DNA of 64,000 nucleotides, taken from assembly GCA_038327685.1 (NCBI GenBank), contig JBBQLH010000002.1, positions 11,147 through 75,146 of the forward strand, read 5' to 3'. The first letter of the stretch is position 1. The number at the start of each line of letters is the position of its first letter. The translations under genes were made by a program, and so were the position numbers. The notes under the pieces are model-generated. The model did not search any database, was not told the origin of the DNA, and was given only the letters and a program-made list of their open reading frames with translations. Origin of the DNA: Solirubrobacterales bacterium. GTDB taxonomy: Bacteria > Actinomycetota > Thermoleophilia > Solirubrobacterales > Solirubrobacteraceae. This document shows positions 1 through 64,000 of this stretch, in pieces.

Positions 1-74
1 GCATCGAGGAGGCCGAGCGGCTGCTGGGCTACGAGGTCACCCAGGGCGACTACCTGCCGTCCGAGGCGCGCTAG
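1..74 (+). CDS. 3' end of upstream gene, possibly RsbR-type stressosome protein (partial)
   Basis: Frame starting at nt 3 reads IEEAERLLGYEVTQGDYLPSEAR and stops at TAG 72-74, directly before the rsbS-like start at 75. The identity rests on gene order only. Confidence 0.35.
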   Translation, partial: IEEAERLLGYEVTQGDYLPSEAR

Positions 75-449
75 TTGGCGGTCCCGATCCTCAAGCAGGG
101 CCCGGTCCTGATCGCCTCGATCCAGACGGCGCTCACGGACACGGACGTCCTGCAGCTGCGCGAGGACGTCATGAGCCAGGTCACGCGGCACCGCTCGCGC
201 GGGATCATCGTCGACGTGACCGCGCTCGACGTCATGGACTCGTTCGTGTCGCGTTCCCTGCGTGGGATCGCCCACATGACGCGGTTGCGGGGTGCCGAGA
301 CCGTGATCGTCGGCATCCAGCCCGAGGTGGCCTTCGCGATGGTGCAGCTGGGGATGAAGTTCGAGGACGTACAGACGGCCCTCGACCTCGAGGAGGGCCT
401 CGCCTTGCTGCGCACCGAGCTCAAGGAGCCGCTCGACGGTGGAGGCTGA
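75..449 (+). CDS. rsbS: STAS-domain anti-sigma-factor antagonist, RsbS-like
   Basis: 124 aa single STAS domain (GIIVDVTALDVMDSFVSRSL with the conserved Ser region). Overlaps the next gene by 11 nt. Confidence 0.8.
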   Translation: MAVPILKQGPVLIASIQTALTDTDVLQLREDVMSQVTRHRSRGIIVDVTALDVMDSFVSRSLRGIAHMTRLRGAETVIVGIQPEVAFAMVQLGMKFEDVQTALDLEEGLALLRTELKEPLDGGG

Positions 450-867
450 GAGCCGGATCGCGATCGAGTCAGACGCGGACGTGGTCACTGCCCGCCAGCG
501 GGCGCGCGAGCTGGCCGGCGAGCTCGACCTGAGCTCCACGGACCAGACGCTGCTCGCCACCGCGATCTCCGAGGTCGCCCGGAACATCACCCACTACGCG
601 ACCCGTGGCGAGGTGCGCCTGCGCGTCATCCGCAACGGCGACGGCCGGGAGGGGATCGAGGTCGTCGCCTCGGACCAGGGCCCTGGGATCGCCGACATCG
701 AGCGCGCTCTGCAGGACGGCTACACGACCGGCGGCGGCCTCGGCCTCGGGCTCCCGGGGGCGCGGCGGCTGGTGGACGAGTTCGACATCCAGAGCGGGCC
801 GAGCGAGGGCACGACGGTGACGCTCGTCATGTGGGGCCGCAGCGCGAGCAGGGGCGTGCGTGCCTGA
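439..867 (+). CDS. rsbT: RsbT-like serine kinase / anti-sigma regulatory factor (HATPase_c)
   Basis: 142 aa. Has N-box-like EVARNITHYA and G-box DQGPGI...GGGLGLGLPG. GTG start overlaps the rsbS end. Confidence 0.8.
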   Translation: MEAESRIAIESDADVVTARQRARELAGELDLSSTDQTLLATAISEVARNITHYATRGEVRLRVIRNGDGREGIEVVASDQGPGIADIERALQDGYTTGGGLGLGLPGARRLVDEFDIQSGPSEGTTVTLVMWGRSASRGVRA

Positions 868-1474
868 GGAGCCGGCCTGGCCCGCCGCGCTCGAGCGCGG
901 CGAGGCGGGCGCGCCGCTCGCGGGCGAGAGCCGCTCGGGCGACCTGGCGGTGTTCGCGCCCTATGACGGCGGCGCGCTCGTGGCCACGATCGACGGCCTC
1001 GGGCACGGCGACGCGGCGGCCGACGCGGCGGAGGCCGCCGCGGCCGTGCTGCGCGTGCGCCCGGACGAGCGCCCCGAGCCCCTGCTCCGGCGCTGCCACG
1101 ACGCCCTGCGCTCCACCCGCGGGGTCGTGGCCACGCTCGCCTGGTTCGACCTCACGACGGGCGGCTTGACCTGGACCGGGATCGGCAACGTCGAGGGCCG
1201 GCTCGTGCGCGCGGACCGGGGCCGCGGCGACTCCGATGACTCCCCCACGCTGTTCGGCGGCGTGCTCGGGTGGTCGCTGCCCTCCGTGCGGGTGGTGCGG
1301 ACCCAGCTCGCGCCCGGCGACTGCGTGGTGATGGCCACCGACGGCGTCGCCGCCGACTTCGGCTCCTCGCTGATGCCGCGCGTCCCGGCGCCCGAGCAGG
1401 CGGAGCGGGTCCTGGCCTCGCACGCGCGGGGCTCCGACGACGCGCTCGTCGTCGCCGTCCGCTACCTGCCATGA
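860..1474 (+). CDS. PP2C/SpoIIE-family phosphatase, RsbX-like
   Basis: 204 aa with IDGLGHGDAAADAA and VVMATDGV metal-binding Asp motifs. GTG start overlaps the rsbT stop. Confidence 0.75.
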   Translation: MPEEPAWPAALERGEAGAPLAGESRSGDLAVFAPYDGGALVATIDGLGHGDAAADAAEAAAAVLRVRPDERPEPLLRRCHDALRSTRGVVATLAWFDLTTGGLTWTGIGNVEGRLVRADRGRGDSDDSPTLFGGVLGWSLPSVRVVRTQLAPGDCVVMATDGVAADFGSSLMPRVPAPEQAERVLASHARGSDDALVVAVRYLP

Positions 1475-1962
1475 GCAGCATCCGGCCGTGTCGCGATGAC
1501 GAGCGCCCCGCGATCCTCGCGATCGTCAACGCCGCTGCCGAGGCCTACCGCGGCGTGATCCCCGCCGATCGCTGGCGCGAGCCCTACATGCCGGCGGACG
1601 AGCTCGACGCCGAGATCGCGGCCGGCGTGGTGTTCTGGGGCCACGAGGCGGACGGCGAGCTGGCCGGGATCATGGGCATCCAGCCGGTGCGCGACGTCGA
1701 GCTGATCCGCCATGCCTACACCGCGCCCGGCCGCCAGGGCCAGGGCATCGGCAGCGCCCTGCTCCAGCACCTGGCGAGCCGCAGCACGCGGCCGATGCTC
1801 GTCGGCACCTGGGCCGCCGCCGAGTGGGCGATCCGCTTCTACCGCCGGCACGGGTTCGAGCCGGTGCCGGCGGAGCGTGGAGCCGCCCTGCTGGAGCGGT
1901 ACTGGTCGATCCCGGGGCGCCAGGTCGAGACGTCGGTGGTGCTGGCTGGGCCTCCGAGGTAA
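1471..1962 (+). CDS. GNAT family N-acetyltransferase
   Basis: ATGA overlap with the phosphatase stop. Has GNAT motif A-like RQGQGIGSALL and RFYRRHGF. The ORF-track start at 1270 is an upstream extension. Confidence 0.8.
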   Translation: MSSIRPCRDDERPAILAIVNAAAEAYRGVIPADRWREPYMPADELDAEIAAGVVFWGHEADGELAGIMGIQPVRDVELIRHAYTAPGRQGQGIGSALLQHLASRSTRPMLVGTWAAAEWAIRFYRRHGFEPVPAERGAALLERYWSIPGRQVETSVVLAGPPR

Positions 1963-1965
1963 GCG

Positions 1966-2106
1966 CGGCGAACGTCAACTGCGGCTGGTATTGAGCAGGG
2001 TTCGGGTGTGAGTGGCGGGGGTGTGGTCACTTGACCCGAAGAATTGGGGTCAAGTGACCACACCCCCTCAAACTCACCCCTACCCAGCCGCCGTTGACGT
2101 TCGCCG
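1966..2106. repeat. 141-bp nested imperfect palindrome filling a convergent intergenic spacer (bidirectional terminator or REP/MITE-like element)
   Basis: Inner perfect 21-bp stems 2017-2037 (gggggtgtggtcacttgaccc) and 2047-2067, with a 9-nt loop. Outer 23-bp arms 1966-1988 and 2084-2106 are complementary at 22/23 positions. Confidence 0.85.
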
Positions 2107-2123
2107 GTCCTGCCGCGAACGAC

Positions 2124-2549
2124 CTACGCGCTCGCGACCCCCACCGCCGGCGACTGCGGCACCTCACAGCTCGCCCCGTCGTCGGTCCAGCAGCGGACGA
2201 TGTCGCGCACGGAGAGCACGCCCGCGGCCTCGCCGCCGTCGATCACGATCAGGTGGCGGAAGCCGCCGCGGACCATCGCGGCCGCGCCCTGCTCGAGCGA
2301 CCAGTCCGGCGCGGCGAAGACGAGGTCCGCGGTCAGGTGGTCGGCGACGCGCTCCGTGTCGGGATCCTGACCCTCGCCGATCGAGTGCAGGATGTCGCGC
2401 TCGGTGAGGATGCCGAGGCCCTGGGCTTCGGGGTCGATCACGACCGCGGCCCCGACGCGGCGCCGAGCCATCGCGGACGCTGCCTGGCGGAGCGTATGCC
2501 CCGGACCGACCGTCAGCACAATCGTGCTCATGCCGTCCCGCACCTGCAT
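2124..2549 (-). CDS. CBS-domain pair protein
   Basis: 141 aa. Two CBS-like repeats (GILTERDILHSI; GVLSVRDIVRC). Confidence 0.8.
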   Translation of the reverse strand: MQVRDGMSTIVLTVGPGHTLRQAASAMARRRVGAAVVIDPEAQGLGILTERDILHSIGEGQDPDTERVADHLTADLVFAAPDWSLEQGAAAMVRGGFRHLIVIDGGEAAGVLSVRDIVRCWTDDGASCEVPQSPAVGVASA

Positions 2550-2697
2550 CCGGCCACACCTCCGTCAGGAACGCTTGCAACGATTGCCGCAATCGTACCT
2601 CGTCGGGCCGACGGGCGGCAGGAGCGGCAACGCGCCAGCTCGGCCCGAACCGAGCATCAACAGATCCACTTGGCGCGTTCGGGCGTATTGATCCTGC

Positions 2698-3105
2698 GTG
2701 CCCACCCAGCGCCCCAACACCGTCCGTCACCGCACAAGCCTGTTCCACGACGCCGTCGCGATCGTCGAGCAGGACTACGCGAGCGAGCTCTCCCTCGACG
2801 ACATCGCCCGCCGCGTCGCGTCCTCGCGCCGCCAGCTGCAGCGCGCCTACGCCGAGATCGGCCACACGACGTTCCGCGAGCACCTCACGCGCGTGCGGAT
2901 GGAGCGGGCGGCCGAGCTCCTGGCGCGCCGCGGCCTGACCGTGCGCGAGGTCGCCCACCGGGTCGGCTACCGGCAGCCGGCCCAGTTCGCCAAGGCGTTC
3001 CGGCGCCATCAGGGCCTCGCCCCCTCCGCCTTCCGCTCCGGCGGGGCGGCCGACGACGAGGGCCATCGACCAGGCCGGCACGGCGGCTTGGCGCGCGCGG
3101 CCTAG
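2698..3105 (+). CDS. AraC-family HTH transcriptional regulator (DNA-binding domain only)
   Basis: 135 aa. LSLDDIARRVASSRRQLQRAY ... VREVAHRVGYRQPAQFAKAFRRHQGLAPSAFR is typical of AraC HTH_18. Confidence 0.8.
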   Translation: MPTQRPNTVRHRTSLFHDAVAIVEQDYASELSLDDIARRVASSRRQLQRAYAEIGHTTFREHLTRVRMERAAELLARRGLTVREVAHRVGYRQPAQFAKAFRRHQGLAPSAFRSGGAADDEGHRPGRHGGLARAA

Positions 3106-3160
3106 CCACGCCTGACGGCGCGTTCCCTCTGTCGCGCCGGTTGCATAGGATGCCGCCCCC

Positions 3161-4228
3161 ATGGGCGAGCAAGACTCTGGCCGTAAGCACCTGCTGCCCC
3201 TGCTGGCGATCGGCGCGATCGCGTCGGCCTGCGGCATCGGCCTCGGCCTGCTGATCAACTGGTTCCCCATCGCGGCCTCGGAGGAGGCCAAGCCGATCGA
3301 CACGCTGTGGGACGTCCTGCTGATCGTCTCCGTGCCGATCTTCGTGATGGTCCAGACGATCGTGCTCTACAGCGTGTGGCGGTGGCGCATGAAGCCCGGC
3401 CAGGAGCTCGAGGACGGCCCGCCGATCCACGGCAACACGCGGCTCGAGGTGATCTGGACCGCGGCCCCGGCGATCATCCTCGTCGCCCTCTGCTCCTACG
3501 CCTACGCGGTGCTCCACGACATCGAGAAGGCCGAGGCCAACGAGATGAAGGTCCGCGTCGTCGGCGAGCAGTTCACGTGGACCTTCTTCTATCCCGGTTC
3601 GGGCGGCGGCAAGGAGCTCGCCTCCAGCCAGCTCTACCTGCCCAAGGGCAAGGCGATCCGCTTCGACGTCCAGTCCAAGGACGTCCTGCACGACTTCTGG
3701 GTGCCCGCCTTCCGTCAGAAGATCGACGCGGTGCCGGGTATCACCACGCACATCCGGGTGCGCCCGATCAAGACCGGCACGTTCCCGGTCGTCTGCGCCG
3801 AGCTGTGCGGCCTCGGCCACTCCGTCATGCGCCAGAGCGCCCACGTGGTCTCGCCCGGCGCCTTCGACAAGTGGCTCGCCGACATGAAGGCCAAGGCGGC
3901 CGGCGGCGGCAAGCCGGCCGGTGGCGCTGCGGGCGGCGGCGGTGCGGCCCCCGACGCCAAGACGCTGTTCGCGAGCGGCGCCTCGCCCGCGTGCGGCTCC
4001 TGCCACACACTCGCCGACGCGGGCGCGAACGGCACGGTCGGGCCGAACCTCGACAAGGTGCTCAAGGGCAAGAACGCGGCCTTCATCCAGCAGTCGATCG
4101 AGGACCCGGGCGCCCAGATCGAGAAGGGCTTCCAGGACGGCATCATGCCGACGAACTACAAGGACACCCTCCAGCCGGAGGAGATCAAGGCGCTGACCGA
4201 TTACCTTGTCAAGGTCGCGAGCAAGTGA
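3161..4228 (+). CDS. ctaC: cytochrome c oxidase subunit II with fused C-terminal cytochrome c (caa3-type)
   Basis: Two N-terminal TM helices, CuA motif CAELCGLGHSVM, C-terminal heme motif CGSCH. Confidence 0.9.
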   Translation: MGEQDSGRKHLLPLLAIGAIASACGIGLGLLINWFPIAASEEAKPIDTLWDVLLIVSVPIFVMVQTIVLYSVWRWRMKPGQELEDGPPIHGNTRLEVIWTAAPAIILVALCSYAYAVLHDIEKAEANEMKVRVVGEQFTWTFFYPGSGGGKELASSQLYLPKGKAIRFDVQSKDVLHDFWVPAFRQKIDAVPGITTHIRVRPIKTGTFPVVCAELCGLGHSVMRQSAHVVSPGAFDKWLADMKAKAAGGGKPAGGAAGGGGAAPDAKTLFASGASPACGSCHTLADAGANGTVGPNLDKVLKGKNAAFIQQSIEDPGAQIEKGFQDGIMPTNYKDTLQPEEIKALTDYLVKVASK

Positions 4229-4241
4229 TGAGAGGAGGGTG

Positions 4242-6185
4242 ATGGCGGCGAGGTTGAGAGCTCCAGGGCTGATCCGCGCAGGGCTGTTCGTCGTGCTCGG
4301 CGTGCTGGTCGCGGCCGTGATCGTCACGATCGCGCGCGCCGCCTACGGCTTCTCGAACCCGTTCGACGGCGCCGACGGCTGGGACGTGAAGTTCCAGGAC
4401 GCGGTGCTGACCGTCGGGCTGATCTCGTCGGGCCTGTTCTTCCTCGTCGGGATCGGCGGCTTCGACTACTGGTTCTACTGGGCCTCGGGCAAGCCGACCC
4501 GCCCCGAGGACCACTCCTCCCACGGCGCGACGAGCTGGAAGGACTACTTCCGCGTCAACACCGATCACAAGGTGATCGGCATCCAGTACGTCTGCACCTC
4601 GTTCTTCTTCATGCTCGTCGGCGGTCTGCTGGCGATGCTCATCCGCGCCGAGCTGGCGGCGCCGGGCTCGCAGTTCGTCGACGCCAACGCCTACAACGGG
4701 CTGTTCAGCGTCCACGCGTCGCTGATGATCTTCCTGTTCATCATCCCGGTCTTCGCCGGGCTGGCGAACTTCGTCATCCCGCTCATGATCGGCGCGCCGG
4801 ACATGGCGTTCCCGCGCCTGAACGCGCTCTCCTTCTGGATGCTGCCGGTGGGCGGGATCATGATGGCGGCCTCCTTCCTCGCGCCCGGCGGCTCGTTCTC
4901 GACCGGCTGGACCGCCTACGCGCCGCTCTCCACGGAGGTGCCGATCGGTCAGCTGTTCTTCACGATCGGAGTCCAGTTCGCCGGCGCCTCGTCGATCGCC
5001 ACGGCGCTGAACTTCCTCGTGACGATCATCACGATGCGCGCGCCGGGCATGAGCTTCTGGCGCATGCCGCTGCTGGTGTGGGCGAACTTCTCGACCTCGC
5101 TGCTGGTCGTGATCGCCACGCCGTTCGTCGCGTCCTCCCAGTTCTTCGTCCTGCTCGACTATGCGCTGGGCTTCAACTTCTTCCAGGCCAGCAAGGGCGG
5201 TGACGTGCTGATGTACCAGCACGTCTTCTGGTTCTACTCTCACCCGGCGGTCTACATCATGATGCTGCCGGGCTTCGGGATCGTGTCAGAGATCCTCGCC
5301 GTCAAGGCCCGAAAGCCGATCTTCGGCTACCGGATGATGGCGTTCTCGCTGCTGGCGATCGTGCTGCTCGGCTTCACCGTCTGGGCGCACCACATGTTCG
5401 TCTCGGGCATGCAGAGCTGGATTCGCATCCCGATGATGGTCACGACCGCGATCATCGCCGTCCCGACGGGGATCAAGATCTTCTCCTGGCTGGCGACGCT
5501 GTGGCGGGGCGTCCTGCACGTCGACACGCCGATGCTGTTCGTGCTCGGCTTCCTGACGATGTTCACCCTCGGCGGCATCTCGGGGGTGATGCTCGCCATG
5601 GTGCCGCTGACGATCCACGTCTCGGACACCTACTTCATCGTCGCCCACATCCACTACGTGCTGTTCGGCGGCTCGCTGTTCACGATCTACGCCGGCGTCT
5701 ACTACTGGTTCCCGAAGATGACGGGCCGGATGTTCGACGAGAAGCTCGGCAAGCTGCACTTCTGGCTGACGTTCGTCGGCTTCAACGCGACCTTCGCGCC
5801 GATGCACGTGATCGGCGTGCAGGGCATGCCGCGACGGGTCGCCGACTACCCGGAGCAGTTCGCGAGCTGGAACCTGTTCATCTCGATCGCGAGCTTCGGG
5901 CTCGGGCTCTCGACGCTCGTGTTCGTCTACAACATGGTCTCGTCGTGGCGCGGCGGCGCCCGCGCGGAGGCGAACCCGTGGCGCTCGCTGACGCTCGAAT
6001 GGCAGGTCTCCTCGCCGCCCCCGATCTTCAACTTCGACAACGTCCCCACGGTCGTCGGCGGGCCCTACGAGTACGGCGTGCCGGGTGCGGTCCACGGGAT
6101 CTTCCGGCCCGCGGAGGAGGACGTCCCGACCGAGGCCGAGCCGCAAGCCGTGCCGGCCGGTGAGTCCGGCCGGAGGGACGAGTAG
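4242..6185 (+). CDS. ctaD: cytochrome c oxidase subunit I
   Basis: Multiple predicted TM helices, heme-copper oxidase signatures (WFYSHPAVYIMMLPGFG, VWAHHMF, HYVLFGG). Start is uncertain: in-frame candidates at 4206, 4239 and 4242. Confidence 0.92.
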   Translation: MAARLRAPGLIRAGLFVVLGVLVAAVIVTIARAAYGFSNPFDGADGWDVKFQDAVLTVGLISSGLFFLVGIGGFDYWFYWASGKPTRPEDHSSHGATSWKDYFRVNTDHKVIGIQYVCTSFFFMLVGGLLAMLIRAELAAPGSQFVDANAYNGLFSVHASLMIFLFIIPVFAGLANFVIPLMIGAPDMAFPRLNALSFWMLPVGGIMMAASFLAPGGSFSTGWTAYAPLSTEVPIGQLFFTIGVQFAGASSIATALNFLVTIITMRAPGMSFWRMPLLVWANFSTSLLVVIATPFVASSQFFVLLDYALGFNFFQASKGGDVLMYQHVFWFYSHPAVYIMMLPGFGIVSEILAVKARKPIFGYRMMAFSLLAIVLLGFTVWAHHMFVSGMQSWIRIPMMVTTAIIAVPTGIKIFSWLATLWRGVLHVDTPMLFVLGFLTMFTLGGISGVMLAMVPLTIHVSDTYFIVAHIHYVLFGGSLFTIYAGVYYWFPKMTGRMFDEKLGKLHFWLTFVGFNATFAPMHVIGVQGMPRRVADYPEQFASWNLFISIASFGLGLSTLVFVYNMVSSWRGGARAEANPWRSLTLEWQVSSPPPIFNFDNVPTVVGGPYEYGVPGAVHGIFRPAEEDVPTEAEPQAVPAGESGRRDE

Positions 6186-6187
6186 CC

Positions 6188-7021
6188 GTGGCCAACATCC
6201 TCGTGCTCGCGAACGAGACGATCGGCGGCGCCGGTCTGCTCGACGCCATCCGCAAGCGCCACGAGCAGGGCGACGCGCACTTCTACGTCGTCGTCCCCCA
6301 GAGCAAGCCGCGCCACGGCAACGTGATCTACGACGAGGCCGTGCGCGACTCCGCGCAGGTGCGCGTCGACCTGGCGCTGGCCTTCATGCGCGACGAGGAC
6401 ATCGACGGCTCGGGCGAGGTCGGCGACGCCGACCCGTTCAACGCCGCCATGGACGCGATCGGCGCCCACGGGATCGACGAGATCATCATCTCGACGCTGC
6501 CCGCGGTCACCTCGGGCTGGCTCAAGCGCGACCTCCCGGAGCGCCTGGAGATCGAGACCGGGCTGCCGGTCGATCACATCGTGGTCGACGTCGACTCCGA
6601 GGGCCTGCCGTTCGACGTCACGCTCGTGCTCGCCAACCAGACCGCCGCCGGCGGCGAGCTCGTCAAGCGCCTCGAGGAGCTCAACGAGGAGGGTCCGCAC
6701 CGCTTCATCGTGGTCGTGCCGCAGGACTCGGGCGACGGCACCGCCGTGCGGGCCGCGCGCGAGCGCCTCCGCGAGCTGCTGCGGTCGCTCGAGGACGACG
6801 GGATCGTCGCCGCGGGCATGATCGGCGACCCCGACCCCTACACGGCCGCCCGCAACGCGCTCGAGTACTTCCACCTCTCCGAGATCGTGATCTCGACGCT
6901 GCCGTCCAACCGCTCCGCGTGGATCGAGAAGGGCCTGGTCGAGAAGCTCGAGCGCGACAGCGGCAAGCGCGTGGTGCACATCGAGTCGAGCGCGGACGAG
7001 CCCGCCGAGGCCAGCGCCTGA
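6188..7021 (+). CDS. uncharacterised soluble protein made of two tandem ~135-aa repeats, embedded in the oxidase operon
   Basis: GTG start 3 nt after the ctaD stop, and its stop overlaps the ctaE ATG. The halves align: ILVLANETIGG..FYVVVPQ..GEVGDADPF..EIIISTLP versus TLVLANQTAAG..FIVVVPQ..GMIGDPDPY..EIVISTLP. Confidence 0.8.
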   Translation: MANILVLANETIGGAGLLDAIRKRHEQGDAHFYVVVPQSKPRHGNVIYDEAVRDSAQVRVDLALAFMRDEDIDGSGEVGDADPFNAAMDAIGAHGIDEIIISTLPAVTSGWLKRDLPERLEIETGLPVDHIVVDVDSEGLPFDVTLVLANQTAAGGELVKRLEELNEEGPHRFIVVVPQDSGDGTAVRAARERLRELLRSLEDDGIVAAGMIGDPDPYTAARNALEYFHLSEIVISTLPSNRSAWIEKGLVEKLERDSGKRVVHIESSADEPAEASA

Positions 7022-7647
7022 TGGAAGCCGCCTCGGCCACCCACGGCGCTGACGTCGGCGTCCACGACGAGCACGGCCACGGGCCGCCCGAGGCGCACCG
7101 CTCCTCGCGCGTCGAGCCCCAGCTGCTCGGCATGCTGCTCTTCATCATCTCCGAGGTGATGGTCTTCGGGGCCTTCTTCACGGCCTACTTCTTCATCCGG
7201 GTCGTGAACGGGGACCAGTGGCCGGCCGGCGGCACCGAGCTGCCGAAGCTCGTCGCCCTCGTCAACACCTGCATCCTGCTGTCGTCCTCCTTGACGATGC
7301 ACTGGGCGCTGGAGTCGGCGAAGTCCGGCAACCGGTTCGGCCTGAAGGCCGGCATCTTCACCACCTTCGGGCTCGGCGCGACGTTCCTCTTCATCCAGAT
7401 CAACGAGTACTGGCACATCGGCTTCGCACCGCAGGACCATGCTCAGGGCTCGATCTTCTACGGCCTCACGGGGCTGCACGGCGCGCACGTCGCCATCGGC
7501 CTGACCCTGCTCGCGATGACGACGGTCCGCGCCTTCCGGGGGCACTTCACCCCGGAGCAGCACCGCGGCGTCGAGGTGCCCGGCATCTACTGGCACTTCG
7601 TCGACATCATGTGGGTCATCGTCTTCACGACGGTCTACATCCTCTAG
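7021..7647 (+). CDS. ctaE: cytochrome c oxidase subunit III
   Basis: 208 aa. FFTAYFF, LTGLHGAHVAIG, YWHFVDIMWVIVF. The ORF-track start at 6085 is a spurious extension. Confidence 0.9.
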   Translation: MEAASATHGADVGVHDEHGHGPPEAHRSSRVEPQLLGMLLFIISEVMVFGAFFTAYFFIRVVNGDQWPAGGTELPKLVALVNTCILLSSSLTMHWALESAKSGNRFGLKAGIFTTFGLGATFLFIQINEYWHIGFAPQDHAQGSIFYGLTGLHGAHVAIGLTLLAMTTVRAFRGHFTPEQHRGVEVPGIYWHFVDIMWVIVFTTVYIL

Positions 7648-7651
7648 CTCC

Positions 7652-7762
7652 ATGCTGAACCCGCTCCGCTCCGAGGCGGAGGCGTTCCGCTTCCTCGTCT
7701 ACGTCGTCATCGTCTTCGCGATCGTCGTCGCGCTCGTCCTGCTCGGCCGCGCGCTCTTCTGA
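7652..7762 (+). CDS. 36-aa single-TM micro-protein (candidate small oxidase subunit)
   Basis: ATG 5 nt after the ctaE stop. Reads MLNPLRSEAEAFRFLVYVVIVFAIVVALVLLGRALF with GC3-rich codons. Too short for the ORF track. Confidence 0.45.
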   Translation: MLNPLRSEAEAFRFLVYVVIVFAIVVALVLLGRALF

Positions 7763-7776
7763 GCGACACTTAGGGC

Positions 7777-8580
7777 ATGGCCATCGTCCTCTGGCTCATC
7801 GTCCTGGAGGCGCTCTACGTGCGCGCGCTGCGGATCCTGCGTCGGCGGGGCGTGGCGGTCCCGACCCCGCAGGTCGTCGCCTGGCACGGCGCGATGGCGC
7901 TGTGGATCGCCGGATTGCTCAGCCCGATCGACGATCTCGGCGACGACGGCCTCGCGTTCCACATGCTCCAGCACCTGCTGATCGCCGACATCGCGGCGCC
8001 GCTGACGCTGATCGGGCTGCGCAACCCCGTGCTGGCCTTCTTCCTCCCCCGCGACGTCCTCGTGCCACTGGCGCGGTCGCGGCGGTTGCGCGGCGCGTTC
8101 CGCACCCTGCGCAAGCCGCTGGTCGCGCTGCCCGTCTACGTGCTCGTGCTCTACGCCTGGCACTTCTCGGTCTTCTTCGACGCGGCCGTGCGCCATCCGC
8201 TCGTGCACGCGCTCCAGCACTCGTCGTTCATCGCGATCGGCGTGATCGTCTGGTGGTCGGTGCTCGAGCCCAAGCGCCGGCGGCTGCGCGGCGAGCTGTG
8301 GAAGATCGGCCACATCCTGGCGGCGCGCTTCCTCGGCATGTTCCTCGGGATGTGCTTCGTCCTGATCCGGCAGCCGATCTACACCGACGTCTACGGGCGC
8401 GGCGAGCGCGCGCTCGGGCTGAGCCCGATCCACGACCAGCAGCTCGCCGGCGGGATGATGGTCGTGCTCGACATCCTCCTGATGGTGGGCGCGCTCGCCT
8501 TCTTCTTCCAGCGCGCGGGCCAGCAGTACGACACGGACGAGCGGCGGGCGGAGGCCCGGCGCGGCGCCGCGCTCACTTGA
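7777..8580 (+). CDS. ctaG: cytochrome c oxidase assembly factor CtaG (caa3_CtaG family membrane protein)
   Basis: 267 aa polytopic protein. Has HMLQHLLIADIAAPL and HALQHSSF motifs typical of the family. Confidence 0.8.
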   Translation: MAIVLWLIVLEALYVRALRILRRRGVAVPTPQVVAWHGAMALWIAGLLSPIDDLGDDGLAFHMLQHLLIADIAAPLTLIGLRNPVLAFFLPRDVLVPLARSRRLRGAFRTLRKPLVALPVYVLVLYAWHFSVFFDAAVRHPLVHALQHSSFIAIGVIVWWSVLEPKRRRLRGELWKIGHILAARFLGMFLGMCFVLIRQPIYTDVYGRGERALGLSPIHDQQLAGGMMVVLDILLMVGALAFFFQRAGQQYDTDERRAEARRGAALT

Positions 8581-9310
8581 CGGTGAGCTTGCCCTCCATG
8601 CCGGCCTGGCGGTGACCGTCCACCGAGCAGAAGAACGTGTACTGGCCCGGCTTGAGGTTGGCGGTGATCTTCGAGACGGCCCCGTTCTTGACCACCGGGC
8701 CCTTCTGGCTCACGCCGTTGCCCTCGAGCGCGATGTTGTGGTCGGTCTGGGACTTGTTCGGCGAGTCGATCTCGAGCTGACCCGCCGGGGCGTTGGCGGA
8801 GGCGAACAGGTAGGCCGTGTTGCCGGAGGGGTCGGCGGGGATCTGGAGCTTGCCTCCCTGGGCGTTCGCCGCCTTGGTGGAGCGCTTCACGCCGACGGCT
8901 GCCAGCGCCCCCGTGTCCTTGCCCGTCTTGGCGACCGCGCCGGCGACGTAGGCGGCGACGTACCGCGCCTTCTCGCCCGTGTACAGCCCGGCGGGCATCT
9001 TGGGGCCGGCCTTGCCGGTGGCGGGATCGACCTGGGCGCTGCGCGCCGGGTGCAGGATCTGGCGCTCGACCACGCCCGCGAAGGTGCTCTGGCCGAAGCC
9101 CTCGCCGCGGGCGCGCTGGAAGGCCTCGTCGAGGTTCGGGCCGACCACGCCGGTGGTGCCGGCGCGCTTGAGGACGTGGCAGGAGCCGCATTTGGCGACG
9201 AACGCCGTCTTGCCGGCGACGAGGTTGTCACCGCTGTTCTTGAGCTGGCAGCCCGAGACGCCCACGAGCAGCGCGGCAGCGGCGGCGACGGCGACCTTTG
9301 CTCTCCCCAT
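8573..9310 (-). CDS. lipoprotein fusing a cytochrome c domain to a type-1 copper (cupredoxin) domain
   Basis: Lipobox LLVGVSGC, heme motif CGSCH, and C-terminal blue-copper ligand pattern H...C-x4-H-x4-M (FFCSVDGHRQAGM). Confidence 0.8.
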   Translation of the reverse strand: MGRAKVAVAAAAALLVGVSGCQLKNSGDNLVAGKTAFVAKCGSCHVLKRAGTTGVVGPNLDEAFQRARGEGFGQSTFAGVVERQILHPARSAQVDPATGKAGPKMPAGLYTGEKARYVAAYVAGAVAKTGKDTGALAAVGVKRSTKAANAQGGKLQIPADPSGNTAYLFASANAPAGQLEIDSPNKSQTDHNIALEGNGVSQKGPVVKNGAVSKITANLKPGQYTFFCSVDGHRQAGMEGKLTVK

Positions 9311-9331
9311 GAGTCGCGGAATCGTACTGGT

Positions 9332-10861
9332 TCAAGGGGAGGGCAGACCTTCGAGGCGGCCCTGCGCGGCCGCCAGCACGGTCCGCGCCACGCCCTCCCA
9401 CGAGTAGCGCTCGCGGGTGATGGCCACCATCGCCTCGCGAGCGGCGTCCCGGAGCTCCGCGGGCGCCTCCAGCCAGCCGGTCAGCGCCGCCGCCAGCTGC
9501 GGCACGGCCTGCGGGCCGAGATCGAACCCGAGCAGCGGCCGCGCCGCCTCGGGCACGGCGCCGCCGAGCGTCTCGGCGACCTCGCCGAGGCCCGAATGGC
9601 GCGCGACGACCGGCAGGGCCCCGGAGGCCGCCGCCTCGGCCGCGACCATGCCGAACGCCTCGGGGAAGGTGCTGGGCACGACCATCGCCTCGGCGGCGGG
9701 GAGCAGGTCGGCCAGCTCGTCGTGCTCGAGGCGCCCGACCCAGGTCACGCGCGCGGGCAGGGCGGCGGCGGCCTCGGCGTACTCGCCGGCCTCGGCCTCC
9801 CCGAGGCCGTCCAGGAACGCCTGCAGATGCTCGAGCGCCTCGCCGTGCTCGCCCTGCGTGGCGCGCGCCGCCGCGAGGTCGCCGCGCGCGAGGTCGGCCG
9901 CGAGCTGCTCGAGCCCCGCGCGGAAGCCTCCGAACCCCACCACGACGAGCCGCGCGTCGGGCACGCGGGCGAGCACGAGCGGCCAGGCGGCGAGCAGCAC
10001 CTCCATCCCCTTGGAGGCGATCAGCTTGCCCACGAAGACGACGAGGCGGTCGCGCTCGGGATCGAGGCCCGCCAGCGCGTCGGCGGCGGCCGCGGTGTCG
10101 CGGGCGAACGAGGATCCCTGCGTGCCCGCGCGCGCGGAGCGCACGCGCCCGACCAAGGTGCCGAGGCCCGCCCGCGCCGCGGCGGGCTCGCGCGGGCCGA
10201 ACTGCTCGATGTCGACGCCGGGCGGCCCGAGCCGGGTCCGGCGCTCGACCTCGGGATCGTCCATCGCCGCCCACAGGCTCTCGGCCGTATGGCGCGAGCC
10301 CACCAGCACGCCGCGAGCCGCCCACAGCCCCTCGCGCGCGTACGGGAGGAAGCGCGGGTGCGGCTTGACCGTGTACTCGAGCGCCGAGCCGTGGATCTTC
10401 ACGGCGTAGGGCACGTCGAGGCCCGCCAGCCCGCGCGCCACGACGACCGGGCCCATCACGAGGTGGTTGGCGAGCGCCACGTCGGGCCGCGCGCGCTCGG
10501 CGACCTCGCGCACCGCGGCGACGTTGCGCTCCAGGTAGCGGTCGAGCTCGGCGTCGGAGAGCTCGGGGAACGGGCGCGCCTCGATCCCGTCGTAGCGATC
10601 CGGGACGTAGACGGGCAGCAGGCCGCCGAGGTCGGGGCGGTAGACCGTGGCGCGCGCGGGCTCCGAGCGCGTCTCGAGCGCCAGCTCTCCCCCGTCCCAG
10701 TCGCCGGCGGCGTCGACCCACTCCTGCTCGAACGGCTCGCGGTCCTGGCAGAGCAGGTGGACCTCGTGGCCCGCGCGCACGAGCGCCGCCGCCAGCCGCG
10801 CGTTGTAGACGTTCGAGCCCGTGCCGCCCAGCAGGTAGCCGTGGAAGATCAGGACGCGCAC
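9332..10861 (-). CDS. family 4 glycosyltransferase
   Basis: Starts VRVLIFHGYLLGGTGSNVY. GT-B C-terminal E-x7-E-like region PSTFPEAFGMVAAEAAASG. GTG start chosen at 10861. Confidence 0.8.
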   Translation of the reverse strand: MRVLIFHGYLLGGTGSNVYNARLAAALVRAGHEVHLLCQDREPFEQEWVDAAGDWDGGELALETRSEPARATVYRPDLGGLLPVYVPDRYDGIEARPFPELSDAELDRYLERNVAAVREVAERARPDVALANHLVMGPVVVARGLAGLDVPYAVKIHGSALEYTVKPHPRFLPYAREGLWAARGVLVGSRHTAESLWAAMDDPEVERRTRLGPPGVDIEQFGPREPAAARAGLGTLVGRVRSARAGTQGSSFARDTAAAADALAGLDPERDRLVVFVGKLIASKGMEVLLAAWPLVLARVPDARLVVVGFGGFRAGLEQLAADLARGDLAAARATQGEHGEALEHLQAFLDGLGEAEAGEYAEAAAALPARVTWVGRLEHDELADLLPAAEAMVVPSTFPEAFGMVAAEAAASGALPVVARHSGLGEVAETLGGAVPEAARPLLGFDLGPQAVPQLAAALTGWLEAPAELRDAAREAMVAITRERYSWEGVARTVLAAAQGRLEGLPSP

Positions 10862-10947
10862 TGAGCGGACCCTAACCGCGAGACACTGCCTCGCCTGGCG
10901 GCCCGTCACCGGCTTCGCCTCGTCGGCCCTTGCTACTCTGGCGCCGC

Positions 10948-11211
10948 ATGGGCCAGAAGTATCGTCTTCGCACGCCCTCCACCGGCCGCGAGATCATCCG
11001 CGAGGCCGAGCCGGGGCAGACCTACGTCGACCGCGAGACGGGGGAGCCGCTCGAGGTCGTGGGACAGGTTCTGCCGCTCGCCCCGTCAAAGTCCCAGCTT
11101 CCATGGGCGACCGAGAACCTCCGCTTCTGCAACTGGTGCGACCAGCTCGCACAGAAGGACCTCAACGACTGCCCCGTCTGCGGCCGCCGGATGGCCGCGC
11201 TCCCGCGCTGA
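10948..11211 (+). CDS. small zinc-ribbon protein, function unknown
   Basis: 87 aa, GC3-rich. C-terminal CNWC-x10-CPVC. Confidence 0.5.
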
Positions 11212-11222
11212 TCTTCTCCGTC

Positions 11223-11612
11223 GTGCGCCGGCTCCGCTCTGCCCTTCTCCTGCCGCTTCTCGGCCTCGCGCTCGTCGCCCCGGGCTGCGGCGGGAGCGAC
11301 TCGGCCGTCCAGGAGGTCCCGGGGCCGCCGCCGGTGCTCACCGTGCCGCACCAGAAGGGCGCCGCCGACGTGTCGGCGTCGGCCACCCCGACCCCGACGC
11401 CGTCCGCCACGGGGACCGTGACCCCGACGCCGGCCGGCACCGGTGCCACGGGCTCGACCGGCACGACGGGCGCCACGGGCACGAACACGGGCGCGTCGGC
11501 GACGCCGGCGCCCGCCACGCAGGGCAGCCCGGCTGCCACCCAGGCGCCCACCACGGGCTCGCCACCCCAGAAGTTCGAGCAGTTCTGCCAGGAGAACGCC
11601 GGCGCCTGCTGA
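11223..11612 (+). CDS. Thr/Pro/Ala-rich lipoprotein, function unknown
   Basis: GTG start, signal peptide with lipobox LVAPGCGG, low-complexity TPTPS/TGATG tract, C-terminal FCQENAGAC. Confidence 0.55.
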
Positions 11613-11667
11613 CGCGCACGCGATCAAGGGACATCGGCGGCCGGCCGATGCATCCGGGATCGCTCTC

Positions 11668-14247
11668 TTGCTCCCGACCACCCCTTCTCCGCTGAGCGCC
11701 GCCCATCGCCTCTCCGAGGCGCTGCTGGCCGCGCGGTCGCCCGAGCTCGTCGGCGAGGCGCTGATGGCCGCGGTGCAGACCTCGCTGGCGCCCGATGACG
11801 TCCATCTCGTCGAGGTCTCCCAGGACGGCGACGTCGCACACGGGACGGTCGATGGATCGCAGGCGCCGCCGTACCGCCAGTGGCTCGGCGCGCCTTCGCT
11901 CGTCTCCCGCGTCATCGCCTCGGGCGCGCCGGTCGCCGTACCCGACGCGCCCGGCGATCCGGCGATCCGGCAGGACCTGGTGGAGCGCTTCGCGGCCGCA
12001 TCGCTGCTCGGCGTCCCGGTGCGCTGGGGCGGCGCCGTCCGCTTCGTCGCGATCGTCATCTCGCGCGAGCGCCGCGTCTTCGGCGAGGACGAGGTCCGGG
12101 TGGCCGAGACCCTCGCCAACCAGGCCGCGGTCGCGCTGGCGCTGCTCGAGGCCGAGCGCAACCGCGTCGCACGGGCGGAGCAGAACGCCGCGCTGACGCG
12201 GGCGGCGATCTCGCTCAACGCCTCGCTGGAGCTGGTGGAGGTCCTCGAGACCCTCAGCCGCGAGGCCAACCTCGCCGTCGGCGGCTCGCTGGCCGGCGTC
12301 TACCTCGCCGACGGCGCGGGCGGCGGCGTGGCGACGGCGGGCCACAACACCCCGGACGACTGGAAGGGGATCGTGATGCCCCACGGCGAGGGCATCGCCG
12401 GCCGTGTGCTGAAGACGGGGCGCGCCTTCGTGACCAACGCGTATCAGGACGACGTCAAGCGCTCGCCGCACCCGGCGCTGCGCAGGCTCAAGACCGCCGT
12501 GGGCGTGCCGATGGCATGGAACGGCGAGCTCAAGGGCGCGCTCTCGGTCGGCTTCTCGGAGATGCGGTGGGTCACGGATGACGACCTGCGCACCCTCGAG
12601 GCCATCGCCGCCCTGGCGGTCGCAGCCTGCCGCAACGCGGAGGCCTACGAACAGGCCACGCATGCCGCCGTGACGGACACGCTCACCGGCCTGCTCAACC
12701 ACGGCGCCCTGTACCTGCAGGTGCGCGTGGAGATCTCACGCGCCCGCCGCACCGGCGCGCCGCTGGCCTGCCTGCTGCTCGACCTCGACGACTTCAAGGC
12801 CATCAACGACGAGCACGGCCATCAGGCCGGGGACGGCGTCCTGCGCAAGGTGGCCACGGCGTTCCGCAGCCAGCTGCGCGACCACGACGTCGCAGCTCGC
12901 TACGGCGGCGACGAATTCGTGCTCCTGCTGCCGGATACCGACGCCGCCGCCGGGCGCGTCGTGGCCGACCGGATCGCCGCCGCTTCACCGGTCGCCTGCT
13001 CGATCGGCCTCGCGCAGTGGGAGGAGCCGCTGTCGGCCGACGAGCTGATCGGTCGGGCCGATCGCGCGCTGCTGCTGGCCAAGCGCGGGGGCAAGCACCG
13101 CGTGGAGGTGGCCGGCGCCGACATCGAGGAAGAGCTGGAGCTGATGGAGCTCCGCGTCGGCTCGCCGGCCGCCACGCTGCGCGAGTTCTGGGAGATGGTC
13201 GCCCGTGCCGAGTCGGCGCGCGACGCGCTCCTCACGCTGCCCTCGTTCCTGCGCCGGGTGACGGGCGCCGAGGAGGTCGCGCTGTATGAGCTCGAGGACA
13301 GCGGCGACGTCGTCCGCACGACCTTCGCCCGCCCGCCCGGGGACCCGCGGGCGCGGATCTTCACCCGCGCGCGGATCGCCGCGGGCCCCGCGCTCGAGCC
13401 GCGGCTGGCGCTCGGCGCCATCACGCGGCCGTCGCTGGCGGTGCTGCTGGCCGCACTCGACCTCAAGAGCACGCCTCGCGACCGGGGTACCGCCGTGGGC
13501 TCCTTCGCCGCCTTCCCGCTGCTGCACGCCGGTCGCCCGCAGGGTCTGATCATCATGCGCGCGCAGCGCGACATGTCTTCCGAGCGCGTGCACCTGATCG
13601 CGGGGCTGGCCCGCCAGACGATGGCCATCTTCGCCGCCCGTCCCGAGAACGGGTCGCCCGCCGCGGTGCAGGCGCTGGCGGCCGCGATCGAGGCGCGCGA
13701 CAACTACACCCACGCCCACTCCGAGCAGGTCGTCTCGCTCGCCACGGACGTCGCCCGCCTGCTCGGCCTCTCGCCCGCCGAGGTCGAGCCCGTGCGCCAC
13801 GGCGCGCTGCTGCATGACGTGGGCAAGCTGGCGATCCCGAACGAGATCCTCCACAAGCCCGGACCGCTGACGCCCGACGAATGGGTGGTGATGGCCGAGC
13901 ACCCCGTGATCGGCGAGCGGATCCTCCAGCGCACGCCGCAGCTCGGGCACCTGGCCCCGATCGTCCGCCACGAGCACGAGCGCTGGGACGGCGGCGGCTA
14001 CCCCGACGGTCTCGCCGGCAGGGCGATCCCGGTGGCGTCGCGGATCATCCTCGCCTGCGACGCCTACAACGCGATGATCACCACGCGGCCCTACCGCGAG
14101 GCGATGTCGTCCGCCGACGCGATGGAGGAGCTGCGCGCCAAGTCGGGCGCCCAGTTCGACCCGCTGGTGGTCGAGGCGCTGCTCGAGCTCCTCGGCGCGG
14201 TCAGCGCTTTGCGGGCTTCGCCGGCTTCGGTGGTTTCGGCGTCGTGA
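11668..14247 (+). CDS. multidomain c-di-GMP enzyme: GAF-GAF-GGDEF-GAF-HD-GYP
   Basis: GGDEF motif RYGGDEF with RxxD (RDHD) five residues upstream. HD-GYP motifs HDVGK and HEHERWDGGGYP. Start is uncertain (TTG 11668 or ATG 11764). Confidence 0.85.
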   Translation: MLPTTPSPLSAAHRLSEALLAARSPELVGEALMAAVQTSLAPDDVHLVEVSQDGDVAHGTVDGSQAPPYRQWLGAPSLVSRVIASGAPVAVPDAPGDPAIRQDLVERFAAASLLGVPVRWGGAVRFVAIVISRERRVFGEDEVRVAETLANQAAVALALLEAERNRVARAEQNAALTRAAISLNASLELVEVLETLSREANLAVGGSLAGVYLADGAGGGVATAGHNTPDDWKGIVMPHGEGIAGRVLKTGRAFVTNAYQDDVKRSPHPALRRLKTAVGVPMAWNGELKGALSVGFSEMRWVTDDDLRTLEAIAALAVAACRNAEAYEQATHAAVTDTLTGLLNHGALYLQVRVEISRARRTGAPLACLLLDLDDFKAINDEHGHQAGDGVLRKVATAFRSQLRDHDVAARYGGDEFVLLLPDTDAAAGRVVADRIAAASPVACSIGLAQWEEPLSADELIGRADRALLLAKRGGKHRVEVAGADIEEELELMELRVGSPAATLREFWEMVARAESARDALLTLPSFLRRVTGAEEVALYELEDSGDVVRTTFARPPGDPRARIFTRARIAAGPALEPRLALGAITRPSLAVLLAALDLKSTPRDRGTAVGSFAAFPLLHAGRPQGLIIMRAQRDMSSERVHLIAGLARQTMAIFAARPENGSPAAVQALAAAIEARDNYTHAHSEQVVSLATDVARLLGLSPAEVEPVRHGALLHDVGKLAIPNEILHKPGPLTPDEWVVMAEHPVIGERILQRTPQLGHLAPIVRHEHERWDGGGYPDGLAGRAIPVASRIILACDAYNAMITTRPYREAMSSADAMEELRAKSGAQFDPLVVEALLELLGAVSALRASPASVVSAS

Positions 14248-14893
14248 TCAGCGTCGCCGTGTAGGTCAGACGCGCCGTGCGATAGAGGCAGCGGTACTGC
14301 GCGAGGTCCGCGAGGTCGAGCTGGGCGGACTGGATGCCGGGCTCCTGGCAGCCGTTGCGCGCACGGCTCGCGCGCCACGACGTGTCGTTGCCCAGGCCGA
14401 GCGCGAGCGCCGGGACCCAGCTCGGCACGGTCAGCGCGATCAGGTAGCCCTTGTGGACGTTGAGCGCGCGGCCGAGCGGGAACTGCACGGTCGTCCCGAA
14501 GTACGGCTGGAGGCTCTGGATCGCGCTGCGGCCCGTGACGCGGCCGAACAGCTTCGTGCCGGTCTTGAGCACCGAGATGCCGGCCTGCGACGCGCCGCCG
14601 TAGTTCTGGTTGAAGAAGCGGACCTGGCGCGGGCCCGGCGTGCCGAGCGTGATCGTCCAGGCGACGATCTTGCCATCCGCAGGCGCCTGCATGAGCCCGC
14701 GCTGGGCGCCGACCTTGGCTTGATAGCCCGTGGTGCGGGACACGGCCTGGCAGGGGTTGGCCGGGCACGACGGCGCGGTCGGCTGCGCCGTCTGGCCGAT
14801 CTCGATGATCCGGGCCGACGCGGGCACCGCGGGCACACCCGCGACCGCGGCCGCGGCGAGCACGGCGAGGACTCCCTTGTGGGTCGGGCGCAT
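14201..14893 (-). CDS. secreted Cys-containing protein, function unknown
   Basis: Signal peptide MRPTHKGVLAVLAAAAVAGVPAVPASA and a Lys/Pro-rich tail. Overlaps the 3' end of the GGDEF gene by 47 nt. Confidence 0.6.
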   Translation of the reverse strand: MRPTHKGVLAVLAAAAVAGVPAVPASARIIEIGQTAQPTAPSCPANPCQAVSRTTGYQAKVGAQRGLMQAPADGKIVAWTITLGTPGPRQVRFFNQNYGGASQAGISVLKTGTKLFGRVTGRSAIQSLQPYFGTTVQFPLGRALNVHKGYLIALTVPSWVPALALGLGNDTSWRASRARNGCQEPGIQSAQLDLADLAQYRCLYRTARLTYTATLITTPKPPKPAKPAKR

Positions 14894-14937
14894 TCCGGCA
14901 TTGAACACGACGGGCTCGCCCGGGTTGCGGGCGCCCC

Positions 14938-15141
14938 TCAGAGCTTGGCTACGTTGACCGCCTTCGGGCCCTTGTCGCCCTGCTCCTCGTCGTAGGAGAC
15001 CTTCGTGCCCTCCGCGAGCGACCGATACCCGTCACCCGTGATGCCGGAGAAATGGACGAACAGGTCGCGGCCACCCTCATCCGGGGTGATGAACCCGAAG
15101 CCCTTGTCGTCGCTGAACCACTTGACCGTCCCGGTGCCCAT
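14938..15141 (-). CDS. cspA: cold-shock protein
   Basis: 67 aa. RNP1/RNP2 motifs KGFGFI and VHFS. Confidence 0.95.
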
Positions 15142-15208
15142 TCGTGCCTCTACCTCGCTGGCTGCACCCTTCGACCGGCCGGACCGACCAGTCCTGACGC
15201 TGACAACG

Positions 15209-15796
15209 CTAACCGGACGGAGCAGTGCTGCGCAAGGTGAGATTTCCGGTCGCGGGAGCGTCCGGCGCCGTGTCGCGGCAACCGAGCGGCCGCGGGCACC
15301 GGGCGGCCCGTGTGACGGCCTCGGCGGCGAAGCGCACGCTCGCCGGGCGGTCGATCGCCGACTGGGGGAAGCGGAGGTAGACGGTGCGGGCGGTCGGGCG
15401 CGTCACGGTCACCGTGGCGACCTCCCGCGGCAACCCGTTGGCGCGGTCGCGCAGCACGCGGCCGTGGAGCTCGTCGCCCTCCTTGGGAGGGGTCGCGCAG
15501 ACGAGCCAGTCGGGCGGATCGACGCCCGGCTCGCGGGCCGTGGAGAGCGTCAGGCAGATCGAGCCCGACTGGCCCGTGGCGGAGCGCAGGTCGGCCGTGG
15601 TCCACGCCTTCTCCATCGTGACCTCGCCGCGCAGGCGCCCGTCGGTGCCGCGCGACATCGCGACGCGGACGATGTCGAGCGGGCCGCGCCCGTCCATGGC
15701 CGAGTCCTTGCGGAACGTCGGGATGACCTGCGCCGACGCGATCGGCGCCAGGGCGCCGAGCACGACCAGGCCCGCCACGGCGCGACGCATCCTCAC
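15209..15796 (-). CDS. secreted protein, function unknown
   Basis: Signal peptide [24 protein letters not shown]3-rich frame. Confidence 0.6.
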
Positions 15797-15809
15797 CAGT
15801 GGGCCTCCA

Positions 15810-16223
15810 CTACGCGCCGAGCTCCTCGGCGGCGGCCGCGATCGCGTCGCGGTCGCCGGGCTCGGGCTGCCAGGGCAGGCGCAGGGGATCGTTGTCGTAG
15901 CGCGGGATCACGTGCAGGTGGAAGTGGAACACGGTCTGCCAGGCGACCTTGCCGGTCGAGTTGAGGAGGTTCACGCCGTCGGCGCCGAGCTGGTCGCGCA
16001 CGCGGCCGGCGAGGCCCTTGGCGGCCACGACGACGGCCTTCAGGTCCTCCGGGTCGATCGAGTGCACGTCCGCGGCGTGCTCGCGCGGGATCACGAGCAG
16101 GTGACCGCGGGTCGCGGGGTTGATGTCCATGAACGCGATCGTGCGCTCGTCCTCGTGGACGCGCGTGGCGGGCACCTCGCCCGCCACGATCTTGCAGAAC
16201 AGACAATCCGGGTCCGCGGCCAT
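15810..16223 (-). CDS. HIT-family nucleotide hydrolase/transferase
   Basis: CLFCKI N-terminus and histidine triad HFHLHVIP. Alternative start at 16244. Confidence 0.88.
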   Translation of the reverse strand: MAADPDCLFCKIVAGEVPATRVHEDERTIAFMDINPATRGHLLVIPREHAADVHSIDPEDLKAVVVAAKGLAGRVRDQLGADGVNLLNSTGKVAWQTVFHFHLHVIPRYDNDPLRLPWQPEPGDRDAIAAAAEELGA

Positions 16224-16259
16224 CGCCGCCGCAGGGTACTCCAATACCCTCAGCGCGCC

Positions 16260-17426
16260 ATGGAGCCGGATCTCGCCCGCCTACGCGCCACCGTCGAGCA
16301 CCTCGCGGGCTTCGACCGGCCGTCCGCCTCGGAGGGCGAGCAGCAGGCGGCGGAGTGGATCCGCGCGCAACTGGAGGCGCTCGGCGTCCTCGCGCGCGTC
16401 GAGGAGGAGCCCGCGGTCGGCTCGATGGCGCTCCCGCTGGGGCTGCTGTCGACCGGGGGCTTCGCCGCGGGCCTCGGCGGGCGGCGCACCGCGCTGCTCG
16501 GGCTGCTGGCGGCTGCCGGGATCGTCGACGACGTCTCCGGCGGGCCGCATCTCTTCCGCCGGCTCCTCCCCCACCGCTCGACCTTCAACGTCACCGGCAC
16601 CGCCGGCGACCCGGACGCCGCTGAGACGCTCGTCTTCGTCGCCCACCACGACGCGGCCAACGGCGGCGTGATCTTCCGCCCCGAGCTGACCCGGCTCGTG
16701 GCCGACACCTTCCCGGGCTGGTACGCGCGCCAGCACACGTCGCCGCAGATGCTGCGGCTGGTGGCGGCCGGCCCCGCGCTCGCCGGCCTCGGCGCGCTGA
16801 CCGGGTGGCGGGCGCTGCGCAAGCTCGGCGCGTTCATCTCCGCGAGCAGCATGGTGGCCTTCTTCGACATCGGCACCCGCACCGTCGTCCCGGGCGCGAA
16901 CGACAACCTCACCGCCGTCGCGGTCATCCTCGAGCTCGCCCGGATGCTGCGCGAGGAGCCGGTCCAGGGCGTGCGCGTGCTGCTCGTCTCGACCGGCTCG
17001 GAGGAGTCGTTCATGGAGGGAATGCGCGGCTGGGTCCGCCGCCACGGCCCGGAGCTCGACCCGGCCCGCACCCGCGTGGTGGTGCTGGAGACGCTGGGCT
17101 CGCCGGAGCTGATCCTGCTCGAGGGCGAGGGGATGATCTGGATGAACGACTACGACGCCGGCGTGCGCGACCTGATCGCCGACAGCGCGCGGCGCGCCGG
17201 CGTGGCGCTGCGCCGCGGCCTGCGCCTCGGCTTCGCCACCGACGCGCTGTCGGCGCTGCGCGGCGGGCTGCGCGCGGCCACGCTCGCCTCCTGCGACGAG
17301 TACAAGATGCCGTCCAACTACCACTCGCAGCGCGACATCCCGCGCAACGTCGACTTCGGCACGGTGGCGGCGGCCGCGCGCGTCGCCGAGGCCGCGATCA
17401 GGTCAGCAGCGAGCGGGCGAGCCTGA
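16260..17426 (+). CDS. M28-family metallopeptidase with membrane segments
   Basis: FVAHHDA, GANDNLTAVAVILE and STGSEESFMEGM match M28 zinc-ligand regions. The ORF-track start at 15384 is a spurious extension. Confidence 0.75.
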   Translation: MEPDLARLRATVEHLAGFDRPSASEGEQQAAEWIRAQLEALGVLARVEEEPAVGSMALPLGLLSTGGFAAGLGGRRTALLGLLAAAGIVDDVSGGPHLFRRLLPHRSTFNVTGTAGDPDAAETLVFVAHHDAANGGVIFRPELTRLVADTFPGWYARQHTSPQMLRLVAAGPALAGLGALTGWRALRKLGAFISASSMVAFFDIGTRTVVPGANDNLTAVAVILELARMLREEPVQGVRVLLVSTGSEESFMEGMRGWVRRHGPELDPARTRVVVLETLGSPELILLEGEGMIWMNDYDAGVRDLIADSARRAGVALRRGLRLGFATDALSALRGGLRAATLASCDEYKMPSNYHSQRDIPRNVDFGTVAAAARVAEAAIRSAASGRA

Positions 17427-18783
17427 CCGCGTCCTCGCGGGTGGCGATCTCCCCGGCGTAGCGGGCCTCCTCGAGCGCGTCGAGGAGGGCGCCGAGCCGG
17501 GGACCGGGCTCGATCCCGAGCGCCGCCGCGAGCTCGTCGCCGCGCACCAGCGGCGCGGGCCGCGGGCCGGCACGGCGCGCGAGGGCGGGCCCGAGCATCT
17601 CGCGCGCAAGCTCGAGGTGCGCCGCGATCGCCGGCTCGGCGTTGCGCCCGCGGGTGGCGAGGCGGTCGGCGACCGTGAAGACGGTCACGTCGGCCGCGTA
17701 GGGCTCCGTCGCGGCCAGGTAGCGCCAGATCGCGCGCCGCGACAGCGGCCGCTCGTGGACGAGGAATCCGAGCCGCAGATGGTGCAGTGTCAGCGCGGCG
17801 ACATAGTCGGCGACGCGCTGGGAGGCGCGCAGCCGCCGCAGCACGCTGCGCGCCAGCTCGGCGCCCTCGGAGTCGTGGCCGACGAACGTCACGCGGCCGT
17901 CTGGCCGGTAGCCGCGCGTCGCCGGCTTGGCCGCGTCGTGCAGCAGCGCGGCGAAGCGCATGGCGTCGCCGCGGCTGAGGTCATCGCCGAGCGGCTCGGC
18001 CAGCAGCGCGCTCACCGCTCCGGCGTGCTCGCCGAGCGCCTCGGCGCCGGCCTGCAGCTCCGCCACCGCGTCGAGCACCTCGAGCGTGTGGCCGTGGACG
18101 TCGCGGTGGTGGAAGACGTTCTGCTCGACGCCGCGCAGCGCGGCGAGCTCCGGCAGCACGACGGCGGCGACGCCCAGGTCCTCGGCCAGGATCAGGCCGG
18201 CGGCGGCGCGCTCGGCGCCGACGATCCGCTTGAGCTCGGCGAACACGCGCTCGGGGGCCACCCCGGCGAGCCCGGGAGCGTGCTCGCGCACCGCCGCGCG
18301 CGTCTCCGACTCGAGCTCGAGATCGAGCTCGACCGCAAGGCGCGCCGCGCGCAGGGTCCGCAGGGGGTCGTCGGCGAGTGCCGCCGCCGAGACCATCCGC
18401 AACCGCCGCGCGTCCAGATCGGCCCGGCCGCCGTGGGGGTCGAGCAGCTCGCCGCCCGCGAGCGGCTCGGCCATGGCGTTGACGGTGAAGTCGCGGGCGG
18501 CGAGGTCGGCGGCAAGGTCGCCGTCGCGCAGGCGCACGAGATCGACGTTCCAGACGCCGCCCCGCCCGACCACCCGCCACGCCCCGAACGCGCTCGAGAG
18601 CTCGAACGCCGTCCCACCCGCCGCCCGCGCGATCGCGCCGGCGGCCGCGCGCGGGTCGCCCGCGACCGCGACGTCGAAGTCGCTGGTCGCGCGCCCGAGC
18701 AGCCGGTCGCGCAGCGCGCCGCCGACCAGCCAGGCCGGCTCCCCGGCGAGCGCCGCGCGGGCGGTCGCGAGCGGCTCCGTCAT
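17398..18783 (-). CDS. cca: CCA-adding tRNA nucleotidyltransferase with HD domain
   Basis: GGALRDRLLGR...DFDV polymerase-beta motif, RDFTVNA, and a downstream HD region (HHRDVHGHT). Confidence 0.85.
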   Translation of the reverse strand: MTEPLATARAALAGEPAWLVGGALRDRLLGRATSDFDVAVAGDPRAAAGAIARAAGGTAFELSSAFGAWRVVGRGGVWNVDLVRLRDGDLAADLAARDFTVNAMAEPLAGGELLDPHGGRADLDARRLRMVSAAALADDPLRTLRAARLAVELDLELESETRAAVREHAPGLAGVAPERVFAELKRIVGAERAAAGLILAEDLGVAAVVLPELAALRGVEQNVFHHRDVHGHTLEVLDAVAELQAGAEALGEHAGAVSALLAEPLGDDLSRGDAMRFAALLHDAAKPATRGYRPDGRVTFVGHDSEGAELARSVLRRLRASQRVADYVAALTLHHLRLGFLVHERPLSRRAIWRYLAATEPYAADVTVFTVADRLATRGRNAEPAIAAHLELAREMLGPALARRAGPRPAPLVRGDELAAALGIEPGPRLGALLDALEEARYAGEIATREDAVRLARSLLT

Positions 18784-19880
18784 GGCCCGTAGACCCGCGG
18801 CACGCGGGCGGAGATGCCGCAGGTGACCTCGTAGTTGATCGTGTCGAGACGCCGCGCCACCTCCTCGGCGAGGATCCGCTCACCGCCCTGGGCGCCGATC
18901 AGGACCGCCTCCGCGCCCACCGTGGCGCCCGCCTCGCCGAGGTCGACCGTGATGTTGTCCATCGAGACCGTGCCGACGAGCGGCACGCGGCGGCCCGCGA
19001 CCAGCACCTCGGCGTTGTTGGTCAGCGCGCGGCGGACGCCATCGCCGTAGCCGATCGGCAGCGTCCCGATCAGCGTCGGGCGCTCGGCCACGAAGCGCCG
19101 GCCGTAGCCGCTGCTCTCCCCGGGTCGTGCCGCCTTGACCTCGGCGACGTAGGAGACGAGCGCCAGCGCGGGCTCGAGGCCGTGGTCGGCCGGATCGCCG
19201 TGGAACGGGTCCATGCCGTAGACGGCGATCCCGCAGCGCACGAGGTCGAAGCGGGCGGCGGGCCCGCGCAGCGTCGCCGCCGAGTTCGCGGCGTGGACGA
19301 GGACCTCGGGGTGGGCGACCTGGACCGCGCGCGCCCACGGGGTGAAGAGCTCGAGCTGCTCGGCCATGAAGCCGGGGTCGTCGTCGGCGGTGGCGAAGTG
19401 GGTCATCGCCCCCGCGAGCCGCAGCCCGTCGCGCCCGGCGACCGCCTCGGCGACCCGGCTCGCCTCGCCGGCGTCGCGCGTGCCCAGGCGGCCCATGCCC
19501 GTGTCGAGCTTGACGTGGACACCCGTCCCCTGTGCCTCGGGCAGGGCGGCGAGGCGGTCGACGAAGGCCTCGCGCCAGGCCACGACGTCGGCGCGGGCGG
19601 TGACCGCCACCGAGAGCTCCTCGTCCGACAGCGCCCCCATCACCAGCACGGGCCCCTTGAGCCCGCCCTCCCGCAGCCCGCGCGCCTCCTGCGCCGTCGC
19701 GACGGCGAGCCAGCGCGCGCCTCCCGCCTGAGCCGCGCGGGCGGCCGGGACCATCCCGTGGCCGTAGCCGTCGGCCTTGACCACCGCGCACAGCGCCGCC
19801 GGTCCGGCGACCGCCGCGAGCCGCCGCGCGTTGCGCTCGATCGCGCCCAGGTCGACCCGGGCCTCGGCGCGCACGGGCAT
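18780..19880 (-). CDS. alr: alanine racemase
   Basis: PLP-lysine motif AVVKADGYGHG. Full-length homology pattern. Alternative GTG start at 19892. Confidence 0.9.
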   Translation of the reverse strand: MPVRAEARVDLGAIERNARRLAAVAGPAALCAVVKADGYGHGMVPAARAAQAGGARWLAVATAQEARGLREGGLKGPVLVMGALSDEELSVAVTARADVVAWREAFVDRLAALPEAQGTGVHVKLDTGMGRLGTRDAGEASRVAEAVAGRDGLRLAGAMTHFATADDDPGFMAEQLELFTPWARAVQVAHPEVLVHAANSAATLRGPAARFDLVRCGIAVYGMDPFHGDPADHGLEPALALVSYVAEVKAARPGESSGYGRRFVAERPTLIGTLPIGYGDGVRRALTNNAEVLVAGRRVPLVGTVSMDNITVDLGEAGATVGAEAVLIGAQGGERILAEEVARRLDTINYEVTCGISARVPRVYGP

Positions 19881-19891
19881 CAGTGGAGCCA

Positions 19892-20353
19892 CTACTCCTT
19901 GGTGAGCGCCTCGAGCACGTCGAGGCGGGTCACCACGCCGACCAGCCGGCCGTGCTCGACCACCGGGAGGCGGTTGTGCTTCTTGCGGGCGATCACGCGC
20001 GCGGCCTCCTCGACGCTCGCGCTCGGCTCGATCGTCACCGGGTGCTCGGTCATCAGGTCACCGGCCGTCGAGGCGACGGCCTTGCGCAGTCGCTCCTCGA
20101 AGTGGCTCAGGCGCTCGAGGAAGACGAAGCCGCCGAACAGCTGGAAGTAGTGGGGCAGGTGCAGGTCGGCGTCCTCCCCCGACAGGATCAGATCCGCCTC
20201 GGTGATGATGCCGACGCAGCGGCCGCCCTCGTTGACCACGGCCACGCCGGGCAGCTCGTGCTCGCGCATCACCTCGAGCACCCGCTCGACCGAGTCGGTC
20301 GTTGCGACGCTCGGCGCTTCGGTGTCCATGATGTCCGCGACCGTCAGGGCCAT
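19892..20353 (-). CDS. CBS-domain pair protein
   Basis: 153 aa. Two CBS repeats (GIITEADLIL; GVVTRLDVLE). Confidence 0.8.
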   Translation of the reverse strand: MALTVADIMDTEAPSVATTDSVERVLEVMREHELPGVAVVNEGGRCVGIITEADLILSGEDADLHLPHYFQLFGGFVFLERLSHFEERLRKAVASTAGDLMTEHPVTIEPSASVEEAARVIARKKHNRLPVVEHGRLVGVVTRLDVLEALTKE

Positions 20354-20430
20354 GAGCGCGACCTTAGATGATCGATTCCATGGCCTGCGCGGTTCCTCAG
20401 ACAGCCCCGAGGGGTCGTGGAATCAGTCAT

Positions 20431-21948
20431 CTAGCTCCCAAGCGCGGCGGGCAGCGCTCGGATGACGTCGGAGGCGATCACGCCGTCCGGACCGTCCGGA
20501 GCGGCCGCGATCTGGCCCGCGCGCAGGTGCGCGTAGACGCCGGCGCAGACCGCGTGGGCGGGGGCGAGGCCCTTGGCGAGCATCGCCCCGATCACCCCGG
20601 AGAGCACGTCGCCCGTGCCCGCCGTCGCCAACGCGGGAGCGAAGCCGCGCGAGACCGCCACCCGACCGTTGGGCGTGGCCACCAGCGTGTCGTCGCCCTT
20701 GAGCACGATGATCGCCTTGGCCTTGGCCGCAGCCTCGCGCGCGTACTGGAGCCGGTGACGGCCGATCTCCTTCGAGTCGATGCCGAGCAGCCGCCCGAGC
20801 TCGCCGGCGTGCGGCGTCATCACGGTCGGCCACGGCCGCACGCGCACGAGCTCCTCCATCGCCCCGCCGCCGAGCGCACCGAGGCCATCCGCGTCGACGA
20901 CGAGCGGGACGTCGATGCGCTCCACCAGCTCGCGCGCGAGCTCCTGCGCGCCCTTCTGCTTGCCGAGCCCCGGGCCGAGTACCACGGCGTCGGCGCGGCC
21001 GATCGCCTCGAGGGCGGGCTGCAGCGCGGTCGGCGTCAGCGACCCGTCGCGCTCGGGCAGCCCGACCATCATCGCCTCCAGAAGCCTGACCGTGAATGAG
21101 AGCTCGAGGGATTGGGGCCCGCCGACCGTCACGTAGCCCGCGCCCGCGCGCATCGCCGCCAGCGCGGCCATCGACGGCGCGCCCGTCAACCCGTGCGAGC
21201 CGCCGATGATGAACACGTTGCCGGAGGAGAACTTCGTCGAGCCCGACGTGCGGCGCGGCATCTCGAACAGCACGCCGCCGCCGATCAGCCCGATCTCCGC
21301 CTCGCCGGGCGCGCCGGTAGGGATGCCGATGTCGACGCTCTCGACGATGCCCGCGTGCTCCTTGCCGGGTGAGATCCAGAGCCCGGGCTTCGCCTGGTGG
21401 AAGGTCGCGGTGGCCAGCGCCCGCACGGCCGCGCCCTCGACCTCGCCCGTGGAAGCGTTGACGCCGCTGGGCACGTCGGCGGCGATCACCCGCGCGCGGG
21501 CCGAGTTGATCGCGAGGATGACCGCGTCGGCGGGGTCGCGCGGCGCCCCCTCGAAGCCTGTGCCGAGCACCGCGTCGACGATCGCGTGCGCCTTCTGGAG
21601 CCGGTCGGGGTGGAAGGGCACCGGTGCCGGGCCCGGCAGGACCTTGACCTGGGCCTGGGCATCCTCGCCCATCCATTCGGGCGGCCACACCGCCAGCACG
21701 TCGACATCGCGGCCGGCCTGGCGCAGCAGGCGGGCCGCCACGAGCCCGTCGCCGCCGTTGTTGCCCTTGCCGCAGACGACCGCGATCCGCCCGGCGGGCG
21801 CGTGCTTGCCCACCGCGCGGGCAAGGCCCTCTCCCGCGCGCTCCATCAGCTGGCGGGCGGGGACGCGCTTGGTCTCGATCGCCCACTGGTCGGTCGCGCG
21901 CATCAGCGCGGCGTCGGGGAGCGGCTCCAGCCAGCGCGGGTTCGTCAC
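20431..21948 (-). CDS. nnr: bifunctional NAD(P)H-hydrate epimerase / ADP-dependent dehydratase
   Basis: YjeF_N motif CGKGNNGGDG, then a carbohydrate-kinase-like C-terminal half (GPGLG, GTGDVLSG). GTG start overlaps the acpS stop (GTGA). Confidence 0.88.
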   Translation of the reverse strand: MTNPRWLEPLPDAALMRATDQWAIETKRVPARQLMERAGEGLARAVGKHAPAGRIAVVCGKGNNGGDGLVAARLLRQAGRDVDVLAVWPPEWMGEDAQAQVKVLPGPAPVPFHPDRLQKAHAIVDAVLGTGFEGAPRDPADAVILAINSARARVIAADVPSGVNASTGEVEGAAVRALATATFHQAKPGLWISPGKEHAGIVESVDIGIPTGAPGEAEIGLIGGGVLFEMPRRTSGSTKFSSGNVFIIGGSHGLTGAPSMAALAAMRAGAGYVTVGGPQSLELSFTVRLLEAMMVGLPERDGSLTPTALQPALEAIGRADAVVLGPGLGKQKGAQELARELVERIDVPLVVDADGLGALGGGAMEELVRVRPWPTVMTPHAGELGRLLGIDSKEIGRHRLQYAREAAAKAKAIIVLKGDDTLVATPNGRVAVSRGFAPALATAGTGDVLSGVIGAMLAKGLAPAHAVCAGVYAHLRAGQIAAAPDGPDGVIASDVIRALPAALGS

Positions 21949-22304
21949 GTGCCGACCGTCGCGACCGCGCCGGCCATGGCGCGCGTGTGCGTCAGCGAGA
22001 TCGCGACGGATGCGCCCAGCTCGTCGGCGCGCGCCGCGGCGTGCCCGGAAAGCCGCACCGAGGGCGCGCCTGTCTCTTCGCGGACCACCTCGACGTCGTG
22101 GGGGTTCCATACCTCGAGCGCGAGCGCCTTGACGACCGCTTCTTTGGCGCAGAACCGCGCTGCAAGGTGCATCGCGGGCCTCGGGCGGGCGGCCGCATAG
22201 GCGCGTTCGGACTCAGTGAACAGCCGCGCGGCCAAATGCGGCCGCCGGGCCAGAGCCCGCTCCAGCCGGTCGATCTCGAGAAGGTCGATGCCGACGCTGC
22301 CCAT
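21945..22304 (-). CDS. acpS: holo-[acyl-carrier-protein] synthase
   Basis: MGSVGIDLLEIDR..., FCAKEAVVKA, ISLTH. 119 aa. Confidence 0.88.
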   Translation of the reverse strand: MGSVGIDLLEIDRLERALARRPHLAARLFTESERAYAAARPRPAMHLAARFCAKEAVVKALALEVWNPHDVEVVREETGAPSVRLSGHAAARADELGASVAISLTHTRAMAGAVATVGT

Positions 22305-22513
22305 CCGGACGGCGACTCTATCCGTCCATATGCCCGATCCGCCACTTGCGTCGAATCGCGCACCTCGGCTACTGTCGGCATGCCGGAGGCCAAGCCCGAG
22401 CACACGGATGGGACAGGGCTTTAAACACGGACGGAAAGAGATCTGATGGCCCCCAAGGAAAACGGACGCGGCATGGGCGCACGGTCGCGCGGTTGACGGA
22501 AGTGCGCGCAAAC

Positions 22514-23659
22514 ATGACCTCTCTCCCGCAGCCCGGGTCGCGGCCGGCTCCCTCCTCCCGAGCGCGCGATGCCTTCTTCGCCTCGTTCTCGCGGGAGCTC
22601 CGCTGGTCGCTCGACTGCGAGGGACGGTTCCTGCTCCTGGAGGGTGCCTGGCAGTCGGTCCTCGGATGGCAGCCGGAGCATCTCCATGGCTGGTACTGGG
22701 AGGAGATCGTGCATCCTGCCGACCGCGATCGCGTCAGCCAGATCCTGAGCCGTGTCCGCCAGGGCGCCGGCTGCGAGCGCGACGTCGACGTGCAACTCTC
22801 CCTCCCGGCGGGCGGCTATCGCACGACGTGCTGGTCGTTCGTCGCGGGCACGGGCCCGGACAGCATCCTCGGCCTCGGCCACGACCGCACGGATCCCCCT
22901 GCGGCGATGTCGCGCAAGAACGGCCCCGTCCTACTGGAGCGCCGCAACGCGGAGCTCGCCGCGCGGCTCAGAGAGCTCGAGGAGCGTTACGTGGCGGTCG
23001 AGCGCTTCGCCGGCACAGCCGCCCACCAGCTTGCCGAGCCGCTCGTGATCGCCGAGAGCTCGGCGATCCTCGTGGCCGAAGAGCTCGGCGCAGACCTCGA
23101 CCCGGTGCTCCGCGGCCGACTCGACGCGATCGGCCGCGGCGCAGCTCGCGCCCGTCGTCTGATGGACGCCCTGCTGGCCGACGCGCGGACAGACGGACAG
23201 ACTCTGAAGCTGTGCACGGTTGACGTCGCCGCGGTCGTCGAGGAGATGCTCGCGAGCCTCGACCATCAGGTGCGTGAGCGCAGCGCGACGATCGTCGTCG
23301 GGCGGCTTCCGCATGTCGACGGGGAGCCGGGCTTGCTCTCGGTCGTGCTCGAGAACCTCGTCTCCAACGCGCTCAAGTACGGCCCGCGCAGCGGCGGCCG
23401 TGTGGTGATCGCGGCCGAGCCCAGCCCCAACGGCTGGCGCATCTCGGTCGCCAGTGAGGGCACGCCGATCCCGACCGAGGAGGCCGAGCGGATCTTCCAG
23501 CCCTTCCATCGCGCGTCGGGCGAGCGGCGGGTGCCGGGGGTCGGTCTCGGGCTGACCATCTGCTCGCGGCTCATCGACCGACTTGGCGGGACGATCGGCG
23601 TCCAGCCGGGCGCCGACTCCGGCAACACGTTCTGGATCGAGCTCCCGGCCGCCGCCTAA
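22514..23659 (+). CDS. PAS-domain sensor histidine kinase
   Basis: PAS-like N-terminus, H-box GTAAHQLAEPL, N-box ENLVSNALKYG, G-box GVGLGLTIC. Confidence 0.85.
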   Translation: MTSLPQPGSRPAPSSRARDAFFASFSRELRWSLDCEGRFLLLEGAWQSVLGWQPEHLHGWYWEEIVHPADRDRVSQILSRVRQGAGCERDVDVQLSLPAGGYRTTCWSFVAGTGPDSILGLGHDRTDPPAAMSRKNGPVLLERRNAELAARLRELEERYVAVERFAGTAAHQLAEPLVIAESSAILVAEELGADLDPVLRGRLDAIGRGAARARRLMDALLADARTDGQTLKLCTVDVAAVVEEMLASLDHQVRERSATIVVGRLPHVDGEPGLLSVVLENLVSNALKYGPRSGGRVVIAAEPSPNGWRISVASEGTPIPTEEAERIFQPFHRASGERRVPGVGLGLTICSRLIDRLGGTIGVQPGADSGNTFWIELPAAA

Positions 23660-24378
23660 GCGGCCGTATCCGGGGGCGCTTCGCCTCCGGGAGCACTCCG
23701 CATGCGGTCCGCGGCGATGACGGCATCTTCGCGCGAGCGCACGGCGAGCTTGCGAAGGATGTTCTTCACGTGCGAGCGGACGGTCTCCGTGGAGAGCACA
23801 AGCTCGTCGGCGATGTCGTCGGTCGACTTCGCCGCCTTGAGCAGGTCGATGACCTCCCACTCGCGCGCGGTGAGTGGGCTCTTGACGGGGCGCATGCCCG
23901 ATGAGCCGCTCGGCGTGTCGCGGAGCCGGTCGATCAGCGTCCGCGTCATCTTGCGCGAGATCGCGGCCTCACCGGCCCTGACTCCCTCGAGCGCGCGCGG
24001 CAGCGCGTCGATCTCGAGGTCCTTCGACAGGTACCCGCTGGCGCCGGAGCGCAGCGCCTGGAGACCCAGCTCCTGGTCCTCCTCGCCGGCGCCCGTCAGC
24101 ACGATCACGAGTTGGTCCGGGATCTCCTTGCGAATCTTGCGCGTGGCGATGATGCCGTCCAACTCCGGCATCACCACGTCCATCACGACGACATCGGGCC
24201 GGTAGTAGAGCGTCAGCTCAACTGCCTCGCGCCCATTGCGGGCCTCGGCGACCACGATCACCCCTGCCTTCTGGAGGACGTCCTTGATGACGCGCCGAGC
24301 GAAGGGGTCGTCGTCTGCGACGACCGCGCGCAGGTTCTGGCTTTCCGAGCTCTCGCCGTTCACTTGTTCAATGCCCAC
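23656..24378 (-). CDS. LuxR/NarL-family response regulator (canonical receiver)
   Basis: Receiver residues present (ADDD, VVMDVVMP, LTG, K in YLSKD). C-terminal LuxR HTH (LTAREWEVIDL...STETVRSHV). Confidence 0.9.
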   Translation of the reverse strand: MGIEQVNGESSESQNLRAVVADDDPFARRVIKDVLQKAGVIVVAEARNGREAVELTLYYRPDVVVMDVVMPELDGIIATRKIRKEIPDQLVIVLTGAGEEDQELGLQALRSGASGYLSKDLEIDALPRALEGVRAGEAAISRKMTRTLIDRLRDTPSGSSGMRPVKSPLTAREWEVIDLLKAAKSTDDIADELVLSTETVRSHVKNILRKLAVRSREDAVIAADRMRSAPGGEAPPDTAA

Positions 24379-24647
24379 CGTGGCCGCACTTCCTCCTTAG
24401 ACCGATGAACCTAGCCCATCACCCTGGGACTAGGCAACCTAGGGGACGAACGTGCTAGCCGGGGGAGCCCGCTCCCCCACCGGGTGAGCGGACGTCCCCT
24501 ATACCTTCGTCCAGGGATCTCCCGCCGAGGGCACGCACGTCACCCACGCCCAGAGCGTCGCCTGCCCCGAAGCCGGGGCCAAAGAGTCCCCACGCCGCAG
24601 ACGGAGCTCACCTTCCACCCGCGTTGTTCGCCCTCGAAGGTGGACAC

Positions 24648-24944
24648 GTGGCCCAAGCCCCCCGACAGACCAGCACCGCGCAGCGCCTCGCCGAGCTGCG
24701 TCGAGCGCATCCGCACGACGCGACGCTCCAGAACCTGCTCGCCGTCGTCACCGCCAAGCTCGACCTGAGCGCGCGTCTCCCCGTCTTCGAGTACGAGGCC
24801 GACAGCGAGGGCTTCGCCGACACGGCCTCATTCATGAGCGCCCTCGCCTCGGCGGAGCGCGAGAGCCTGGAGGAAGTCCTGGCTTCGCTGCGTCTCCACC
24901 TTGACCGGACATCCGGGCGCTTCACCCCGGGGGTGTCCTCGTGA
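24648..24944 (+). CDS. hypothetical protein coupled to an atypical receiver
   Basis: GC3-rich 98-codon frame with a GAAGGTGG box upstream of the GTG. Its stop overlaps the next start (GTGA). Confidence 0.45.
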   Translation: MAQAPRQTSTAQRLAELRRAHPHDATLQNLLAVVTAKLDLSARLPVFEYEADSEGFADTASFMSALASAERESLEEVLASLRLHLDRTSGRFTPGVSS

Positions 24945-25348
24945 TCAGCGTCGCACTGGTGGCCGACAGCGGAACCGCGATGGAGGCGATGACGCGCAGC
25001 GTGTCGACGCTGGCGCAGGTCAACATCGTCCGGCACTGCCACGGCCGCGCTCCGATCGCCCGCGCGCTGACCCGCTTCACCCCTGATCTGGTCCTCGTGG
25101 ACGAGATGGGCTGGCCGAAGCTCGCGCTGCAGCGCATCGAGGAGATCCGCAAGACGCTTCCGCAGGCGCGGATCGTCGTGCGTGCCGAGCGGCCCGAGGT
25201 CGGCTGGCTCGCCAACGCGTTGCGGGCCGGCGCCGACGCCGTCGTGCCTGCTACCGCCGGTCCCGAAACGCTCGGGCTGGTCCTTGCCGAGGTTGTCAGC
25301 GAGCGCCTTCTCGACCTCCACGACGATTCCGCACCGGTTGCGGCCTGA
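24941..25348 (+). CDS. stand-alone atypical receiver (REC-like) protein
   Basis: 135 aa with a CheY-like beta/alpha pattern. The acidic pair is reduced to ADSG, LVDEM is kept, and no conserved Lys is visible. Confidence 0.65.
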   Translation: MISVALVADSGTAMEAMTRSVSTLAQVNIVRHCHGRAPIARALTRFTPDLVLVDEMGWPKLALQRIEEIRKTLPQARIVVRAERPEVGWLANALRAGADAVVPATAGPETLGLVLAEVVSERLLDLHDDSAPVAA

Positions 25349-25355
25349 CTGAGGG

Positions 25356-25580
25356 ATGAACGTGCTCCGACATGACACCGCGACGGTCCTGCTGTTCCGG
25401 GACTCTGCATTGCGCAGGCCGATCGACGTCGTCGCGTGGATGAACACGGATGGGCGGCAGACGAGCGAAGCCGCCGACGGCCGCGACAACGTCATCCCGC
25501 TCGGGCGGTTCGCCCGCGCGGCACGCCGCCCAGGTTCCCAGACATGGTCCGACGTGCCCCCGGACGGCGAGGCGGCCTGA
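25356..25580 (+). CDS. hypothetical small protein coupled to an atypical LuxR regulator
   Basis: 74 aa, GC3-rich. Stop overlaps the next ATG. Confidence 0.4.
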   Translation: MNVLRHDTATVLLFRDSALRRPIDVVAWMNTDGRQTSEAADGRDNVIPLGRFARAARRPGSQTWSDVPPDGEAA

Positions 25581-26263
25581 TGGTCATCGTCATCGTCGCC
25601 GACAACGGCTTCGCCGCCGAGGCGATCCGCCACAGCTTCCAAAACACGAGCGGGGTCCGTGTGGCCGGCTATGTGGACGGCCGGCATGCCTGCGGCACAG
25701 CGGTCGCCGGGGCACGGCCCGATGTCGTGATCGTCGATGAGATGACGTGGTCCGCATCCGCGCTCGCCCGCATCTCCGAGATCCGCGCTGCAGCGCCCTC
25801 CGCCAAGATCGTCGCCCTCAGCTCGCAGCCCGGCGCCGGCTTCGTCGAAGAGGCTGCTCGTGCCGGTGCTCACGCGGCGATCGCGAAGACCGTGCAGCCG
25901 GGCACGCTCGCTCTGCTGGTACGCGAGATCTGGGCTGGGAACGTTCATCACGCCTTTGCAGGCGTCCGCGCCTCGGCAGGTCTTGACGGGGAGCACGGAA
26001 CCGACGTGGAGCACGCGAGCCTCACGCCGCGTGAGCTGGAGATCCTCCGGCTCGTCGCCGCCGGTTCCTCGAACGGCCGCATCGCCGGCCAGCTCTGGAT
26101 CACCGAGCAGACGGTCAAGTTCCACCTCTCGAACGTCTACCGCAAGCTCGGCGTCTCCAACCGCACGGAGGCGAGCCACTACGCCCATGTCCATGAGCTC
26201 CTCGATCCCCGTACGGCGGACGCGATCCGCACGCGGCCGGGGTCGATCCGCACCGCGGCGTGA
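25580..26263 (+). CDS. LuxR-family regulator with atypical receiver domain
   Basis: REC-like N-terminus (VADNG, IVDEM, AIAKT) paralogous to 24941-25348. LuxR HTH LTPRELEILRLVAAGSSNGRIAGQLWITEQTVKFHLSNVYRKLGV. Confidence 0.8.
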   Translation: MVIVIVADNGFAAEAIRHSFQNTSGVRVAGYVDGRHACGTAVAGARPDVVIVDEMTWSASALARISEIRAAAPSAKIVALSSQPGAGFVEEAARAGAHAAIAKTVQPGTLALLVREIWAGNVHHAFAGVRASAGLDGEHGTDVEHASLTPRELEILRLVAAGSSNGRIAGQLWITEQTVKFHLSNVYRKLGVSNRTEASHYAHVHELLDPRTADAIRTRPGSIRTAA

Positions 26264-26306
26264 GTCGCCAGATGAGAACCGAAAGCACACGGAAGGGCGG
26301 GAAAGC

Positions 26307-27053
26307 ATGAGGAACGAATCCAACGCCCGGGTCGATGTACTGAGAAGCACGCGCCCGGCACCGACACGGAAGGTCGACGCCAGGATGCCGCAGGAGAATC
26401 TGTACGGGCTCAATCACGCCGAGGACGGCTCCGCCGGCGTTCTATCGGGACGGTTCCGCCGCTCCACCAGCCTGGACGAGAGCGACGCGTGCCGCCGCCG
26501 CGTCGCGCTCGCAGTCGCGCGCGCCAAGCAGGGCGACCGCGAGGCGCTGCGCTACCTCTACATCCAGTACGCCGACAACGTCTACGGCTACGTTGCGAGC
26601 ATCGTCAAGGACGAGCACGAGGCCGAGGACATCACGCAGCTCGTGTTCGCGAAGCTCATGACGGTCCTGCCGAAATACGAGCAGCGCAAGGTCCCGTTCA
26701 CGTCCTGGCTCCTGCGCCTCGCCCACAACGCAGCGCTCGATCACCTCCGCCGCCGGGTGCCGATGCCGGTCGACGAGGTCCGCAGCCCCGAGGAGCGCGC
26801 CGATCGGGGCCCGTCGGACGACGTGCAGATCGTCGGCCAGGCGCTCGCGACGCTGCCCGAGGATCAGCGGACCGTTGTCGTCCTGCGCCATCTCGTGGGA
26901 CTCACGCCAGGCGAGATCGCGGAGCGGCTCGGCCGCTCCGAGAACTCGATCCATGGTCTTCACCACCGCGGTCGCCGCGCGGTCCAACGGGAGCTCCGGC
27001 GTCTCGAGTGCGGCCCCGTGGTGGCCGGTGAGCAGGAGCGCCTGGCGGCCTGA
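26307..27053 (+). CDS. ECF-type sigma-70 family sigma factor
   Basis: Region 2 (EAEDITQLVFAKL, FTSWLLRLAHNAALDHLRR) and region 4 (LPEDQRTVVVLRHLVGLTPGEIAERLGRSENSIHGLHHRG). Alternative start at 26385. Confidence 0.85.
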   Translation: MRNESNARVDVLRSTRPAPTRKVDARMPQENLYGLNHAEDGSAGVLSGRFRRSTSLDESDACRRRVALAVARAKQGDREALRYLYIQYADNVYGYVASIVKDEHEAEDITQLVFAKLMTVLPKYEQRKVPFTSWLLRLAHNAALDHLRRRVPMPVDEVRSPEERADRGPSDDVQIVGQALATLPEDQRTVVVLRHLVGLTPGEIAERLGRSENSIHGLHHRGRRAVQRELRRLECGPVVAGEQERLAA

Positions 27054-27107
27054 CGACGGGGAGTTACGGGATCGCAACCGACGACGGGGAGTTACGGGAT
27101 CGCAACC
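27052..27107. repeat. perfect 28-bp tandem duplication at a convergent gene junction
   Basis: gacgacggggagttacgggatcgcaacc occurs twice (27052-27079, 27080-27107). The unit contains the stop and last codons of the minus-strand gene. Confidence 0.95.
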
Positions 27108-28093
27108 TCCGCGCCCGCCCCAACCGAGAGCCGGATCGCCTGCGGGATGCGGAAGTCGCGCGTGACGCGCGCGTCGGGGCCGATGAGGCTTCCTTCGATG
27201 CGGGTACCTACAAAGCGCAGCTGGGCGCGGTCGAGGACGATGGAATGCTCGATCTCGACGCAGTCGATCTGGACGTCGGCTCCGATCGATGTGTACGGCC
27301 CGATGTACGCATTCGTGATGCATGCCCGCGGCCCGATTGCCACCGGGCCGCGGATGACGCTGTCGTGAACCTCGGCGGACGGATCCAGCGCGACTCGCCC
27401 CTGGATCTCGGAGCCGAAGACGCGCTCGCCGCGTTGGTCGCCGGCCATGACTTCCAGCATCCGTCTGTTTGTCGCCAGCAGCGCGTCGGTGCCGCCCCGG
27501 AGGGGCAGGCAGGCCTCGACATCCCGTTCCTGGATGCGCGCGCCGGTCGCTCGGAGCCGCGCGAGCGCGGCGCCGAGCGGAGCGGCCTGCCGACGAAGAT
27601 CCGGGTAGATGCCGGCACCGATGAGGTAGAAGTCGAGCGAGCGCGCGCGATCGGGCTCTGGTCGGGACCAGTGCCCTGCGTGCATCACGAGGGCATCGAG
27701 CTCGTGGTCTGCGAACTGCTCGCGGAGCGTCGAGAGGTTCTCGTGAAGCAGGATGTCACCGTGCTGCAACAGCACCGGCGCCGACCCGATGAAGTCGGCC
27801 ACTGCGGAGGACGACAGGATGCTCTCCGACGGCGACTCCTCGACATAGCGGACGTCGAGGTCCCAGGCCGAGCCGTCGCCGACGGCTTCACGGATGCCGG
27901 CGTTCGACCGCCGGTCGCAGACGATCGCGGTCTCGCCGATGCCGGCTGCCGACAACGCCTCGAGGTTGTGGAAGAGCACCGGCTTATTCGCGACCGGCGC
28001 GAGGTGCCGTGTGGATAGTCCCAAGCTGGGCCACGGCTCCGGGCCCCGGCGCTCCGTCGCCAGGACGACGGCCTTTGCGATGTTCATGGTCAC
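27092..28093 (-). CDS. long-form glucose-1-phosphate thymidylyltransferase-like protein with degenerate active-site motifs
   Basis: Collinear with long RmlA-type enzymes (APVANKPVLFHNLEAL, left-handed beta-helix tail). The G-G-x-G-T-R-L loop reads ATERRGPEPW. Confidence 0.7.
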   Translation of the reverse strand: MTMNIAKAVVLATERRGPEPWPSLGLSTRHLAPVANKPVLFHNLEALSAAGIGETAIVCDRRSNAGIREAVGDGSAWDLDVRYVEESPSESILSSSAVADFIGSAPVLLQHGDILLHENLSTLREQFADHELDALVMHAGHWSRPEPDRARSLDFYLIGAGIYPDLRRQAAPLGAALARLRATGARIQERDVEACLPLRGGTDALLATNRRMLEVMAGDQRGERVFGSEIQGRVALDPSAEVHDSVIRGPVAIGPRACITNAYIGPYTSIGADVQIDCVEIEHSIVLDRAQLRFVGTRIEGSLIGPDARVTRDFRIPQAIRLSVGAGAEVAIP

Positions 28094-28236
28094 CTAACGG
28101 ACGGGGGCCGCGTGCGCGTTCGCCGCGCCCGCCGTCCGGCGGTGGAAAAACGGCCCGGCGGCACGTTTCGCCGTGACCTGGGGCGCGATCGCCCGAAGTT
28201 CACGGCCCGCCGCTCCGTTGGTTGTGGGATCGATCG

Positions 28237-28992
28237 ATGAGCAGCGCACTCCCCAATTCCCTCCCGTCTCGCCGGCTCGTAGCGGCGCCGGCGCGCGACG
28301 TCGCCGTCGTCATGGCCGACTCCTCCTGCCGCGAGGCCGTCGGCTCGCTGCTCGCGGGCGCCGTCCGGCAGTGGGCGGGGACCATCGCCACGCGGGGCAT
28401 CTGCGACCTCGCAGATGACTGCCCCGACGCGGTCGTGCTGGTGGCGGACTTCGCGGTGCCGGCCGGCATGGCCGCATTGCGCCGCATCCGCAGCGATGTC
28501 CCCGCCGCCCGCGTCGTCGTCGTCGCGCGCGACGACAGGAGCGCCACCGCGCGCCAGGCGCTCAACGCGGGCGCCGACGCCTTCGTGCGGGCGGACGAGG
28601 TCGACCAGGCGCTCGCGCCTGCGCTCGATGCGGTCATGGCAGGGCTCGTCTGCGCTCCGCGCGCCGCGCGGCGCCTGATCGCAAAGCCGACGTTCTCCCA
28701 TCGCGAGAAGGAAGTCCTCGAGCTGCTGGTGCCGGGGCTGACCAATCGGCAGATCGCGGCTCGACTGTACCTCGCGGAGAGCACCGTCAAGAGCCATCTC
28801 GCGTCGGCCTTCGCGAAGCTCGGCGTGCGGTCTCGCAGCGATGCCGTCGCGTTGCTGCTCGATCCGGCCGAGGGGCTGGCGACGACTGCACTGCCGCCGG
28901 GCGCAACCTCGCAGGGAAGCGCTCCGTCCGTTGTCGGTCTACGGAAGTCCGGTCGTCCCGGCGCCGTTGATCGACCAGGGTGCGAAACCTGA
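28237..28992 (+). CDS. LuxR-family regulator with atypical receiver domain
   Basis: REC-like N-terminus (VMADSS, VLVADF) and LuxR HTH FSHREKEVLELLVPGLTNRQIAARLYLAESTVKSHL. Alternative TTG start at 28222. Confidence 0.75.
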   Translation: MSSALPNSLPSRRLVAAPARDVAVVMADSSCREAVGSLLAGAVRQWAGTIATRGICDLADDCPDAVVLVADFAVPAGMAALRRIRSDVPAARVVVVARDDRSATARQALNAGADAFVRADEVDQALAPALDAVMAGLVCAPRAARRLIAKPTFSHREKEVLELLVPGLTNRQIAARLYLAESTVKSHLASAFAKLGVRSRSDAVALLLDPAEGLATTALPPGATSQGSAPSVVGLRKSGRPGAVDRPGCET

Positions 28993-29014
28993 GCACAGAG
29001 ATCAAACGGTGGCG

Positions 29015-29881
29015 ATGAGCGTGGCCCAAGCGGTCCGGGTGGCCCCCATCACCGACGGCGACGTGCGCCGGTCGGCGGAGTTCCTGCATGCGCAGCTGAA
29101 CACGCGCGTATCCGTCGATGACTGGTCGCGCGCGGTCGACGTGCCGTGGGCGGTCGAGAAGCCGAACGCCGGATTCATGCTGCTCGACGGCGACGAGGTG
29201 GTCGGCGTTCAACTCGCGTTCTACTCGGAGCGCATCCTGAACGGCAGCCGCGAGCGCTTCTGCAACCTCGGCGCCTGGTGCGTGTTGCCGCGCTATCGCT
29301 TCCACGGGCTGCGGCTGCTGCGGGCGGTGCTGCGCCAGGACGGCTACCACTTCACGGACCTGTCGCCGAGCGGGAACGTCGTCGGCGTCAACGAGAAGTT
29401 GAGCTTTCGCTTTCTCGACACGACGACCGCGCTCGTCCCCAACCTCCCTTGGCCGACCTTGCCCGGCCGCGGTCGCATCATCTCCGACCCCGAGCTGATC
29501 GAGCGCACGCTCACCGGTGCCGAACTCGATCTCTATAGGGACCACGCGGCCACGAGTGCTCGCCACGTGGTGCTGGCCCGTGGCGACGAGTGGTGCTACG
29601 TCATCTTCCGCCGCGACAGGCGCAAGGGGCTGCCGCTGTTCGCGAGCGTCCTCTATGTGAGCAACCCGGCCCTCTTCCGGGCGATGGCACCTCGCTTCGC
29701 GCGCCACCTGCTGATCCACCACCACGCCCTGGCCACGCTGGCAGAGGAGCGAATCGTCGCCTACCGGCCGCGGCCTTCGTACCGGCTCCGGTCACCGCGG
29801 CGAAAGATGTTCCGCAGCCCCAGCCTTGCGCCCGCGCAGATCGACGATCTCTACAGCGAGCTGGTCTGCGTCTCGTGGTGA
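29015..29881 (+). CDS. two-domain GNAT-fold acyltransferase-like protein
   Basis: N-terminal half has a GNAT-like core (GVQLAFYSER...WCVLPRYRFHGLRLL). The C-terminal half is unassigned. Lies immediately upstream of the ligase. Confidence 0.5.
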   Translation: MSVAQAVRVAPITDGDVRRSAEFLHAQLNTRVSVDDWSRAVDVPWAVEKPNAGFMLLDGDEVVGVQLAFYSERILNGSRERFCNLGAWCVLPRYRFHGLRLLRAVLRQDGYHFTDLSPSGNVVGVNEKLSFRFLDTTTALVPNLPWPTLPGRGRIISDPELIERTLTGAELDLYRDHAATSARHVVLARGDEWCYVIFRRDRRKGLPLFASVLYVSNPALFRAMAPRFARHLLIHHHALATLAEERIVAYRPRPSYRLRSPRRKMFRSPSLAPAQIDDLYSELVCVSW

Positions 29882-29899
29882 GCCCCGAAGGATCAACTC

Positions 29900-29905
29900 A
29901 GGAGG
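29900..29905 (+). promoter_or_regulatory. Shine-Dalgarno AGGAGG for the acyl-CoA ligase gene
   Basis: AGGAGG lies 5 nt upstream of the ATG at 29911. Confidence 0.7.
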
Positions 29906-29910
29906 TGGAC

Positions 29911-31482
29911 ATGGCAATGCGAACGCAGCTGCACCAGATCGTCGCCCAGATGGCGGCGAAGCGGCCCGACGCGCCGTCGCTGACGATCAAGGACACGACC
30001 CTGAGCTACAGCGAGCTCTGGGACGAGGCGCGCGCGTTCGCCGCCGGGTTGGCCCGCATCGGGCTCGGTCGCAGCGAGCGCGTTGCCATCTACCTCGACA
30101 AGCAGATCGAGACGGTGGCGTCCGTGTTCGGTACCTCGGCGGCCGGCGGCGCATTCGTCCCGGTCAACCCGCTGCTGCGCCCCCAGCAGGTCGGCTACAT
30201 CCTCGACGACTGCAGCGTCCGAGTGCTCGTGACGTCGGCGGAGCGGCTCGAGACGCTCGGCGACGAGCTCGAGCGGTGCGCATCGATCGAGCACGTGATC
30301 GTGGTGGCCGGAGGGCGCAAGCCCTCCGGGGAGCGGGTGTACGCCGTCCACTCGTGGGACGACTTCCTGGACACGGCCGACGCGCCCGAGCCCAACCTGA
30401 TCGACCTCGACATGGCGGCCATCTTCTACACGTCGGGCAGCACGGGGAAGCCCAAGGGCGTCGTCCTCTCCCACCGCAACCTGATCGTCGGCGGCGAGAG
30501 CGTCAGCCACTATCTGGGCAACCACGAGGACGATTGCATTCTCGCGGCCCTGCCGCTCAGCTTCGACGCCGGGTTCAGCCAGCTGACGACCGGGTTCACG
30601 GTCGGGGCCCACGTCGTGCTGGTCAACTACCTGCTGCCGCGTGAGGTGGTGGGGCTCTGCGCCGAGCACCGGGTCACCGGTCTCACGTGCGTGCCGCCGC
30701 TGTGGCTCCAGCTTGCCGACCAGACCTGGCCGGCGGAGGCAATGAGGAGCGTGCGCTACTTCGCCAACACGGGCGGTCGGATGCCGAAGTCGACGCTCGA
30801 CCGGCTGCGCGCGATCTTCCCGCGCGCGAGGCCCTTCCTCATGTACGGGCTCACCGAGGCGTTTCGCTCGACCTACCTCGACCCCGCCGAGGTGGACCGC
30901 CGGCCCGACTCGATCGGCAAGGCGATCCCGAACGCCGAGATCCTCGTGGTGCGCGAGGACGGCTCCCTCTGCGATCCGGACGAGCAGGGCGAGCTGGTCC
31001 ACCGCGGAGCGCTCGTCGCGATGGGCTACTGGAACGATCCGGAGCGGACCGCCGAGCGGTTCAGGCCGGCGCCGAGCCGTGACGGCGCGATCTGCACCAC
31101 CGAGACGGCGGTCTTCTCGGGCGACCTCGTCCGCCGTGACGAGGAAGGGTTCCTGTACTTCGTCGGGCGCAAGGACGAGATGATCAAGACCTCGGGCTAC
31201 CGCGTGAGCCCGACCGAGATCGAGGAGGTCGCATACGGCACCGGACTCGTCGGCGACGCGGTCGCGCTCGGCGCGGACGACGAGCGTCTCGGACAGCACA
31301 TCGTGCTGGCCGTCAGCCCCGCCAACGGCCATGTCGACCCCGATGAGCTGCTGGCGGTCCTGCGCCGCCAGCTTCCGCGGTACATGGTGCCCAAGCACGT
31401 GGTGGTGCGGCCCTCCCTCCCACGTTCGCCGAACAACAAGTTCGACCGCAACCTCCTTCGGCAGGAGCTGGCGGAGCGATGA
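29911..31482 (+). CDS. AMP-forming acyl-CoA/acyl-ACP ligase (adenylate-forming superfamily), resembling exosortase-A-associated ligases
   Basis: AMP-binding motif YTSGSTGKPKGV, GYWNDP, SGDLVRRDEEGFLYFVGRKDEMIKTSGYRVSPTEIE. The N-terminal VAIYLDKQIETV...VPVNPLLRPQQV...VRVLVTSAERL pattern matches my memory of the PEP-CTERM-associated ligase family. Confidence 0.85.
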   Translation: MAMRTQLHQIVAQMAAKRPDAPSLTIKDTTLSYSELWDEARAFAAGLARIGLGRSERVAIYLDKQIETVASVFGTSAAGGAFVPVNPLLRPQQVGYILDDCSVRVLVTSAERLETLGDELERCASIEHVIVVAGGRKPSGERVYAVHSWDDFLDTADAPEPNLIDLDMAAIFYTSGSTGKPKGVVLSHRNLIVGGESVSHYLGNHEDDCILAALPLSFDAGFSQLTTGFTVGAHVVLVNYLLPREVVGLCAEHRVTGLTCVPPLWLQLADQTWPAEAMRSVRYFANTGGRMPKSTLDRLRAIFPRARPFLMYGLTEAFRSTYLDPAEVDRRPDSIGKAIPNAEILVVREDGSLCDPDEQGELVHRGALVAMGYWNDPERTAERFRPAPSRDGAICTTETAVFSGDLVRRDEEGFLYFVGRKDEMIKTSGYRVSPTEIEEVAYGTGLVGDAVALGADDERLGQHIVLAVSPANGHVDPDELLAVLRRQLPRYMVPKHVVVRPSLPRSPNNKFDRNLLRQELAER

Positions 31483-32702
31483 CCGACGGACTCGCGACCG
31501 GGGTGGGGCCGGGCGTCTGCCGCGAAGTCGGCGGGGTGCCACTCGACCTTCTCGCCGAGCGTGTCGGATCGACACCGTTCTTCGCCTACGACAGGCACCG
31601 ACTCACCGAACGGGTCGCGTCCCTGAGAGCCGCCCTGCCGGACGATGTCGAGCTCGGCTACGCGATCAAGGCGAACCCGATGCCGGCGGTGGTCCAGCAT
31701 CTGAGCGGACTCGTCGACTCGTTCGACGTCGCCTCGGGCGGAGAGCTCAGGGTGGCGCTCGACACTCCGATGCCGGCCGAGCGGGTCAGCTTCGCCGGCC
31801 CCGGAAAGACGCCCGCCGAGCTGAGCCAGGCGATCGCCGCGGGTGCGACGATCGAGCTCGAGTCCGAGACCGAGGCGGCCCGGGTCGTGGAGGCCGGCGA
31901 GCGGCTCGGGGTCCGGCCGCGGGTCGCCGTCCGCGTCAATCCCGACTTCCGGGTCAAGGGCTCGGGGATGCGGATGGGCGGCGGACCCCAGCAGTTCGGA
32001 GTCGACGCTGAGCGGGTGCCCGCCCTGCTCGCAACCCTCGCGCGGGCCGACCTCGAGCTGCTCGGATTCCACATCTTCGCCGGCTCGCAGAACCTCAATG
32101 CGGAGATCCTCTGCGAGGCGCAGCGGGCGACCGTCGCCCTCGCCTTGCGCCTCGCCGAGGACTGCCCGGCGCCCGTCCGATACCTGAACATCGGCGGCGG
32201 TTTCGGGATCCCCTACTCCGACCGCGACTCGCCGCTCGATCTCGACGCGATCGGCGAGAACCTCGCAGGCCTGATGGCGGATGCGATCCGCCCCAACCTC
32301 CCGGCCGCCCGTGTGGTCGTCGAGCTCGGTCGCTACATCGTCGGCGAGTGCGGGGTCTACGTGACCCGGATCGTCGATCGCAAGGAGTCGCGCGGCAAGC
32401 TGTTCCTGGTCGTCGACGGTGGACTCCACCACCAGCTCGCCGCCTCGGGCAACCTCGGCCAGGTGATCCGCCGCAACTATCCGGTCGCGATCGCAGGCCG
32501 CGCTGCCGACGTGGACACGGAGCAGGTCACCGTCGTCGGCTGCCTGTGCACGCCGCTGGACCTGCTCGCCGACGACGTCGCCCTCCCGCGGGCTGAGATC
32601 GGGGACCTCGTCGTCATCTTCCAGGCGGGCGCGTACGGGCTCACCGCCAGCCCGACGGGCTTCCTCAGCCATCCCGCTCCGGTTGAGGTGCTGGTCTCAT
32701 GA
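31479..32702 (+). CDS. PLP-dependent decarboxylase (Orn/DAP/Arg decarboxylase fold)
   Basis: ATGA coupling to the ligase. PLP-lysine motif YAIKANP, then GGGFGIPY and a C-terminal beta-barrel region. Confidence 0.85.
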   Translation: MTDGLATGVGPGVCREVGGVPLDLLAERVGSTPFFAYDRHRLTERVASLRAALPDDVELGYAIKANPMPAVVQHLSGLVDSFDVASGGELRVALDTPMPAERVSFAGPGKTPAELSQAIAAGATIELESETEAARVVEAGERLGVRPRVAVRVNPDFRVKGSGMRMGGGPQQFGVDAERVPALLATLARADLELLGFHIFAGSQNLNAEILCEAQRATVALALRLAEDCPAPVRYLNIGGGFGIPYSDRDSPLDLDAIGENLAGLMADAIRPNLPAARVVVELGRYIVGECGVYVTRIVDRKESRGKLFLVVDGGLHHQLAASGNLGQVIRRNYPVAIAGRAADVDTEQVTVVGCLCTPLDLLADDVALPRAEIGDLVVIFQAGAYGLTASPTGFLSHPAPVEVLVS

Positions 32703-33865
32703 TGGTGGTGGTGGTTGGGTTGGCGGTGGTGGTCGGGCTTCCGGGGCTGGCGGCTGCGGCGCATCTGGGTGTGCTGGCGGCGGGCTCGGTCTTCTATCGC
32801 CAGCGCCGCTCGGGGGGCGAGGAGGAGATCGCGTTCCTCGTGCTCATCCCTGCCCACAACGAGGAGGTGGTCATCGGCCGCTGCCTCGAGGCCATCCGCG
32901 CGGACCTGCGAGCGCGCGATGTGATGCTGGTCGTCGCCGATCGCTGCAGCGACGCGACAGCGGCGATCGCCCGCCGGTTCGGCGCCCGCGTACTCGAGCG
33001 CGACCCGGACCAGCCGCCCGGTCGCGCAGCCGCCCGCCAAGCCGGCCTGGAACACGCGCGCACGCTGGAATGGGACGCGGTGGTGATGCTCGACGCCGAC
33101 TCGGTGATCGCACCGGGATTCCTCGACGCCTGCCAACAGACCCTCGCCGCCGGCGCCGACGCCGTCCAAGCCCGCAGCGAGAGCACCCGCGGACACACGC
33201 TGGCCAGCGAGGCCTCCCTCGCCGCCTTCGCCCTGCAGGGCATCACCCTTCCCCGCGGCCGCGACCGCCTCGGACTCTCCGTGCGCCTCCGCGGCACCGG
33301 CATGGCGATCCGCCGGCCCCTCGCCCTCGCGCACCGCTTCCGCGCCCCCGCCTCCGAAGATCTCGTCTTCACCCTCGACCTGATCCTGGCCGGCACCCGC
33401 TGCCGACACGTCGACAGCGCCCGCCTGCGCTCCGAGGGCGAAAACCGCTGGAGCACCTTCGGCAGCCAGAAAGTCCGCTACGAAGCCGGACGCATGGCCG
33501 CCGCACGCGCCTACGTCCCACGCCTCCTCAAACGCGCAATCGAGCACCGCGACCCCGCCGCCCTCGAAGCCGCCTGGTTCCTCGCCACCCCCCCATTCGC
33601 GCTCGCCACACTCAGCCTGCTCAGCGCACTCTCCCTCACCACCATCGCCCACGCCTGGACGCTCGCCGCGACCTTCGCCGCCGCGCTGCTCACCCTCACC
33701 CTCGTCATCCTCACCGGCCTCATCCAGGCCCGGGCCCGCCCCCGCACCTGGCTCGCACTGCTCGCCGCCCCCTGGTACCTCGCCTGGAAAACCATCATCC
33801 AACTCCGCGCCCTCGCCAGCGTCCTCCGACGCGACGACTACTACCCACCCACCGCACGCGCCTAG
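32699..33865 (+). CDS. membrane-bound family 2 glycosyltransferase
   Basis: ATGATG overlap with the decarboxylase stop. VLIPAHNEE, MLDADS, GTGMAIRR, SEDLVFTL, and C-terminal TM helices. Confidence 0.85.
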   Translation: MMVVVVGLAVVVGLPGLAAAAHLGVLAAGSVFYRQRRSGGEEEIAFLVLIPAHNEEVVIGRCLEAIRADLRARDVMLVVADRCSDATAAIARRFGARVLERDPDQPPGRAAARQAGLEHARTLEWDAVVMLDADSVIAPGFLDACQQTLAAGADAVQARSESTRGHTLASEASLAAFALQGITLPRGRDRLGLSVRLRGTGMAIRRPLALAHRFRAPASEDLVFTLDLILAGTRCRHVDSARLRSEGENRWSTFGSQKVRYEAGRMAAARAYVPRLLKRAIEHRDPAALEAAWFLATPPFALATLSLLSALSLTTIAHAWTLAATFAAALLTLTLVILTGLIQARARPRTWLALLAAPWYLAWKTIIQLRALASVLRRDDYYPPTARA

Positions 33866-33914
33866 CGCGCCGCGGCCGGACTCGGGACACGGCTATGTGG
33901 GCGCGACTACAGAC

Positions 33915-33921
33915 AAGGAGG
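33915..33921 (+). promoter_or_regulatory. Shine-Dalgarno AAGGAGG
   Basis: Lies 6 nt upstream of the ATG at 33928. Confidence 0.65.
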
Positions 33922-33927
33922 CGGCTG

Positions 33928-34929
33928 ATGGTGACGGCGCTGCCCCTCCTCGTGGCACTCGGATTCGTGGTCGCGGTCGCGCGGCCGGGGACCGATCCGG
34001 CTGTTGAGACGTCAGCCAAGGGGGCTCCCGCCCGCAACGGTCATCGCGCCGAGCTCCGGGCAGCCACGTATTCGCGCGACCGCGCGAGCCGGCCGAGCCC
34101 CGCTCGCAAGGGCTACCGGTTCCCGAACCGCAAGACGACCGGGGTACCGCACGGGTGGGCGCCGCGGCGGACGCGCGCGAGCGACCTCACCGTCACCCGG
34201 GCGGGGACCGTCGTGCGGGACACCCGGTTCACGAACGGGGCCAACATCATCGTCAAGGCCAGGGACGTCACGATCCGGCGCGTCGACATGCAGGGCGGGA
34301 TGGTCACGAACCAGTCGGGGTCGAACTGCGGCACCGGGCTGCTGGTGGAGGACTCGACCTTCGAGCCTGCCAAGGGACAGCCCTACGTCGGCAACGACAG
34401 TCCGGCCATCGGAGAGGGCGGCTACGACGCGAGGCGCGTGGAGATCTGGAAGCGGGGCGAGGGCTTCCGGGCGTCCGACTGCGGGCAGGTCAAAATCACG
34501 GACTCGTTCGCGTACATCGTGGGCGATACTCCCGATTGCGGCCGAGACCTGCACTCGGACGGGGTCCAGGGCTATTTCGCGAAGGGCATGACCCTTCGCA
34601 ACGCGACCCTCATCTTCGGCAACGATTGCGGAACGTCTCCCTACTTCATCGGCTACGGCCCTGGTTATCCGTCCGAGCCGCCGATCAACACCGGCACCTA
34701 CATCGTGGATCGTCTCCTCGTGGCGGGTGGCGGTTATGTGTTCCGCCAGGGCGTCCCCGCCTCCGTGACCGGGCTGCGCATCGTCGACAAGTCGTGGCTG
34801 TATGGACCGATCGACAACGCGTGCCCGGCCATCTCACGGTGGGAGGCCAAGATCGTCAAGGTCGACTCCCACTATCGAATCACGCGCGTGGTCCGCAACC
34901 AGCGTTGCAACACCAACACGAGGGACTAG
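33928..34929 (+). CDS. N-terminally anchored/secreted protein of unknown function, paralog of 38643-39932
   Basis: TM/signal MVTALPLLVALGFVVAVA. Long collinear identity blocks with the downstream paralog. The ORF-track start at 32683 is a shadow extension through the GT2 gene. Confidence 0.7.
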   Translation: MVTALPLLVALGFVVAVARPGTDPAVETSAKGAPARNGHRAELRAATYSRDRASRPSPARKGYRFPNRKTTGVPHGWAPRRTRASDLTVTRAGTVVRDTRFTNGANIIVKARDVTIRRVDMQGGMVTNQSGSNCGTGLLVEDSTFEPAKGQPYVGNDSPAIGEGGYDARRVEIWKRGEGFRASDCGQVKITDSFAYIVGDTPDCGRDLHSDGVQGYFAKGMTLRNATLIFGNDCGTSPYFIGYGPGYPSEPPINTGTYIVDRLLVAGGGYVFRQGVPASVTGLRIVDKSWLYGPIDNACPAISRWEAKIVKVDSHYRITRVVRNQRCNTNTRD

Positions 34930-34955
34930 CTGGAGGAACGAGTCGGCGTCGGCCG

Positions 34956-35231
34956 TCAGCGGGACTTCGCGGCGACGAAAGCCGCCAGGCTCCCGATCGT
35001 CTCGAAGACCTCGGCGGTGACGTCCTCGTCCTCCACCGTGATGCCGAAGCGACGCTCGAGCTCGACGACCAGCTCGAGGACGGCCAGGGAGTCGAGCTCC
35101 GGAATCGAGGTGAGGGACGTCTGCGCGTCCAGGGCGCCGGCGCGATCCTCGATGGCCAACGTCTTGATCACGACGGCCCTGACGTCGGCGACACCGATCG
35201 TCTGGTTCGTGCCCATGGAAGAGGTGCTCAT
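34956..35231 (-). CDS. acyl carrier protein
   Basis: 91 aa. Phosphopantetheine site ELDSLAVLELV and an acidic helix pattern. Confidence 0.85.
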   Translation of the reverse strand: MSTSSMGTNQTIGVADVRAVVIKTLAIEDRAGALDAQTSLTSIPELDSLAVLELVVELERRFGITVEDEDVTAEVFETIGSLAAFVAAKSR

Positions 35232-35232
35232 G

Positions 35233-36671
35233 TCAAATCAACGCACCGGGACCGGCCGGTCTTGCGCGCCGGCTGCGCCGCAGACTCAGCAGGCCGGAGG
35301 CTGCGAGCATCAACCCGAGCGCGGCCGCGCGGACGACGCCGCCGGCGTCGCGCGGCAGGGGGAGCGCGGCCGGATCGACGATGGAGATGATGGTCACAGC
35401 GGCAAACGCGGCTGAGAGTACGGACATGCTCACCCGCTCGTCGCGATGAGACGAGGTGGCTCCGCACCAGATCGCGACCAGCGCGGCCCCGATCAACGTA
35501 TCCGACGGCGCGAACGCGACATCGACCAGGGATCCGGCCACGAACAGCGCGATCGGCCAATACCAGCGCCTTCGGCCCTTGGCCCGGGGGGCATGGCCGC
35601 GGGCGAGCCCCAACCCGATCGAGGCGACGAGGATCACCAGCACGAAGCGCAGGCGATCGAGCCTCTCGAGGAGGCGGGCGCTCTCGCGGCCGCCTCCCGC
35701 CGTGAGGAAGTAGGCATCGGTCTGGCGAGCGAGTACGGTGCGCCAGCCGGATTGCCATTCGCTGGGCATGATCCACGCCATCAGGGTCATGCCGGTCCCG
35801 AGGTTCAGAGAGGCCGCCGGGGGCACGCGCACCACCTCGCCCGCGCCTTCGAAGCTCATGCCGGGCCCGAAGCGGCCGGCGCTCGTCCATTTCGCTCCAC
35901 GGATCGTGCCGGTGTTCCCGTTGCCCGACGCGTCGGTCGCGGTCCGTCCCCCGCCGGCGTCGAATCCGTACGCCGCCGCGAGCCCCGCCGAGGCGGGGCC
36001 GGCGCGGCCTGAGATCGGTGTCGACATCGCGGCCCGCACCTCCGAGGGGCGAGCGCTCGGCGGTAGACACGCAGTTCGTCGATCACGCCCTGGAAGTACT
36101 CCCCGTAAGGGCGGTTGCCGCCGATCCACAGGGGATCCGTCGTCCTCAGGACGGTCCCGGACACCGATCGGCTCGACACCTCGAGGCCGTCGACGTACAG
36201 GCGGTACTTCGCCCCGTCGTACGTCGCCGCGAGATGCGTCCAGCGGCCAACCGGCTCCGCGCGCAGACCATCCACATGCTGCGTGTTGCCGCCGAACGTC
36301 CCTCCCCCGGCCGGGACGAGCGGCGAGCCGATCCTCGGATCGAGGATGCCGGCCAGGAGCAGCGCGCCAAGCACGATTGCGGAGACGGCGGCTCCACGGC
36401 CGCCCGCCCACCGCCTCCGCTCCGGTCGGGCCTCGCGCGCGCGGGACCGGGAAGCGGCAAGCGCGAGGGCTATGAGCGGAAGGGCGGGAAGGTCCGCCGC
36501 GTCGACACCATGCTGCTCGGAGAGCGCCAGGACGGTCGGGCCGTGCCACGGCTCCAGCGTGAGGAAGCCGCACGCAGCCACCAGCAGGAAGGCGACGAGC
36601 GCAGGGCTCTCGCGGCCTGGCCCGGGGACGAGACGGCGGACTGGGCTAACCGATGTCCGCGTGGCTGGCAC
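35233..36671 (-). pseudogene. polytopic membrane protein with a LamG (Laminin_G_3) ectodomain in swapped half order; reading frame broken once near 36045
   Basis: Upstream frame (36671 to about 36045): 3 TM helices, then the LamG C-half (WTHLAATYDGAKYRLYVDG...IDELRVYRRALAP). Downstream frame (36045 to 35233): SEVRAAMSTPI linker, the LamG N-half (DASGNGNTGTIRGAKW...MTLMAWI), then 5 TM helices. May be an intact CDS if the break is an assembly error or recoding. Confidence 0.55.
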
Positions 36672-36686
36672 GACCGTACGCGCCGG

Positions 36687-37349
36687 TCACCGCCATTGCT
36701 TGACCCATCGCTTGGCCCTGTCCGCCGGCGACACGGTCTCACCGCAGCCGTTCAACATCCGCGTTATGGACTCCGCCGAGTCGCCCCGGCGCACCGTGTT
36801 GCGTGCGACGAGCCAATCCGTCGAGCTCGCCGTCCCACCATCGCTCGTGTAGACGCGCTTGAACCCCGCACCGCGCAGTGCCCTCAGAGTCCGCCGGTCA
36901 TACGCCCCGAACGGACAAGCGGCCGTGTCGACCGTTGCCTGCGACGCGTCCTCCAAGGCCTGCTTCGCCTGAAGGATCTCGCGATCGATCGCCGGCCGAC
37001 CCAGCCTCCGCCACCGCACGTGATCCATCCCGTGCGACCCGAGCGACATTCCCGCCAGGCGCAGCTCGCGAATGTCGTCCTCGTCGACAAACCCGGGAGT
37101 CCCGAATCGCGCGGGACAGATGAAGAACTGCGCTCGCAGCCCGCGCTGTACCAACTCGGGCAGCGCCTCGGTCACATCGGAGTAGTTGCCGTCATCGAAG
37201 GTCAGGCGCACATCGCCGCGACCGGAGACCGCGTCGAGAATCTCGACGAACTGCTGCCGGTCGACGCAAACGTCCTCCTCGCCGTCAGTCAGCTCGCGCT
37301 TCGGCTTCCCGATGGAGTGGAAGTTCAGCACGATCATGGTGCCCAGCAT
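36687..37349 (-). CDS. polysaccharide deacetylase (NodB/CE4)
   Basis: TFDDGNYSD, SLGSHGMDH, ACPFGAY. ATG at 37349 chosen; the ORF-track start at 37697 overlaps the GT2 gene. Confidence 0.8.
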   Translation of the reverse strand: MLGTMIVLNFHSIGKPKRELTDGEEDVCVDRQQFVEILDAVSGRGDVRLTFDDGNYSDVTEALPELVQRGLRAQFFICPARFGTPGFVDEDDIRELRLAGMSLGSHGMDHVRWRRLGRPAIDREILQAKQALEDASQATVDTAACPFGAYDRRTLRALRGAGFKRVYTSDGGTASSTDWLVARNTVRRGDSAESITRMLNGCGETVSPADRAKRWVKQWR

Positions 37350-37372
37350 CGCGAGGTCCTGCGGATGCAAGA

Positions 37373-38359
37373 TCACGGCGTGTGAACCGGGCTCGGCGAT
37401 TTCGAGAGCTCCCTCGGATGCACCGACAAGGGGCTCCACGGCGAGTGCGGAGGGGGCGACAGGCCCAGAAGCGTCCTCAGCGCCGCCCCATGGGCCTCCC
37501 TGCGGCGTCTTCCGAGCTCCCCGCGCCGCGAGCAGACGAACCGAAGCGAGTGCCGCAGGAGAGCGGTTCCGAAGTAGAGCGCGCGATGCGTCCGCGAGAA
37601 GTGCTTGCGCGCGTAGAGGATGCGACTGTGCGCGCTGAGGCTCTCGACGCTCGGCTGGACGCCGACCTTGGCGCCGTAGTGAAGGATCGTCATCCACGGG
37701 AAGTGGCGGATCTCCCAGCCCGCGCTGCTGATCCGCCAGCAGAAGTCGGTCTCCTCGGAGTACATGAAGAAGCGCTCGTCCATGAAGCCCGCACTCTCGA
37801 TCGCCTCACGCCTGGCGAGCATGAACGACCCGCTCGTCCAATCGCACTCGAGCTCGCGGTCATAGGCCCCCGGCTCGAGTTCGCGCTCGCCCAGCCACCG
37901 CGGGCGTCCGGGCAAGCGCTCGGCCGAGAGAGCGTCGCCGAGCGCCCGAAGCGCGTTCGGGAAGCGACGGATCGTCATGTCGAGGCCACCCTCACCGTCC
38001 ACTTGGCGCGCCCCGACCAGCCCGACGCCGGGGCGCTCATCCATGCGCGAGACGAGGTCGCTCAGGCTTCCTTGCAGGATCTCCGTATCCGGATTCAGGA
38101 AGAGCACGTAGCGGGCGTCGCACGTCATGAGACCGCGGTTGTTCGCGTAGGCGAAGCCGCGGTTCTCGCATCCGATCAGCCGAACGTCGCGGAAGTCCGC
38201 GACGATGTCCGCGGTGGCATCTCGCGAGCCGGCGTCGACCACGACCACGTCCGCATGCAGCGATCCCATGTGCTCGAAGACGCTGCGCAGACAGGCCGCG
38301 ACGTAAGGCGCGCTGTTGTATGCGACGACGATGACGGCGAGGTCGTCCAAACCGGTCAA
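37373..38359 (-). CDS. family 2 glycosyltransferase
   Basis: VIVVAYNS, VVVDAGSRD, FLNPDT, MYSEETDFCWR. Confidence 0.85.
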   Translation of the reverse strand: MTGLDDLAVIVVAYNSAPYVAACLRSVFEHMGSLHADVVVVDAGSRDATADIVADFRDVRLIGCENRGFAYANNRGLMTCDARYVLFLNPDTEILQGSLSDLVSRMDERPGVGLVGARQVDGEGGLDMTIRRFPNALRALGDALSAERLPGRPRWLGERELEPGAYDRELECDWTSGSFMLARREAIESAGFMDERFFMYSEETDFCWRISSAGWEIRHFPWMTILHYGAKVGVQPSVESLSAHSRILYARKHFSRTHRALYFGTALLRHSLRFVCSRRGELGRRRREAHGAALRTLLGLSPPPHSPWSPLSVHPRELSKSPSPVHTP

Positions 38360-38642
38360 TCAACGCGAGGTCCGCGCACGTTCTTTCGTCGCACGCGCGA
38401 CTGAAGGCCGGGCCACCGCGGCGCACGTCCCGGCGTCGGCCCTTATAGTTGCCGCGGGCTCTCAGGGAGTCATGCCCGCGCGGGCGACCTCCGAGGGGTC
38501 GCACGTCCTGGCGAAATTCATCGCCGTGATCGTTGGAGCCGAAAACCGGCCCGTCGGTCACGCGCCGGTGAGTGGGCGACTGCGGCGCCTGGATCCGGCA
38601 TGAACCGCAACGACGCGGCACAAGCTGAGGAGAACGCCCCGA

Positions 38643-39932
38643 ATGCCGAAGTGGCTGGTGCTATCGACGGTGGTGCTCCTCAATCTCGCCGCGACGGCGA
38701 GCGGAGCCGCCGCTCGCGATCGCGATCACGACCGGCTGCCAGATCGCTGGGAACGGAAGCATCACCTGTCGGCCCACATTCCCAGCGCCAAGCGCGATCC
38801 CGACCGCGACGGCCTCACCAACCTCCGCGAGCTGCGGCTGCGCACGCATCCGCGGCGCGCCGACACCGATCGCGACCGTCTCCGCGACGGCGCCGAGGTC
38901 CGCCGCTACCGCACCAACCCGCGCAAGCGCGACACCGACCGCGACGGGCTGCTCGATGGCGCCGAGGTCCGCCGCTACCACACGAGCCCGCGCAAGCGGG
39001 ACTCCGACGGCGACGGGTTCAGCGACGGACGCGAGGTCCGCGCGGGGACGAACCCGCGCGATCGCCGGAGTCACCCGTCCGGGCTTGCGACTTCCCTGCC
39101 TGCCGGCGGATCCCCGGATGTGACTCCCCCGCCCCCCGGCGGATTCCCGAACGCGGCGAGCACAGGCGTGCCGGCCGGGTGGACGCCCACGCAGACAAGG
39201 TCGACCGAGCTGACCGTGACGACGCCGGGCGCGGTCGTACAGGACATCCGCTTCACGAACGGGGCGAGCATCGAGGTTCGGGCCGACAACGTGACGATCC
39301 GTCGCGTTGACATGCAGGGCGGCGCCATCACCAACCAGTACGGCAGCGCCCCGGAGGCCTGCGGCCACAACCTGCTCGTCGAGGACACCACTTTCGAGCA
39401 GATCCCCGGCCAGTTCGAGTCCTCCGACAGTCCGGTCATCGGCGAGGGCAGCTATACGGCCCGCCGCATCGAGGTCGCCGCTCGCGGCGAAGGACCACGA
39501 CTGTCGGACTGCGGCCCGGTCACCCTCGAGGACTCCTTCATCAGCATCCGCGGCGCGGACACGGACACGCCCGCGTGCGTTGCCGTCCACTCCGACGGCG
39601 TGCAGGCCGTCGCAGGCGTGGGCGCCACCGCCCGCAACAACACGATCATCATGGAGACCTACTGCGGCACGTCGGCCTGGTTCGTCGTGAACCCGGGCGT
39701 CAACGGGGGCCGCTATGACATCGACCGGTTGCTCGTGGCGGGCGGGGGCTACGTGTTCCGCCAACAGGTGCCGGGCTCGATCACCGGGCTCCGGATCGTC
39801 GACGACTCGTGGGTGTACGGGCCGCTGGATGAGATGGACTGCTCCGTCCTGGACCCGTGGGACGCCAAGCTCGTGACGATCGACTCCAACTACCAGGTCA
39901 CCAGCGTGGTACGCGACCAGCCCTGCACCTGA
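38643..39932 (+). CDS. secreted protein: thrombospondin-type-3-like Ca-binding repeats plus the domain paralogous to 33928-34929
   Basis: Signal peptide. Repeats of the TNPRKRDTDRDGLLDGAEVRRY type. C-terminal 290 aa collinear with the upstream paralog. Confidence 0.75.
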   Translation: MPKWLVLSTVVLLNLAATASGAAARDRDHDRLPDRWERKHHLSAHIPSAKRDPDRDGLTNLRELRLRTHPRRADTDRDRLRDGAEVRRYRTNPRKRDTDRDGLLDGAEVRRYHTSPRKRDSDGDGFSDGREVRAGTNPRDRRSHPSGLATSLPAGGSPDVTPPPPGGFPNAASTGVPAGWTPTQTRSTELTVTTPGAVVQDIRFTNGASIEVRADNVTIRRVDMQGGAITNQYGSAPEACGHNLLVEDTTFEQIPGQFESSDSPVIGEGSYTARRIEVAARGEGPRLSDCGPVTLEDSFISIRGADTDTPACVAVHSDGVQAVAGVGATARNNTIIMETYCGTSAWFVVNPGVNGGRYDIDRLLVAGGGYVFRQQVPGSITGLRIVDDSWVYGPLDEMDCSVLDPWDAKLVTIDSNYQVTSVVRDQPCT

Positions 39933-40048
39933 GGACGCCGGTCGGCCGTGCCCGGTCGGCCACGGCGAGGACACCGAAGTCATCGAGGAACCGGAAGAAG
40001 CGCTCGTGGCGGCCCGTTTGTTGATCAATCGGGCCGTCAAGGAGCTTC

Positions 40049-41365
40049 ATGAAAATCAGCGTTATCGGGCTGGGCTACGTGGGCGCCGTTTCGGCGGGCT
40101 GCCTCGCGAGACGCGGCCATCAGGTCATCGGAGTGGACGTCAACTCGCGCAAGGTCGCGTCCGTCAACGACGGTCAGGCACCGGTCCTCGAGCCGGGCCT
40201 GCCTGAGGCAATCGCGGAGGCGGCCCGATCGGGTCGACTGCGGGCGACCGAGGATGTGGCTGAGGCGATCCGGGCGACCGACGTCTCGCTCGTGTCCGTC
40301 GGTACGCCGTCCGGTTCCCATGGGTCGATCGACCTTGGTGCCCTCGAGCGTGTCTGTGCGGACATCGGGCAGGCTCTCCGAGCCACCGAGCAGCGGCATA
40401 CGGTCGTGATCCGCAGCACCGTGCTCCCGGGCACGACGGAGGAGACGGTCATCCCCGCTCTCGAGCGAAGCTCGGGTCTTACGGCGGGTCGCGATTTCGG
40501 GGTTGCCATGAACCCCGAGTACCTGCGCGAGGGCAGCGGCGTTGCCGACTTCGACAGTCCCGAGAAGACCGTCATCGGGGAGCTGGACACCGCGAGCGGC
40601 GACGCCGTCGCCGAGATGTACGGGGACTTCGCGGACCGGATCTTCCGCGTCCCGATCCGCGTCGCCGAGGCCGCGAAGTACGTCGACAACGCGTTTCACG
40701 CGCTCAAGGTCGGCTTCGCCAACGAGGTCGGCGCGCTCAGCGTCGAGTTCGGCATCGACTCGCACCAGCTGATGGAGATCTTCAAGGCGGACCGGAAGCT
40801 GAACATCAGCGAGGCTTACCTGACGCCCGGATTCTGCTTCGGCGGCTCGTGCCTGCCCAAGGACCTCCGCGCGCTGGTGCACCGGGCGAAGGGATCGCAC
40901 GTCGACGTGCCGATCCTCGAGAGCGTCCTGCGGTCGAACGAGGCCCATTTCCGCCGGACGTACGACCTGCTGACGGCGAACGGACGCCGGCGGATCGGGC
41001 TGTTCGGCCTCGCCTTCAAGCCTGGCACCGACGAGCTCCGAGAGAGCCCCTTCGTCGAGCTGGCCGAGCGTCTCATCGGCAAGGGGTACGACCTCCGCAT
41101 CTACGACCCCTCGATTCACCTGCCGAGCCTGACCGGCACCAACCGGGAGTACATCGAAGAGCACCTGCCCCACCTCAAGGAGCTGCTGGCCGAGACCGCC
41201 GGAGCGGTGGTCGACCATGCCGAGACGTGCATCGTCGCATCTCGACACGCCGATGTGGGCCGCGCGCTCGAACGCGCGAACGGCCGGATGATCATCGACC
41301 TCGTCCGGCTGCCCGACACCGCTGAGCTCGAACGGAAAGCCGAGTACCACGGTGTCGCCTGGTAG
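40049..41365 (+). CDS. algD: GDP-mannose 6-dehydrogenase (AlgD-type nucleotide-sugar dehydrogenase)
   Basis: MKISVIGLGYVGAVSAGCL, catalytic GGSCLPKD, 438 aa. Collinear with my recollection of P. aeruginosa AlgD through to the C-terminal ...GVAW. A UDP-sugar specificity cannot be excluded. Confidence 0.75.
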   Translation: MKISVIGLGYVGAVSAGCLARRGHQVIGVDVNSRKVASVNDGQAPVLEPGLPEAIAEAARSGRLRATEDVAEAIRATDVSLVSVGTPSGSHGSIDLGALERVCADIGQALRATEQRHTVVIRSTVLPGTTEETVIPALERSSGLTAGRDFGVAMNPEYLREGSGVADFDSPEKTVIGELDTASGDAVAEMYGDFADRIFRVPIRVAEAAKYVDNAFHALKVGFANEVGALSVEFGIDSHQLMEIFKADRKLNISEAYLTPGFCFGGSCLPKDLRALVHRAKGSHVDVPILESVLRSNEAHFRRTYDLLTANGRRRIGLFGLAFKPGTDELRESPFVELAERLIGKGYDLRIYDPSIHLPSLTGTNREYIEEHLPHLKELLAETAGAVVDHAETCIVASRHADVGRALERANGRMIIDLVRLPDTAELERKAEYHGVAW

Positions 41366-42593
41366 GGCGCTCATCCTCGTCGAGAATCTGTCGGTTCCGT
41401 TCGATCGGCGGGTGTGGCAGGAAAGCCGTGCGCTCCGCGAGGCCGGCTACGAGGTCTCGGTCGTGTGTCCCCAGGGAACCTCCCAGGACCGTGAGTCGTA
41501 CGCGCTGATCGACGGGATCGAGATTCACCGCTACCCGCTATCCGCCGCGACGGGCGGGTGGACCGGGTACCTGCGCGAGTATCCAGCGGCACTCTGGCGT
41601 TCCTGGCGCCTGGCTCGCCGCCTTGGCCATTTCGACATCGTCCACATCTGCAACCCGCCCGACCTGCTCTTCCTCGTCGCCCTGCCACTGAAGCTCCACG
41701 GGGCTCGTGTGATCTTCGACCAGCACGACCTGGGGCCTGAGCTCTACGTGTCGCGCTTCGGTCGCGGGAAGGACCTCCTGTATCGCGGCATGGTCGTGCT
41801 CGAGCGCCTGACGTATCAGGTGGCTGATGTCGTCATCGCCACCAACGGCAGCTATCGGCGCGCCGCCATCGATCGAGGCCGCAAGGCACCCGAGCGCGTG
41901 TTCGTCGTCCGCAGCGCACCCGATCTGAGTCGCTTTGCCGGCGGCATCCCCAATCCGGCGCTCAAGCAGGGCAAGGAGCACCTCCTGTGTTACCTGGGCG
42001 TCATGGGCCCCCAAGACGGCGTCGATTACGCGCTCAATTCGCTCGCCGCGCTGCGCGACATTCGGCCGGATGACTGGCACGCCGTCTTCGTGGGCTCGGG
42101 CGATTGCTTCGATGATATGCGCGCGCTCGCGAGCCGACTGGGACTGGACGGCCATGTGACGTTCACGGGGCGAATCCCGGATGACGAGCTGCTCGCCTAC
42201 TTCTCGACCGCAGACGTCGCGTTGTCGCCGGATCCCCGCAATCCGCTCAACGACGTCTCGACCATGAACAAGGTCATCGAGTACATGGCCGTCGGCCTTC
42301 CGATCGTATCCTTCGAGCTTCGCGAGGCGCGGGTGTCGGCCGGCGACGCGGCCCGTTACGTCAAGTGCAACGACACCGATGCGTTCGCGGCCGCCACGTC
42401 TGCCCTCCTCGACGATCCCGCCGAGCGGCAGTGGCGAGGGCGGGTCGGGCAGGATCGCGTCGCCGGCGCGCTCAGCTGGGACCACTCGAAGGTGCAGCTG
42501 CTGGCGAGCTACGCGGCGGCCATGGGCGCCGGCTCACCCGAGCCGTCGGCCGAGTTCCCCGATCGACACGAACCCCTTCCTGCGCTCCTCTAG
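41352..42593 (+). CDS. family 4 glycosyltransferase
   Basis: GTG start overlaps the dehydrogenase 3' end. GT-B pattern (VVCPQG..., NKVIEYMAVGLPIVS). Confidence 0.8.
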   Translation: MSPGRALILVENLSVPFDRRVWQESRALREAGYEVSVVCPQGTSQDRESYALIDGIEIHRYPLSAATGGWTGYLREYPAALWRSWRLARRLGHFDIVHICNPPDLLFLVALPLKLHGARVIFDQHDLGPELYVSRFGRGKDLLYRGMVVLERLTYQVADVVIATNGSYRRAAIDRGRKAPERVFVVRSAPDLSRFAGGIPNPALKQGKEHLLCYLGVMGPQDGVDYALNSLAALRDIRPDDWHAVFVGSGDCFDDMRALASRLGLDGHVTFTGRIPDDELLAYFSTADVALSPDPRNPLNDVSTMNKVIEYMAVGLPIVSFELREARVSAGDAARYVKCNDTDAFAAATSALLDDPAERQWRGRVGQDRVAGALSWDHSKVQLLASYAAAMGAGSPEPSAEFPDRHEPLPALL

Positions 42594-42724
42594 AAGGCCT
42601 GAACGGCGGGGATGTCGGTCGGCCTCGCGGGGAAGCGCGGCGACCTTGACGAGGCGACCGTTGAGTGCGTGACGGTGTCGGGGCCGGTCTCGCGCCTGAG
42701 CGAGCGGGTCGGCACCCAAGGCTC

Positions 42725-42742
42725 GGCGGGGCGGACCCCGCC
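42725..42742 (+). terminator. possible GC-rich hairpin downstream of the GT4 gene
   Basis: ggcgggg-cgga-ccccgcc. No U-tract follows. Confidence 0.2.
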
Positions 42743-42756
42743 GCCGCCGGCGAGCT

Positions 42757-43650
42757 CTAGATGTAGTTCCTGACCACGTTGTTCACGCTAACGCGCCGCT
42801 CGGCCCGAAGGGCAGGGCGACGATCGTGGGTCGCGTGGTCGAGCAGGAGTGGTCGCTCGCGGAGGCGGCCGAGGCCGCCGGAGTGAGCGAGCGCGGCTGC
42901 TCGAAGTGGGTCAGGTGGTACCGGGCCGAGTGCGAGCCCGGCTTGCACGATCGTTCCTCGGCGCCGAAGTCGATCGCGCATCGCACCCCCGACGAGCTCG
43001 TCGAAGCGATCGCCGCGCTGCGCAGGTTGCGGATGACCGGCGCGGAGATCGCGTTCTGTCTGACGATGGCGCTCTCGACCGTCTCCGCGGTCCTGACGCG
43101 GATCGGGCTGGGCAAGCTCTCGCGACTCGAGCCGCGTAGAGCCGCCGAACCGCTACGAGCGCCGCCGCGCCGGCGAGCTGATCCACGTCGACGTCAAGAA
43201 GCTCGGCCGCATCCGCGTCACCGGTCACCGCGTCACCGGTCACCGCGCCAGCCAGAAGCGCACCCGAGTCAACGCCAAGCGCACCGGAGTCGCGGGCTGG
43301 GAGTCGTGCACGTCTGCGTCGACGACGCCACCCGCCTGGCCTACGTCGAAGTCCTCATCGACGAGAAGGCCACCACCGCGGTCGGCTCCCTGCGCCGCGC
43401 GAAAGCGTTCTACGCCTCCCACGGCATCACGTCGAGCGCGTGATGACCGACAACGGATCGGCCTACCGCTCCACCATCCACGCCTTCGCCTGCCGCGCAC
43501 TGGGCCTGCGCCACCTCCGCACCCGCCCCTACCGCCCGCTGGCTCTGGATCTACAACCATCGCCCATCGCCGCCCCCACGGCTCACCAGCCACAAGACGC
43601 CGATCGCTCGCCTCAACGAGCTGAACAACCTCCCTGGGTCCCGCGCCTAG
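42757..43650 (+). mobile_element. decayed IS481-family insertion sequence (transposase pseudogene)
   Basis: Transposase pieces lie in three frames: HANAPLGPKGR...SRLEP; EPPNRYERRRAGELIHVDVKKLGRI; VHVCVDDATRLAYVEV...; MTDNGSAYRS...RTRPYRP; WLWIYNH...TPIARLNELNN. The QTNGKAERF region is missing. CTAG occurs at both edges. Confidence 0.8.
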
Positions 43651-44888
43651 CCGGCTGCCCGCTCCGCCGTCGCAGGCTGAGGCGCGGGCACGACGGTCGC
43701 GCCTGACCTGTCCTCGGCCGGCACGACCGGCCGTCCGAGCCTGGGCCAGACGCGCAAGATCGGCAGCGTCCGAAGCGCGCTCACGCTACGGTGCCGCAGG
43801 AACGGCGCCTCGAACAGCAGATGGAAGCCGTAACAGAGGGCCAGGATCACGGGGAGGCCGAAGGCGAGCGTCAGCCCGAATGTGGCGAGCGGGGACAGGT
43901 CCAGGGGTTCGAACGCGTACTTGTCGAGAACGCCGATGATCGGGTCGTGGATCAGGTAGATGCTGTAGGAGAACAGGCCCAGCCACAGGGCGGGGCCTGA
44001 GGCGAGCACGCGGCGCGCGGGGACCATCCCGCCCGCGTGGATCAGCGCCAGCGCGCTCGCGACGCCCACACCGAAGAGGAGATCCATCCAGAAAAAGCGA
44101 CCGACCACCCACTCCGAGCCCTGGATCACCGCCAGCAGGAGGAACGAACCGAACGTCACCAGCGTCACGGCCGCGAGTGGACGACGCAGCCTCTGCGCGC
44201 GGTCGCCGCCCCCGAGCCAGACCGCGAGCGCGCCCAAGGCGAAGAGGGCCAGGAACTGCGGCGTCAACCTGTCGAGCTTGTGAAGCGGCCCGCCGAGACC
44301 AGCGACCGCGTGGACCAGGAGCACCGAGCTCGTGGTGATCAGGACCGCGATGCCGAAGCTGGTCCGGCGCCCGAGCAGGAGAATGAGCGGGAACACGAAG
44401 TAGATCTGCCACTCGATGGCGATGGACCAGAACGCACCGTTGGGGGTCTCGCTCCCCACGACGTCCTGCAGCAGGAGACCGTGGACGGCAAGGGTCCTGC
44501 CGATCGCTCCCGGGCCGAGATCCGGCTGCAGGAGGACTGCGGTGACGAGGATGGACAGGATCAGAGCGGCCCAGTAGGCGGGGAGAATTCGCCACGCTCG
44601 CCGCCGCAGGAATCGCCGTAGCCCGCCGGACAGCTTGCCCCGGTTGCGCATCGGGCCCAGGGCGAGCGAGAAGCCCGACACGACGATGAAGATGGCGACG
44701 GCCATGTGGCCATAGAGCAGCCACCCGAGCCACCATGGCCCGGTGTTGCGCGGGAAGCTCGGCCAGGTCGTCAGCCAGATGTGGTGAAGGACGACGAACA
44801 TCGCCGCCGCTCCGCGAACGCCGTCCAGCCAGTTGACCCGGGCGGCGCCTCGAGCGGGGCCCGCTAGCGCTGCGCTTCGCGTGGCCAC
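43647..44888 (-). CDS. acyltransferase family 3 membrane protein (polysaccharide O-acyltransferase)
   Basis: NWLDGVRGAAAMFVVLHH, FIVVSGFSL, RRAWRILPAYW. About ten TM helices. Confidence 0.85.
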   Translation of the reverse strand: MATRSAALAGPARGAARVNWLDGVRGAAAMFVVLHHIWLTTWPSFPRNTGPWWLGWLLYGHMAVAIFIVVSGFSLALGPMRNRGKLSGGLRRFLRRRAWRILPAYWAALILSILVTAVLLQPDLGPGAIGRTLAVHGLLLQDVVGSETPNGAFWSIAIEWQIYFVFPLILLLGRRTSFGIAVLITTSSVLLVHAVAGLGGPLHKLDRLTPQFLALFALGALAVWLGGGDRAQRLRRPLAAVTLVTFGSFLLLAVIQGSEWVVGRFFWMDLLFGVGVASALALIHAGGMVPARRVLASGPALWLGLFSYSIYLIHDPIIGVLDKYAFEPLDLSPLATFGLTLAFGLPVILALCYGFHLLFEAPFLRHRSVSALRTLPILRVWPRLGRPVVPAEDRSGATVVPAPQPATAERAAG

Positions 44889-45652
44889 TGCGGGGCGTCG
44901 GGGTCGGGATCCGGGAAGGACTCAAAGCTCCGACGCAGAGTCACCGGGGGTACGAACGCTCCTGTGTCGGCCCGATTCGCTTCATCGATGCGACCGTGTG
45001 CCCACTCCACCCGAAGGGCGCTCAGGGCGTCCAGAATCGACATGGCGACGAAGAGCAGGATCGTGCCCAGAACGAGCACCGCGACCAGCGAGCGGAGCTT
45101 GCCTGACGGCTTCAGCTTCGCGTCATGAGCAGGGACAACCGCTTCCGTCCTGATCCGATAGCGCGTGTCGACCCCACGTACCCGCTGCATCTGGTCGAGC
45201 TCGTTGGTCATCGCCTCGCCGACCAGGTGCGCCGTATCGATGGCTGCGGCCGCACTCGTGCCGGTGCCGGTGATCTGGACGATCGGCGAGCTGAAGCCGA
45301 ACTCGGCGCTCGGTGCGGCCGTGAAGGTCGGGTCAGCCCCCTTCTTGGCGAGGCTGCGGCGATTTTCCTCGCTGCTCACCCTGCTCGTCAACACCTGCAC
45401 CAGTACGGATTGATCCGAGAAACGCGTGTACGGGTTGTCGTCCCCCTTGATGCGGCCGAGCGCCGGGTTGCGCGCGATCTCCGCATCGGTCGGGGGCGGC
45501 GGCGGATTGACCAGGATGTACTTGGCGGACGCCTCGTAGGTCGGCGCCGAGACGGCGACCAGGTAGAACACGCCGGCAAGGACGCAGGCGAAGATCGGAA
45601 ACGTGACGAGCTTGTACTTCCACAACTTTCTTGCGATCAGCAACAGACTCAT
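44864..45652 (-). CDS. Wzz-like polysaccharide co-polymerase / chain-length determinant, no kinase domain
   Basis: N-terminal and C-terminal TM helices flank a periplasmic-type domain. ATGA coupling to wzy. Confidence 0.65.
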   Translation of the reverse strand: MSLLLIARKLWKYKLVTFPIFACVLAGVFYLVAVSAPTYEASAKYILVNPPPPPTDAEIARNPALGRIKGDDNPYTRFSDQSVLVQVLTSRVSSEENRRSLAKKGADPTFTAAPSAEFGFSSPIVQITGTGTSAAAAIDTAHLVGEAMTNELDQMQRVRGVDTRYRIRTEAVVPAHDAKLKPSGKLRSLVAVLVLGTILLFVAMSILDALSALRVEWAHGRIDEANRADTGAFVPPVTLRRSFESFPDPDPDAPQWPREAQR

Positions 45653-47055
45653 GATTGGGCCCTCCCTGGCCGGAACCTGGGTTGTGGGAATTCGATGCCC
45701 CGAGGTGCGAGAGCGGCGGTCGGGAACGTCGTCCGCCCGCGCTCTCGCTCGGCTGCGGCCAGGCGCCAGCAGGCACCGGCCAACCCGATCACCAACGCAT
45801 AGACGTTGGCGAACATCGGAAAAGACAGGGAGTCGAAGGTCAGCGAGCACACGGGCGCGACAAATCCGGCGCCGGCCAGCGCGGCACACAGGATGCGGAG
45901 CTCCGGATTCGTGCTCCGCCTCCGCGCGACGAGCGCGACGAGCGCCGGAACGAGTAGGAAGACGATGAGCGCCAGGACTCCGACCAGGCCAAGCTCCACC
46001 ACGGCGTCCAAGTACTGATTGTCGAAGATGTTCAGTTCATCGGTAGGAAGCCAGGTACCGGGGCCGTGGCCGAGCCATGGGGCGAGCTGCCAGACCTGCT
46101 CGGCCAGCGGATAGTCGTGGGTGCGATACAGGATCGATGAATCGCTGGAGGCCCCGGAGAAGAAACCCGTGAGGGTGCCGAGCAACCCGTGCGCCGACAC
46201 GAATATCCCGGCCAGCGCAATCGGCAGGGCACCCAGAGCAGCCAAGCGCGGCAGCGGCGGCAGGAGCACGACGAGCACGGCGAGCGCCACGATGACCGAA
46301 AGGATCGCCGAGCGCGACACCGAGGTCGCGACGCCGAGGGTGATCAGCGTCAGCGGAGCCCATCGCCTGAACGGGCTCTTGGCCCGGTCATACAGCCCAA
46401 GACAGACCGCCAGGGGAATCAGCATTCCCGCTACGACACCGAGCTCGATGGCACTGATGGCGGTGCCCGCAGAGCGGTTCAAGGATCCGCGGGCCACGAT
46501 GGCGGGATTGTCGTGGTTCACGGTGAACCCGGGCAGCTCGCGCAGGTATTGGGCGAGGTCGAAGCCCATCCAGTACTGCAGCGCGGCGACGAGTCCGCAG
46601 AACGCGCCCCCCCAGCACAACACCCGCACCACCCGCATCGCGTCGTGCAGGGAGCGCAGCCACTCGGAGGCGACCAGCACGACCCCCGTGATCACCGCAA
46701 AGCGGATCAAGACGCGATCGGCGTTGGCGAGCGCCATCCCGGTCAGCCGACCGTGGTCCATGAAGATGTAGGACGCAAGCACGGAGACCCAGATCACGCA
46801 GAGCACGCCCTGGATCGGGCGCGAGTGGCGAGTTGGATCATGGGAACCGAGCAGGACGCTCGTGGCGAATACGCCGAACACGAACACGCCAACCAGCGAG
46901 GCGGGATATCCGGCCGCGCCGACCGGCTTGAACACGGTGTCCGACGGGATCACCATCAACGCAAGCGCGAACAGCTGGAGCATCACGACGCCATTCGGGC
47001 GCGATGACCCCTCGTCGGCGGTTGTGCGGGGATGGGAGAGTGCGGCGGCGTTCAC
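45649..47055 (-). CDS. O-antigen polymerase/ligase family membrane protein (Wzy-like)
   Basis: Polytopic protein of about 12 TM helices with a large loop carrying the SRSAILSVIVAL motif region. Codon usage is visibly less GC-rich. Confidence 0.75.
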   Translation of the reverse strand: MNAAALSHPRTTADEGSSRPNGVVMLQLFALALMVIPSDTVFKPVGAAGYPASLVGVFVFGVFATSVLLGSHDPTRHSRPIQGVLCVIWVSVLASYIFMDHGRLTGMALANADRVLIRFAVITGVVLVASEWLRSLHDAMRVVRVLCWGGAFCGLVAALQYWMGFDLAQYLRELPGFTVNHDNPAIVARGSLNRSAGTAISAIELGVVAGMLIPLAVCLGLYDRAKSPFRRWAPLTLITLGVATSVSRSAILSVIVALAVLVVLLPPLPRLAALGALPIALAGIFVSAHGLLGTLTGFFSGASSDSSILYRTHDYPLAEQVWQLAPWLGHGPGTWLPTDELNIFDNQYLDAVVELGLVGVLALIVFLLVPALVALVARRRSTNPELRILCAALAGAGFVAPVCSLTFDSLSFPMFANVYALVIGLAGACWRLAAAERERGRTTFPTAALAPRGIEFPQPRFRPGRAQS

Positions 47056-47155
47056 TGAGCTCGCCTAACGAACGGCTCGCCGGCATCGAATCTTGTGCGC
47101 GAGGCAAAGCCATGTCTCTTGGAAGCGCAGGGCCCGCGCATCCGTTGAGAGTCGT

Positions 47156-48682
47156 ATGGATCGAACCGAGCACGAAGCTGCCCCGCGCATGGAGCGCCTC
47201 GTCGGTATAGGAATCACGTGGAAGCTGGCGGGCCAGGTCGCGGTGCAGCTCAGTCGCCTGCTCACGGTCGCGGTCTTGGCACGCCTCTTGACCCCGCACG
47301 ACTACGGCGCAGCGGCGATCGCGATCGTGCTCGCGTCGTTCGCGCCGCAGGTGGCCGACATGGGCATCGGGTCCGCTCTCGTACAGGCCGAGACGGCGCC
47401 GCGAGCGGTCCGCTCGACGACGTTCTGGGCATCGGTCGCCTCCGGCGTCGGCCTCTTTCTGATCACGGCGGCCGCGGCTGAGCCGGTGGCGCGGTTCGTG
47501 GGCGAACCGGAGGTCGCCGGGATGGTCGTCGCCGGCGGGCTCACCTTCGCGATCTATTCCCTGGGGTCGGCGAGCCAGGCCGTGTACCTGCGCGAGATGA
47601 GGTTCCGCAGCAGCGAGCTGCGCAACTGGCTCGCACTCCTCGCCGGAGCCGTGGTCGCGATCATCGCAGCGGCCGGCGGAGCGGGGCCCTGGGCTCTGGC
47701 CCTGCAGCAGATCGCATACATGGGCACCCTGGTCGCCGCACTTTGGTTCCGTGCGGGATGGCGCCCGACGCTGGAGTTCTCGCGCCCGGCGTTTCGCGAG
47801 CTGCGCTCGTTCGCGATCCGGATCGCGGGCGGTCGCTGGGCCCGGCTGATCGAGCTGCTCGTCCTCACGCTGCTGATCGGAAAGCTCGCGAGCGTCGCCG
47901 AGCTCGGCGCATGGGCCTTCGGGATGAGCATGGTCGTCCTCCCGCTGAGCCTGATCGCGATCCCGATCGCGGAGGTGCTCTTCTCGGCCTTCTCCCGTCT
48001 CCGCAACGAGCCGGAGCGCATGGCCGCCCTCTGGCTCGACAGCATCGGCTACCTGGCGGCGGTCCTGCTGCCGCTCCTGCTCGGCCTGATGGTCGTCGCC
48101 CCCGATCTGATCCCGACCGTGTTCGGATCGCGCTGGGAGGTCTCGGTCGGCGTCGTGCAGATCCTCAGCGTCTACGTCCTCATCCGCGGCCTTCAGTCGT
48201 GGGGCTCCGTGTACATGGACGCCGTCGGCCGGCCCGAGGTGACGTTCTGGACCCAGCTCGCGTCCCTCTGCCTGACGCCGCTGGCGGTCGTGGTCGGCGT
48301 CCACTGGGGGATCGAGGGGGTCGCGGCATGCTTCGTCGTCTGCCAGATGATCGCGGTCGAGATCCCGATGTTCGTCATCGTCCTCTCCCAGATGCGCGTC
48401 TCACCGCGGACCTTGGCCGGGCGCGTGTCCGGCATCGCCGTCGCCTCGCTCTTGATGACGCTCGCCTGCGTGCTCGGACGCTCGGCGCTCGAGTCGGCCG
48501 GCGTCGGCATGGCCGGGCGCGCCGCCCTGACGATCGCCCTCGGACTCGCCGTCTACGCGCCCGCGCTGTGGTGGCTTGCCCCTCACGTCAGCCGGCGGGT
48601 GTTCGGGATCGGCAGGAGTCGCCTGACGAAGCTGATCGACGCCCGCCGGCGGCGGGCCGTCCTGCAGCCGGAGCACGGATGA
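47156..48682 (+). CDS. Wzx-type polysaccharide flippase (MOP superfamily)
   Basis: Polytopic (about 14 hydrophobic segments by eye). N-terminal WKLAGQVAVQLSRLLTVAVLARLLTPHDYG is typical of Polysacc_synt proteins. Alternative start at 47189. Confidence 0.8.
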   Translation: MDRTEHEAAPRMERLVGIGITWKLAGQVAVQLSRLLTVAVLARLLTPHDYGAAAIAIVLASFAPQVADMGIGSALVQAETAPRAVRSTTFWASVASGVGLFLITAAAAEPVARFVGEPEVAGMVVAGGLTFAIYSLGSASQAVYLREMRFRSSELRNWLALLAGAVVAIIAAAGGAGPWALALQQIAYMGTLVAALWFRAGWRPTLEFSRPAFRELRSFAIRIAGGRWARLIELLVLTLLIGKLASVAELGAWAFGMSMVVLPLSLIAIPIAEVLFSAFSRLRNEPERMAALWLDSIGYLAAVLLPLLLGLMVVAPDLIPTVFGSRWEVSVGVVQILSVYVLIRGLQSWGSVYMDAVGRPEVTFWTQLASLCLTPLAVVVGVHWGIEGVAACFVVCQMIAVEIPMFVIVLSQMRVSPRTLAGRVSGIAVASLLMTLACVLGRSALESAGVGMAGRAALTIALGLAVYAPALWWLAPHVSRRVFGIGRSRLTKLIDARRRRAVLQPEHG

Positions 48683-49578
48683 GCGCCGGGAACACTCCGC
48701 CCGCGCTCTCGGTCGGCCTGGCCGTGCGCAACGACCCGCAGGGCGTCAGGCGCTGCATCGAGTCGGTGCTGTCCCAGGACTTCACGGACATCGAACTCGT
48801 GATCTGCGACAACGCCTCCGACGACGACACCGTCGCAACGCTGGAGGAGTACGCGCGCGCAGACCGGCGGGTCACCGTCGCGGTCAATCCCGTCAATATC
48901 GGCTTGCACGAGAACATGAACCGCGTCCTCGAGCTGTCGGGCGGCACCCTGTTTCGCTGGATCAGCGCCGACGACTGGCTCGAGCCGGCCGCTCTGTCGG
49001 AATGCGTGCGAGCGCTCGAGCGTCGCCCCGACGCCGTCGGCGTCACCTCGGGTTTCACGATCCACACACCGGGCGCGGCGCCCCGCTACGAGCAGTACGC
49101 CGGCGAGTTCCCGAGCTCCCCGGAGGCGAGTCGCCGCTTCGAGCGCATGCTGTGGTTCTTCCACGCCGGCGACGCCAAGTACGATCCCGTCTACGGCGTC
49201 TACCGCCGCGAGCAGCTGGTTCGATCGGGCCGGATCCGTCAGAACGAGCGCACCGACTGGCTGCTGAGCGCCGAGCTGGCGCTCGCCGGGCCGATCCCCC
49301 ACGTCCACGACCTGCTCGCACATCGCACGCGCACCTACCCGACCACGGTCGACCGTGCCGCGTTCAGGCGCCGTCTGGACCCGTCGGCGGGTGAGCGGTT
49401 GAAGACCTCTCCCACCAGCCTGTCCCGCGACCTCTACGCACTCGCGCGGTCGGCGAACCTGACCGAGACGCAGCTGCGTCGGTGCCGGAGCGCCCTGTGG
49501 CGCTTCTGGGTACGCGAGGCCGGGCGCACCGCCCGGACGCACCTGGCGGACGCCTTCCATCGCGCGCTCCGGCGCTGA
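48679..49578 (+). CDS. family 2 glycosyltransferase
   Basis: ATGA coupling to wzx. LSVGLAVRND, ICDNASDDDT, ISADDW. Confidence 0.8.
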   Translation: MSAGNTPPALSVGLAVRNDPQGVRRCIESVLSQDFTDIELVICDNASDDDTVATLEEYARADRRVTVAVNPVNIGLHENMNRVLELSGGTLFRWISADDWLEPAALSECVRALERRPDAVGVTSGFTIHTPGAAPRYEQYAGEFPSSPEASRRFERMLWFFHAGDAKYDPVYGVYRREQLVRSGRIRQNERTDWLLSAELALAGPIPHVHDLLAHRTRTYPTTVDRAAFRRRLDPSAGERLKTSPTSLSRDLYALARSANLTETQLRRCRSALWRFWVREAGRTARTHLADAFHRALRR

Positions 49579-49632
49579 CCTGCGAGCGGCGGGAGCGGCG
49601 GGCACCCAGCGCTCGCGCGATCCCGGGGCGCG

Positions 49633-50685
49633 TCAGTGCGGCCCACGGGGCTGCGACGCGCTCATGGCCACCATCGGCAGCGACGCCCCGGTCGTCCCCG
49701 CTGCGGCCTGCGCCGGGTCCTCGACGCGCACCAGCCATGCCTCGCGCCAATACGCGTAGATCTCGCGCGGGCAGAACCAGCGGCCCGTGCTGCACTCGCC
49801 CGAGCACACGGAACCCTCGAGGATGATGGCGTCCTTGCGGATCCGGATCATCCGGCCGGTCGACTCCTCGATGATCTGGTTGACCGGGGCCTTGACCCGG
49901 AGTGTCTGCCCGCAGTAGCGCAGCATCTCGCGGTCGAACGAAAGCCCGCGATTCATCCCCTTGTCGTCAAGCGTGGCCTTGATCTCCTCCGGCGAGCGCA
50001 CCTGAACGAACTCGCCGGCCTGCAGGTGGAGCCGCTCAGTCTCCGGGGCCTCCGGCTGGGGGCCGCGCAGCGGCAGCTGGCTCGTCAGGCCCAGCCGGTG
50101 CGCCACCTCCATCACGAGCGCGCGCACCATCAGCCTGACGAACTGGAGGCGGCCGTAGTTGCCGTTGCGAAACTCGCGCCAATACTGGTCGGGGTCCTTG
50201 AAGACCCGCAGCTGCGAGGTGGCCTTGAGCGCCTCGGTGTTCTGGCAGCGCCAGGTCTCCTCGGTCTCCCCGTCGCGCACGGTGCGCGTCCCCGCCTCGA
50301 GGACCGCCTCGAGCTCTGGGGACGGCTCCTGGCGCACAGCTGGGGTATCGGCGTCGGCGTCGACGCGGCGAAGCCAGTCTTCCTTCCAGTACAGCCTGCA
50401 GCCGGCCTGACAACCGCCGTGGCCGGATCCGTCACAGCGCAGATCTTCGAGGTAGACGGTCGAGCGCAGCCGGCGGCTCCCCGTGGCGGTGACGGTGTCG
50501 CAGACCTTGTCGACCCGCCGCGACACGGTGTAGCGCCGACCCACGTGGCGCAGCATCTCCGGCATGAACGGCATCTTGTCCACGGCGTCGCCGTCGAGCG
50601 TCGACAGGATCTCGGCGGCGGACCTGACCTCGACGATGTCCCCAGGCCGCAAGGGCCGTTCACCTGCGGAATTCACGGTGTCCAC
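49633..50685 (-). CDS. Cys-rich protein with two tandem ~100-aa repeats, function unknown
   Basis: GTG start preceded by CAGGAG. Repeat 1: LRPGDIVEVRSAAEILSTLD...PEMLRHVGRRYTV...CDGSGHGGCQAGC..YWKEDWLRRV. Repeat 2: LQAGEFVQVRSPEEIKATLD...REMLRYCGQTLRV...CSGECSTGRWFC..YWREAWLVRV. Confidence 0.65.
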   Translation of the reverse strand: MDTVNSAGERPLRPGDIVEVRSAAEILSTLDGDAVDKMPFMPEMLRHVGRRYTVSRRVDKVCDTVTATGSRRLRSTVYLEDLRCDGSGHGGCQAGCRLYWKEDWLRRVDADADTPAVRQEPSPELEAVLEAGTRTVRDGETEETWRCQNTEALKATSQLRVFKDPDQYWREFRNGNYGRLQFVRLMVRALVMEVAHRLGLTSQLPLRGPQPEAPETERLHLQAGEFVQVRSPEEIKATLDDKGMNRGLSFDREMLRYCGQTLRVKAPVNQIIEESTGRMIRIRKDAIILEGSVCSGECSTGRWFCPREIYAYWREAWLVRVEDPAQAAAGTTGASLPMVAMSASQPRGPH

Positions 50686-50998
50686 TGAAGTCTCCTGTTC
50701 AAAGCGATCGCAAAGCGGTTCAAGCCTCGCAACCAACGAAGCGGCGGACCGATTACTTGCTCGATCGAAGGCTCAGAGCGGCGGCGGCTGAGCAAGGCTG
50801 GAGCGGTAGAGGTCAACGGTGCGAGCAAGCCCCTCGGCCAAGGGCGTCCGCGCATGCCAGCGTAACGCCTCCGAGGCCAGCGAGTTGATCGGGTCGGCGA
50901 GCAGTTTCCGGGCGTCGCGTACGAAATGGCCGCCGGCAGCCGTTTGTGTGTCTAGAGGCCCTCTCCCGGGGACCCCTACCACGTATTCGGCAGGCCCT

Positions 50999-51004
50999 AG
51001 GAGG
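50999..51004 (+). promoter_or_regulatory. Shine-Dalgarno AGGAGG for the SDR gene
   Basis: Lies 4 nt upstream of the TTG at 51009. Confidence 0.55.
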
Positions 51005-51008
51005 TCTC

Positions 51009-52049
51009 TTGCGCGTTCTCGTCACCGGCCACCACGGCTACATCGGCACGGTTCTGGTCCCGCTCGCCCAGCGGGCCGGCCACGAGGTGGTCGGGCTCGA
51101 CTCGGATCTGTTCGCCCCATGCGTCTTCGGGACGGCCCCGGCCGAGATCGAGTCTCTGTGCAAGGACGTCCGCGACGTCGAGGTCTCCGACCTCGAGCCG
51201 TTCGACGCCGTCCTGCACCTCGCTGCCGTCTGCAACGACCCGGTCGGCGACCTCAACCCGCAGACGACCTACGACATCAACCAGATCGCCTCCGCGCGGC
51301 TCGCCGAGAAGGCCAAGCAGGCCGGCGTCTCGCGCTTCGTCTTCTTCTCCTCCTGTAGCCTCTACGGCAAGGGCCCGGGCGTGGACGCGCTTGACGAGAC
51401 CGCCGGGTTCGCGCCCCAGACGGCCTACGGCCATTCCAAGGTCCTCGCCGAGCAGGACATCTCCCCGCTCGCGGACGGCGACTTCACCCCGACCTACCTG
51501 CGCAACGCGACGGCCTACGGCGTGTCACCGCGACTGCGTCTCGACGTCGTGGTCAACAACCTCGTCGGCTGGGCGCACACGACCGGTGAGATCGTGCTCC
51601 AGAGCGACGGCACCCCGTGGCGCCCGCTCGTGCACATCGAGGACATCTCGCGCGCCGCGCTGGCGGTGCTCGAGGCCCCGCGCGAGCTGGTCCATGACCA
51701 GGCGTTCAACGTCGGCTCGACGGACGAGAACTACACGATCCGCGAGGTCGCCGAGATCGTCGCCGGGGTCACCGGCGCCACGGCAAGGTTCGCCGCGGGC
51801 GGCGGCGAGCCGGACACCCGCTCCTATCGCGTGGACTGCTCGAAGCTCGCACGCGTCCTGCCGGCCGCCGCGCCGCGATGGACGGTCAGGCGCGGCGCCG
51901 AGGAGCTCGCGCGCGCCTACGCCGAGTGGGGCATGACGGTCGACGACTTCACTGGTCCGCGCGGCCTGCGCATCAAGCGCGTCCGCGAGCTGCAGGACGC
52001 GGGCCGGCTCGACGAGGAACTGCGCTGGACGTCGGTCGCGGTCGGCTGA
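51009..52049 (+). CDS. NAD-dependent sugar epimerase/dehydratase (extended SDR)
   Basis: VLVTGHHGYIG Rossmann motif and YGHSK catalytic YxxxK. Confidence 0.85.
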   Translation: MRVLVTGHHGYIGTVLVPLAQRAGHEVVGLDSDLFAPCVFGTAPAEIESLCKDVRDVEVSDLEPFDAVLHLAAVCNDPVGDLNPQTTYDINQIASARLAEKAKQAGVSRFVFFSSCSLYGKGPGVDALDETAGFAPQTAYGHSKVLAEQDISPLADGDFTPTYLRNATAYGVSPRLRLDVVVNNLVGWAHTTGEIVLQSDGTPWRPLVHIEDISRAALAVLEAPRELVHDQAFNVGSTDENYTIREVAEIVAGVTGATARFAAGGGEPDTRSYRVDCSKLARVLPAAAPRWTVRRGAEELARAYAEWGMTVDDFTGPRGLRIKRVRELQDAGRLDEELRWTSVAVG

Positions 52050-52053
52050 CCCG

Positions 52054-52629
52054 ATGATCTTCACGCGCACGAAGCTGCGGGACGCGGCGATCATCGACGT
52101 CGAGCCCCGCGGCGACGAGCGCGGCGCTCTGTCGCGCGTGTTCTGCGAGCGGGAGTTCGCGGACCACGGGCTCCCGACGCGGTTCGTGCAGGCCAGCACG
52201 ATTCACAGCCCGCAGCGCCATACGCTCCGGGGCCTCCACTTCCAGGAGGCCCCGCACGCAGAGAACAAGCTCGTGCGCTGCACGCGCGGCGCCGTCTGGG
52301 TCGTGATGGTCGATCTCCGCCCGGACTCGCCGAGTCACCTCGACTGGCTCGGTGTCGACCTGACCCCCGAGAACCGGCGCCAGCTGCTCGTCCCGGAGGG
52401 CTTCGCGCAGGGGTACCAGACGCTGGTCGACGACTGCGAGGTCGTCTACCAGATGACCCACGAGTACGTGCCCGAGGCCGCGAGCGGCGTGCGCTGGGAT
52501 GACCCGGCCGTCGGCATCGAGTGGCCGCCGGCCGAGGAGCGGCTCATCTCCGAGCGAGACCAGGCGTGGCCGGACTACCGGTCGGTCCCAGCAACTCCGC
52601 CTGCTCGAGCCGCTCAGCCGCACGTCTGA
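52054..52629 (+). CDS. NDP-4-dehydro-6-deoxyhexose 3,5-epimerase (RmlC-like cupin)
   Basis: RGLHFQ, KLVRCTRGAVWVVMVDLR, VPEGFAQGYQTL, and a Y in VYQMT. Confidence 0.85.
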   Translation: MIFTRTKLRDAAIIDVEPRGDERGALSRVFCEREFADHGLPTRFVQASTIHSPQRHTLRGLHFQEAPHAENKLVRCTRGAVWVVMVDLRPDSPSHLDWLGVDLTPENRRQLLVPEGFAQGYQTLVDDCEVVYQMTHEYVPEAASGVRWDDPAVGIEWPPAEERLISERDQAWPDYRSVPATPPARAAQPHV

Positions 52630-53851
52630 TGACCCGGTACGCGATGCCGGAGCGGTCGGCGATGTCGACCAGCGACGCGTCCCCGTCGCTCAGGTTGAGC
52701 ACCCACAGAAGCGCCCGCTCGTCGTCCGGCGACGACACGGCCCCGCCGGCCGACCGGTAGAGGCCGCGGCGCCCGAGCTGCGGCTCACCGTAGGGGCTGA
52801 GGTTGGTGAAGCGGCGATTGGTCTCGAGCACGTCCACGATCGCGAGGCACGTGTCCACGGCCTCGGCGAGTGACTCGGGCCGGATCCGCTCGAGCGAGTC
52901 CGCCGAAGTGTGGTAACCGTCGAACTCGCCGTGTGGCGTGCGCATCAGCGTCCCGACGGGCAGGTTGAACCCCGGCGAGCAGAACTGGCGCTCGTCGCCG
53001 CCCCAGGGATCCCAGTCGAGGATCCTGTGCGGCCTGCCCGAGTCGCGCAGCACCATCGCGACGGCGCGGTCGACCTCGGCGTCGCCGCGCCGGCTGCGCT
53101 TGTACGTCAGGCCGCCGTCGTCGCCGATGCAGGAGAGGGTCAGTCCGTGCGCGATCCGGTCGAGCGTGTCCCGGTTCTCGTGCAGCCAGGACAGCGGGCC
53201 GATCGTGCCCGGGGCGAACACGATCCGGTAGGTGTGGCGCAGCCGGCGCTGCGAGAGCTCCTTCGCCAGCATCGCGGCCACCGCGACGCCCGAGAGGTTG
53301 TCGTTGGCGAGCGACGGGTGGCAGACGTAGGTCGAGATCAGCACCTCCTCGTCGCCGGAGCCGTCGAGGACGACCTCGCCATAGGTGAGATGGCCGGGCT
53401 CGAGCGTGGAGTCGATCACCACCTCATAGTCGCCCGGCTCGAGCTCGGCCAGGCGGCGGTGCGGCAGGCAGAAGCCCCAGGTGCGCGAGTAATACGACGT
53501 TCGGTACGGGATCAGGTCCGGCTGCTCGGGGAGGGTGAACAGGCGCTCCCGCAGCTGCTCGAGCGGCAGCGTGGCGCGCACCGGCTCGCTGTAGGACACG
53601 ACGTGCAGCGAGGACTCGCGGAAGTCGATCACGCGCGTGCCGTCCGGCGCCGCCACGTACGCGTCGCGGAGGTTCCACTCGTCGGGCACGATCCAATCGA
53701 ACACCTGCGTGCCGCTCGGCACCTCGGTGCGCGTGATCGGTATGTGCTCGGAGAGGATGTCGAACGTCTCCCGCACACCGTCGCCGGTCAGGCTGCGACA
53801 CAGCGGGTACAGGCGGCGCATGAGCTCGTACGCGGTCTCCTCCGTGCTCAA
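52544..53851 (-). CDS. aminopeptidase-like (M28-fold) DUF4910-type protein with C-terminal winged helix
   Basis: [45 protein letters not shown] coupling to the upstream PIG-L stop. Alternative starts at 53908 and 53821. Confidence 0.7.
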
Positions 53852-54504
53852 CCGAGCACCGCCTTGCGGCAGTAGAAGGCCTCCGCGTACGAGGTCGGCG
53901 AGTTGCACTCCATGCCGCGCAGCCGCATCAGTCCGGAGAACAGGTCCTCGTTGAACCAGCGCTTGGGCACCTGCGTGCCGAAATGCGTCATCAGGTGGTC
54001 GATCTTGCGCCGGCAGATCTCGTCCTCGAGCGTCACGAAGACGTTCGGCCGGCCCATGTCGCCGTCGTACTTGGGCACCTCGTACTCGAGGATGAAGTGG
54101 TCGCGAAACGTGTTCCAGGTCAGCTCGCAGGCGGTGCGGTGGTCCTGGTGGAGGTCGTGGCGCTGGTGCGTGAGGATGAGGTCGGGCGAGAAGTCACGCT
54201 TGACCTCCTCGAAGAACCCCTTCACCGCGGCCCCCTCATAGGGAAGGAATCCGTCGCGGAAGTCGCGCTGGAGGATCAGCGTCTCGGGCGCGCCCTCGAG
54301 GATCGCCTCGGCGCTGGAGCGTGCCTCCTGAGCGCGCGCCTGCTCGCCGGTGAGCACGAGCCAGCAGACCGCCGAGATCGCGCCGTCGCGGATCAGTCGG
54401 AGGATCGTCCCTCCGCACCCGATCTCGGCGTCGTCCGGATGGGCGCCGATCGCGAGCACGCGGATGGGGGCCGCCCCGGGGCGGCCCATCTGTAGCGGCA
54501 GCAT
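53848..54504 (-). CDS. PIG-L/LmbE-family N-acetylglucosaminyl deacetylase
   Basis: [17 protein letters not shown] and HQDH metal-binding motifs. Confidence 0.85.
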
Positions 54505-55322
54505 CAGGCGGAGGCTAGCTGCGCGACTTCAGAGCCGGCCTCAGGGCCGGCCGCCCACAGCTCCCACGGAGCCTGCCCGCTCTCGTGCAGGCTCTCGAGC
54601 CACTGCTTCTCCTTGAGCGTGTCCATCGGCGCCCAGAAGCCCTCGTGGCGGTGGGCCAGCACGCTGCCCGCGGCGATCGCCCTCTCGAGCGGCGCCTCGA
54701 CGAGATCCTCGCCAGGGCGCAGATCGTCCAGGAAGGACGAGCGCATGACGAAGTAGCCTCCGTTGATCCACATGTCGGACTTCGTGACGTCGCTGATCTT
54801 CGCCACGCGCCCGTCGTCGTTGACGTTGACCACGTGGAAGCTGTAGTTCGGCTTCACGGCGAGGAAGCTCGCGGAGACGCCCGTGGACTTCACACGCTCG
54901 ATCATCGTCGGCAGGTGCGCGTCGGTGAGCGTGTCGCCGTAGTTCGCCAGGAACATCTCGTCGTCGCGCAGGAGGTGCCGGACGGCCCGGAGCCGCTCGC
55001 CGATCGACGCGTGCAGCCCCGTGTCGACGAAGGTGATGTTCCAGTTGTGGATGTCGGTCTTGAGCAGATGGACCTTCGCACCGCCCTCGGAGAGGACGAA
55101 GTCGTTCGCCATCGCCTCGCTGTAGGTGAGGAAGAAGTGCTTGATCATCTCGGGCTTATAGCCGAGGCAGAGCACGAAGTCGGTGAGGCCGAAGTGCGCG
55201 TAGTACTTCATGACGTGCCACAGGATCGGCCGATTGCCGACCGGGATCATCGGCTTGGGTGCGACCTCGGAGGCCTCGCGCATGCGCAGGCCCTGGCCGC
55301 CGCAGAAGAGGACGACCTTCAC
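54504..55322 (-). CDS. rfbF: glucose-1-phosphate cytidylyltransferase
   Basis: [14 protein letters not shown]...[46 protein letters not shown] coupling to the upstream gene. Confidence 0.88.
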
Positions 55323-56599
55323 AGCACCTCCACCTTCGGGATGGGGACGATGAACTGCGCGCCCCACTCGCGGGCGTACTCGAGCTGGGCCGCGATCTCA
55401 TGCTTGAGGTTCCAGGGCAGGATGAGGATGTAGTCCGGGCGGTCCCGCTCGAGCACCTCGGGGTGCAGGATCGGGATGTGGGTCCCCGGGAGGAACTGGC
55501 CCTGCTTATACGGGTTCCGGTCGACCGTGTAGTCGAGCAGGTCGGTGCGGATCCCGCAGTAGTTGAGCAGCGTGTTGCCCTTGCCCGGCGCGCCGTAGCC
55601 GGCGATGCGCTTGCCCTCGCGGCGCTTGGCGATGAGGAACTCGAGCAGGCTCCACTTGGCCTCCTCGACGCGCGCGGCGAACGCCTGGTGCCCCTCGAGC
55701 GTGTGATACCCGAGCGCGCGCTCGCGCTCGATCAGGTCGTGCACGCGCTGCTCGATCGGCCGGTTGCCGGTGTCCACCCGCTGGGCGTAGTAGCGCAGCG
55801 AGCCGCCGTGGCTCTTGAGCTCATCGACGTCGAAGACCTCGAGGCCGTGGGCGGCGAGCACCTTCTGGGCCGACAGGAACGAGAAGTACTGGAAGTGCTC
55901 GTGGTAGATCGTGTCGAACTGGTTGTCCTCGACCAGGCGCAGAAGGTGCGGCACCTCGATCGTCGCGACCCCGCGCGGCGCGAGCACCATCTGAATGCCG
56001 GCGACGAAGTCGTTGAGGTCCGGCACGTGCGCCATGACGTTGTTCGCGGCCAGCAGGTCCGCGCGGCGCCCGTCGGCGACCAGGTCGGCGGCCGTCTCGC
56101 GGCCGAAGAAGCGCACGATCGTCTCGATCCCGAGCTCGCGCGCCACCTCGGCGACGTTGGCCGCGGGCTCGATGCCGAGCGCGGGGATGCCGCGCTCGAG
56201 GACGTGGCGCAGGAGGTAGCCGTCGTTGCTCGCAACCTCCATGACGAGGCTGGCGGGGCCGAGCCCGAAGCGCTCGATGGCCATCTCCACGTACGCGCGA
56301 GCGTGCGCGACCCAGGAATCCGAGTAGGAGGAGAAGTACGCGTACTCGCTGAAGATGTGATCAGCGGTCACGAACTCCTCGAGCTGCACGAGCAGGCAGC
56401 CCTCGCAGAGCTTTGCGTGCAGCGGGTAGAACGGCTCCATCTCATTGACCCGCTCGGGCGGCACGTAGCTCTCGCACAGCGGCGACATGCCGAGGTCGGC
56501 GAACGTGTGGCGCAGCGGAGCGGCGCAGAAGCGGCACGCGGGCAGCGCGGTGTCAGTGTGGGGAGCCGCGATCAGGGTGTCCGTCTCGACTATCGGCAT
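55319..56599 (-). CDS. NDP-hexose C-methyltransferase (SAM-dependent, TylCIII-like architecture)
   Basis: N-terminal Cys cluster CRFC...CESY...CEGC, SAM fold VMEVASNDGYLL, and a C-terminal ILILPWNLKHEI domain. Confidence 0.8.
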   Translation of the reverse strand: MPIVETDTLIAAPHTDTALPACRFCAAPLRHTFADLGMSPLCESYVPPERVNEMEPFYPLHAKLCEGCLLVQLEEFVTADHIFSEYAYFSSYSDSWVAHARAYVEMAIERFGLGPASLVMEVASNDGYLLRHVLERGIPALGIEPAANVAEVARELGIETIVRFFGRETAADLVADGRRADLLAANNVMAHVPDLNDFVAGIQMVLAPRGVATIEVPHLLRLVEDNQFDTIYHEHFQYFSFLSAQKVLAAHGLEVFDVDELKSHGGSLRYYAQRVDTGNRPIEQRVHDLIERERALGYHTLEGHQAFAARVEEAKWSLLEFLIAKRREGKRIAGYGAPGKGNTLLNYCGIRTDLLDYTVDRNPYKQGQFLPGTHIPILHPEVLERDRPDYILILPWNLKHEIAAQLEYAREWGAQFIVPIPKVEVL

Positions 56600-56678
56600 G
56601 TCCAACCAACGGAAGCGGGCCGACCAGACTGTCGCGGTGGACGCTTCGTCGATGAGGCTGACCGGCGTCTGCTCAACG

Positions 56679-58187
56679 TCAGACGTTGCCGCGCCGCAGC
56701 ACGTGCCGCAAGGTCCGTACCAGCAGCTTCACGTCCAGCCACAGCGACCAGTTGGACACGTAGAGGTAGTCGATCGCGACCATCTCCTGCATCGGCACGC
56801 GCGTCCCCAGGACCTGCCATGGGCCGGTCATCCCGGGTGTGAGGTGAAGCCGGCTCCTGTCGAGACCCACCACCATGGCGTCCTCGTCGATCACGAGCGG
56901 CCGCGGGCCGACGAGGCTCATCTCCCCGCGCAGGACGTTGAAGAGCTGGGGGAGCTCGTCGAGCGACGTGCGGCGCAGGATGGCGCCCACACGCGTCACG
57001 CGCGGGTCCTGCGTGATCTTGAAGAGCCCGACACCGGCCTCGTTGAGTGCACGCACGTGGTCCTTCTGGTCGTCTGCGTCGGCCACCATCGACCGGTACT
57101 TGAAGATGCTGAAGTGCCGCCCGTCGCGGCCGACGCGCGGCTGACGGAAGAAGACCGAGCCCTTCGAGTCGAGCCGGATCGCGATCGCGATCGCGGTCAT
57201 CAGCGGAGCGACCAGCAGGAGTCCGACCGAGGCGGCGACGATGTCGACGACGCGCTTGAGAAGCCGGGACGAGCCCACGAGGCCGAAGCGACGAATGCCG
57301 AGCATGGTCAACCCGTCCACGTCGTCGAACTCGACCGCGGCGCCTACGGCCTCGAAGATGCGCGGCAGCACGCTCACCCGAACGCCGACCGCCTTGGCGA
57401 CGCGGATCAGCTCCGAGACGTCGCTCGTGTCGATCGTCGCCGGCGCCAGGATGATCCTGTGCACGCGCAGCTCGGAGACGACGTGGCGAAGGCTCTCGGG
57501 CGTGTCGAGCGCTTCGAGGATCTTGCCGGTGAGCGGTAGGGACGCGACGACCGTGGCCCGCGCGGCGCTCGATCCCAGGCGCTCGCGGATGCGCTCCGAG
57601 TGCTGCGGGTCGGCGATCACCAGGCAGCGCTCGCTCGGCGCGATCCGACCCGCGAGCGACCGCGCGGCCATGCGCCCGATCACGACAGCCGCGAACGAAC
57701 CGGTCCACAGCGTGGCGATCTGCCAGGCGTCGAGCGTCGCCGACTGGACCGCGGCCGAATGAACGATCGTGACGCAGAGGGCGAACAGGCCGGTGAGCTG
57801 AAGCAGCAGCGGCATTTCGTCGAGGGTTGAGTGGACGAGCCGGAGCTCGTCTCGGTCGTAGAGACCGGCGATCTTGAAGGGAACGACCAGCAGCGGCATG
57901 CCGACCATCGCGGCGATCGCGGCATGGCTCCCCGCCGTCATGCCCAGCACGAGGAACAGCACGAGGCTTGCTCCGGCGACATCGAACACGCCCAGCAAGC
58001 GGCGATGAAGCGCCTCCCGCCGCCACAGGGCGGGCAGACAGGCGTCATCGAGATCCGGCCGCGTGTCGTGCAGGGGCGACGGAACCGCCGCGAGCAGCGG
58101 CGCCGTCAGCACCCCCTCGCCGGCGGCGGTGGCCCCGGCGACGTGCGGCTCGTGGATCGTCAGCGTTGCGGCGAGATGCGGCGTCAT
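56679..58187 (-). CDS. polyprenyl-phosphate glycosyl-1-phosphate transferase (priming sugar transferase, WbaP/CpsE type)
   Basis: TM-rich N-terminus. C-terminal Bac_transf motifs KRVVDIV, FRQPRVGRDG, FKYRSM, DELPQLFNVLRGEMSLVGPRP. Alternative GTG start at 58211. Confidence 0.88.
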   Translation of the reverse strand: MTPHLAATLTIHEPHVAGATAAGEGVLTAPLLAAVPSPLHDTRPDLDDACLPALWRREALHRRLLGVFDVAGASLVLFLVLGMTAGSHAAIAAMVGMPLLVVPFKIAGLYDRDELRLVHSTLDEMPLLLQLTGLFALCVTIVHSAAVQSATLDAWQIATLWTGSFAAVVIGRMAARSLAGRIAPSERCLVIADPQHSERIRERLGSSAARATVVASLPLTGKILEALDTPESLRHVVSELRVHRIILAPATIDTSDVSELIRVAKAVGVRVSVLPRIFEAVGAAVEFDDVDGLTMLGIRRFGLVGSSRLLKRVVDIVAASVGLLLVAPLMTAIAIAIRLDSKGSVFFRQPRVGRDGRHFSIFKYRSMVADADDQKDHVRALNEAGVGLFKITQDPRVTRVGAILRRTSLDELPQLFNVLRGEMSLVGPRPLVIDEDAMVVGLDRSRLHLTPGMTGPWQVLGTRVPMQEMVAIDYLYVSNWSLWLDVKLLVRTLRHVLRRGNV

Positions 58188-58497
58188 AACCTTCCTGGTC
58201 CCCTCGCCCACGTCGGTGTGGGCGGGTCTGAATGACTAACGGCCAACAAAGCGGTGGACTTGCCGGTGCCCGCCACGCTGGTCCGAATGTCCATCGGAGT
58301 GGAAGGCGCGCCCCGACCGAGGCGGTCGAGCGTCCTGCTCGACCGGTCCGATTCTGAATCGGCGCTCAGGCGGCGACCACTATCCGAACGTCTAGACCCT
58401 CCGGCGGCCGGTCCGAGGTCGAGGTTCAGCGCGCTCCCGAGCGGTCAGGCGCCGAGGGTAGCTCTCCCGCTCGCGCGGGTAGCGTGGCTCGCAACCG

Positions 58498-58581
58498 ATG
58501 CGTGCCATGTTCGTCATCTACATCGTCCTGATCGCGGCCGGGCTCGTGACGTTCACGGCCATCGGCCTGACGCATCACTGA
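58498..58581 (+). CDS. 27-aa hydrophobic micro-ORF upstream of the DUF6766-like gene
   Basis: MRAMFVIYIVLIAAGLVTFTAIGLTHH. Its stop lies 6 nt before the next start. Confidence 0.35.
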   Translation: MRAMFVIYIVLIAAGLVTFTAIGLTHH

Positions 58582-58587
58582 GCGCGC

Positions 58588-59277
58588 GTGCGGTTCCTGC
58601 GCAACAACGGCCTGTCGGTGTTCTTCCTGGGGCTGTTCCTGGTCGTGCTCGTCGCGCAGGCGATCGCCGGCCACGCGCTCTACAACGACGAGGAGGTCGC
58701 CCACGCCAAGCTGCTCCACCAGCAGCCGGAAACGCTGACGCTGTGGCGCTACGTGACCTCGTCCTCGTTCGGCCAGGCGGTGATGGAGAACTGGCAGTCG
58801 GAGTACCTGCAGTTCACGATCTTCATCCTGACCGGCGTGTGGCTCGTCCAGAAGGGGTCGACCGAGTCCAAGCGGCTCGACGCGGTCGGCCGGGAGTCCG
58901 ACGAGGAGCAGAAGATCGGCCGATACGCGCTCGAGAGCTCACCGAAGTGGGCGAAGGCCAGGGGCCTGCGGCTGTGGCTGCTCTCGAACTCGCTGCTGAT
59001 CGTGATGGGCGTGATCTGGATCGGCTCCTGGTTCGGCCAATCCGTGACGGGCTGGAGCGTCTACAACGCCGACCAGATCCAGCACCTGCAGCCCACCGTG
59101 AACTGGCTCGCGTACATCAGCACCGCCGACTTCTGGGAGGCGACGCTGCAGAACTGGCAGTCGGAGTTCCTCGCCGTCGGCAGCATGGCGATCTTCAGCG
59201 TCTACCTGCGCCAGCGCGGGTCGTCGCAGTCCAAGCCGGTCGGCGCGCCGCACGAGGCGACGGCCGAGGAGGGCTGA
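58588..59277 (+). CDS. membrane protein with internal duplication (DUF6766-like)
   Basis: The halves share ...VMENWQSEYLQFTIFILTGVWLVQKGSTESK and ...TLQNWQSEFLAVGSMAIFSVYLRQRGSSQSK. Confidence 0.7.
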   Translation: MRFLRNNGLSVFFLGLFLVVLVAQAIAGHALYNDEEVAHAKLLHQQPETLTLWRYVTSSSFGQAVMENWQSEYLQFTIFILTGVWLVQKGSTESKRLDAVGRESDEEQKIGRYALESSPKWAKARGLRLWLLSNSLLIVMGVIWIGSWFGQSVTGWSVYNADQIQHLQPTVNWLAYISTADFWEATLQNWQSEFLAVGSMAIFSVYLRQRGSSQSKPVGAPHEATAEEG

Positions 59278-59279
59278 CG

Positions 59280-61154
59280 CTACTCGACGGTGACGGTCTT
59301 GGCGAGGTTGCGCGGCTGGTCGACGTTGAGGCCGCGCAGGCGCGCGATCCGGTAGGCCAGCAGCTGCAGCGGGATGACGGCGAGGAGCGGCTGGAGCATC
59401 CAGTCGGTCCGCGGGATCCGCAGGACCTCCTCGGCGTGCTCGCCGATGCCCAGGTCGCCCTCGGTCGCGACGGCGATCACGTGCGCGCCGCGGGCCCGCA
59501 CCTCCTGCATGTTCGAGACGACCTTCTCTAGCACGGGCGAGTCGGTGGCGACGACGACGACCGGCGTCTGCTCGCTCAGCAGCGCGATCGGGCCGTGCTT
59601 CATCTCGCCGGCCGCGTAGGCGTCGGTGGCGATGTAGGAGATCTCCTTGAGCTTGAGTGCGCCCTCGAGGCACACCGGCAGGCCGACGTGGCGGCCGAGA
59701 TAGAGGAAAAACTCGGCCTGGTGGTGGCGCTCGGCCGTGCGGTCGATCGCGGCCATCAGTCCGCCCGAGAGCATCGCGTCGATGTAGTGCGGGATCCGCT
59801 TGAGCTCGGCGACGAGCTCGCACAGGCGCTCGCGCGCAAGCGTGCCGCGCAGCTCTGCCAGCCGCAGCGCGAGCAGGTACATCGCGGCGACCTGGGCGAC
59901 GAAGGTCTTCGTGGCGGCCACGCCGACCTCGAGCCCGGCGCGCGTGTAGAGGACGCCATGGGCGTCGCGGGTGGCCTGCGAGCCCATGATGTTCGTGACG
60001 GCGAGCACCTTCGCGCCGCGCTCCTTGGCCAGGCGCATGGCGGCGAGCGTGTCGGCGGTCTCGCCCGACTGGGTGATGCCGATGACGAGGTCGCCCTGCC
60101 CGACCACCGGATCGCGGTAGCGGTACTCGGAGGCGATGTCCATCTCGACCGGGACGCGCGCCCACTGCTCGAGCGCGTAGCGCCCGATGAGGCCGGCGTG
60201 GTAGGAGGTGCCGCAGGCGACGACGACGATGCGGTTGCAGTCGCGCAGAAAGGCGTCGTCGATGGAGCCGAGCCCGTCGAGGTCGACGCCGTCGGGGCGG
60301 ACCGTGCGGTCGGCGATCGTCTCGGCGACTGCGTCCGCCTGCTCGTAGATCTCCTTGAGCATGAAGGTCTCGTAGCCGCCCTTCTCGGCGACCTCCTCGG
60401 TCCAGTCGACCTCGTCGACCGACCGCTCCACGGTCTCGCCGGCGGCGCTGAGGAACTCGACTCCGTCGCGGCGCACGACGACGATCTCGTCGTTCTCGAT
60501 CAGCTGCACGCGGCGGGTATGCGCCAGGAAGGCGGGGATGGCGGAGGCGATGAACTGCTCGTCGTCACCGCGGCCGACGATCAGCGGGCACTCCTTGCGG
60601 GCGCCGACGAGGAGGTCCGGCTCGTCGGCGGCCGCGGCAACGAACGCGTAGTGGCCGCGGAGCCGGCCGTAGGCGCGCAGGACGGCGTCGACGAGCTGGT
60701 CGCCCTCGTCGAGGTGCCGAGAGATCAGGTGGGCGATGACCTCCGCGTCGGTCTCGGACGTGAAGACGGCGCCGGAGGCCTGCAGCTCCTCTTTGAGGAG
60801 CATGTAGTTCTCGACGATCCCGTTGACGACGACATGGACGCGGTCGTCGGTGTCGTAGTGCGGGTGCGCGTTGGCCTCGGTGACGCGGCCGTGGGTGGCC
60901 CAACGGGTGTGGCCGATCCCGGTCGTCGCGGGCGGCGCCGCGACCGCTACCCCGCCGCCGTCGTCCGCGGCGTCCTCACCGATGGCCGTACGCAGGGCGC
61001 TGAGGTTGCCGACGGAGCGCACGGACTCGAAGTGGCCGTCGCAGAGCACCGAGATGCCCGCGGAGTCATAGCCCCGGTACTCGAGCTTCTCAAGCCCCGC
61101 GAGGAGGACGTCCTGGACCGCGCGCGGTCCCACATAGCCGACGATTCCGCACAT
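59280..61154 (-). CDS. glmS: glutamine--fructose-6-phosphate aminotransferase
   Basis: MCGIVGY N-terminal nucleophile, two SIS domains, C-terminal ...NLAKTVTVE. Confidence 0.97.
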   Translation of the reverse strand: MCGIVGYVGPRAVQDVLLAGLEKLEYRGYDSAGISVLCDGHFESVRSVGNLSALRTAIGEDAADDGGGVAVAAPPATTGIGHTRWATHGRVTEANAHPHYDTDDRVHVVVNGIVENYMLLKEELQASGAVFTSETDAEVIAHLISRHLDEGDQLVDAVLRAYGRLRGHYAFVAAAADEPDLLVGARKECPLIVGRGDDEQFIASAIPAFLAHTRRVQLIENDEIVVVRRDGVEFLSAAGETVERSVDEVDWTEEVAEKGGYETFMLKEIYEQADAVAETIADRTVRPDGVDLDGLGSIDDAFLRDCNRIVVVACGTSYHAGLIGRYALEQWARVPVEMDIASEYRYRDPVVGQGDLVIGITQSGETADTLAAMRLAKERGAKVLAVTNIMGSQATRDAHGVLYTRAGLEVGVAATKTFVAQVAAMYLLALRLAELRGTLARERLCELVAELKRIPHYIDAMLSGGLMAAIDRTAERHHQAEFFLYLGRHVGLPVCLEGALKLKEISYIATDAYAAGEMKHGPIALLSEQTPVVVVATDSPVLEKVVSNMQEVRARGAHVIAVATEGDLGIGEHAEEVLRIPRTDWMLQPLLAVIPLQLLAYRIARLRGLNVDQPRNLAKTVTVE

Positions 61155-61166
61155 GAGTGGGCGATT

Positions 61167-62519
61167 CTAGAGCGGCTCGGGGGCTCCTGCCCCGCCGTTC
61201 GTCGAGTCCTCGACCGCTGCGACGAGCCGGGCGCATGCGGCGTCCGCCTCCTGCTCGGTCGGGGCCTCGACCATCACCCGGACGAGCGGCTCGGTGCCGC
61301 TGGGACGGACGAGCACGCGCCCGCGGCCCTCGAGCGCGGCCGCCTCGCGCTTGATCGCCTCGCCGCTGGCGGTCGTGGCGGCGGCGAGGGCGGCGCGATC
61401 GGCCATCCGCACGTTGACGAGCCGCTGGGGCAGCTTCTCCATCGCGCGGCGGTCGGCCAGGTCGCCGCCGCCGAGCGCCTCGAGCGTGAGCAACGCGGCC
61501 GCGATGCCGTCGCCCGAGGGCACGAAGCCGGTGTCGATGATGTGGCCGGACTGCTCGCCGCCGAGCGCCCAGCCGCGCTCGCGCAGCACCTCGAGCACGT
61601 AGCGGTCGCCGACCGGCGTGGTCGCGACCTCGACGCCGGCGGCCCGCATCGCCGTATGGAAGCCGTAGTTCGTCATCACGGTCACCGCCACCCCGTTGCC
61701 CGGGAGGCGGTCGGTCGCGCGCAGGTGCAGAGCGGCGAGCGCGATCAGCTCGTCGCCGTCGACCACCGTGCCGGCGCGGTCGACCGCGAGGACGCGGTCG
61801 CCGTCGCCGTCGAAGGCGAAGCCGGCGTCGTAGCGCCCGTCACGCATCGTGGCCGCGAGGCCCTCGACGTGGGTGGAGCCGCAGCCGTCGTTGATGTTGC
61901 GCCCGTCCGGGTCGGCCGCGACCAGGTCGACCTCCGCGCCGAGGCGGCGGAAGATCTCGGGCGCGGCGCGGTGGGTCGCGCCGTTGGCGCAGTCGAGCAG
62001 CACGTGCCGGCTGCTGAGGTCGAGCTCGGCGAAGCGCAGGTGCAGCCCGCGCAGGTAGTCCTCGAGCGCGCCGTGGAGCCTGCGGACCGCGCCGATGTCG
62101 GCGGAGTGCGGCGGCGGGTCGTCGAGCAGCGCCTCGATCTCGAACTCCGTGTCGTCGGAGAGCTTGAAGCCGTCGCCCCCGAAGAACTTGATGCCGTTGT
62201 CGCGGTAGGGGTTGTGCGACGCGGAGATCACGACCCCGAGGTCGAGCCCGTAGCGGCTGATCAGCAGCGGCGCGCCGGGCGTCGGCAGCACGCCGCCGAG
62301 CAGCGCCTCGCCGCCCGCCGCGGCGATGCCGGCGGCGACAGCCGCCTCGAGCATCTCGCCCGACTCACGCGTGTCGCGGATGACGAGCACCCGCGCCGGG
62401 CGCGAGGGGGAGGCGGCGCGCGTGGTCGCCGCGCGCGCCAGCCCGAGCGCCATGTCCGCCGTGAGGAACTCGCCCGCGACGCCGCGGACGCCGTCCGTGC
62501 CGAACAGGCGGCGGGACAA
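61167..62519 (-). CDS. glmM: phosphoglucosamine mutase
   Basis: LFGTDGVRG and active-site SASHNPYRDNGIKFF. Confidence 0.95.
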   Translation of the reverse strand: MSRRLFGTDGVRGVAGEFLTADMALGLARAATTRAASPSRPARVLVIRDTRESGEMLEAAVAAGIAAAGGEALLGGVLPTPGAPLLISRYGLDLGVVISASHNPYRDNGIKFFGGDGFKLSDDTEFEIEALLDDPPPHSADIGAVRRLHGALEDYLRGLHLRFAELDLSSRHVLLDCANGATHRAAPEIFRRLGAEVDLVAADPDGRNINDGCGSTHVEGLAATMRDGRYDAGFAFDGDGDRVLAVDRAGTVVDGDELIALAALHLRATDRLPGNGVAVTVMTNYGFHTAMRAAGVEVATTPVGDRYVLEVLRERGWALGGEQSGHIIDTGFVPSGDGIAAALLTLEALGGGDLADRRAMEKLPQRLVNVRMADRAALAAATTASGEAIKREAAALEGRGRVLVRPSGTEPLVRVMVEAPTEQEADAACARLVAAVEDSTNGGAGAPEPL

Positions 62520-62524
62520 ACCCG

Positions 62525-63493
62525 CTAGCGCTTCGAGAACTGCGGCCGCTTGCGGGCCTTCTTGAGGCCGGCCTTCTTGCGCTCCTTCACGCGCGGGTCA
62601 CGCGTGAGGAAGCCGCGGCGCTTGAGCTCGGAGCGGAGGTTGGGGTCGGCGTCGATGAGCGCGCGCGAGACGCCGTGGCGCAGCGCGCCGGCCTGGGCCG
62701 AGACCCCGCCGCCGTGGATCTTGGCGACGACGTCCATGCGCTCCTGGTAGCCGACCGTCTCGAGCGGCTGCCGGATGTTGCGCTGGAGCGTGAAGCGCGG
62801 GAAGTGCTGCTCGAGCGTGCGGCCGTTGATCAGGTAGGCGCCCGTGCCGGGCTTGAGGATCACGCGCGCGACCGAGGTCTTGCGCTTGCCGGTGGCGCGG
62901 TAGCGCGCGCCGGCGGCGAGGTTGATCTCGACGGCGATCGGCTGCGAGGCGACGTCGTCGTCGTCGCCGTCGGCATCCGCGCCGTCCTCCACGTCCTCGT
63001 CGTAGCCGGAGCCCTCGCCACGTAGCGGGGTCTCGCCCTCGCGGACGATGTCGACCTCGAGGTCCATGCCGGGGATGGCCGGCTTCTCGCGCGGAGCCGC
63101 CTCCTCCTCGTCGTCGTCCGCGTCGGCCTCGGCGACCGGCTCGGCGGCCTCGTCGTCGTCCGCGTCGGCCTCGGCGACCGGCTCGGCGGCGGGCTCCTCA
63201 GCCGGAGCGGGCTCCTCAGCGACGGGCTCTTCGACCGTGGGCTCCTCAGCGGGAGCGGGCTCCTCGGCGACCGGCTCCTCGGCGACGGGCTGCTCGACCG
63301 CGGGCTCCTCAGCGGGAGCGGGCTCCTCGGCGACCGGCTCCTCAGCGGGAGCGGGCTCCTCAGCGACCGGCTCCTCGACCGCAGGCTCCTCAGCGGGAGT
63401 CGGCTGCTCGGCGGCGGGCGCGTCGGGCGCTGCCTCGTCGGCGGGCGGGGTCGCCTCGGGCTCGGTGTCGTCGGGACGCTTCTCTTTGGCCAT
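62525..63493 (-). CDS. rpsI: 30S ribosomal protein S9 with a ~190-aa acidic repetitive N-terminal extension
   Basis: C-terminal 130 aa are canonical S9 ([14 protein letters not shown]...[14 protein letters not shown]...KRPQFSKR). The N-terminus is [14 protein letters not shown]-type repeats. Confidence 0.9.
63088..63400. repeat. in-frame tandem DNA repeats encoding the acidic Pro/Ala/Glu tract of S9
   Basis: Reiterated gggctcctc(a/g)gcg(a/g)..cgggctcctc units, plus a ~39-bp direct repeat (gtcgtccgcgtcggcctcggcgaccggctcggcggc) occurring twice. Confidence 0.8.
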
Positions 63494-63927
63494 CAGGTCT
63501 TGATCTCCAGGGGTTGCGGCATCTGCGCGGCGTGGGGGTGCTGCGGCCCCGCGTAGATCTTGAGCTTGGTGATCTGCCTGCGCGCGAGGCGGTTGCGAGG
63601 CAGCATGCCGCGCACGGCGAGGCGGATGACCTCCTCGGGGCGGCGGTCGAGCATCTCGTTGAGCGTGCGCGACTTCAGGCCGCCGGGGTACCCCGAGTGC
63701 CGGTAGTAGCGCTTCTCGGCACGCTTGTTGCCCGTCACGGAGATCTTCTCCGCGTTGATCACCACGACGAAGTCGCCCGTGTCGATGTGAGGCGTGTAGG
63801 TCGGCTTGCGCTTGCCGCGCAGCGCGTCGGCGATCTGGGTCGCGAGACGGCCGAGGGTCTGGCCCTCGGCATCCACGAGCAGCCAGTTGCGCTCTCGGTC
63901 GAGTGGGGTGGCGACGTAGGTCTTCAT
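63493..63927 (-). CDS. rplM: 50S ribosomal protein L13
   Basis: MKTYVATP...[15 protein letters not shown]...[10 protein letters not shown]. The ATG at 63927 was chosen over the ORF-track start at 63984. Confidence 0.93.
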
Positions 63928-64000
63928 GGCAGGCGTGCGAACGCCACGCGAGACCGCGCGGCGGCGGTCAATGATAGCGGGCAATCGGCTGCCGCTGTTA

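What the first reader, a model, noticed from the sequence alone, without database searches (positions are those of the whole stretch)
29015..35231. GNAT / acyl-CoA ligase / PLP decarboxylase / ACP set inside a Gram-positive-type Wzx/Wzy locus, with no exosortase in view
A two-domain GNAT-like gene precedes three translationally coupled genes: an AMP-forming ligase (YTSGSTGKPKGV), an Orn/DAP-fold PLP decarboxylase (YAIKANP) and a GT2. A dedicated ACP (ELDSL) sits convergently 5 kb downstream. As I recall, the ligase + decarboxylase + ACP combination is known as a conserved accessory set of proteobacterial PEP-CTERM/exosortase-A EPS loci (TIGR03098/TIGR03099), and its chemistry has never been determined. 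Here it sits in a high-GC actinobacterium-like genome beside a NodB deacetylase (36687-37349). That suggests a pathway in which an amino-acid-like substrate is loaded on the ACP, decarboxylated, and transferred by the GNAT to a de-N-acetylated sugar amine. The decoration itself is unknown.
Basis: partly seen in the sequence, partly recalled or inferred. Interest (0 to 1): 0.72.

Follow-up and report, generated by a model that had tools for sequence, protein, structure and literature searches.

The report
Aminoacyl decoration module for a polysaccharide
A conserved gene set in a soil actinobacterium's surface-polysaccharide locus most likely builds a small amino-acid-derived group on a carrier protein and attaches it to an amino sugar; the same core genes accompany exosortase systems in other bacteria, where their chemistry has apparently never been worked out.

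Summary
The genes are a two-lobed GNAT-fold protein "X" (29015-29881), a ligase (29911-31482), a PLP decarboxylase (31479-32702), a GT2 (32699-33865), an ACP (34956-35231, minus strand) and a cytoplasmic NodB-type deacetylase (36687-37349). They sit in a Wzx/Wzy locus, and the window holds no exosortase marker.

The ligase and decarboxylase pass the curated cut-offs of TIGR03098 and TIGR03099. The decarboxylase's closest solved relative is BtrK, which decarboxylates ACP-tethered glutamate. [quoted passage not shown]

In 80 species-level relatives, X-ligase-decarboxylase-ACP is the commonest layout (60 loci carry X). X co-occurs with sugar-amine-forming enzymes in 50 of those 60, and in 0 of the 20 loci without X. 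The X-less loci place the ACP-ligase-decarboxylase trio beside type I PKS genes or in true XrtA loci.

Best reading: an isoaspartyl-ACP is decarboxylated to beta-alanyl-ACP (or the Glu/GABA equivalent), and X transfers it to a deacetylated amino sugar. This is inferred, not shown. The exosortase-free context is common rather than exceptional, but I found no description of it.

The parts
28222..28992 (+). LuxR/GerE-type regulator immediately upstream of the module
   Evidence: Translation. The identical gene on contig L001 carries PF00196 GerE. A response regulator with a GerE domain also precedes the module in L003/L004.
29015..29881 (+). X: 288-aa two-lobed GNAT-fold protein from an unannotated family; proposed aminoacyl-ACP:amino-sugar N-acyltransferase
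   Evidence: No Pfam or NCBIfam hit. There are 2393 homologues, all named 'hypothetical', and 1477 representatives at the 50% identity level. The AF2 model has pLDDT 75, and Foldseek gives Eis/NMT at prob 1.0. Weak GNAT Pfam hits occur in 22 of 43 members. X lies directly upstream of the ligase in 42 of 54 complete modules.
29911..31482 (+). Adenylating ligase of family TIGR03098; proposed to load an acidic amino acid onto the ACP through its side-chain carboxyl
   Evidence: TIGR03098 at 754 bits (cut-off 592). An AGGAGG box precedes ATG 29911. The pocket region's best solved match is VinN (E 1.6e-15). VinN D230/S299/R331 align to D219/T287/R319, and these residues are invariant in 71 homologues.
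31479..32702 (+). PLP decarboxylase of family TIGR03099; proposed to decarboxylate the ACP-tethered amino acid
   Evidence: TIGR03099 at 582 bits (cut-off 478); lysA at 234 bits, below its 298 cut-off. The best solved relative is BtrK, L-glutamyl-[BtrI ACP] decarboxylase, at 247 bits against 166 for the best DAP decarboxylase. An ATGA overlap joins it to the ligase.
32699..33865 (+). GT2 glycosyltransferase, translationally coupled to the decarboxylase
   Evidence: Glyco_tranf_2_3 and Glycos_transf_2 hits. ATGA overlap. Homologues occur in about 22 related loci.
33895..34929 (+). Secreted protein with no family hit; paralogue of the C-terminal part of 38643-39932
   Evidence: Translation shows an N-terminal hydrophobic segment. 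No Pfam hit. Homologues occur in about 20 related loci, including directly after the decarboxylase in Aureimonas.
34956..35231 (-). Dedicated acyl carrier protein with a DSL phosphopantetheine site
   Evidence: PP-binding at 36 bits. The ELDSL motif is conserved in 65 homologues. An ACP is present in 61 of 80 related loci, usually directly after the decarboxylase.
36687..37349 (-). NodB/CE4-type polysaccharide deacetylase, cytoplasmic; proposed to unmask the acceptor amine
   Evidence: Polysacc_deac_1 at 71 bits. It has TFDDG and H-x-x-x-H motifs and no signal peptide or TM segment. NodB occurs in 41 of 60 loci with X and 0 of 20 without.
37373..38359 (-). Second GT2 glycosyltransferase next to the deacetylase
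   Evidence: Glycos_transf_2 at 80 bits. A homologue sits next to NodB in many related loci.
45649..47055 (-). Wzy-type polymerase / O-antigen ligase family protein (likely start 46983)
   Evidence: Wzy_C hit; start estimate.
47093..48682 (+). Wzx-type flippase (likely start 47156)
   Evidence: Polysacc_synt_3 at 216 bits; start estimate.
56679..58211 (-). Initiating phosphoglycosyl transferase of the locus
   Evidence: Bac_transf at 214 bits.

Best explanation
This is a cytoplasmic tailoring module that puts an omega-aminoacyl group on an amino sugar of the Wzx/Wzy-made polysaccharide.

Proposed steps:
1. The TIGR03098 ligase adenylates the side-chain carboxyl of an acidic amino acid, most likely L-aspartate, and thioesterifies it to the dedicated ACP.
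2. The BtrK-like TIGR03099 decarboxylase removes the alpha-carboxyl of the tethered residue. This gives beta-alanyl-ACP, or 4-aminobutyryl-ACP if the substrate is glutamate.
3. The cytoplasmic NodB-type deacetylase removes the N-acetyl group from a HexNAc of the lipid- or nucleotide-linked precursor.
4. X, a two-lobed GNAT, transfers the aminoacyl group from the ACP to that free amine.
5. The decorated repeat unit is flipped by Wzx and polymerised by Wzy.

What is shown: family membership, closest solved relatives, conserved pocket residues, fold, gene linkage and co-occurrence.

What is inferred: the substrate, the ACP-bound decarboxylation, X's donor and acceptor, and the order of steps.

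ACP + ligase + decarboxylase form a portable donor-making trio. X plus an amine-forming enzyme is the polysaccharide-specific delivery part.
For: Family membership: TIGR03098 and TIGR03099 pass their curated cut-offs, while the generic FadD and LysA models fail theirs.

Decarboxylase: the nearest solved structure is BtrK, an ACP-tethered glutamate decarboxylase (247 bits). The next hit, annotated a probable DAP decarboxylase, scores 166 bits.

Ligase:
- Its substrate-pocket segment matches VinN best of all PDB chains (E 1.6e-15).
- These residues align to D219/T287/R319 here. They are invariant in 71 homologues and in XrtA-type ligases.

Literature precedent: VinN/VinL/VinO and FlvN load an Asp-type acid on a stand-alone ACP and then decarboxylate it (PMC11284099).

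Context of the trio: orthologues at 57-73% identity sit next to type I PKS genes in 14 of the 20 X-less loci. That is the setting in which such starter units are used.

X:
- Two-lobed GNAT fold like the aminoglycoside acetyltransferase Eis.
- The order X-ligase-decarboxylase-ACP on one strand occurs in 42 of 54 complete modules.
- NodB occurs in 41 of 60 X loci against 0 of 20 X-less loci (p = 2e-8).
- NodB, DegT or PIG-L occurs in 50 of 60 against 0 of 20 (p = 8e-12).
- NodB lies directly upstream of X in L002/L007 and L003.

Deacetylase: the window's NodB has its metal-binding and catalytic motifs and no export signal.

XrtA-type loci show the same logic with other parts. They carry a DegT aminotransferase and an Acetyltransf_6 GNAT next to the ACP.

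Background from established knowledge, not tested here: NodB/NodA/NodF and LpxC/LpxD both deacetylate an amino sugar and then N-acylate it from an acyl-ACP.
Against: - There is no biochemical or chemical datum. I found no reported polysaccharide carrying a beta-alanyl or 4-aminobutyryl amide.
- Over its full length the ligase's best PDB hit is a gramicidin synthetase (LgrA) adenylation domain (295 bits), not VinN (207 bits).
- Asp versus Glu, or another dicarboxylic amino acid, is not resolved.
- X shows no detectable sequence relation to the Acetyltransf_6 protein of XrtA loci (hhalign prob 0.3%). The two acyltransferases may therefore not be functional equivalents.
- X's donor could be a CoA thioester rather than the ACP.
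- In this window the ACP and NodB lie on the opposite strand, 2-5 kb from X, not in one operon.
- Ten of the 60 X loci show no amine-forming enzyme within reach, though several of these are short contigs.
- The 80 loci are related species, so the Fisher p-values overstate independence.
Confidence: 0.5

Rival explanations
1. The trio makes the omega-aminoacyl-ACP as proposed, but X does not deliver it to the sugar. X instead caps the free amine of the tethered residue, for example by acetylation from acetyl-CoA. This would parallel the protecting or N-acylation steps in the vicenistatin, butirosin and bolagladin pathways. Another enzyme, such as the membrane Acyl_transf_3 protein at 43647-44888, would then perform the transfer.
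For: In the precedent pathways the amine of the aminoacyl-ACP is N-acylated before transfer. X's nearest structural neighbours are acetyl-CoA-using enzymes. X has a partial R-x-x-G CoA/pantetheine motif.
Against: No second conserved transferase accompanies the module. Acyl_transf_3 homologues occur in only a few related loci. X tracks sugar-amine-forming enzymes and glycosyltransferases, and is absent from the PKS-context loci where a capping step would also be expected.
Confidence: 0.15
2. The aminoacyl group is esterified to sugar hydroxyls, a Dlt-like O-aminoacylation of the polymer. NodB would then serve an unrelated deacetylation.
For: The ligase-plus-carrier logic resembles DltA/DltC (established knowledge). 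The ACP gives a weak hit to the DltC model. An Acyl_transf_3 membrane protein is present in the window.
Against: There are no DltB/DltD-type partners. The decarboxylase has no role in a Dlt-type scheme. Amine-forming enzymes (NodB, DegT, PIG-L) are tightly associated with X. X is cytoplasmic and of the N-acyltransferase fold.
Confidence: 0.1
3. The donor is something else. One option is meso-diaminopimelate or alpha-aminoadipate tethered and decarboxylated to a lysyl- or aminovaleryl-ACP. Another is that the decarboxylase acts on a free amino acid whose amine product the ligase then handles.
For: The decarboxylase belongs to the DAP-decarboxylase fold and still scores 234 bits on lysA. The pocket mapping identifies recognition of an alpha-amino/alpha-carboxyl end, not the chain length.
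Against: The recognition residues sit at the same alignment positions as in Asp-type VinN. The closest solved relative acts on an ACP-bound substrate. The ligase needs a free carboxyl in addition to the recognised alpha-carboxyl, which fits a dicarboxylic amino acid.
Confidence: 0.1
4. The module is unrelated to the polysaccharide. It would make a small molecule or lipid, and its position in the locus is incidental.
For: Close orthologues of the trio serve type I PKS clusters. A distant X homologue lies next to an adenylate-forming enzyme and a halogenase in a Rhizobium plasmid.
Against: A GT2 is translationally coupled to the decarboxylase. Glycosyltransferase homologues occur in 45 of 60 X loci and 0 of 20 X-less loci, and Wzx/Wzy in 37 of 60 X loci. 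The same embedding is seen in Actinomycetota and Rhizobiales.
Confidence: 0.05

Closest known systems
Exosortase A (XrtA/PEP-CTERM) system-associated ligase / decarboxylase / ACP set (TIGR03098, TIGR03099, with hydrolases TIGR03100/TIGR03101)
   Same: The ligase and decarboxylase pass both curated cut-offs. Against hydrolase-bearing loci in Massilia and other Proteobacteria, the ligase is 55-59% identical, the decarboxylase 61-62% and the ACP 47-49%. The pocket motifs are the same.
   Different: The window has no exosortase, PEP-CTERM protein, PrsK/R/T, hydrolase 1/2, DegT or Acetyltransf_6 gene. Instead it has X and a NodB deacetylase, which the XrtA loci lack. The function of the XrtA set is itself unknown.
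Beta-amino-acid starter-unit machinery of macrolactam and lipopeptide pathways (VinN/VinL/VinO, FlvN, BolO/BolC/BolN)
   Same: A stand-alone adenylating enzyme loads an Asp-type acid through its beta-carboxyl onto a stand-alone ACP, and a PLP enzyme then decarboxylates it (PMC11284099, PMC7756342). The VinN recognition triad is conserved. Orthologues of this window's trio lie in type I PKS clusters.
   Different: The sequence relation to VinN is distant (207 bits over the full length). Delivery here would be to a sugar amine in a polysaccharide pathway, not to a PKS or NRPS. No second aminoacyl-protecting ligase and no VinK-type transferase is present.
Butirosin side-chain pathway (BtrI/BtrJ/BtrK/BtrH)
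   Same: BtrK is the closest solved relative of the decarboxylase. From established knowledge, that pathway ends with transfer of an ACP-bound aminoacyl group to an amine of an amino sugar.
   Different: From established knowledge, not tested here: BtrJ is an ATP-grasp enzyme rather than an ANL ligase, BtrH is not a GNAT, and butirosin uses a gamma-glutamyl protecting group. The acceptor there is a small aminoglycoside, not a polysaccharide repeat unit.
NodB/NodA/NodF of Nod-factor synthesis and LpxC/LpxD of lipid A
   Same: The logic is to de-N-acetylate an amino sugar in the cytoplasm and then N-acylate it from an acyl-ACP (established knowledge). The window has a cytoplasmic NodB-family enzyme and a dedicated ACP.
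   Different: The donor would be an amino acid derivative, not a fatty acid. No relation of X to NodA or LpxD was tested or seen, apart from a single LpxD hit at E 0.15 in one family member.
Eis-type and N-myristoyltransferase-type two-lobed GNAT acyltransferases
   Same: These are the best structural matches of X (prob 1.0, TM about 0.5). Eis acylates amines of aminoglycoside sugars (established knowledge).
   Different: Sequence identity is 10-18%. X lacks the third Eis domain. No Pfam model covers X.

Membership tests
TIGR03098 (acyl-CoA ligase, exosortase A system-associated) | Whole-protein score above the curated cut-off (592.35 bits) | tested here: met
   754.4 bits. The next model, NF004837, scores 306 bits and is below its own cut-off.
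TIGR03098 (acyl-CoA ligase, exosortase A system-associated) | Encoded next to a TIGR03099 decarboxylase | tested here: met
   The genes overlap by ATGA at 31479-31482.
TIGR03099 (PLP decarboxylase, exosortase A system-associated) | Score above the curated cut-off (478.45 bits) and not a LysA equivalog | tested here: met
   582.2 bits. lysA TIGR01048 scores 234.4 bits, below its 297.9 cut-off.
XrtA / PEP-CTERM protein-sorting system | Exosortase gene and PEP-CTERM substrates near the EPS genes | tested here: not met
   No multi-TM protein in the 64 kb window is an exosortase. tblastn finds no match to a PEP-CTERM protein. The rest of the genome could not be examined.
XrtA / PEP-CTERM protein-sorting system | Accessory hydrolase 1/2 (TIGR03100/03101) and the PrsK/PrsR/PrsT regulators | tested here: not met
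   tblastn with these proteins from L054 and L088 gives no hit in the window at E <= 0.01. They are present in genuine XrtA loci.
ACP-dependent type III PLP decarboxylases (BtrK / VinO / BolN type) | Closer to BtrK than to DAP, ornithine or arginine decarboxylases, with the PLP lysine motif retained | tested here: met
   BtrK scores 246.7 bits against 165.9 for the next hit. The alignment covers residues 27-405, and the AxKAN motif is present.
ACP-dependent type III PLP decarboxylases (BtrK / VinO / BolN type) | Activity on the carrier-bound, not the free, amino acid | not testable with these tools
   This needs an enzyme assay with aminoacyl-ACP.
VinN-type side-chain-carboxyl adenylating enzymes | Asp230 / Ser299 / Arg331 recognition residues (VinN numbering, PMC7756342) | tested here: met
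   These align to D219 / T287 / R319. They are invariant in 71 homologues. XrtA-type ligases carry Ser or Thr at the middle position.
VinN-type side-chain-carboxyl adenylating enzymes | Close overall sequence relationship | tested here: inconclusive
   VinN is the best PDB match for the pocket segment but only sixth over the full length, at 207 bits against 295 for LgrA.
GNAT superfamily (X) | GNAT fold | tested here: met
   Foldseek gives prob 1.0 to Eis, Eis2 and NMT. Acetyltransf_1 hits occur in 22 of 43 family members and Acetyltransf_9 hits in 12 of 43.
GNAT superfamily (X) | Membership of a curated GNAT family | tested here: not met
   The window protein hits no Pfam or NCBIfam model. 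hhalign against the XrtA-locus Acetyltransf_6 proteins gives prob 0.3%.
CE4 / NodB polysaccharide deacetylases | Polysacc_deac_1 domain with the TFDD and H-x-x-x-H motifs | tested here: met
   71 bits. TFDDG and HGMDH are present, and there is no signal peptide.

The most novel reading that the evidence does not exclude
X founds a new family of carrier-protein-dependent amino-sugar N-acyltransferases, and the TIGR03098/TIGR03099/ACP trio makes beta-alanyl-ACP (or GABA-ACP). Hundreds of Actinomycetota and Rhizobiales would then carry surface polysaccharides with a previously unreported cationic omega-aminoacyl amide. The same assignment would give the first chemical function to the accessory gene set of exosortase A systems.
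Probability: 0.4. Interest if true: 0.75.

Novelty: new variant of a known kind. Interest (0 to 1): 0.6.

Why it matters
TIGR03098 and TIGR03099 have been annotated for years as 'exosortase A system-associated', with no known reaction. I found no paper in the searchable library that mentions them.

This window belongs to a widespread, exosortase-free version of the set. There it is joined to an unannotated GNAT-fold family and a NodB deacetylase.

The homology links to BtrK and VinN turn 'unknown chemistry' into a specific, testable pathway. They also suggest that a natural-product-style carrier-protein route was recruited to decorate polysaccharides.

Because the module also occurs in culturable bacteria, the prediction can be tested directly. 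Examples are S. meliloti Rm41/SM11 pSymB, Mycolicibacterium vaccae, Micromonospora and Actinoplanes.

If correct, it would predict a new charge-modifying decoration of cell-surface polymers in soil and symbiotic bacteria.

Tried and rejected
- Genome scans seeded with X-family alignments failed, because no stretch was conserved enough. I used the decarboxylase alignment instead.
- A 48%-identical decarboxylase hit on the Azoarcus KH32C plasmid lies among formaldehyde/methanopterin-type C1 genes, not in an XrtA locus. I dropped it.
- Literature searches found nothing relevant. They covered exosortase plus ligase/decarboxylase/ACP, TIGR03098/03099, and beta-alanyl or aminobutanoyl polysaccharides.
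- The founding PEP-CTERM paper does not mention these genes. The VinN structure paper is not held, so I took residue roles from PMC7756342.
- I suspected a frameshift at about 35.9 kb between the two LamG-like ORFs. I rejected this because the close relative L002 also has two separate genes of about 240 aa there, and the order of the domain halves does not fit one broken gene.
- I tested whether X is a diverged copy of the XrtA-locus Acetyltransf_6 protein. Profile comparison did not support it.
- I judged a housekeeping LysA role unlikely from the family scores. Without the whole genome I could not check for a second lysA.

Full report
**1. What is there**

The window is about 70% G+C. Third-position GC profiles were therefore used to choose real genes among the many ORFs.

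The finding's interval holds these plus-strand genes:
- X (29015-29881, 288 aa).
- A ligase (29911-31482). Its ATG lies behind an AGGAGG box, 30 nt after X's stop.
- A decarboxylase (31479-32702).
- A GT2 (32699-33865). The decarboxylase and the GT2 each start in an ATGA overlap with the preceding gene.
- A secreted protein with no family hit (33895-34929).

Convergent to these, on the minus strand, lie:
- an ACP (34956-35231);
- two small membrane/LamG-like proteins;
- a NodB-type deacetylase (36687-37349);
- a second GT2 (37373-38359).

The surrounding locus has a UDP-sugar dehydrogenase-like gene, a GT4, an Acyl_transf_3 protein, a Wzz-like protein, Wzy, Wzx, a further GT2 and a Bac_transf initiating transferase.

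The nearest named relative of X comes from a Solirubrobacteraceae MAG. The closest locus comes from a Solirubrobacterales MAG.

**2. Family membership**

The ligase scores 754 bits on TIGR03098 (cut-off 592). The best generic acyl-CoA ligase model scores 306 bits and fails its own cut-off.

The decarboxylase scores 582 bits on TIGR03099 (cut-off 478). It scores only 234 bits on lysA (cut-off 298).

X has no Pfam or NCBIfam hit, yet it belongs to a large, well-conserved family:
- 2393 homologues, with no Pfam domain on record and no name beyond 'hypothetical' among the 120 listed;
- 1477 representatives at the 50% identity level.

An AF2 model (pLDDT 75) matches Eis, Eis2 and N-myristoyltransferases, all two-lobed GNAT enzymes, at probability 1.0. 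Of 43 diverse members, 22 give weak Acetyltransf_1 hits and 12 give weak Acetyltransf_9 hits. The description 'two-domain GNAT-like' is correct.

**3. No exosortase in view**

Every multi-pass membrane protein in the 64 kb is accounted for. They are COX1, COX2, CtaG, Bac_transf, DUF6766, Wzy, Wzx and Acyl_transf_3.

I took proteins from genuine XrtA loci and searched the window with tblastn. The set was hydrolase 1, hydrolase 2, Acetyltransf_6, DegT, PrsK, PrsR, PrsT, the amidotransferase and a PEP-CTERM protein. None gave a hit. The rest of the genome is not available.

**4. What the enzymes resemble**

The decarboxylase's best solved relative is BtrK, deposited as L-glutamyl-[BtrI acyl-carrier protein] decarboxylase. 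It scores 247 bits (E 4e-72), against 166 bits for the next hit, which is annotated as a probable DAP decarboxylase. The alignment covers almost the whole protein.

Over its full length the ligase resembles NRPS adenylation domains. LgrA scores 295 bits and VinN 207 bits. When only the substrate-pocket segment is searched, VinN becomes the best match in the PDB (E 1.6e-15).

VinN loads 3-methyl-aspartate, and weakly aspartate, onto the stand-alone ACP VinL. The PLP enzyme VinO then decarboxylates it. FlvN does the same with aspartate (PMC11284099). [quoted passage not shown] It also states that the activated group is the beta-carboxyl.

Chain positions in the printed alignment are offset by 16 from the paper's numbering. 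With that offset, the three residues align with D219, T287 and R319 of this ligase. These positions are invariant in 71 homologues from related loci. In ligases from hydrolase-bearing XrtA loci the middle one is Ser or Thr.

The whole TIGR03098 family therefore appears to bind one kind of substrate: an amino acid with a free alpha-amino/alpha-carboxyl end and a second carboxyl that is activated.

**5. Comparative context**

*Close relatives.* They repeat the module:
- NodB-X-ligase-decarboxylase-GT2 ... ACP-Wzy in a 1.5 Mb Solirubrobacterales contig.
- GT2 / NodB-X-ligase-decarboxylase-ACP / Wzx / Wzz / Wzy in two metagenome contigs.

*Plasmids.* The module is also on Sinorhizobium meliloti pSymB (27 records, including Rm41, SM11 and RU11/001), on Aureimonas pAU20a and on Rhizobium plasmids. 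There X is 50-57% identical and the decarboxylase 69-73% identical. The setting is glycosyltransferases, a polysaccharide deacetylase and O-antigen ligase-family genes, with an O-antigen translocase as well in Aureimonas. PGAP labels the two enzymes 'exosortase A system-associated', yet no exosortase is annotated nearby.

*Species-representative genomes.* A scan found at least 538 relatives. The best 80 (65-80% identical) are mostly Actinomycetota, plus Rhizobiales. Examples are Micromonospora, Actinoplanes, Amycolatopsis, Mycobacterium, Nocardioides, Microbacterium and Streptomyces.

Local tblastn/blastp on those 80 loci gave these counts:

| Feature | Loci with X (60) | Loci without X (20) | Fisher p |
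|---|---|---|---|
| NodB | 41 | 0 | 2e-8 |
| NodB, DegT or PIG-L | 50 | 0 | 8e-12 |
| Glycosyltransferase homologues | 45 | 0 | 9e-10 |
| Type I PKS ketosynthase | 0 | 14 | 3e-11 |

Further counts:
- An ACP is present in 61 of the 80 loci.
- The order X, ligase, decarboxylase, ACP on one strand occurs in 42 of 54 complete sets.
- Most of the ten X loci with no amine-forming enzyme are short contigs.
- The p-values overstate independence, because the species are related.

*The 20 X-less loci:*
- Fourteen carry type I PKS ketosynthases. Pfam confirmed modular PKS proteins, and ACPs just upstream of the ligase, in Herbidospora and Streptomyces.
- One (L054, Kiloniellaceae) is a true XrtA locus with hydrolase 1, ACP, ligase, decarboxylase, amidotransferase, a PEP-CTERM protein, PrsT and PrsK.
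- One (L053, Microlunatus) has a hexapeptide-repeat transferase next to the trio.

*Further XrtA loci.* Three more were reached through hydrolase 1: L088 from Massilia sp. WF1, plus L089 and L090. The core layout (L088) is decarboxylase and ligase facing DegT aminotransferase, Acetyltransf_6 GNAT, ACP, hydrolase 2 and hydrolase 1. L089 and L090 hold the same gene types in shuffled order, and L090 shows no DegT within 10 kb. The ligase is 55-59% identical to the window's, the decarboxylase 61-62% and the ACP 47-49%. None of the three loci has X or NodB.

**6. Synthesis**

ACP + ligase + decarboxylase form a portable donor-making trio used in three settings:
- Wzx/Wzy polysaccharide loci with X;
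- type I PKS clusters;
- XrtA EPS loci with hydrolases 1/2 and another GNAT.

The PKS setting is where ACP-bound isoaspartyl decarboxylation is an established route to beta-aminoacyl starter units. This supports the same reaction here.

In the polysaccharide setting, X is the only conserved acyltransferase-like partner, and it tracks enzymes that create a free sugar amine. The window's NodB has its catalytic motifs and no export signal. Deacetylation and re-acylation would therefore both be cytoplasmic. From established knowledge, this is the arrangement in NodB/NodA/NodF and in LpxC/LpxD.

I therefore favour the path Asp to isoaspartyl-ACP to beta-alanyl-ACP to N-(beta-alanyl)-hexosamine. Glu/GABA is the main alternative.

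Two inferences favour aspartate:
- The recognition residues sit at the same alignment positions as in Asp-type VinN.
- There is no enzyme for protecting a cyclisation-prone 4-aminobutyryl thioester.

Overall confidence in the full chain is about 0.5. The ligase and decarboxylase steps are better supported than the X step.

**7. Caveats and rivals**

- X could cap the tethered amine rather than deliver it.
- The linkage could be an ester.
- The chain length of the amino acid is open.
- X is not detectably related to the Acetyltransf_6 protein of XrtA loci. The 'same logic, different parts' view of XrtA loci is therefore only an analogy.
- I found no reported polysaccharide with such a group. 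Much carbohydrate-structure literature is outside the searchable library.

**8. Novelty**

The two enzymes are ordinary members of known but uncharacterised families. The exosortase-free context is common, not exceptional.

Three things appear to be new:
- recognition of the five-part module, with an unannotated GNAT-fold family at its head;
- the link of the TIGR03098/03099 pair to VinN- and BtrK-type chemistry;
- the resulting concrete hypothesis for the XrtA accessory genes.

I rate it a new variant of a known kind, with interest 0.6.

Noticed in passing
window 33895-34929 and 38643-39932: Two paralogous secreted proteins share a C-terminal region of about 280 aa with no Pfam hit. The second also has bacterial TSP3 repeats. 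Homologues recur in about 20 related module-bearing loci. In Aureimonas the homologue lies directly after the decarboxylase. They may be a polymer-specific hydrolase or lyase.
   Followed up: partly
window 35233-36027 and 35856-36671 (minus strand): Two small overlapping ORFs lie between the ACP and NodB, each with hydrophobic segments and part of a LamG/concanavalin-like domain. The coding frame changes near 35950. The relative L002 also has two separate genes of about 240 aa here, so this is probably not a frameshift.
   Followed up: partly
window 24600-27050: A run of short plus-strand ORFs in changing frames encodes LuxR/GerE-type regulator-like proteins, followed by a sigma-70 (ECF-like) factor. 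A long antisense ORF overlaps them. Gene boundaries here are uncertain.
   Followed up: no
window 42826-43443: A transposase-like helix-turn-helix fragment with an irregular coding frame sits inside the polysaccharide locus, between the GT4 and the Acyl_transf_3 gene. This hints at past rearrangement.
   Followed up: no
window 50946-56605: A second sugar-modification block was judged by eye from translations only. It contains an epimerase/dehydratase-like gene, a cupin-type epimerase-like gene, a PIG-L/LmbE-like deacetylase (53848-54504), a nucleotidyltransferase-like gene (54504-55367) and a large gene of unknown role (55319-56605). The PIG-L enzyme is a second possible source of a free sugar amine.
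   Followed up: no
L049, L036, L080 (also L033, L040, L041, L045, L048, L050, L059, L060, L064, L078): Orthologues of the decarboxylase (68-73% identical), and usually of the ligase (57-66%), with an upstream ACP confirmed in L049 and L080, sit beside modular type I PKS genes in Herbidospora, Amycolatopsis, Streptomyces and others. In the Amycolatopsis loci no ligase lies within 10 kb of the decarboxylase, and in L036 its ORF is a longer 476 aa.
   Followed up: partly
L053 (Microlunatus lacustris) 7773-12283: Ligase, decarboxylase and ACP are accompanied by a hexapeptide-repeat (left-handed beta-helix) transferase instead of X. This may be another non-orthologous delivery enzyme.
   Followed up: no
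L092 (Rhizobium sp. T1470 plasmid) 9884-17118: A distant X-family member (26% identical) lies in a row with an SDR, a class I adenylate-forming enzyme, a CmlS-like halogenase and an alpha/beta hydrolase. The X family may therefore partner adenylating enzymes in other pathways too.
   Followed up: no
L005 (S. meliloti pSymB): The module is present in 27 S. meliloti pSymB records (Rm41, SM11, RU11/001 and field isolates), so it looks strain-variable. In L005 it lies in a cluster with sulfotransferase, pyruvyl transferase, methyltransferase and 2OG-oxygenase genes. This is a tractable system for testing the chemistry.
   Followed up: partly

Follow-up and report, generated by a model that had tools for sequence, protein, structure and literature searches.

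Results

Organisation of the locus

The window, which is the whole 64,000-nt stretch of DNA analysed, carries on its minus strand a gene that, after restoration of one base, encodes a membrane protein (the target) with a LamG domain between transmembrane (TM) segments. The features of this gene and its immediate neighbours are as follows.

34956..35231, minus strand: acyl carrier protein (ACP) gene; its ATG lies 1 nt past the target-gene stop codon
35233..36671, minus strand: whole target gene; 479 aa once one base is restored; predicted membrane protein of 8 TM helices whose loop 3 holds a circularly permuted LamG domain
35233..35688, minus strand: C-terminal part, TM4-TM8 and stop codon; TM5 with an invariant Asp at its outer end, DxGGxxRxxALG motif ahead of TM8
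35689..35985, minus strand: LamG N-terminal half (GLAAAYGFDAGGG...MTLMAWI...RQTDAYFLTAGGG); Pfam match to Laminin_G_3 profile positions 3-50
35986..36012, minus strand: short linker SGRAGPASA, connecting the native LamG C-terminus to the native N-terminus
36013..36326, minus strand: LamG C-terminal half (SPLVPAGGGTF...RVYRRAL..SEVRAAMSTPI); Laminin_G_3 profile positions 66-150
36042..36052, minus strand: frameshift site, 1 nt deleted by comparison with L086 and L003, which are intact homologues; adjoins a CCCC run
36327..36671, minus strand: N-terminal part, Arg-rich cytoplasmic tail and TM1-TM3; GTG start codon at 36671, in agreement with where the gene of homologue P0001 begins
36483..36554, minus strand: extracytoplasmic loop 1 motif EPWHGPxVLxLSxxHGxDxxDLPA; conserved, common to LamG-less relatives, His of HGxD invariant
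36687..37697, minus strand: polysaccharide deacetylase ORF, directly upstream of the target; conservation as a neighbour limited to the closest subclade
37373..38359, minus strand: GT2 glycosyltransferase, first gene of the GT2-deacetylase-target unit

The window copy of the target gene is not intact, being broken by a single-base frameshift into two overlapping minus-strand ORFs in different frames. Frame A (36671..35856) encodes TM1-3 followed by GRWTHLAATYDG...RVYRRALAP, and frame B (36573..35233) encodes SEVRAAMSTPI...AAYGFDAGGG...MTLMAWI...AYFLTAGGG followed by five TM helices. The frame repair proposed in the first-pass annotation requires a single base, as adding one near 36042-36052 fuses frames A and B into the 479-aa protein. 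Nucleotide alignment with the two intact genes, L086 and L003, places a single 1-nt gap at RAL^xP, a position just before the LamG linker; the remaining gaps are all multiples of three. In the public annotation only a downstream fragment of 264 aa (P0038) is called. GC3 is 0.82-0.87 in each segment of the gene, TM segments included, and dN/dS relative to L086 lies at 0.33-0.41 on either side of the frameshift. The frameshift reflects either an assembly/homopolymer error or a very recent pseudogene. A search of the window detected no second copy of the target gene and no canonical LamG domain of the same subfamily.

The LamG domain is circularly permuted

The target protein matches Pfam Laminin_G_3 (PF13385) with E=2e-27 and 96.7 bits against a gathering cutoff of 27.6, residues 129-212 aligning to profile positions 66-150 and a later segment to positions 3-50. 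The same reversed half order is observed relative to the solved LamG-like chains 5hon and 4qvs, collinearity with a canonical LamG domain failing in all three comparisons. When the halves are placed in canonical order in an artificial construct, one continuous match to profile positions 3-150 is obtained at 103 bits. The reordered halves align with canonical LamG domains in loci L017 and L050 over 204 aa without a gap, at 59% identity (E=1e-89), and exactly one LamG domain is therefore present. Both new termini fall at one point of the parent domain, YFLTAGGG / SPLVPAGGGTF corresponding to canonical YFLSASNG-DPLHPAGGGTF, with nothing missing or repeated. Judged from its sequence, the target LamG is a circular permutant, one complete domain with its halves swapped. 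The earlier proposal that both cuts fall at the same AGGG motif was incorrect, since YFLTAGGG is the counterpart of YFLSASNG and PLVPAGGGTF that of PLHPAGGGTF, a few residues apart in one loop. Nor do the two AGGG motifs, which occupy different positions of that loop in the gapless alignment, support a reading as target-site duplication or as the scar of a Campbell-type integration.

The same domain subfamily includes canonical Laminin_G_3 domains of secreted soil-bacterial proteins, from metagenome-assembled genomes (MAGs) of Solirubrobacterales (L017, L040) and of a beta-proteobacterium (L050). Motifs common to the target and these domains are DASGNGNxGT, GWRTxxxRQxDAYFL, PAGGGTF, PLWIGGNxPYGEYFxGxIDExRVY and RAL..E....M.TP. 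Unlike the target, the canonical domains run from N-half to C-half and belong to soluble, secreted multidomain proteins that lack a membrane scaffold.

In the AlphaFold2 model of homologue P0001, which is 79% identical to the target, pLDDT is mostly >90 over residues 120-330, with 15 strands spanning both LamG halves and a pTM of 0.71. The top Foldseek matches, all weak (E 0.06 or worse), were to jelly-roll glucanases that had been circularly permuted by engineering, to ConA and to the PAPP-A LamG. Reassembly of the two halves into one LamG domain, as suggested in the first-pass annotation, agrees with both the gapless reordered alignment and the confidently modelled beta-rich domain that extends over the two halves; going by this one AlphaFold2 model, computed as a monomer, the halves would probably close into a single beta-sandwich within one chain.

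A single 8-TM scaffold carries the insert

AlphaFold2 predicts three helices before and five after the LamG domain, and the positive-inside rule places both termini inside and LamG outside. The earlier description of two separate flanking TM bundles did not survive: the bundles are a single 8-TM scaffold, also found without LamG, with the LamG domain in the extracytoplasmic TM3-TM4 (third) loop. Because this scaffold also occurs alone, LamG is interpreted as an insertion into a scaffold loop. The conserved residues of the scaffold are extracytoplasmic: loop 1 carries EPxHGP...HGxDxGD, TM5 has an invariant Asp at its outer end, and DxGGxARSxALG precedes TM8; the most conserved scaffold loop is poorly predicted by AlphaFold2 (pLDDT <50).

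Searches for relatives of the scaffold among described families were negative. The TM-only construct and profile produced no significant Pfam match, the best being TgpA_N at E=3; the NCBIfam scan of the full-length target returned only a sub-threshold TafC match located on the LamG part; the PDB profile search with the scaffold gave 0 matches at E up to 10; and Foldseek with both models detected no significant scaffold neighbour, only chance-level GPCRs, rhodopsins, AcrB and EmbB. None of the GT-C, PAP2, rhomboid and exosortase-like interpretations considered for the conserved residues fits, as the candidate Cys and Ser vary across the wider family and profile support is lacking.

Homologues with and without LamG

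At least 110 intact homologues of 430-499 aa were detected in Thermoleophilia metagenome-assembled genomes, with 50-81% identity and mostly >85% coverage. All have the same TM / C-half / linker / N-half / TM order, so that the arrangement read from the broken window gene in the first-pass annotation is real, and both junction motifs are common to these full-length proteins. The target is thus a member of an unnamed, conserved Thermoleophilia protein family, so far from metagenome-assembled genomes only. The outer TM regions are not the out-of-frame artefacts that they might have been: more than 110 intact homologues conserve them, as do the LamG-less relatives. Among the intact, full-length matches no free-standing half-LamG membrane proteins were present. 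A match in L079 that reached into the TM region was spurious, L079 being a giant secreted protein with canonical LamG domains.

Scaffold relatives were sought by a word-indexed search and by an exhaustive profile search built on exact LamG-less proteins. The latter yielded 278 representatives, with 40 full-length LamG-less proteins among the top 150. Without LamG, the scaffold is a contiguous 8-TM chain of about 220-310 aa with a TM3-TM4 loop of about 10 residues, represented by at least 40 clusters at 50% identity. In all ten insert-bearing, split-matching representatives (50% identity) the insert lies between scaffold profile positions of about 94-108, with the match of P0208 resuming at position 124, and in the same ten exactly one C-half is followed by exactly one N-half. 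Strict monophyly of the LamG-bearing members was recovered in 0 of 200 bootstrap replicates, and the placement of LamG-less lineages in the tree is weakly supported (0.24-0.45). P0173 and the P0139 clade, which are LamG-less, retain the flanks of their LamG-bearing neighbours, a pattern that looks like precise secondary loss of LamG.

Gene neighbourhood

The GT2-deacetylase-target unit is present in the window, L086, the P0002 contig, L002 and L003/L004, and is limited to the closest subclade. The true start of the deacetylase is probably near 37385, because its homologues are 220-244 aa. Surrounding cluster genes encode Wzy, Wzx, an O-acyltransferase, UGDH and a GT4. The window ligase (TIGR03098) and PLP-dependent decarboxylase (TIGR03099), an exosortase-A-associated pair, score above their NCBIfam cutoffs; no exosortase was present among the ORFs scanned. 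The ACP gene adjoins the target gene in the window and in L003/L004. In L002 and the P0002 contig the two genes do not lie side by side, and no ACP gene occurs near more distant family members, whose neighbours are unrelated. Coupling to the ACP in a polysaccharide operon, as claimed in the first-pass annotation, therefore describes the window and L003/L004 and does not extend to these more distant members. No neighbour recurred beyond the closest subclade when flanking ORFs were clustered all against all, or when neighbouring genes of the window and of L001 served as tblastn queries.

Discussion

Origin of the permuted insert

The architecture and its insertion history, an 8-TM scaffold bearing one permuted LamG domain in the TM3-TM4 loop, are held with considerable confidence, which applies mainly to this part of the interpretation. 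In one lineage, a very short extracytoplasmic TM3-TM4 loop would have gained exactly one permuted Laminin_G_3 domain, ordered as C-half, a linker of about 10 residues bridging the native termini, and N-half. The chain would enter and leave the beta-sandwich via one opened loop (YFLxAGGG / PLxPAGGGTF), and the domain would be held on the outer face of the membrane by two tethers.

The insert probably came from the LamG domains of large secreted soil-bacterial proteins, those of the same clade included, most likely as one repeat period in shifted register out of a tandem LamG array. Residues of about 110-320 of the target align as one segment across LamG domain boundaries in L016, L019-L024, L035, L043 and L051 at 36-45% identity, these arrays being relatives rather than demonstrated ancestors; they include Solirubrobacterales arrays, with linkers equally short. 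Among canonical LamG domains the nearest relatives occur singly and not as direct tandems, and for that reason the tandem ancestor is one that we infer. No full or one-side-truncated tandem LamG was present at the insertion site among the representatives examined. Derivation of the permuted LamG from tandem arrays is, from these alignments, plausible but unproven. Permutation by duplication, which the first-pass annotation had proposed, thus fits the tandem arrays that align contiguously across the boundary, whereas the accompanying idea of a TM-ended tandem LamG protein truncated on both sides does not: because the TM bundles constitute a pre-existing 8-TM family that also occurs without LamG, a register-shifted LamG unit would have been inserted into the TM3-TM4 loop.

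Other explanations of the arrangement were weighed against this insertion. The TM-like segments could be mistranslated or out-of-frame, the real gene encoding a normal LamG protein or having been rearranged locally in this genome alone, and the need for frame repair together with the 264-aa public gene call would fit such a view. It is refuted by the more than 110 intact homologues with the same TM segments and order, and the existence of the TM scaffold as a separate, diverse family, the GC3 of 0.82-0.87 and dN/dS of about 0.35-0.4 in the TM segments and the presence of only one non-triplet gap between the window and its intact relatives also oppose it, leaving an artefact with practically no probability. 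A history of fission and fusion, in which two half-LamG membrane proteins, or a LamG domain split by an inserted membrane protein, were fused without tandem duplication, can appeal to the window frameshift, which yields just such two pieces with the downstream ORF beginning at a conserved Met, so that a split version is conceivable. The contiguous 8-TM chain of the LamG-less relatives with its loop of about 10 residues, the lack of free-standing half-LamG membrane proteins among intact, full-length matches and the existence of tandem arrays aligning contiguously across the linker make this route very unlikely.

The halves might also be completed between chains, the C-half of one pairing with the N-half of its neighbour so that a dimer or oligomer would be needed to form the LamG fold. 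Both halves are constrained, the sequence is silent on the pairing partner and the AlphaFold2 model is of a monomer. That model is nevertheless confident across both halves (pLDDT mostly >90), and the cut is exact, without overlap or loss, as expected of a self-contained domain. Native LamG termini are adjacent, and with a linker similar in length to those of tandem arrays closure within a single chain would be easy. Domain swapping is consequently regarded as improbable, and insertion of one self-contained permuted domain is retained as the preferred reading.

Possible function

Glycan binding at the cell surface is the most likely function, an assignment that we make only tentatively. LamG would be a putative glycan-binding module positioned above the scaffold's outer face with its conserved His/Asp residues. 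In the subclade of the target it may act together with the GT2 and the deacetylase, co-transcribed members of an exopolysaccharide cluster of the Wzx/Wzy type, the polysaccharide being bound or presented at the outer leaflet. Alternatively, the target could be the membrane transferase of an ACP-dependent polysaccharide modification, in the manner of DltB with DltC, the TIGR03098 ligase loading the ACP with an acyl or aminoacyl group which the target would pass to the LamG-held polysaccharide. Consistent with this are the single nucleotide between the target stop codon and the ACP ATG, the adjacent ACP in L003/L004, the ligase and decarboxylase scores and the deacetylase directly upstream, which could expose an amine. 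Against it, homology to MBOAT or any acyltransferase was not detected in Pfam, NCBIfam, PDB sequence or scaffold-model Foldseek searches, the ACP is separated from the target in L002 and the P0002 contig and missing near more distant members, and the conserved scaffold residues are on the outer face, a cytoplasmic docking surface not being evident. An ACP-dependent transferase therefore has a slim chance of being correct, and glycan binding is preferred.

A more far-reaching combination of these proposals can be formulated, which we offer as speculation and consider rather doubtful as a whole. One shifted-register period of a tandem LamG array would have been captured in a single step into the ~10-residue hairpin loop, and the permutation would be functionally required, both ends leaving via one loop to form a two-tethered lid over the His/Asp outer face. 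The protein would then be a previously unrecognised membrane-embedded machine for glycan binding or processing, and the insert a removable cassette, cleanly lost more than once.

Comparison with known permuted domains

The textbook example of permutation by duplication is swaposin, the plant-specific insert of plant aspartic proteases, where duplication and truncation explain a permuted small domain (PMC3320104). It differs from the target in having a helical saposin fold rather than a beta-sandwich and a soluble eukaryotic host enzyme without a membrane scaffold. Like the target LamG, swaposin is inserted into a host protein to which it is unrelated. Tolerance of permutation in the concanavalin A-like fold class of the target is illustrated by ConA relative to favin and by the permuted jelly-roll 1,3-1,4-beta-glucanases 1ajk and 1ajo. 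ConA is permuted post-translationally (PMC3320104) and the permutations of 1ajk and 1ajo are engineered, whereas the target carries a natural, genetically encoded permutation within a polytopic membrane protein. Exosortase-A-associated EPS loci share with the window the ligase and decarboxylase, with ACP, deacetylase and GT2 genes nearby, but the target matches no exosortase or other NCBIfam model above threshold and its family is not tied to such loci outside one subclade. Among the papers searched, none was relevant to permuted LamG or to the exosortase-associated ligase/decarboxylase/ACP trio.

Both permutation by duplication and permuted folds of the ConA-like class have been described before, and the target is a further variant that overturns no principle. 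It is an unusually clean natural case of a circularly permuted domain arising and becoming fixed, as most stages are extant: the single LamG (59% identity), tandem arrays reading through the linker, the permuted insert, the insert-free host and apparent precise losses, the only missing stage being a tandem LamG at the insertion site itself. Two unannotated families are also defined, the 8-TM scaffold with its outer His/Asp motif and the LamG-bearing branch, both in Thermoleophilia, an abundant and poorly studied soil group, with the LamG-bearing branch sometimes located in exopolysaccharide clusters. For protein engineering, the family suggests that a jelly-roll lectin domain opened at the YFLTAGGG / SPLVPAGGGTF loop may be grafted into a tight transmembrane hairpin.

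Reading frame of the LamG membrane protein gene

Coding sequence on the minus strand at window 35233-36671 is split over two frames:

36671 down to 35856, minus strand: frame A, an Arg-rich N-terminus and three hydrophobic helices, then GRWTHLAATYDGAKYRLYVDG...GEYFQGVIDELRVYRRALAP, then out of frame
36573 down to 35233, minus strand: frame B, SEVRAAMSTPI...GLAAAYGFDAGGG...MTLMAWI...RQTDAYFLTAGGG, then five hydrophobic helices and a stop

A single 479-aa protein is obtained when one base is added beside a CCCC run (~36042-36052). In a frameshift DNA alignment with two intact homologous genes, those at loci L086 (encoding P0001, 86% nucleotide identity) and L003 (encoding P0006), the window gene contains exactly one 1-nt gap, at RAL^xP, all remaining gaps being multiples of three. 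Because every segment on either side of the shift shows a dN/dS relative to L086 of 0.33-0.41, and GC3 stays at 0.82-0.87 across the whole gene, the frameshift is either an assembly/homopolymer error or a very recent lesion. These values, together with retention of the outer TM regions in homologues, answer the concern in the first-pass annotation that these regions might be out-of-frame artefacts. The public gene call, P0038, covers only the downstream 264-aa piece, starting at the Met of MSTPI. This Met, which opens the downstream frame, is invariant across the family, and the frameshift (window 36007-36052, minus strand) sits exactly at the native LamG C-terminus. A genuine frameshift could give the cell two pieces, each anchored in the membrane and bearing half a LamG, which would be a natural split-domain test case. 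A second full-length family member with a disrupted frame, at L014 9947-11320 (MAG label: uncultured Actinomycetes), is spread over three fragments that do not share a frame, which suggests error-prone assemblies of a GC-rich gene or repeated inactivation.

Organization and predicted fold of the LamG domain

The protein matches Pfam Laminin_G_3 (E=2e-27) in reversed order, residues 129-212 corresponding to profile positions 66-150 and a later segment to positions 3-50. Reordering the halves in an artificial construct gives one continuous alignment over positions 3-150, scoring 103 bits. Order is likewise reversed when the family profile is aligned to the solved LamG-like chains 5hon and 4qvs: its later part covers chain residues 2-80 and its earlier part covers 100-202. 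A reordered query, in which the N-half ending ...YFLTAGGG precedes the C-half beginning SPLVPAGGGTF..., aligns without gaps to ordinary LamG domains of the Solirubrobacterales MAG L017 over 204 residues (59% identity, E=1e-89) and to L040 and L050 domains at 56-59%. Combined, the Pfam, PDB-chain and gapless reordered alignments indicate a single LamG domain in the protein, cut open within one loop and with no segment lost or duplicated. The earlier proposals that LamG halves are swapped between TM segments and that both belong to one domain are thus borne out. The accompanying claim that both cut points fall at the same AGGG motif is not, as C-terminal YFLTAGGG aligns with canonical YFLSASNG and N-terminal PLVPAGGGTF with canonical PLHPAGGGTF. 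The two motifs are therefore neighbouring positions of one Gly-rich loop, and the family variants YFLTASGG and YFLTAGNG at the C-terminal junction favour this reading of distinct positions.

AlphaFold2 modelling was performed on P0001, 79% identical to the target, with a 111-sequence alignment (mean pLDDT 80, pTM 0.71). The model contains eight TM helices (3+5) and, in residues 120-330, 15 beta-strands with pLDDT mostly above 90; such scores would not be expected of unpaired half-domains. The idea that the halves close into one fold is in part upheld by this confident region spanning both of them, but intramolecular closure, as modelled, is supported but not proven, and Foldseek against the PDB returned only weak matches, led by ConA, the LamG domain of PAPP-A and two engineered circularly permuted jelly-roll glucanases (1ajk, 1ajo). 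Family-wide, Lys and Arg are abundant at both termini and in loops 2, 4 and 6 and almost missing from loops 1, 5 and 7, a distribution that puts the N- and C-termini on the cytoplasmic side and the LamG outside. The most conserved scaffold segment, EPWHGP...HGxDxxDLP in extracytoplasmic loop 1 (window 36483-36554, minus strand; P0001 residues 41-61), is the least confident in the LamG-bearing model (pLDDT below 50). A second model, of the LamG-less P0139 (pLDDT 70, eight helices), predicts it as a small beta-hairpin, and its ordering may need a partner or ligand.

Distribution of the family and the LamG-less scaffold

Protein searching identified at least 110 intact full-length homologues (430-499 aa, 50-81% identity, coverage mostly above 85%) with the same TM-halfLamG-halfLamG-TM order. 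TM features are conserved among them and the junction motifs PAGGGTF and YFLxAGGG are both kept in at least 80%. By these comparisons the permuted architecture is that of a family and no local accident. Named members are "LamG domain-containing protein" of Thermoleophilaceae MAGs, and in one-genome-per-species data full-length members were found only in Thermoleophilia-type MAGs (L005-L015: Thermoleophilaceae, Solirubrobacterales, Gaiellaceae and unclassified Actinomycetota).

A profile of the TM parts only detected LamG-less relatives of 240-288 aa (P0139-P0154, P0171). Exhaustive profile searching of 1.84 billion representatives with LamG-less proteins as query yielded 278 matches with E no higher than 0.001. 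The 150 top-scoring ones of these 278 include 40 LamG-less full-length proteins (220-310 aa) and 10 proteins interrupted at a common site by about 215-260 aa, the match being split between profile positions about 94 and 108 (in P0208 it does not resume before 124); in each of the 10 inserts the C-half precedes the N-half. The two TM bundles, initially regarded as separate, are one pre-existing membrane protein. Whole-family features are the loop 1 motif EPxHGPxxLSLxxxHGxDxGD, a TM5 Asp that is invariant and lies at the helix's outer end, a loop 5 PSGT and, ahead of TM8, DxGGxARSxALG. No scaffold relatives were matched in Pfam, NCBIfam or the PDB, and Foldseek gave no significant structural neighbours.

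Proposed insertion history and source of the LamG unit

In neighbour-joining trees of the TM part only, all LamG-bearing proteins share one region in which a few LamG-less lineages also lie, about 35 LamG-less proteins falling outside it. Strict monophyly of the LamG-bearing set was recovered in 0 of 200 bootstrap replicates, and individual placements are weakly supported (0.24-0.45). Direct comparison of flanks is more telling. At the insertion site, LamG-less P0139 reads ...LLLAGGVKLSGVVRL followed directly by GTLDD, and its LamG-bearing neighbour P0072 reads ...LLLVGGVELFGAGRL, the insert VPAGGGTF...YFLMAGGGGGVRL, then EALDD; similarly, LamG-less P0173 retains both variable flanks of LamG-bearing P0068. 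Set against P0072 and P0068, some LamG-less relatives (in P0139-P0154, P0172 and P0173) keep their neighbours' flanking linker residues, as though the LamG cassette had been cut out precisely. We infer that a LamG-less ancestor, one insertion and precise losses afterwards constitute the simplest history.

Canonical-order LamG of the same subfamily is present in large secreted proteins at most other loci (50-62% identity per half). In tandem LamG arrays, at L016, L019-L024, L035, L043 and L051, query residues about 110-320, comprising C-half, linker and N-half, cross a domain boundary as one uninterrupted segment (36-45% identity), and Solirubrobacterales array linkers are as short as those of the target family, e.g. 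PIQTPKAGPVAAW in L024. Such a contiguous unit is what the permutation-by-duplication model, reviewed in PMC3320104, requires. In that model the unit acquires its own start and stop codons, whereas here the register-shifted unit landed inside another gene. The tandem-duplication origin suggested at first reading gains from these arrays; however, because the insert-bearing scaffold representatives examined yielded no intermediate form (for example a complete tandem at that site) and the canonical LamG domains nearest to the target occur singly, this route is plausible but not demonstrated.

Swaposin is an insert within a host enzyme. It is the textbook case of permutation by duplication, and circular permutation is classical in the ConA-like fold class, with ConA and favin as the standard example (PMC3320104); the permuted glucanases 1ajk and 1ajo are deposited in the PDB. 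In contrast to these cases, the present permutation is natural and genetic and affects a Laminin_G_3 domain placed in a short loop within a polytopic membrane protein; the host without the insert still exists today, as do derivatives that seem to have lost it cleanly. No description of a permuted Laminin_G_3 inside a membrane-protein loop was found in the literature searched. The protein family is previously undescribed and the kind of event already known, a result of moderate interest for protein evolution and Thermoleophilia envelope biology.

Gene neighbourhood and putative function

The target gene belongs to an exopolysaccharide cluster of Wzx/Wzy type:

37373-38359, minus strand: GT2
36687-37697, minus strand: polysaccharide deacetylase
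34956-35231, minus strand: ACP, its ATG 1 nt past the target's stop codon
29539-32699, plus strand: AMP-forming ligase and PLP-dependent decarboxylase (TIGR03098, 754 bits; TIGR03099, 582 bits), converging on the minus-strand genes
plus strand: GT2 and unknown exported protein, converging on the minus-strand genes
further downstream: UGDH, GT4, Acyl_transf_3 O-acyltransferase, Wzy, Wzx

The O-acyltransferase, Wzy-type polymerase and Wzx-type flippase (window 43650-48679) make the cluster Wzx/Wzy-dependent; no Wzz/Wzc-type chain-length regulator was found among the ORFs scanned in the window. In this actinobacterial cluster the ligase and decarboxylase pass the thresholds that NCBIfam sets for its "exosortase A system-associated" pair, and no exosortase was found among the same ORFs.

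The closest relatives (L086, the P0002 contig, L002, L003/L004) have the GT2-deacetylase-target order as well. The coupling to ACP noted previously holds in the window and L003/L004, where alone ACP adjoins the target, but not in distant members, whose neighbourhoods are unrelated (in L001, between miaA and miaB near recA); comparison of flanking genes revealed no recurrent neighbour family across the target family. We tentatively propose that the LamG could bind glycans, two tethers holding it above the conserved His/Asp outer face of the scaffold, and, with similarly low confidence, that in this subclade the protein might act on the polysaccharide that GT2 and the deacetylase, co-transcribed with it, produce. 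The weaker alternative is a DltB-like transferase dependent on ACP, with ACP adjacency as its only support; the target's lack of acyltransferase homology and the missing ACP in most members' neighbourhoods contradict it.

An exported 342-aa protein (window 33901-34926, plus strand) had no match in Pfam and NCBIfam searches. Both it and a TSP3-repeat protein (window 38604-39929, plus strand) match L003 4706-5494, and because they match the same region they seem to have an uncharacterised C-terminal domain in common.
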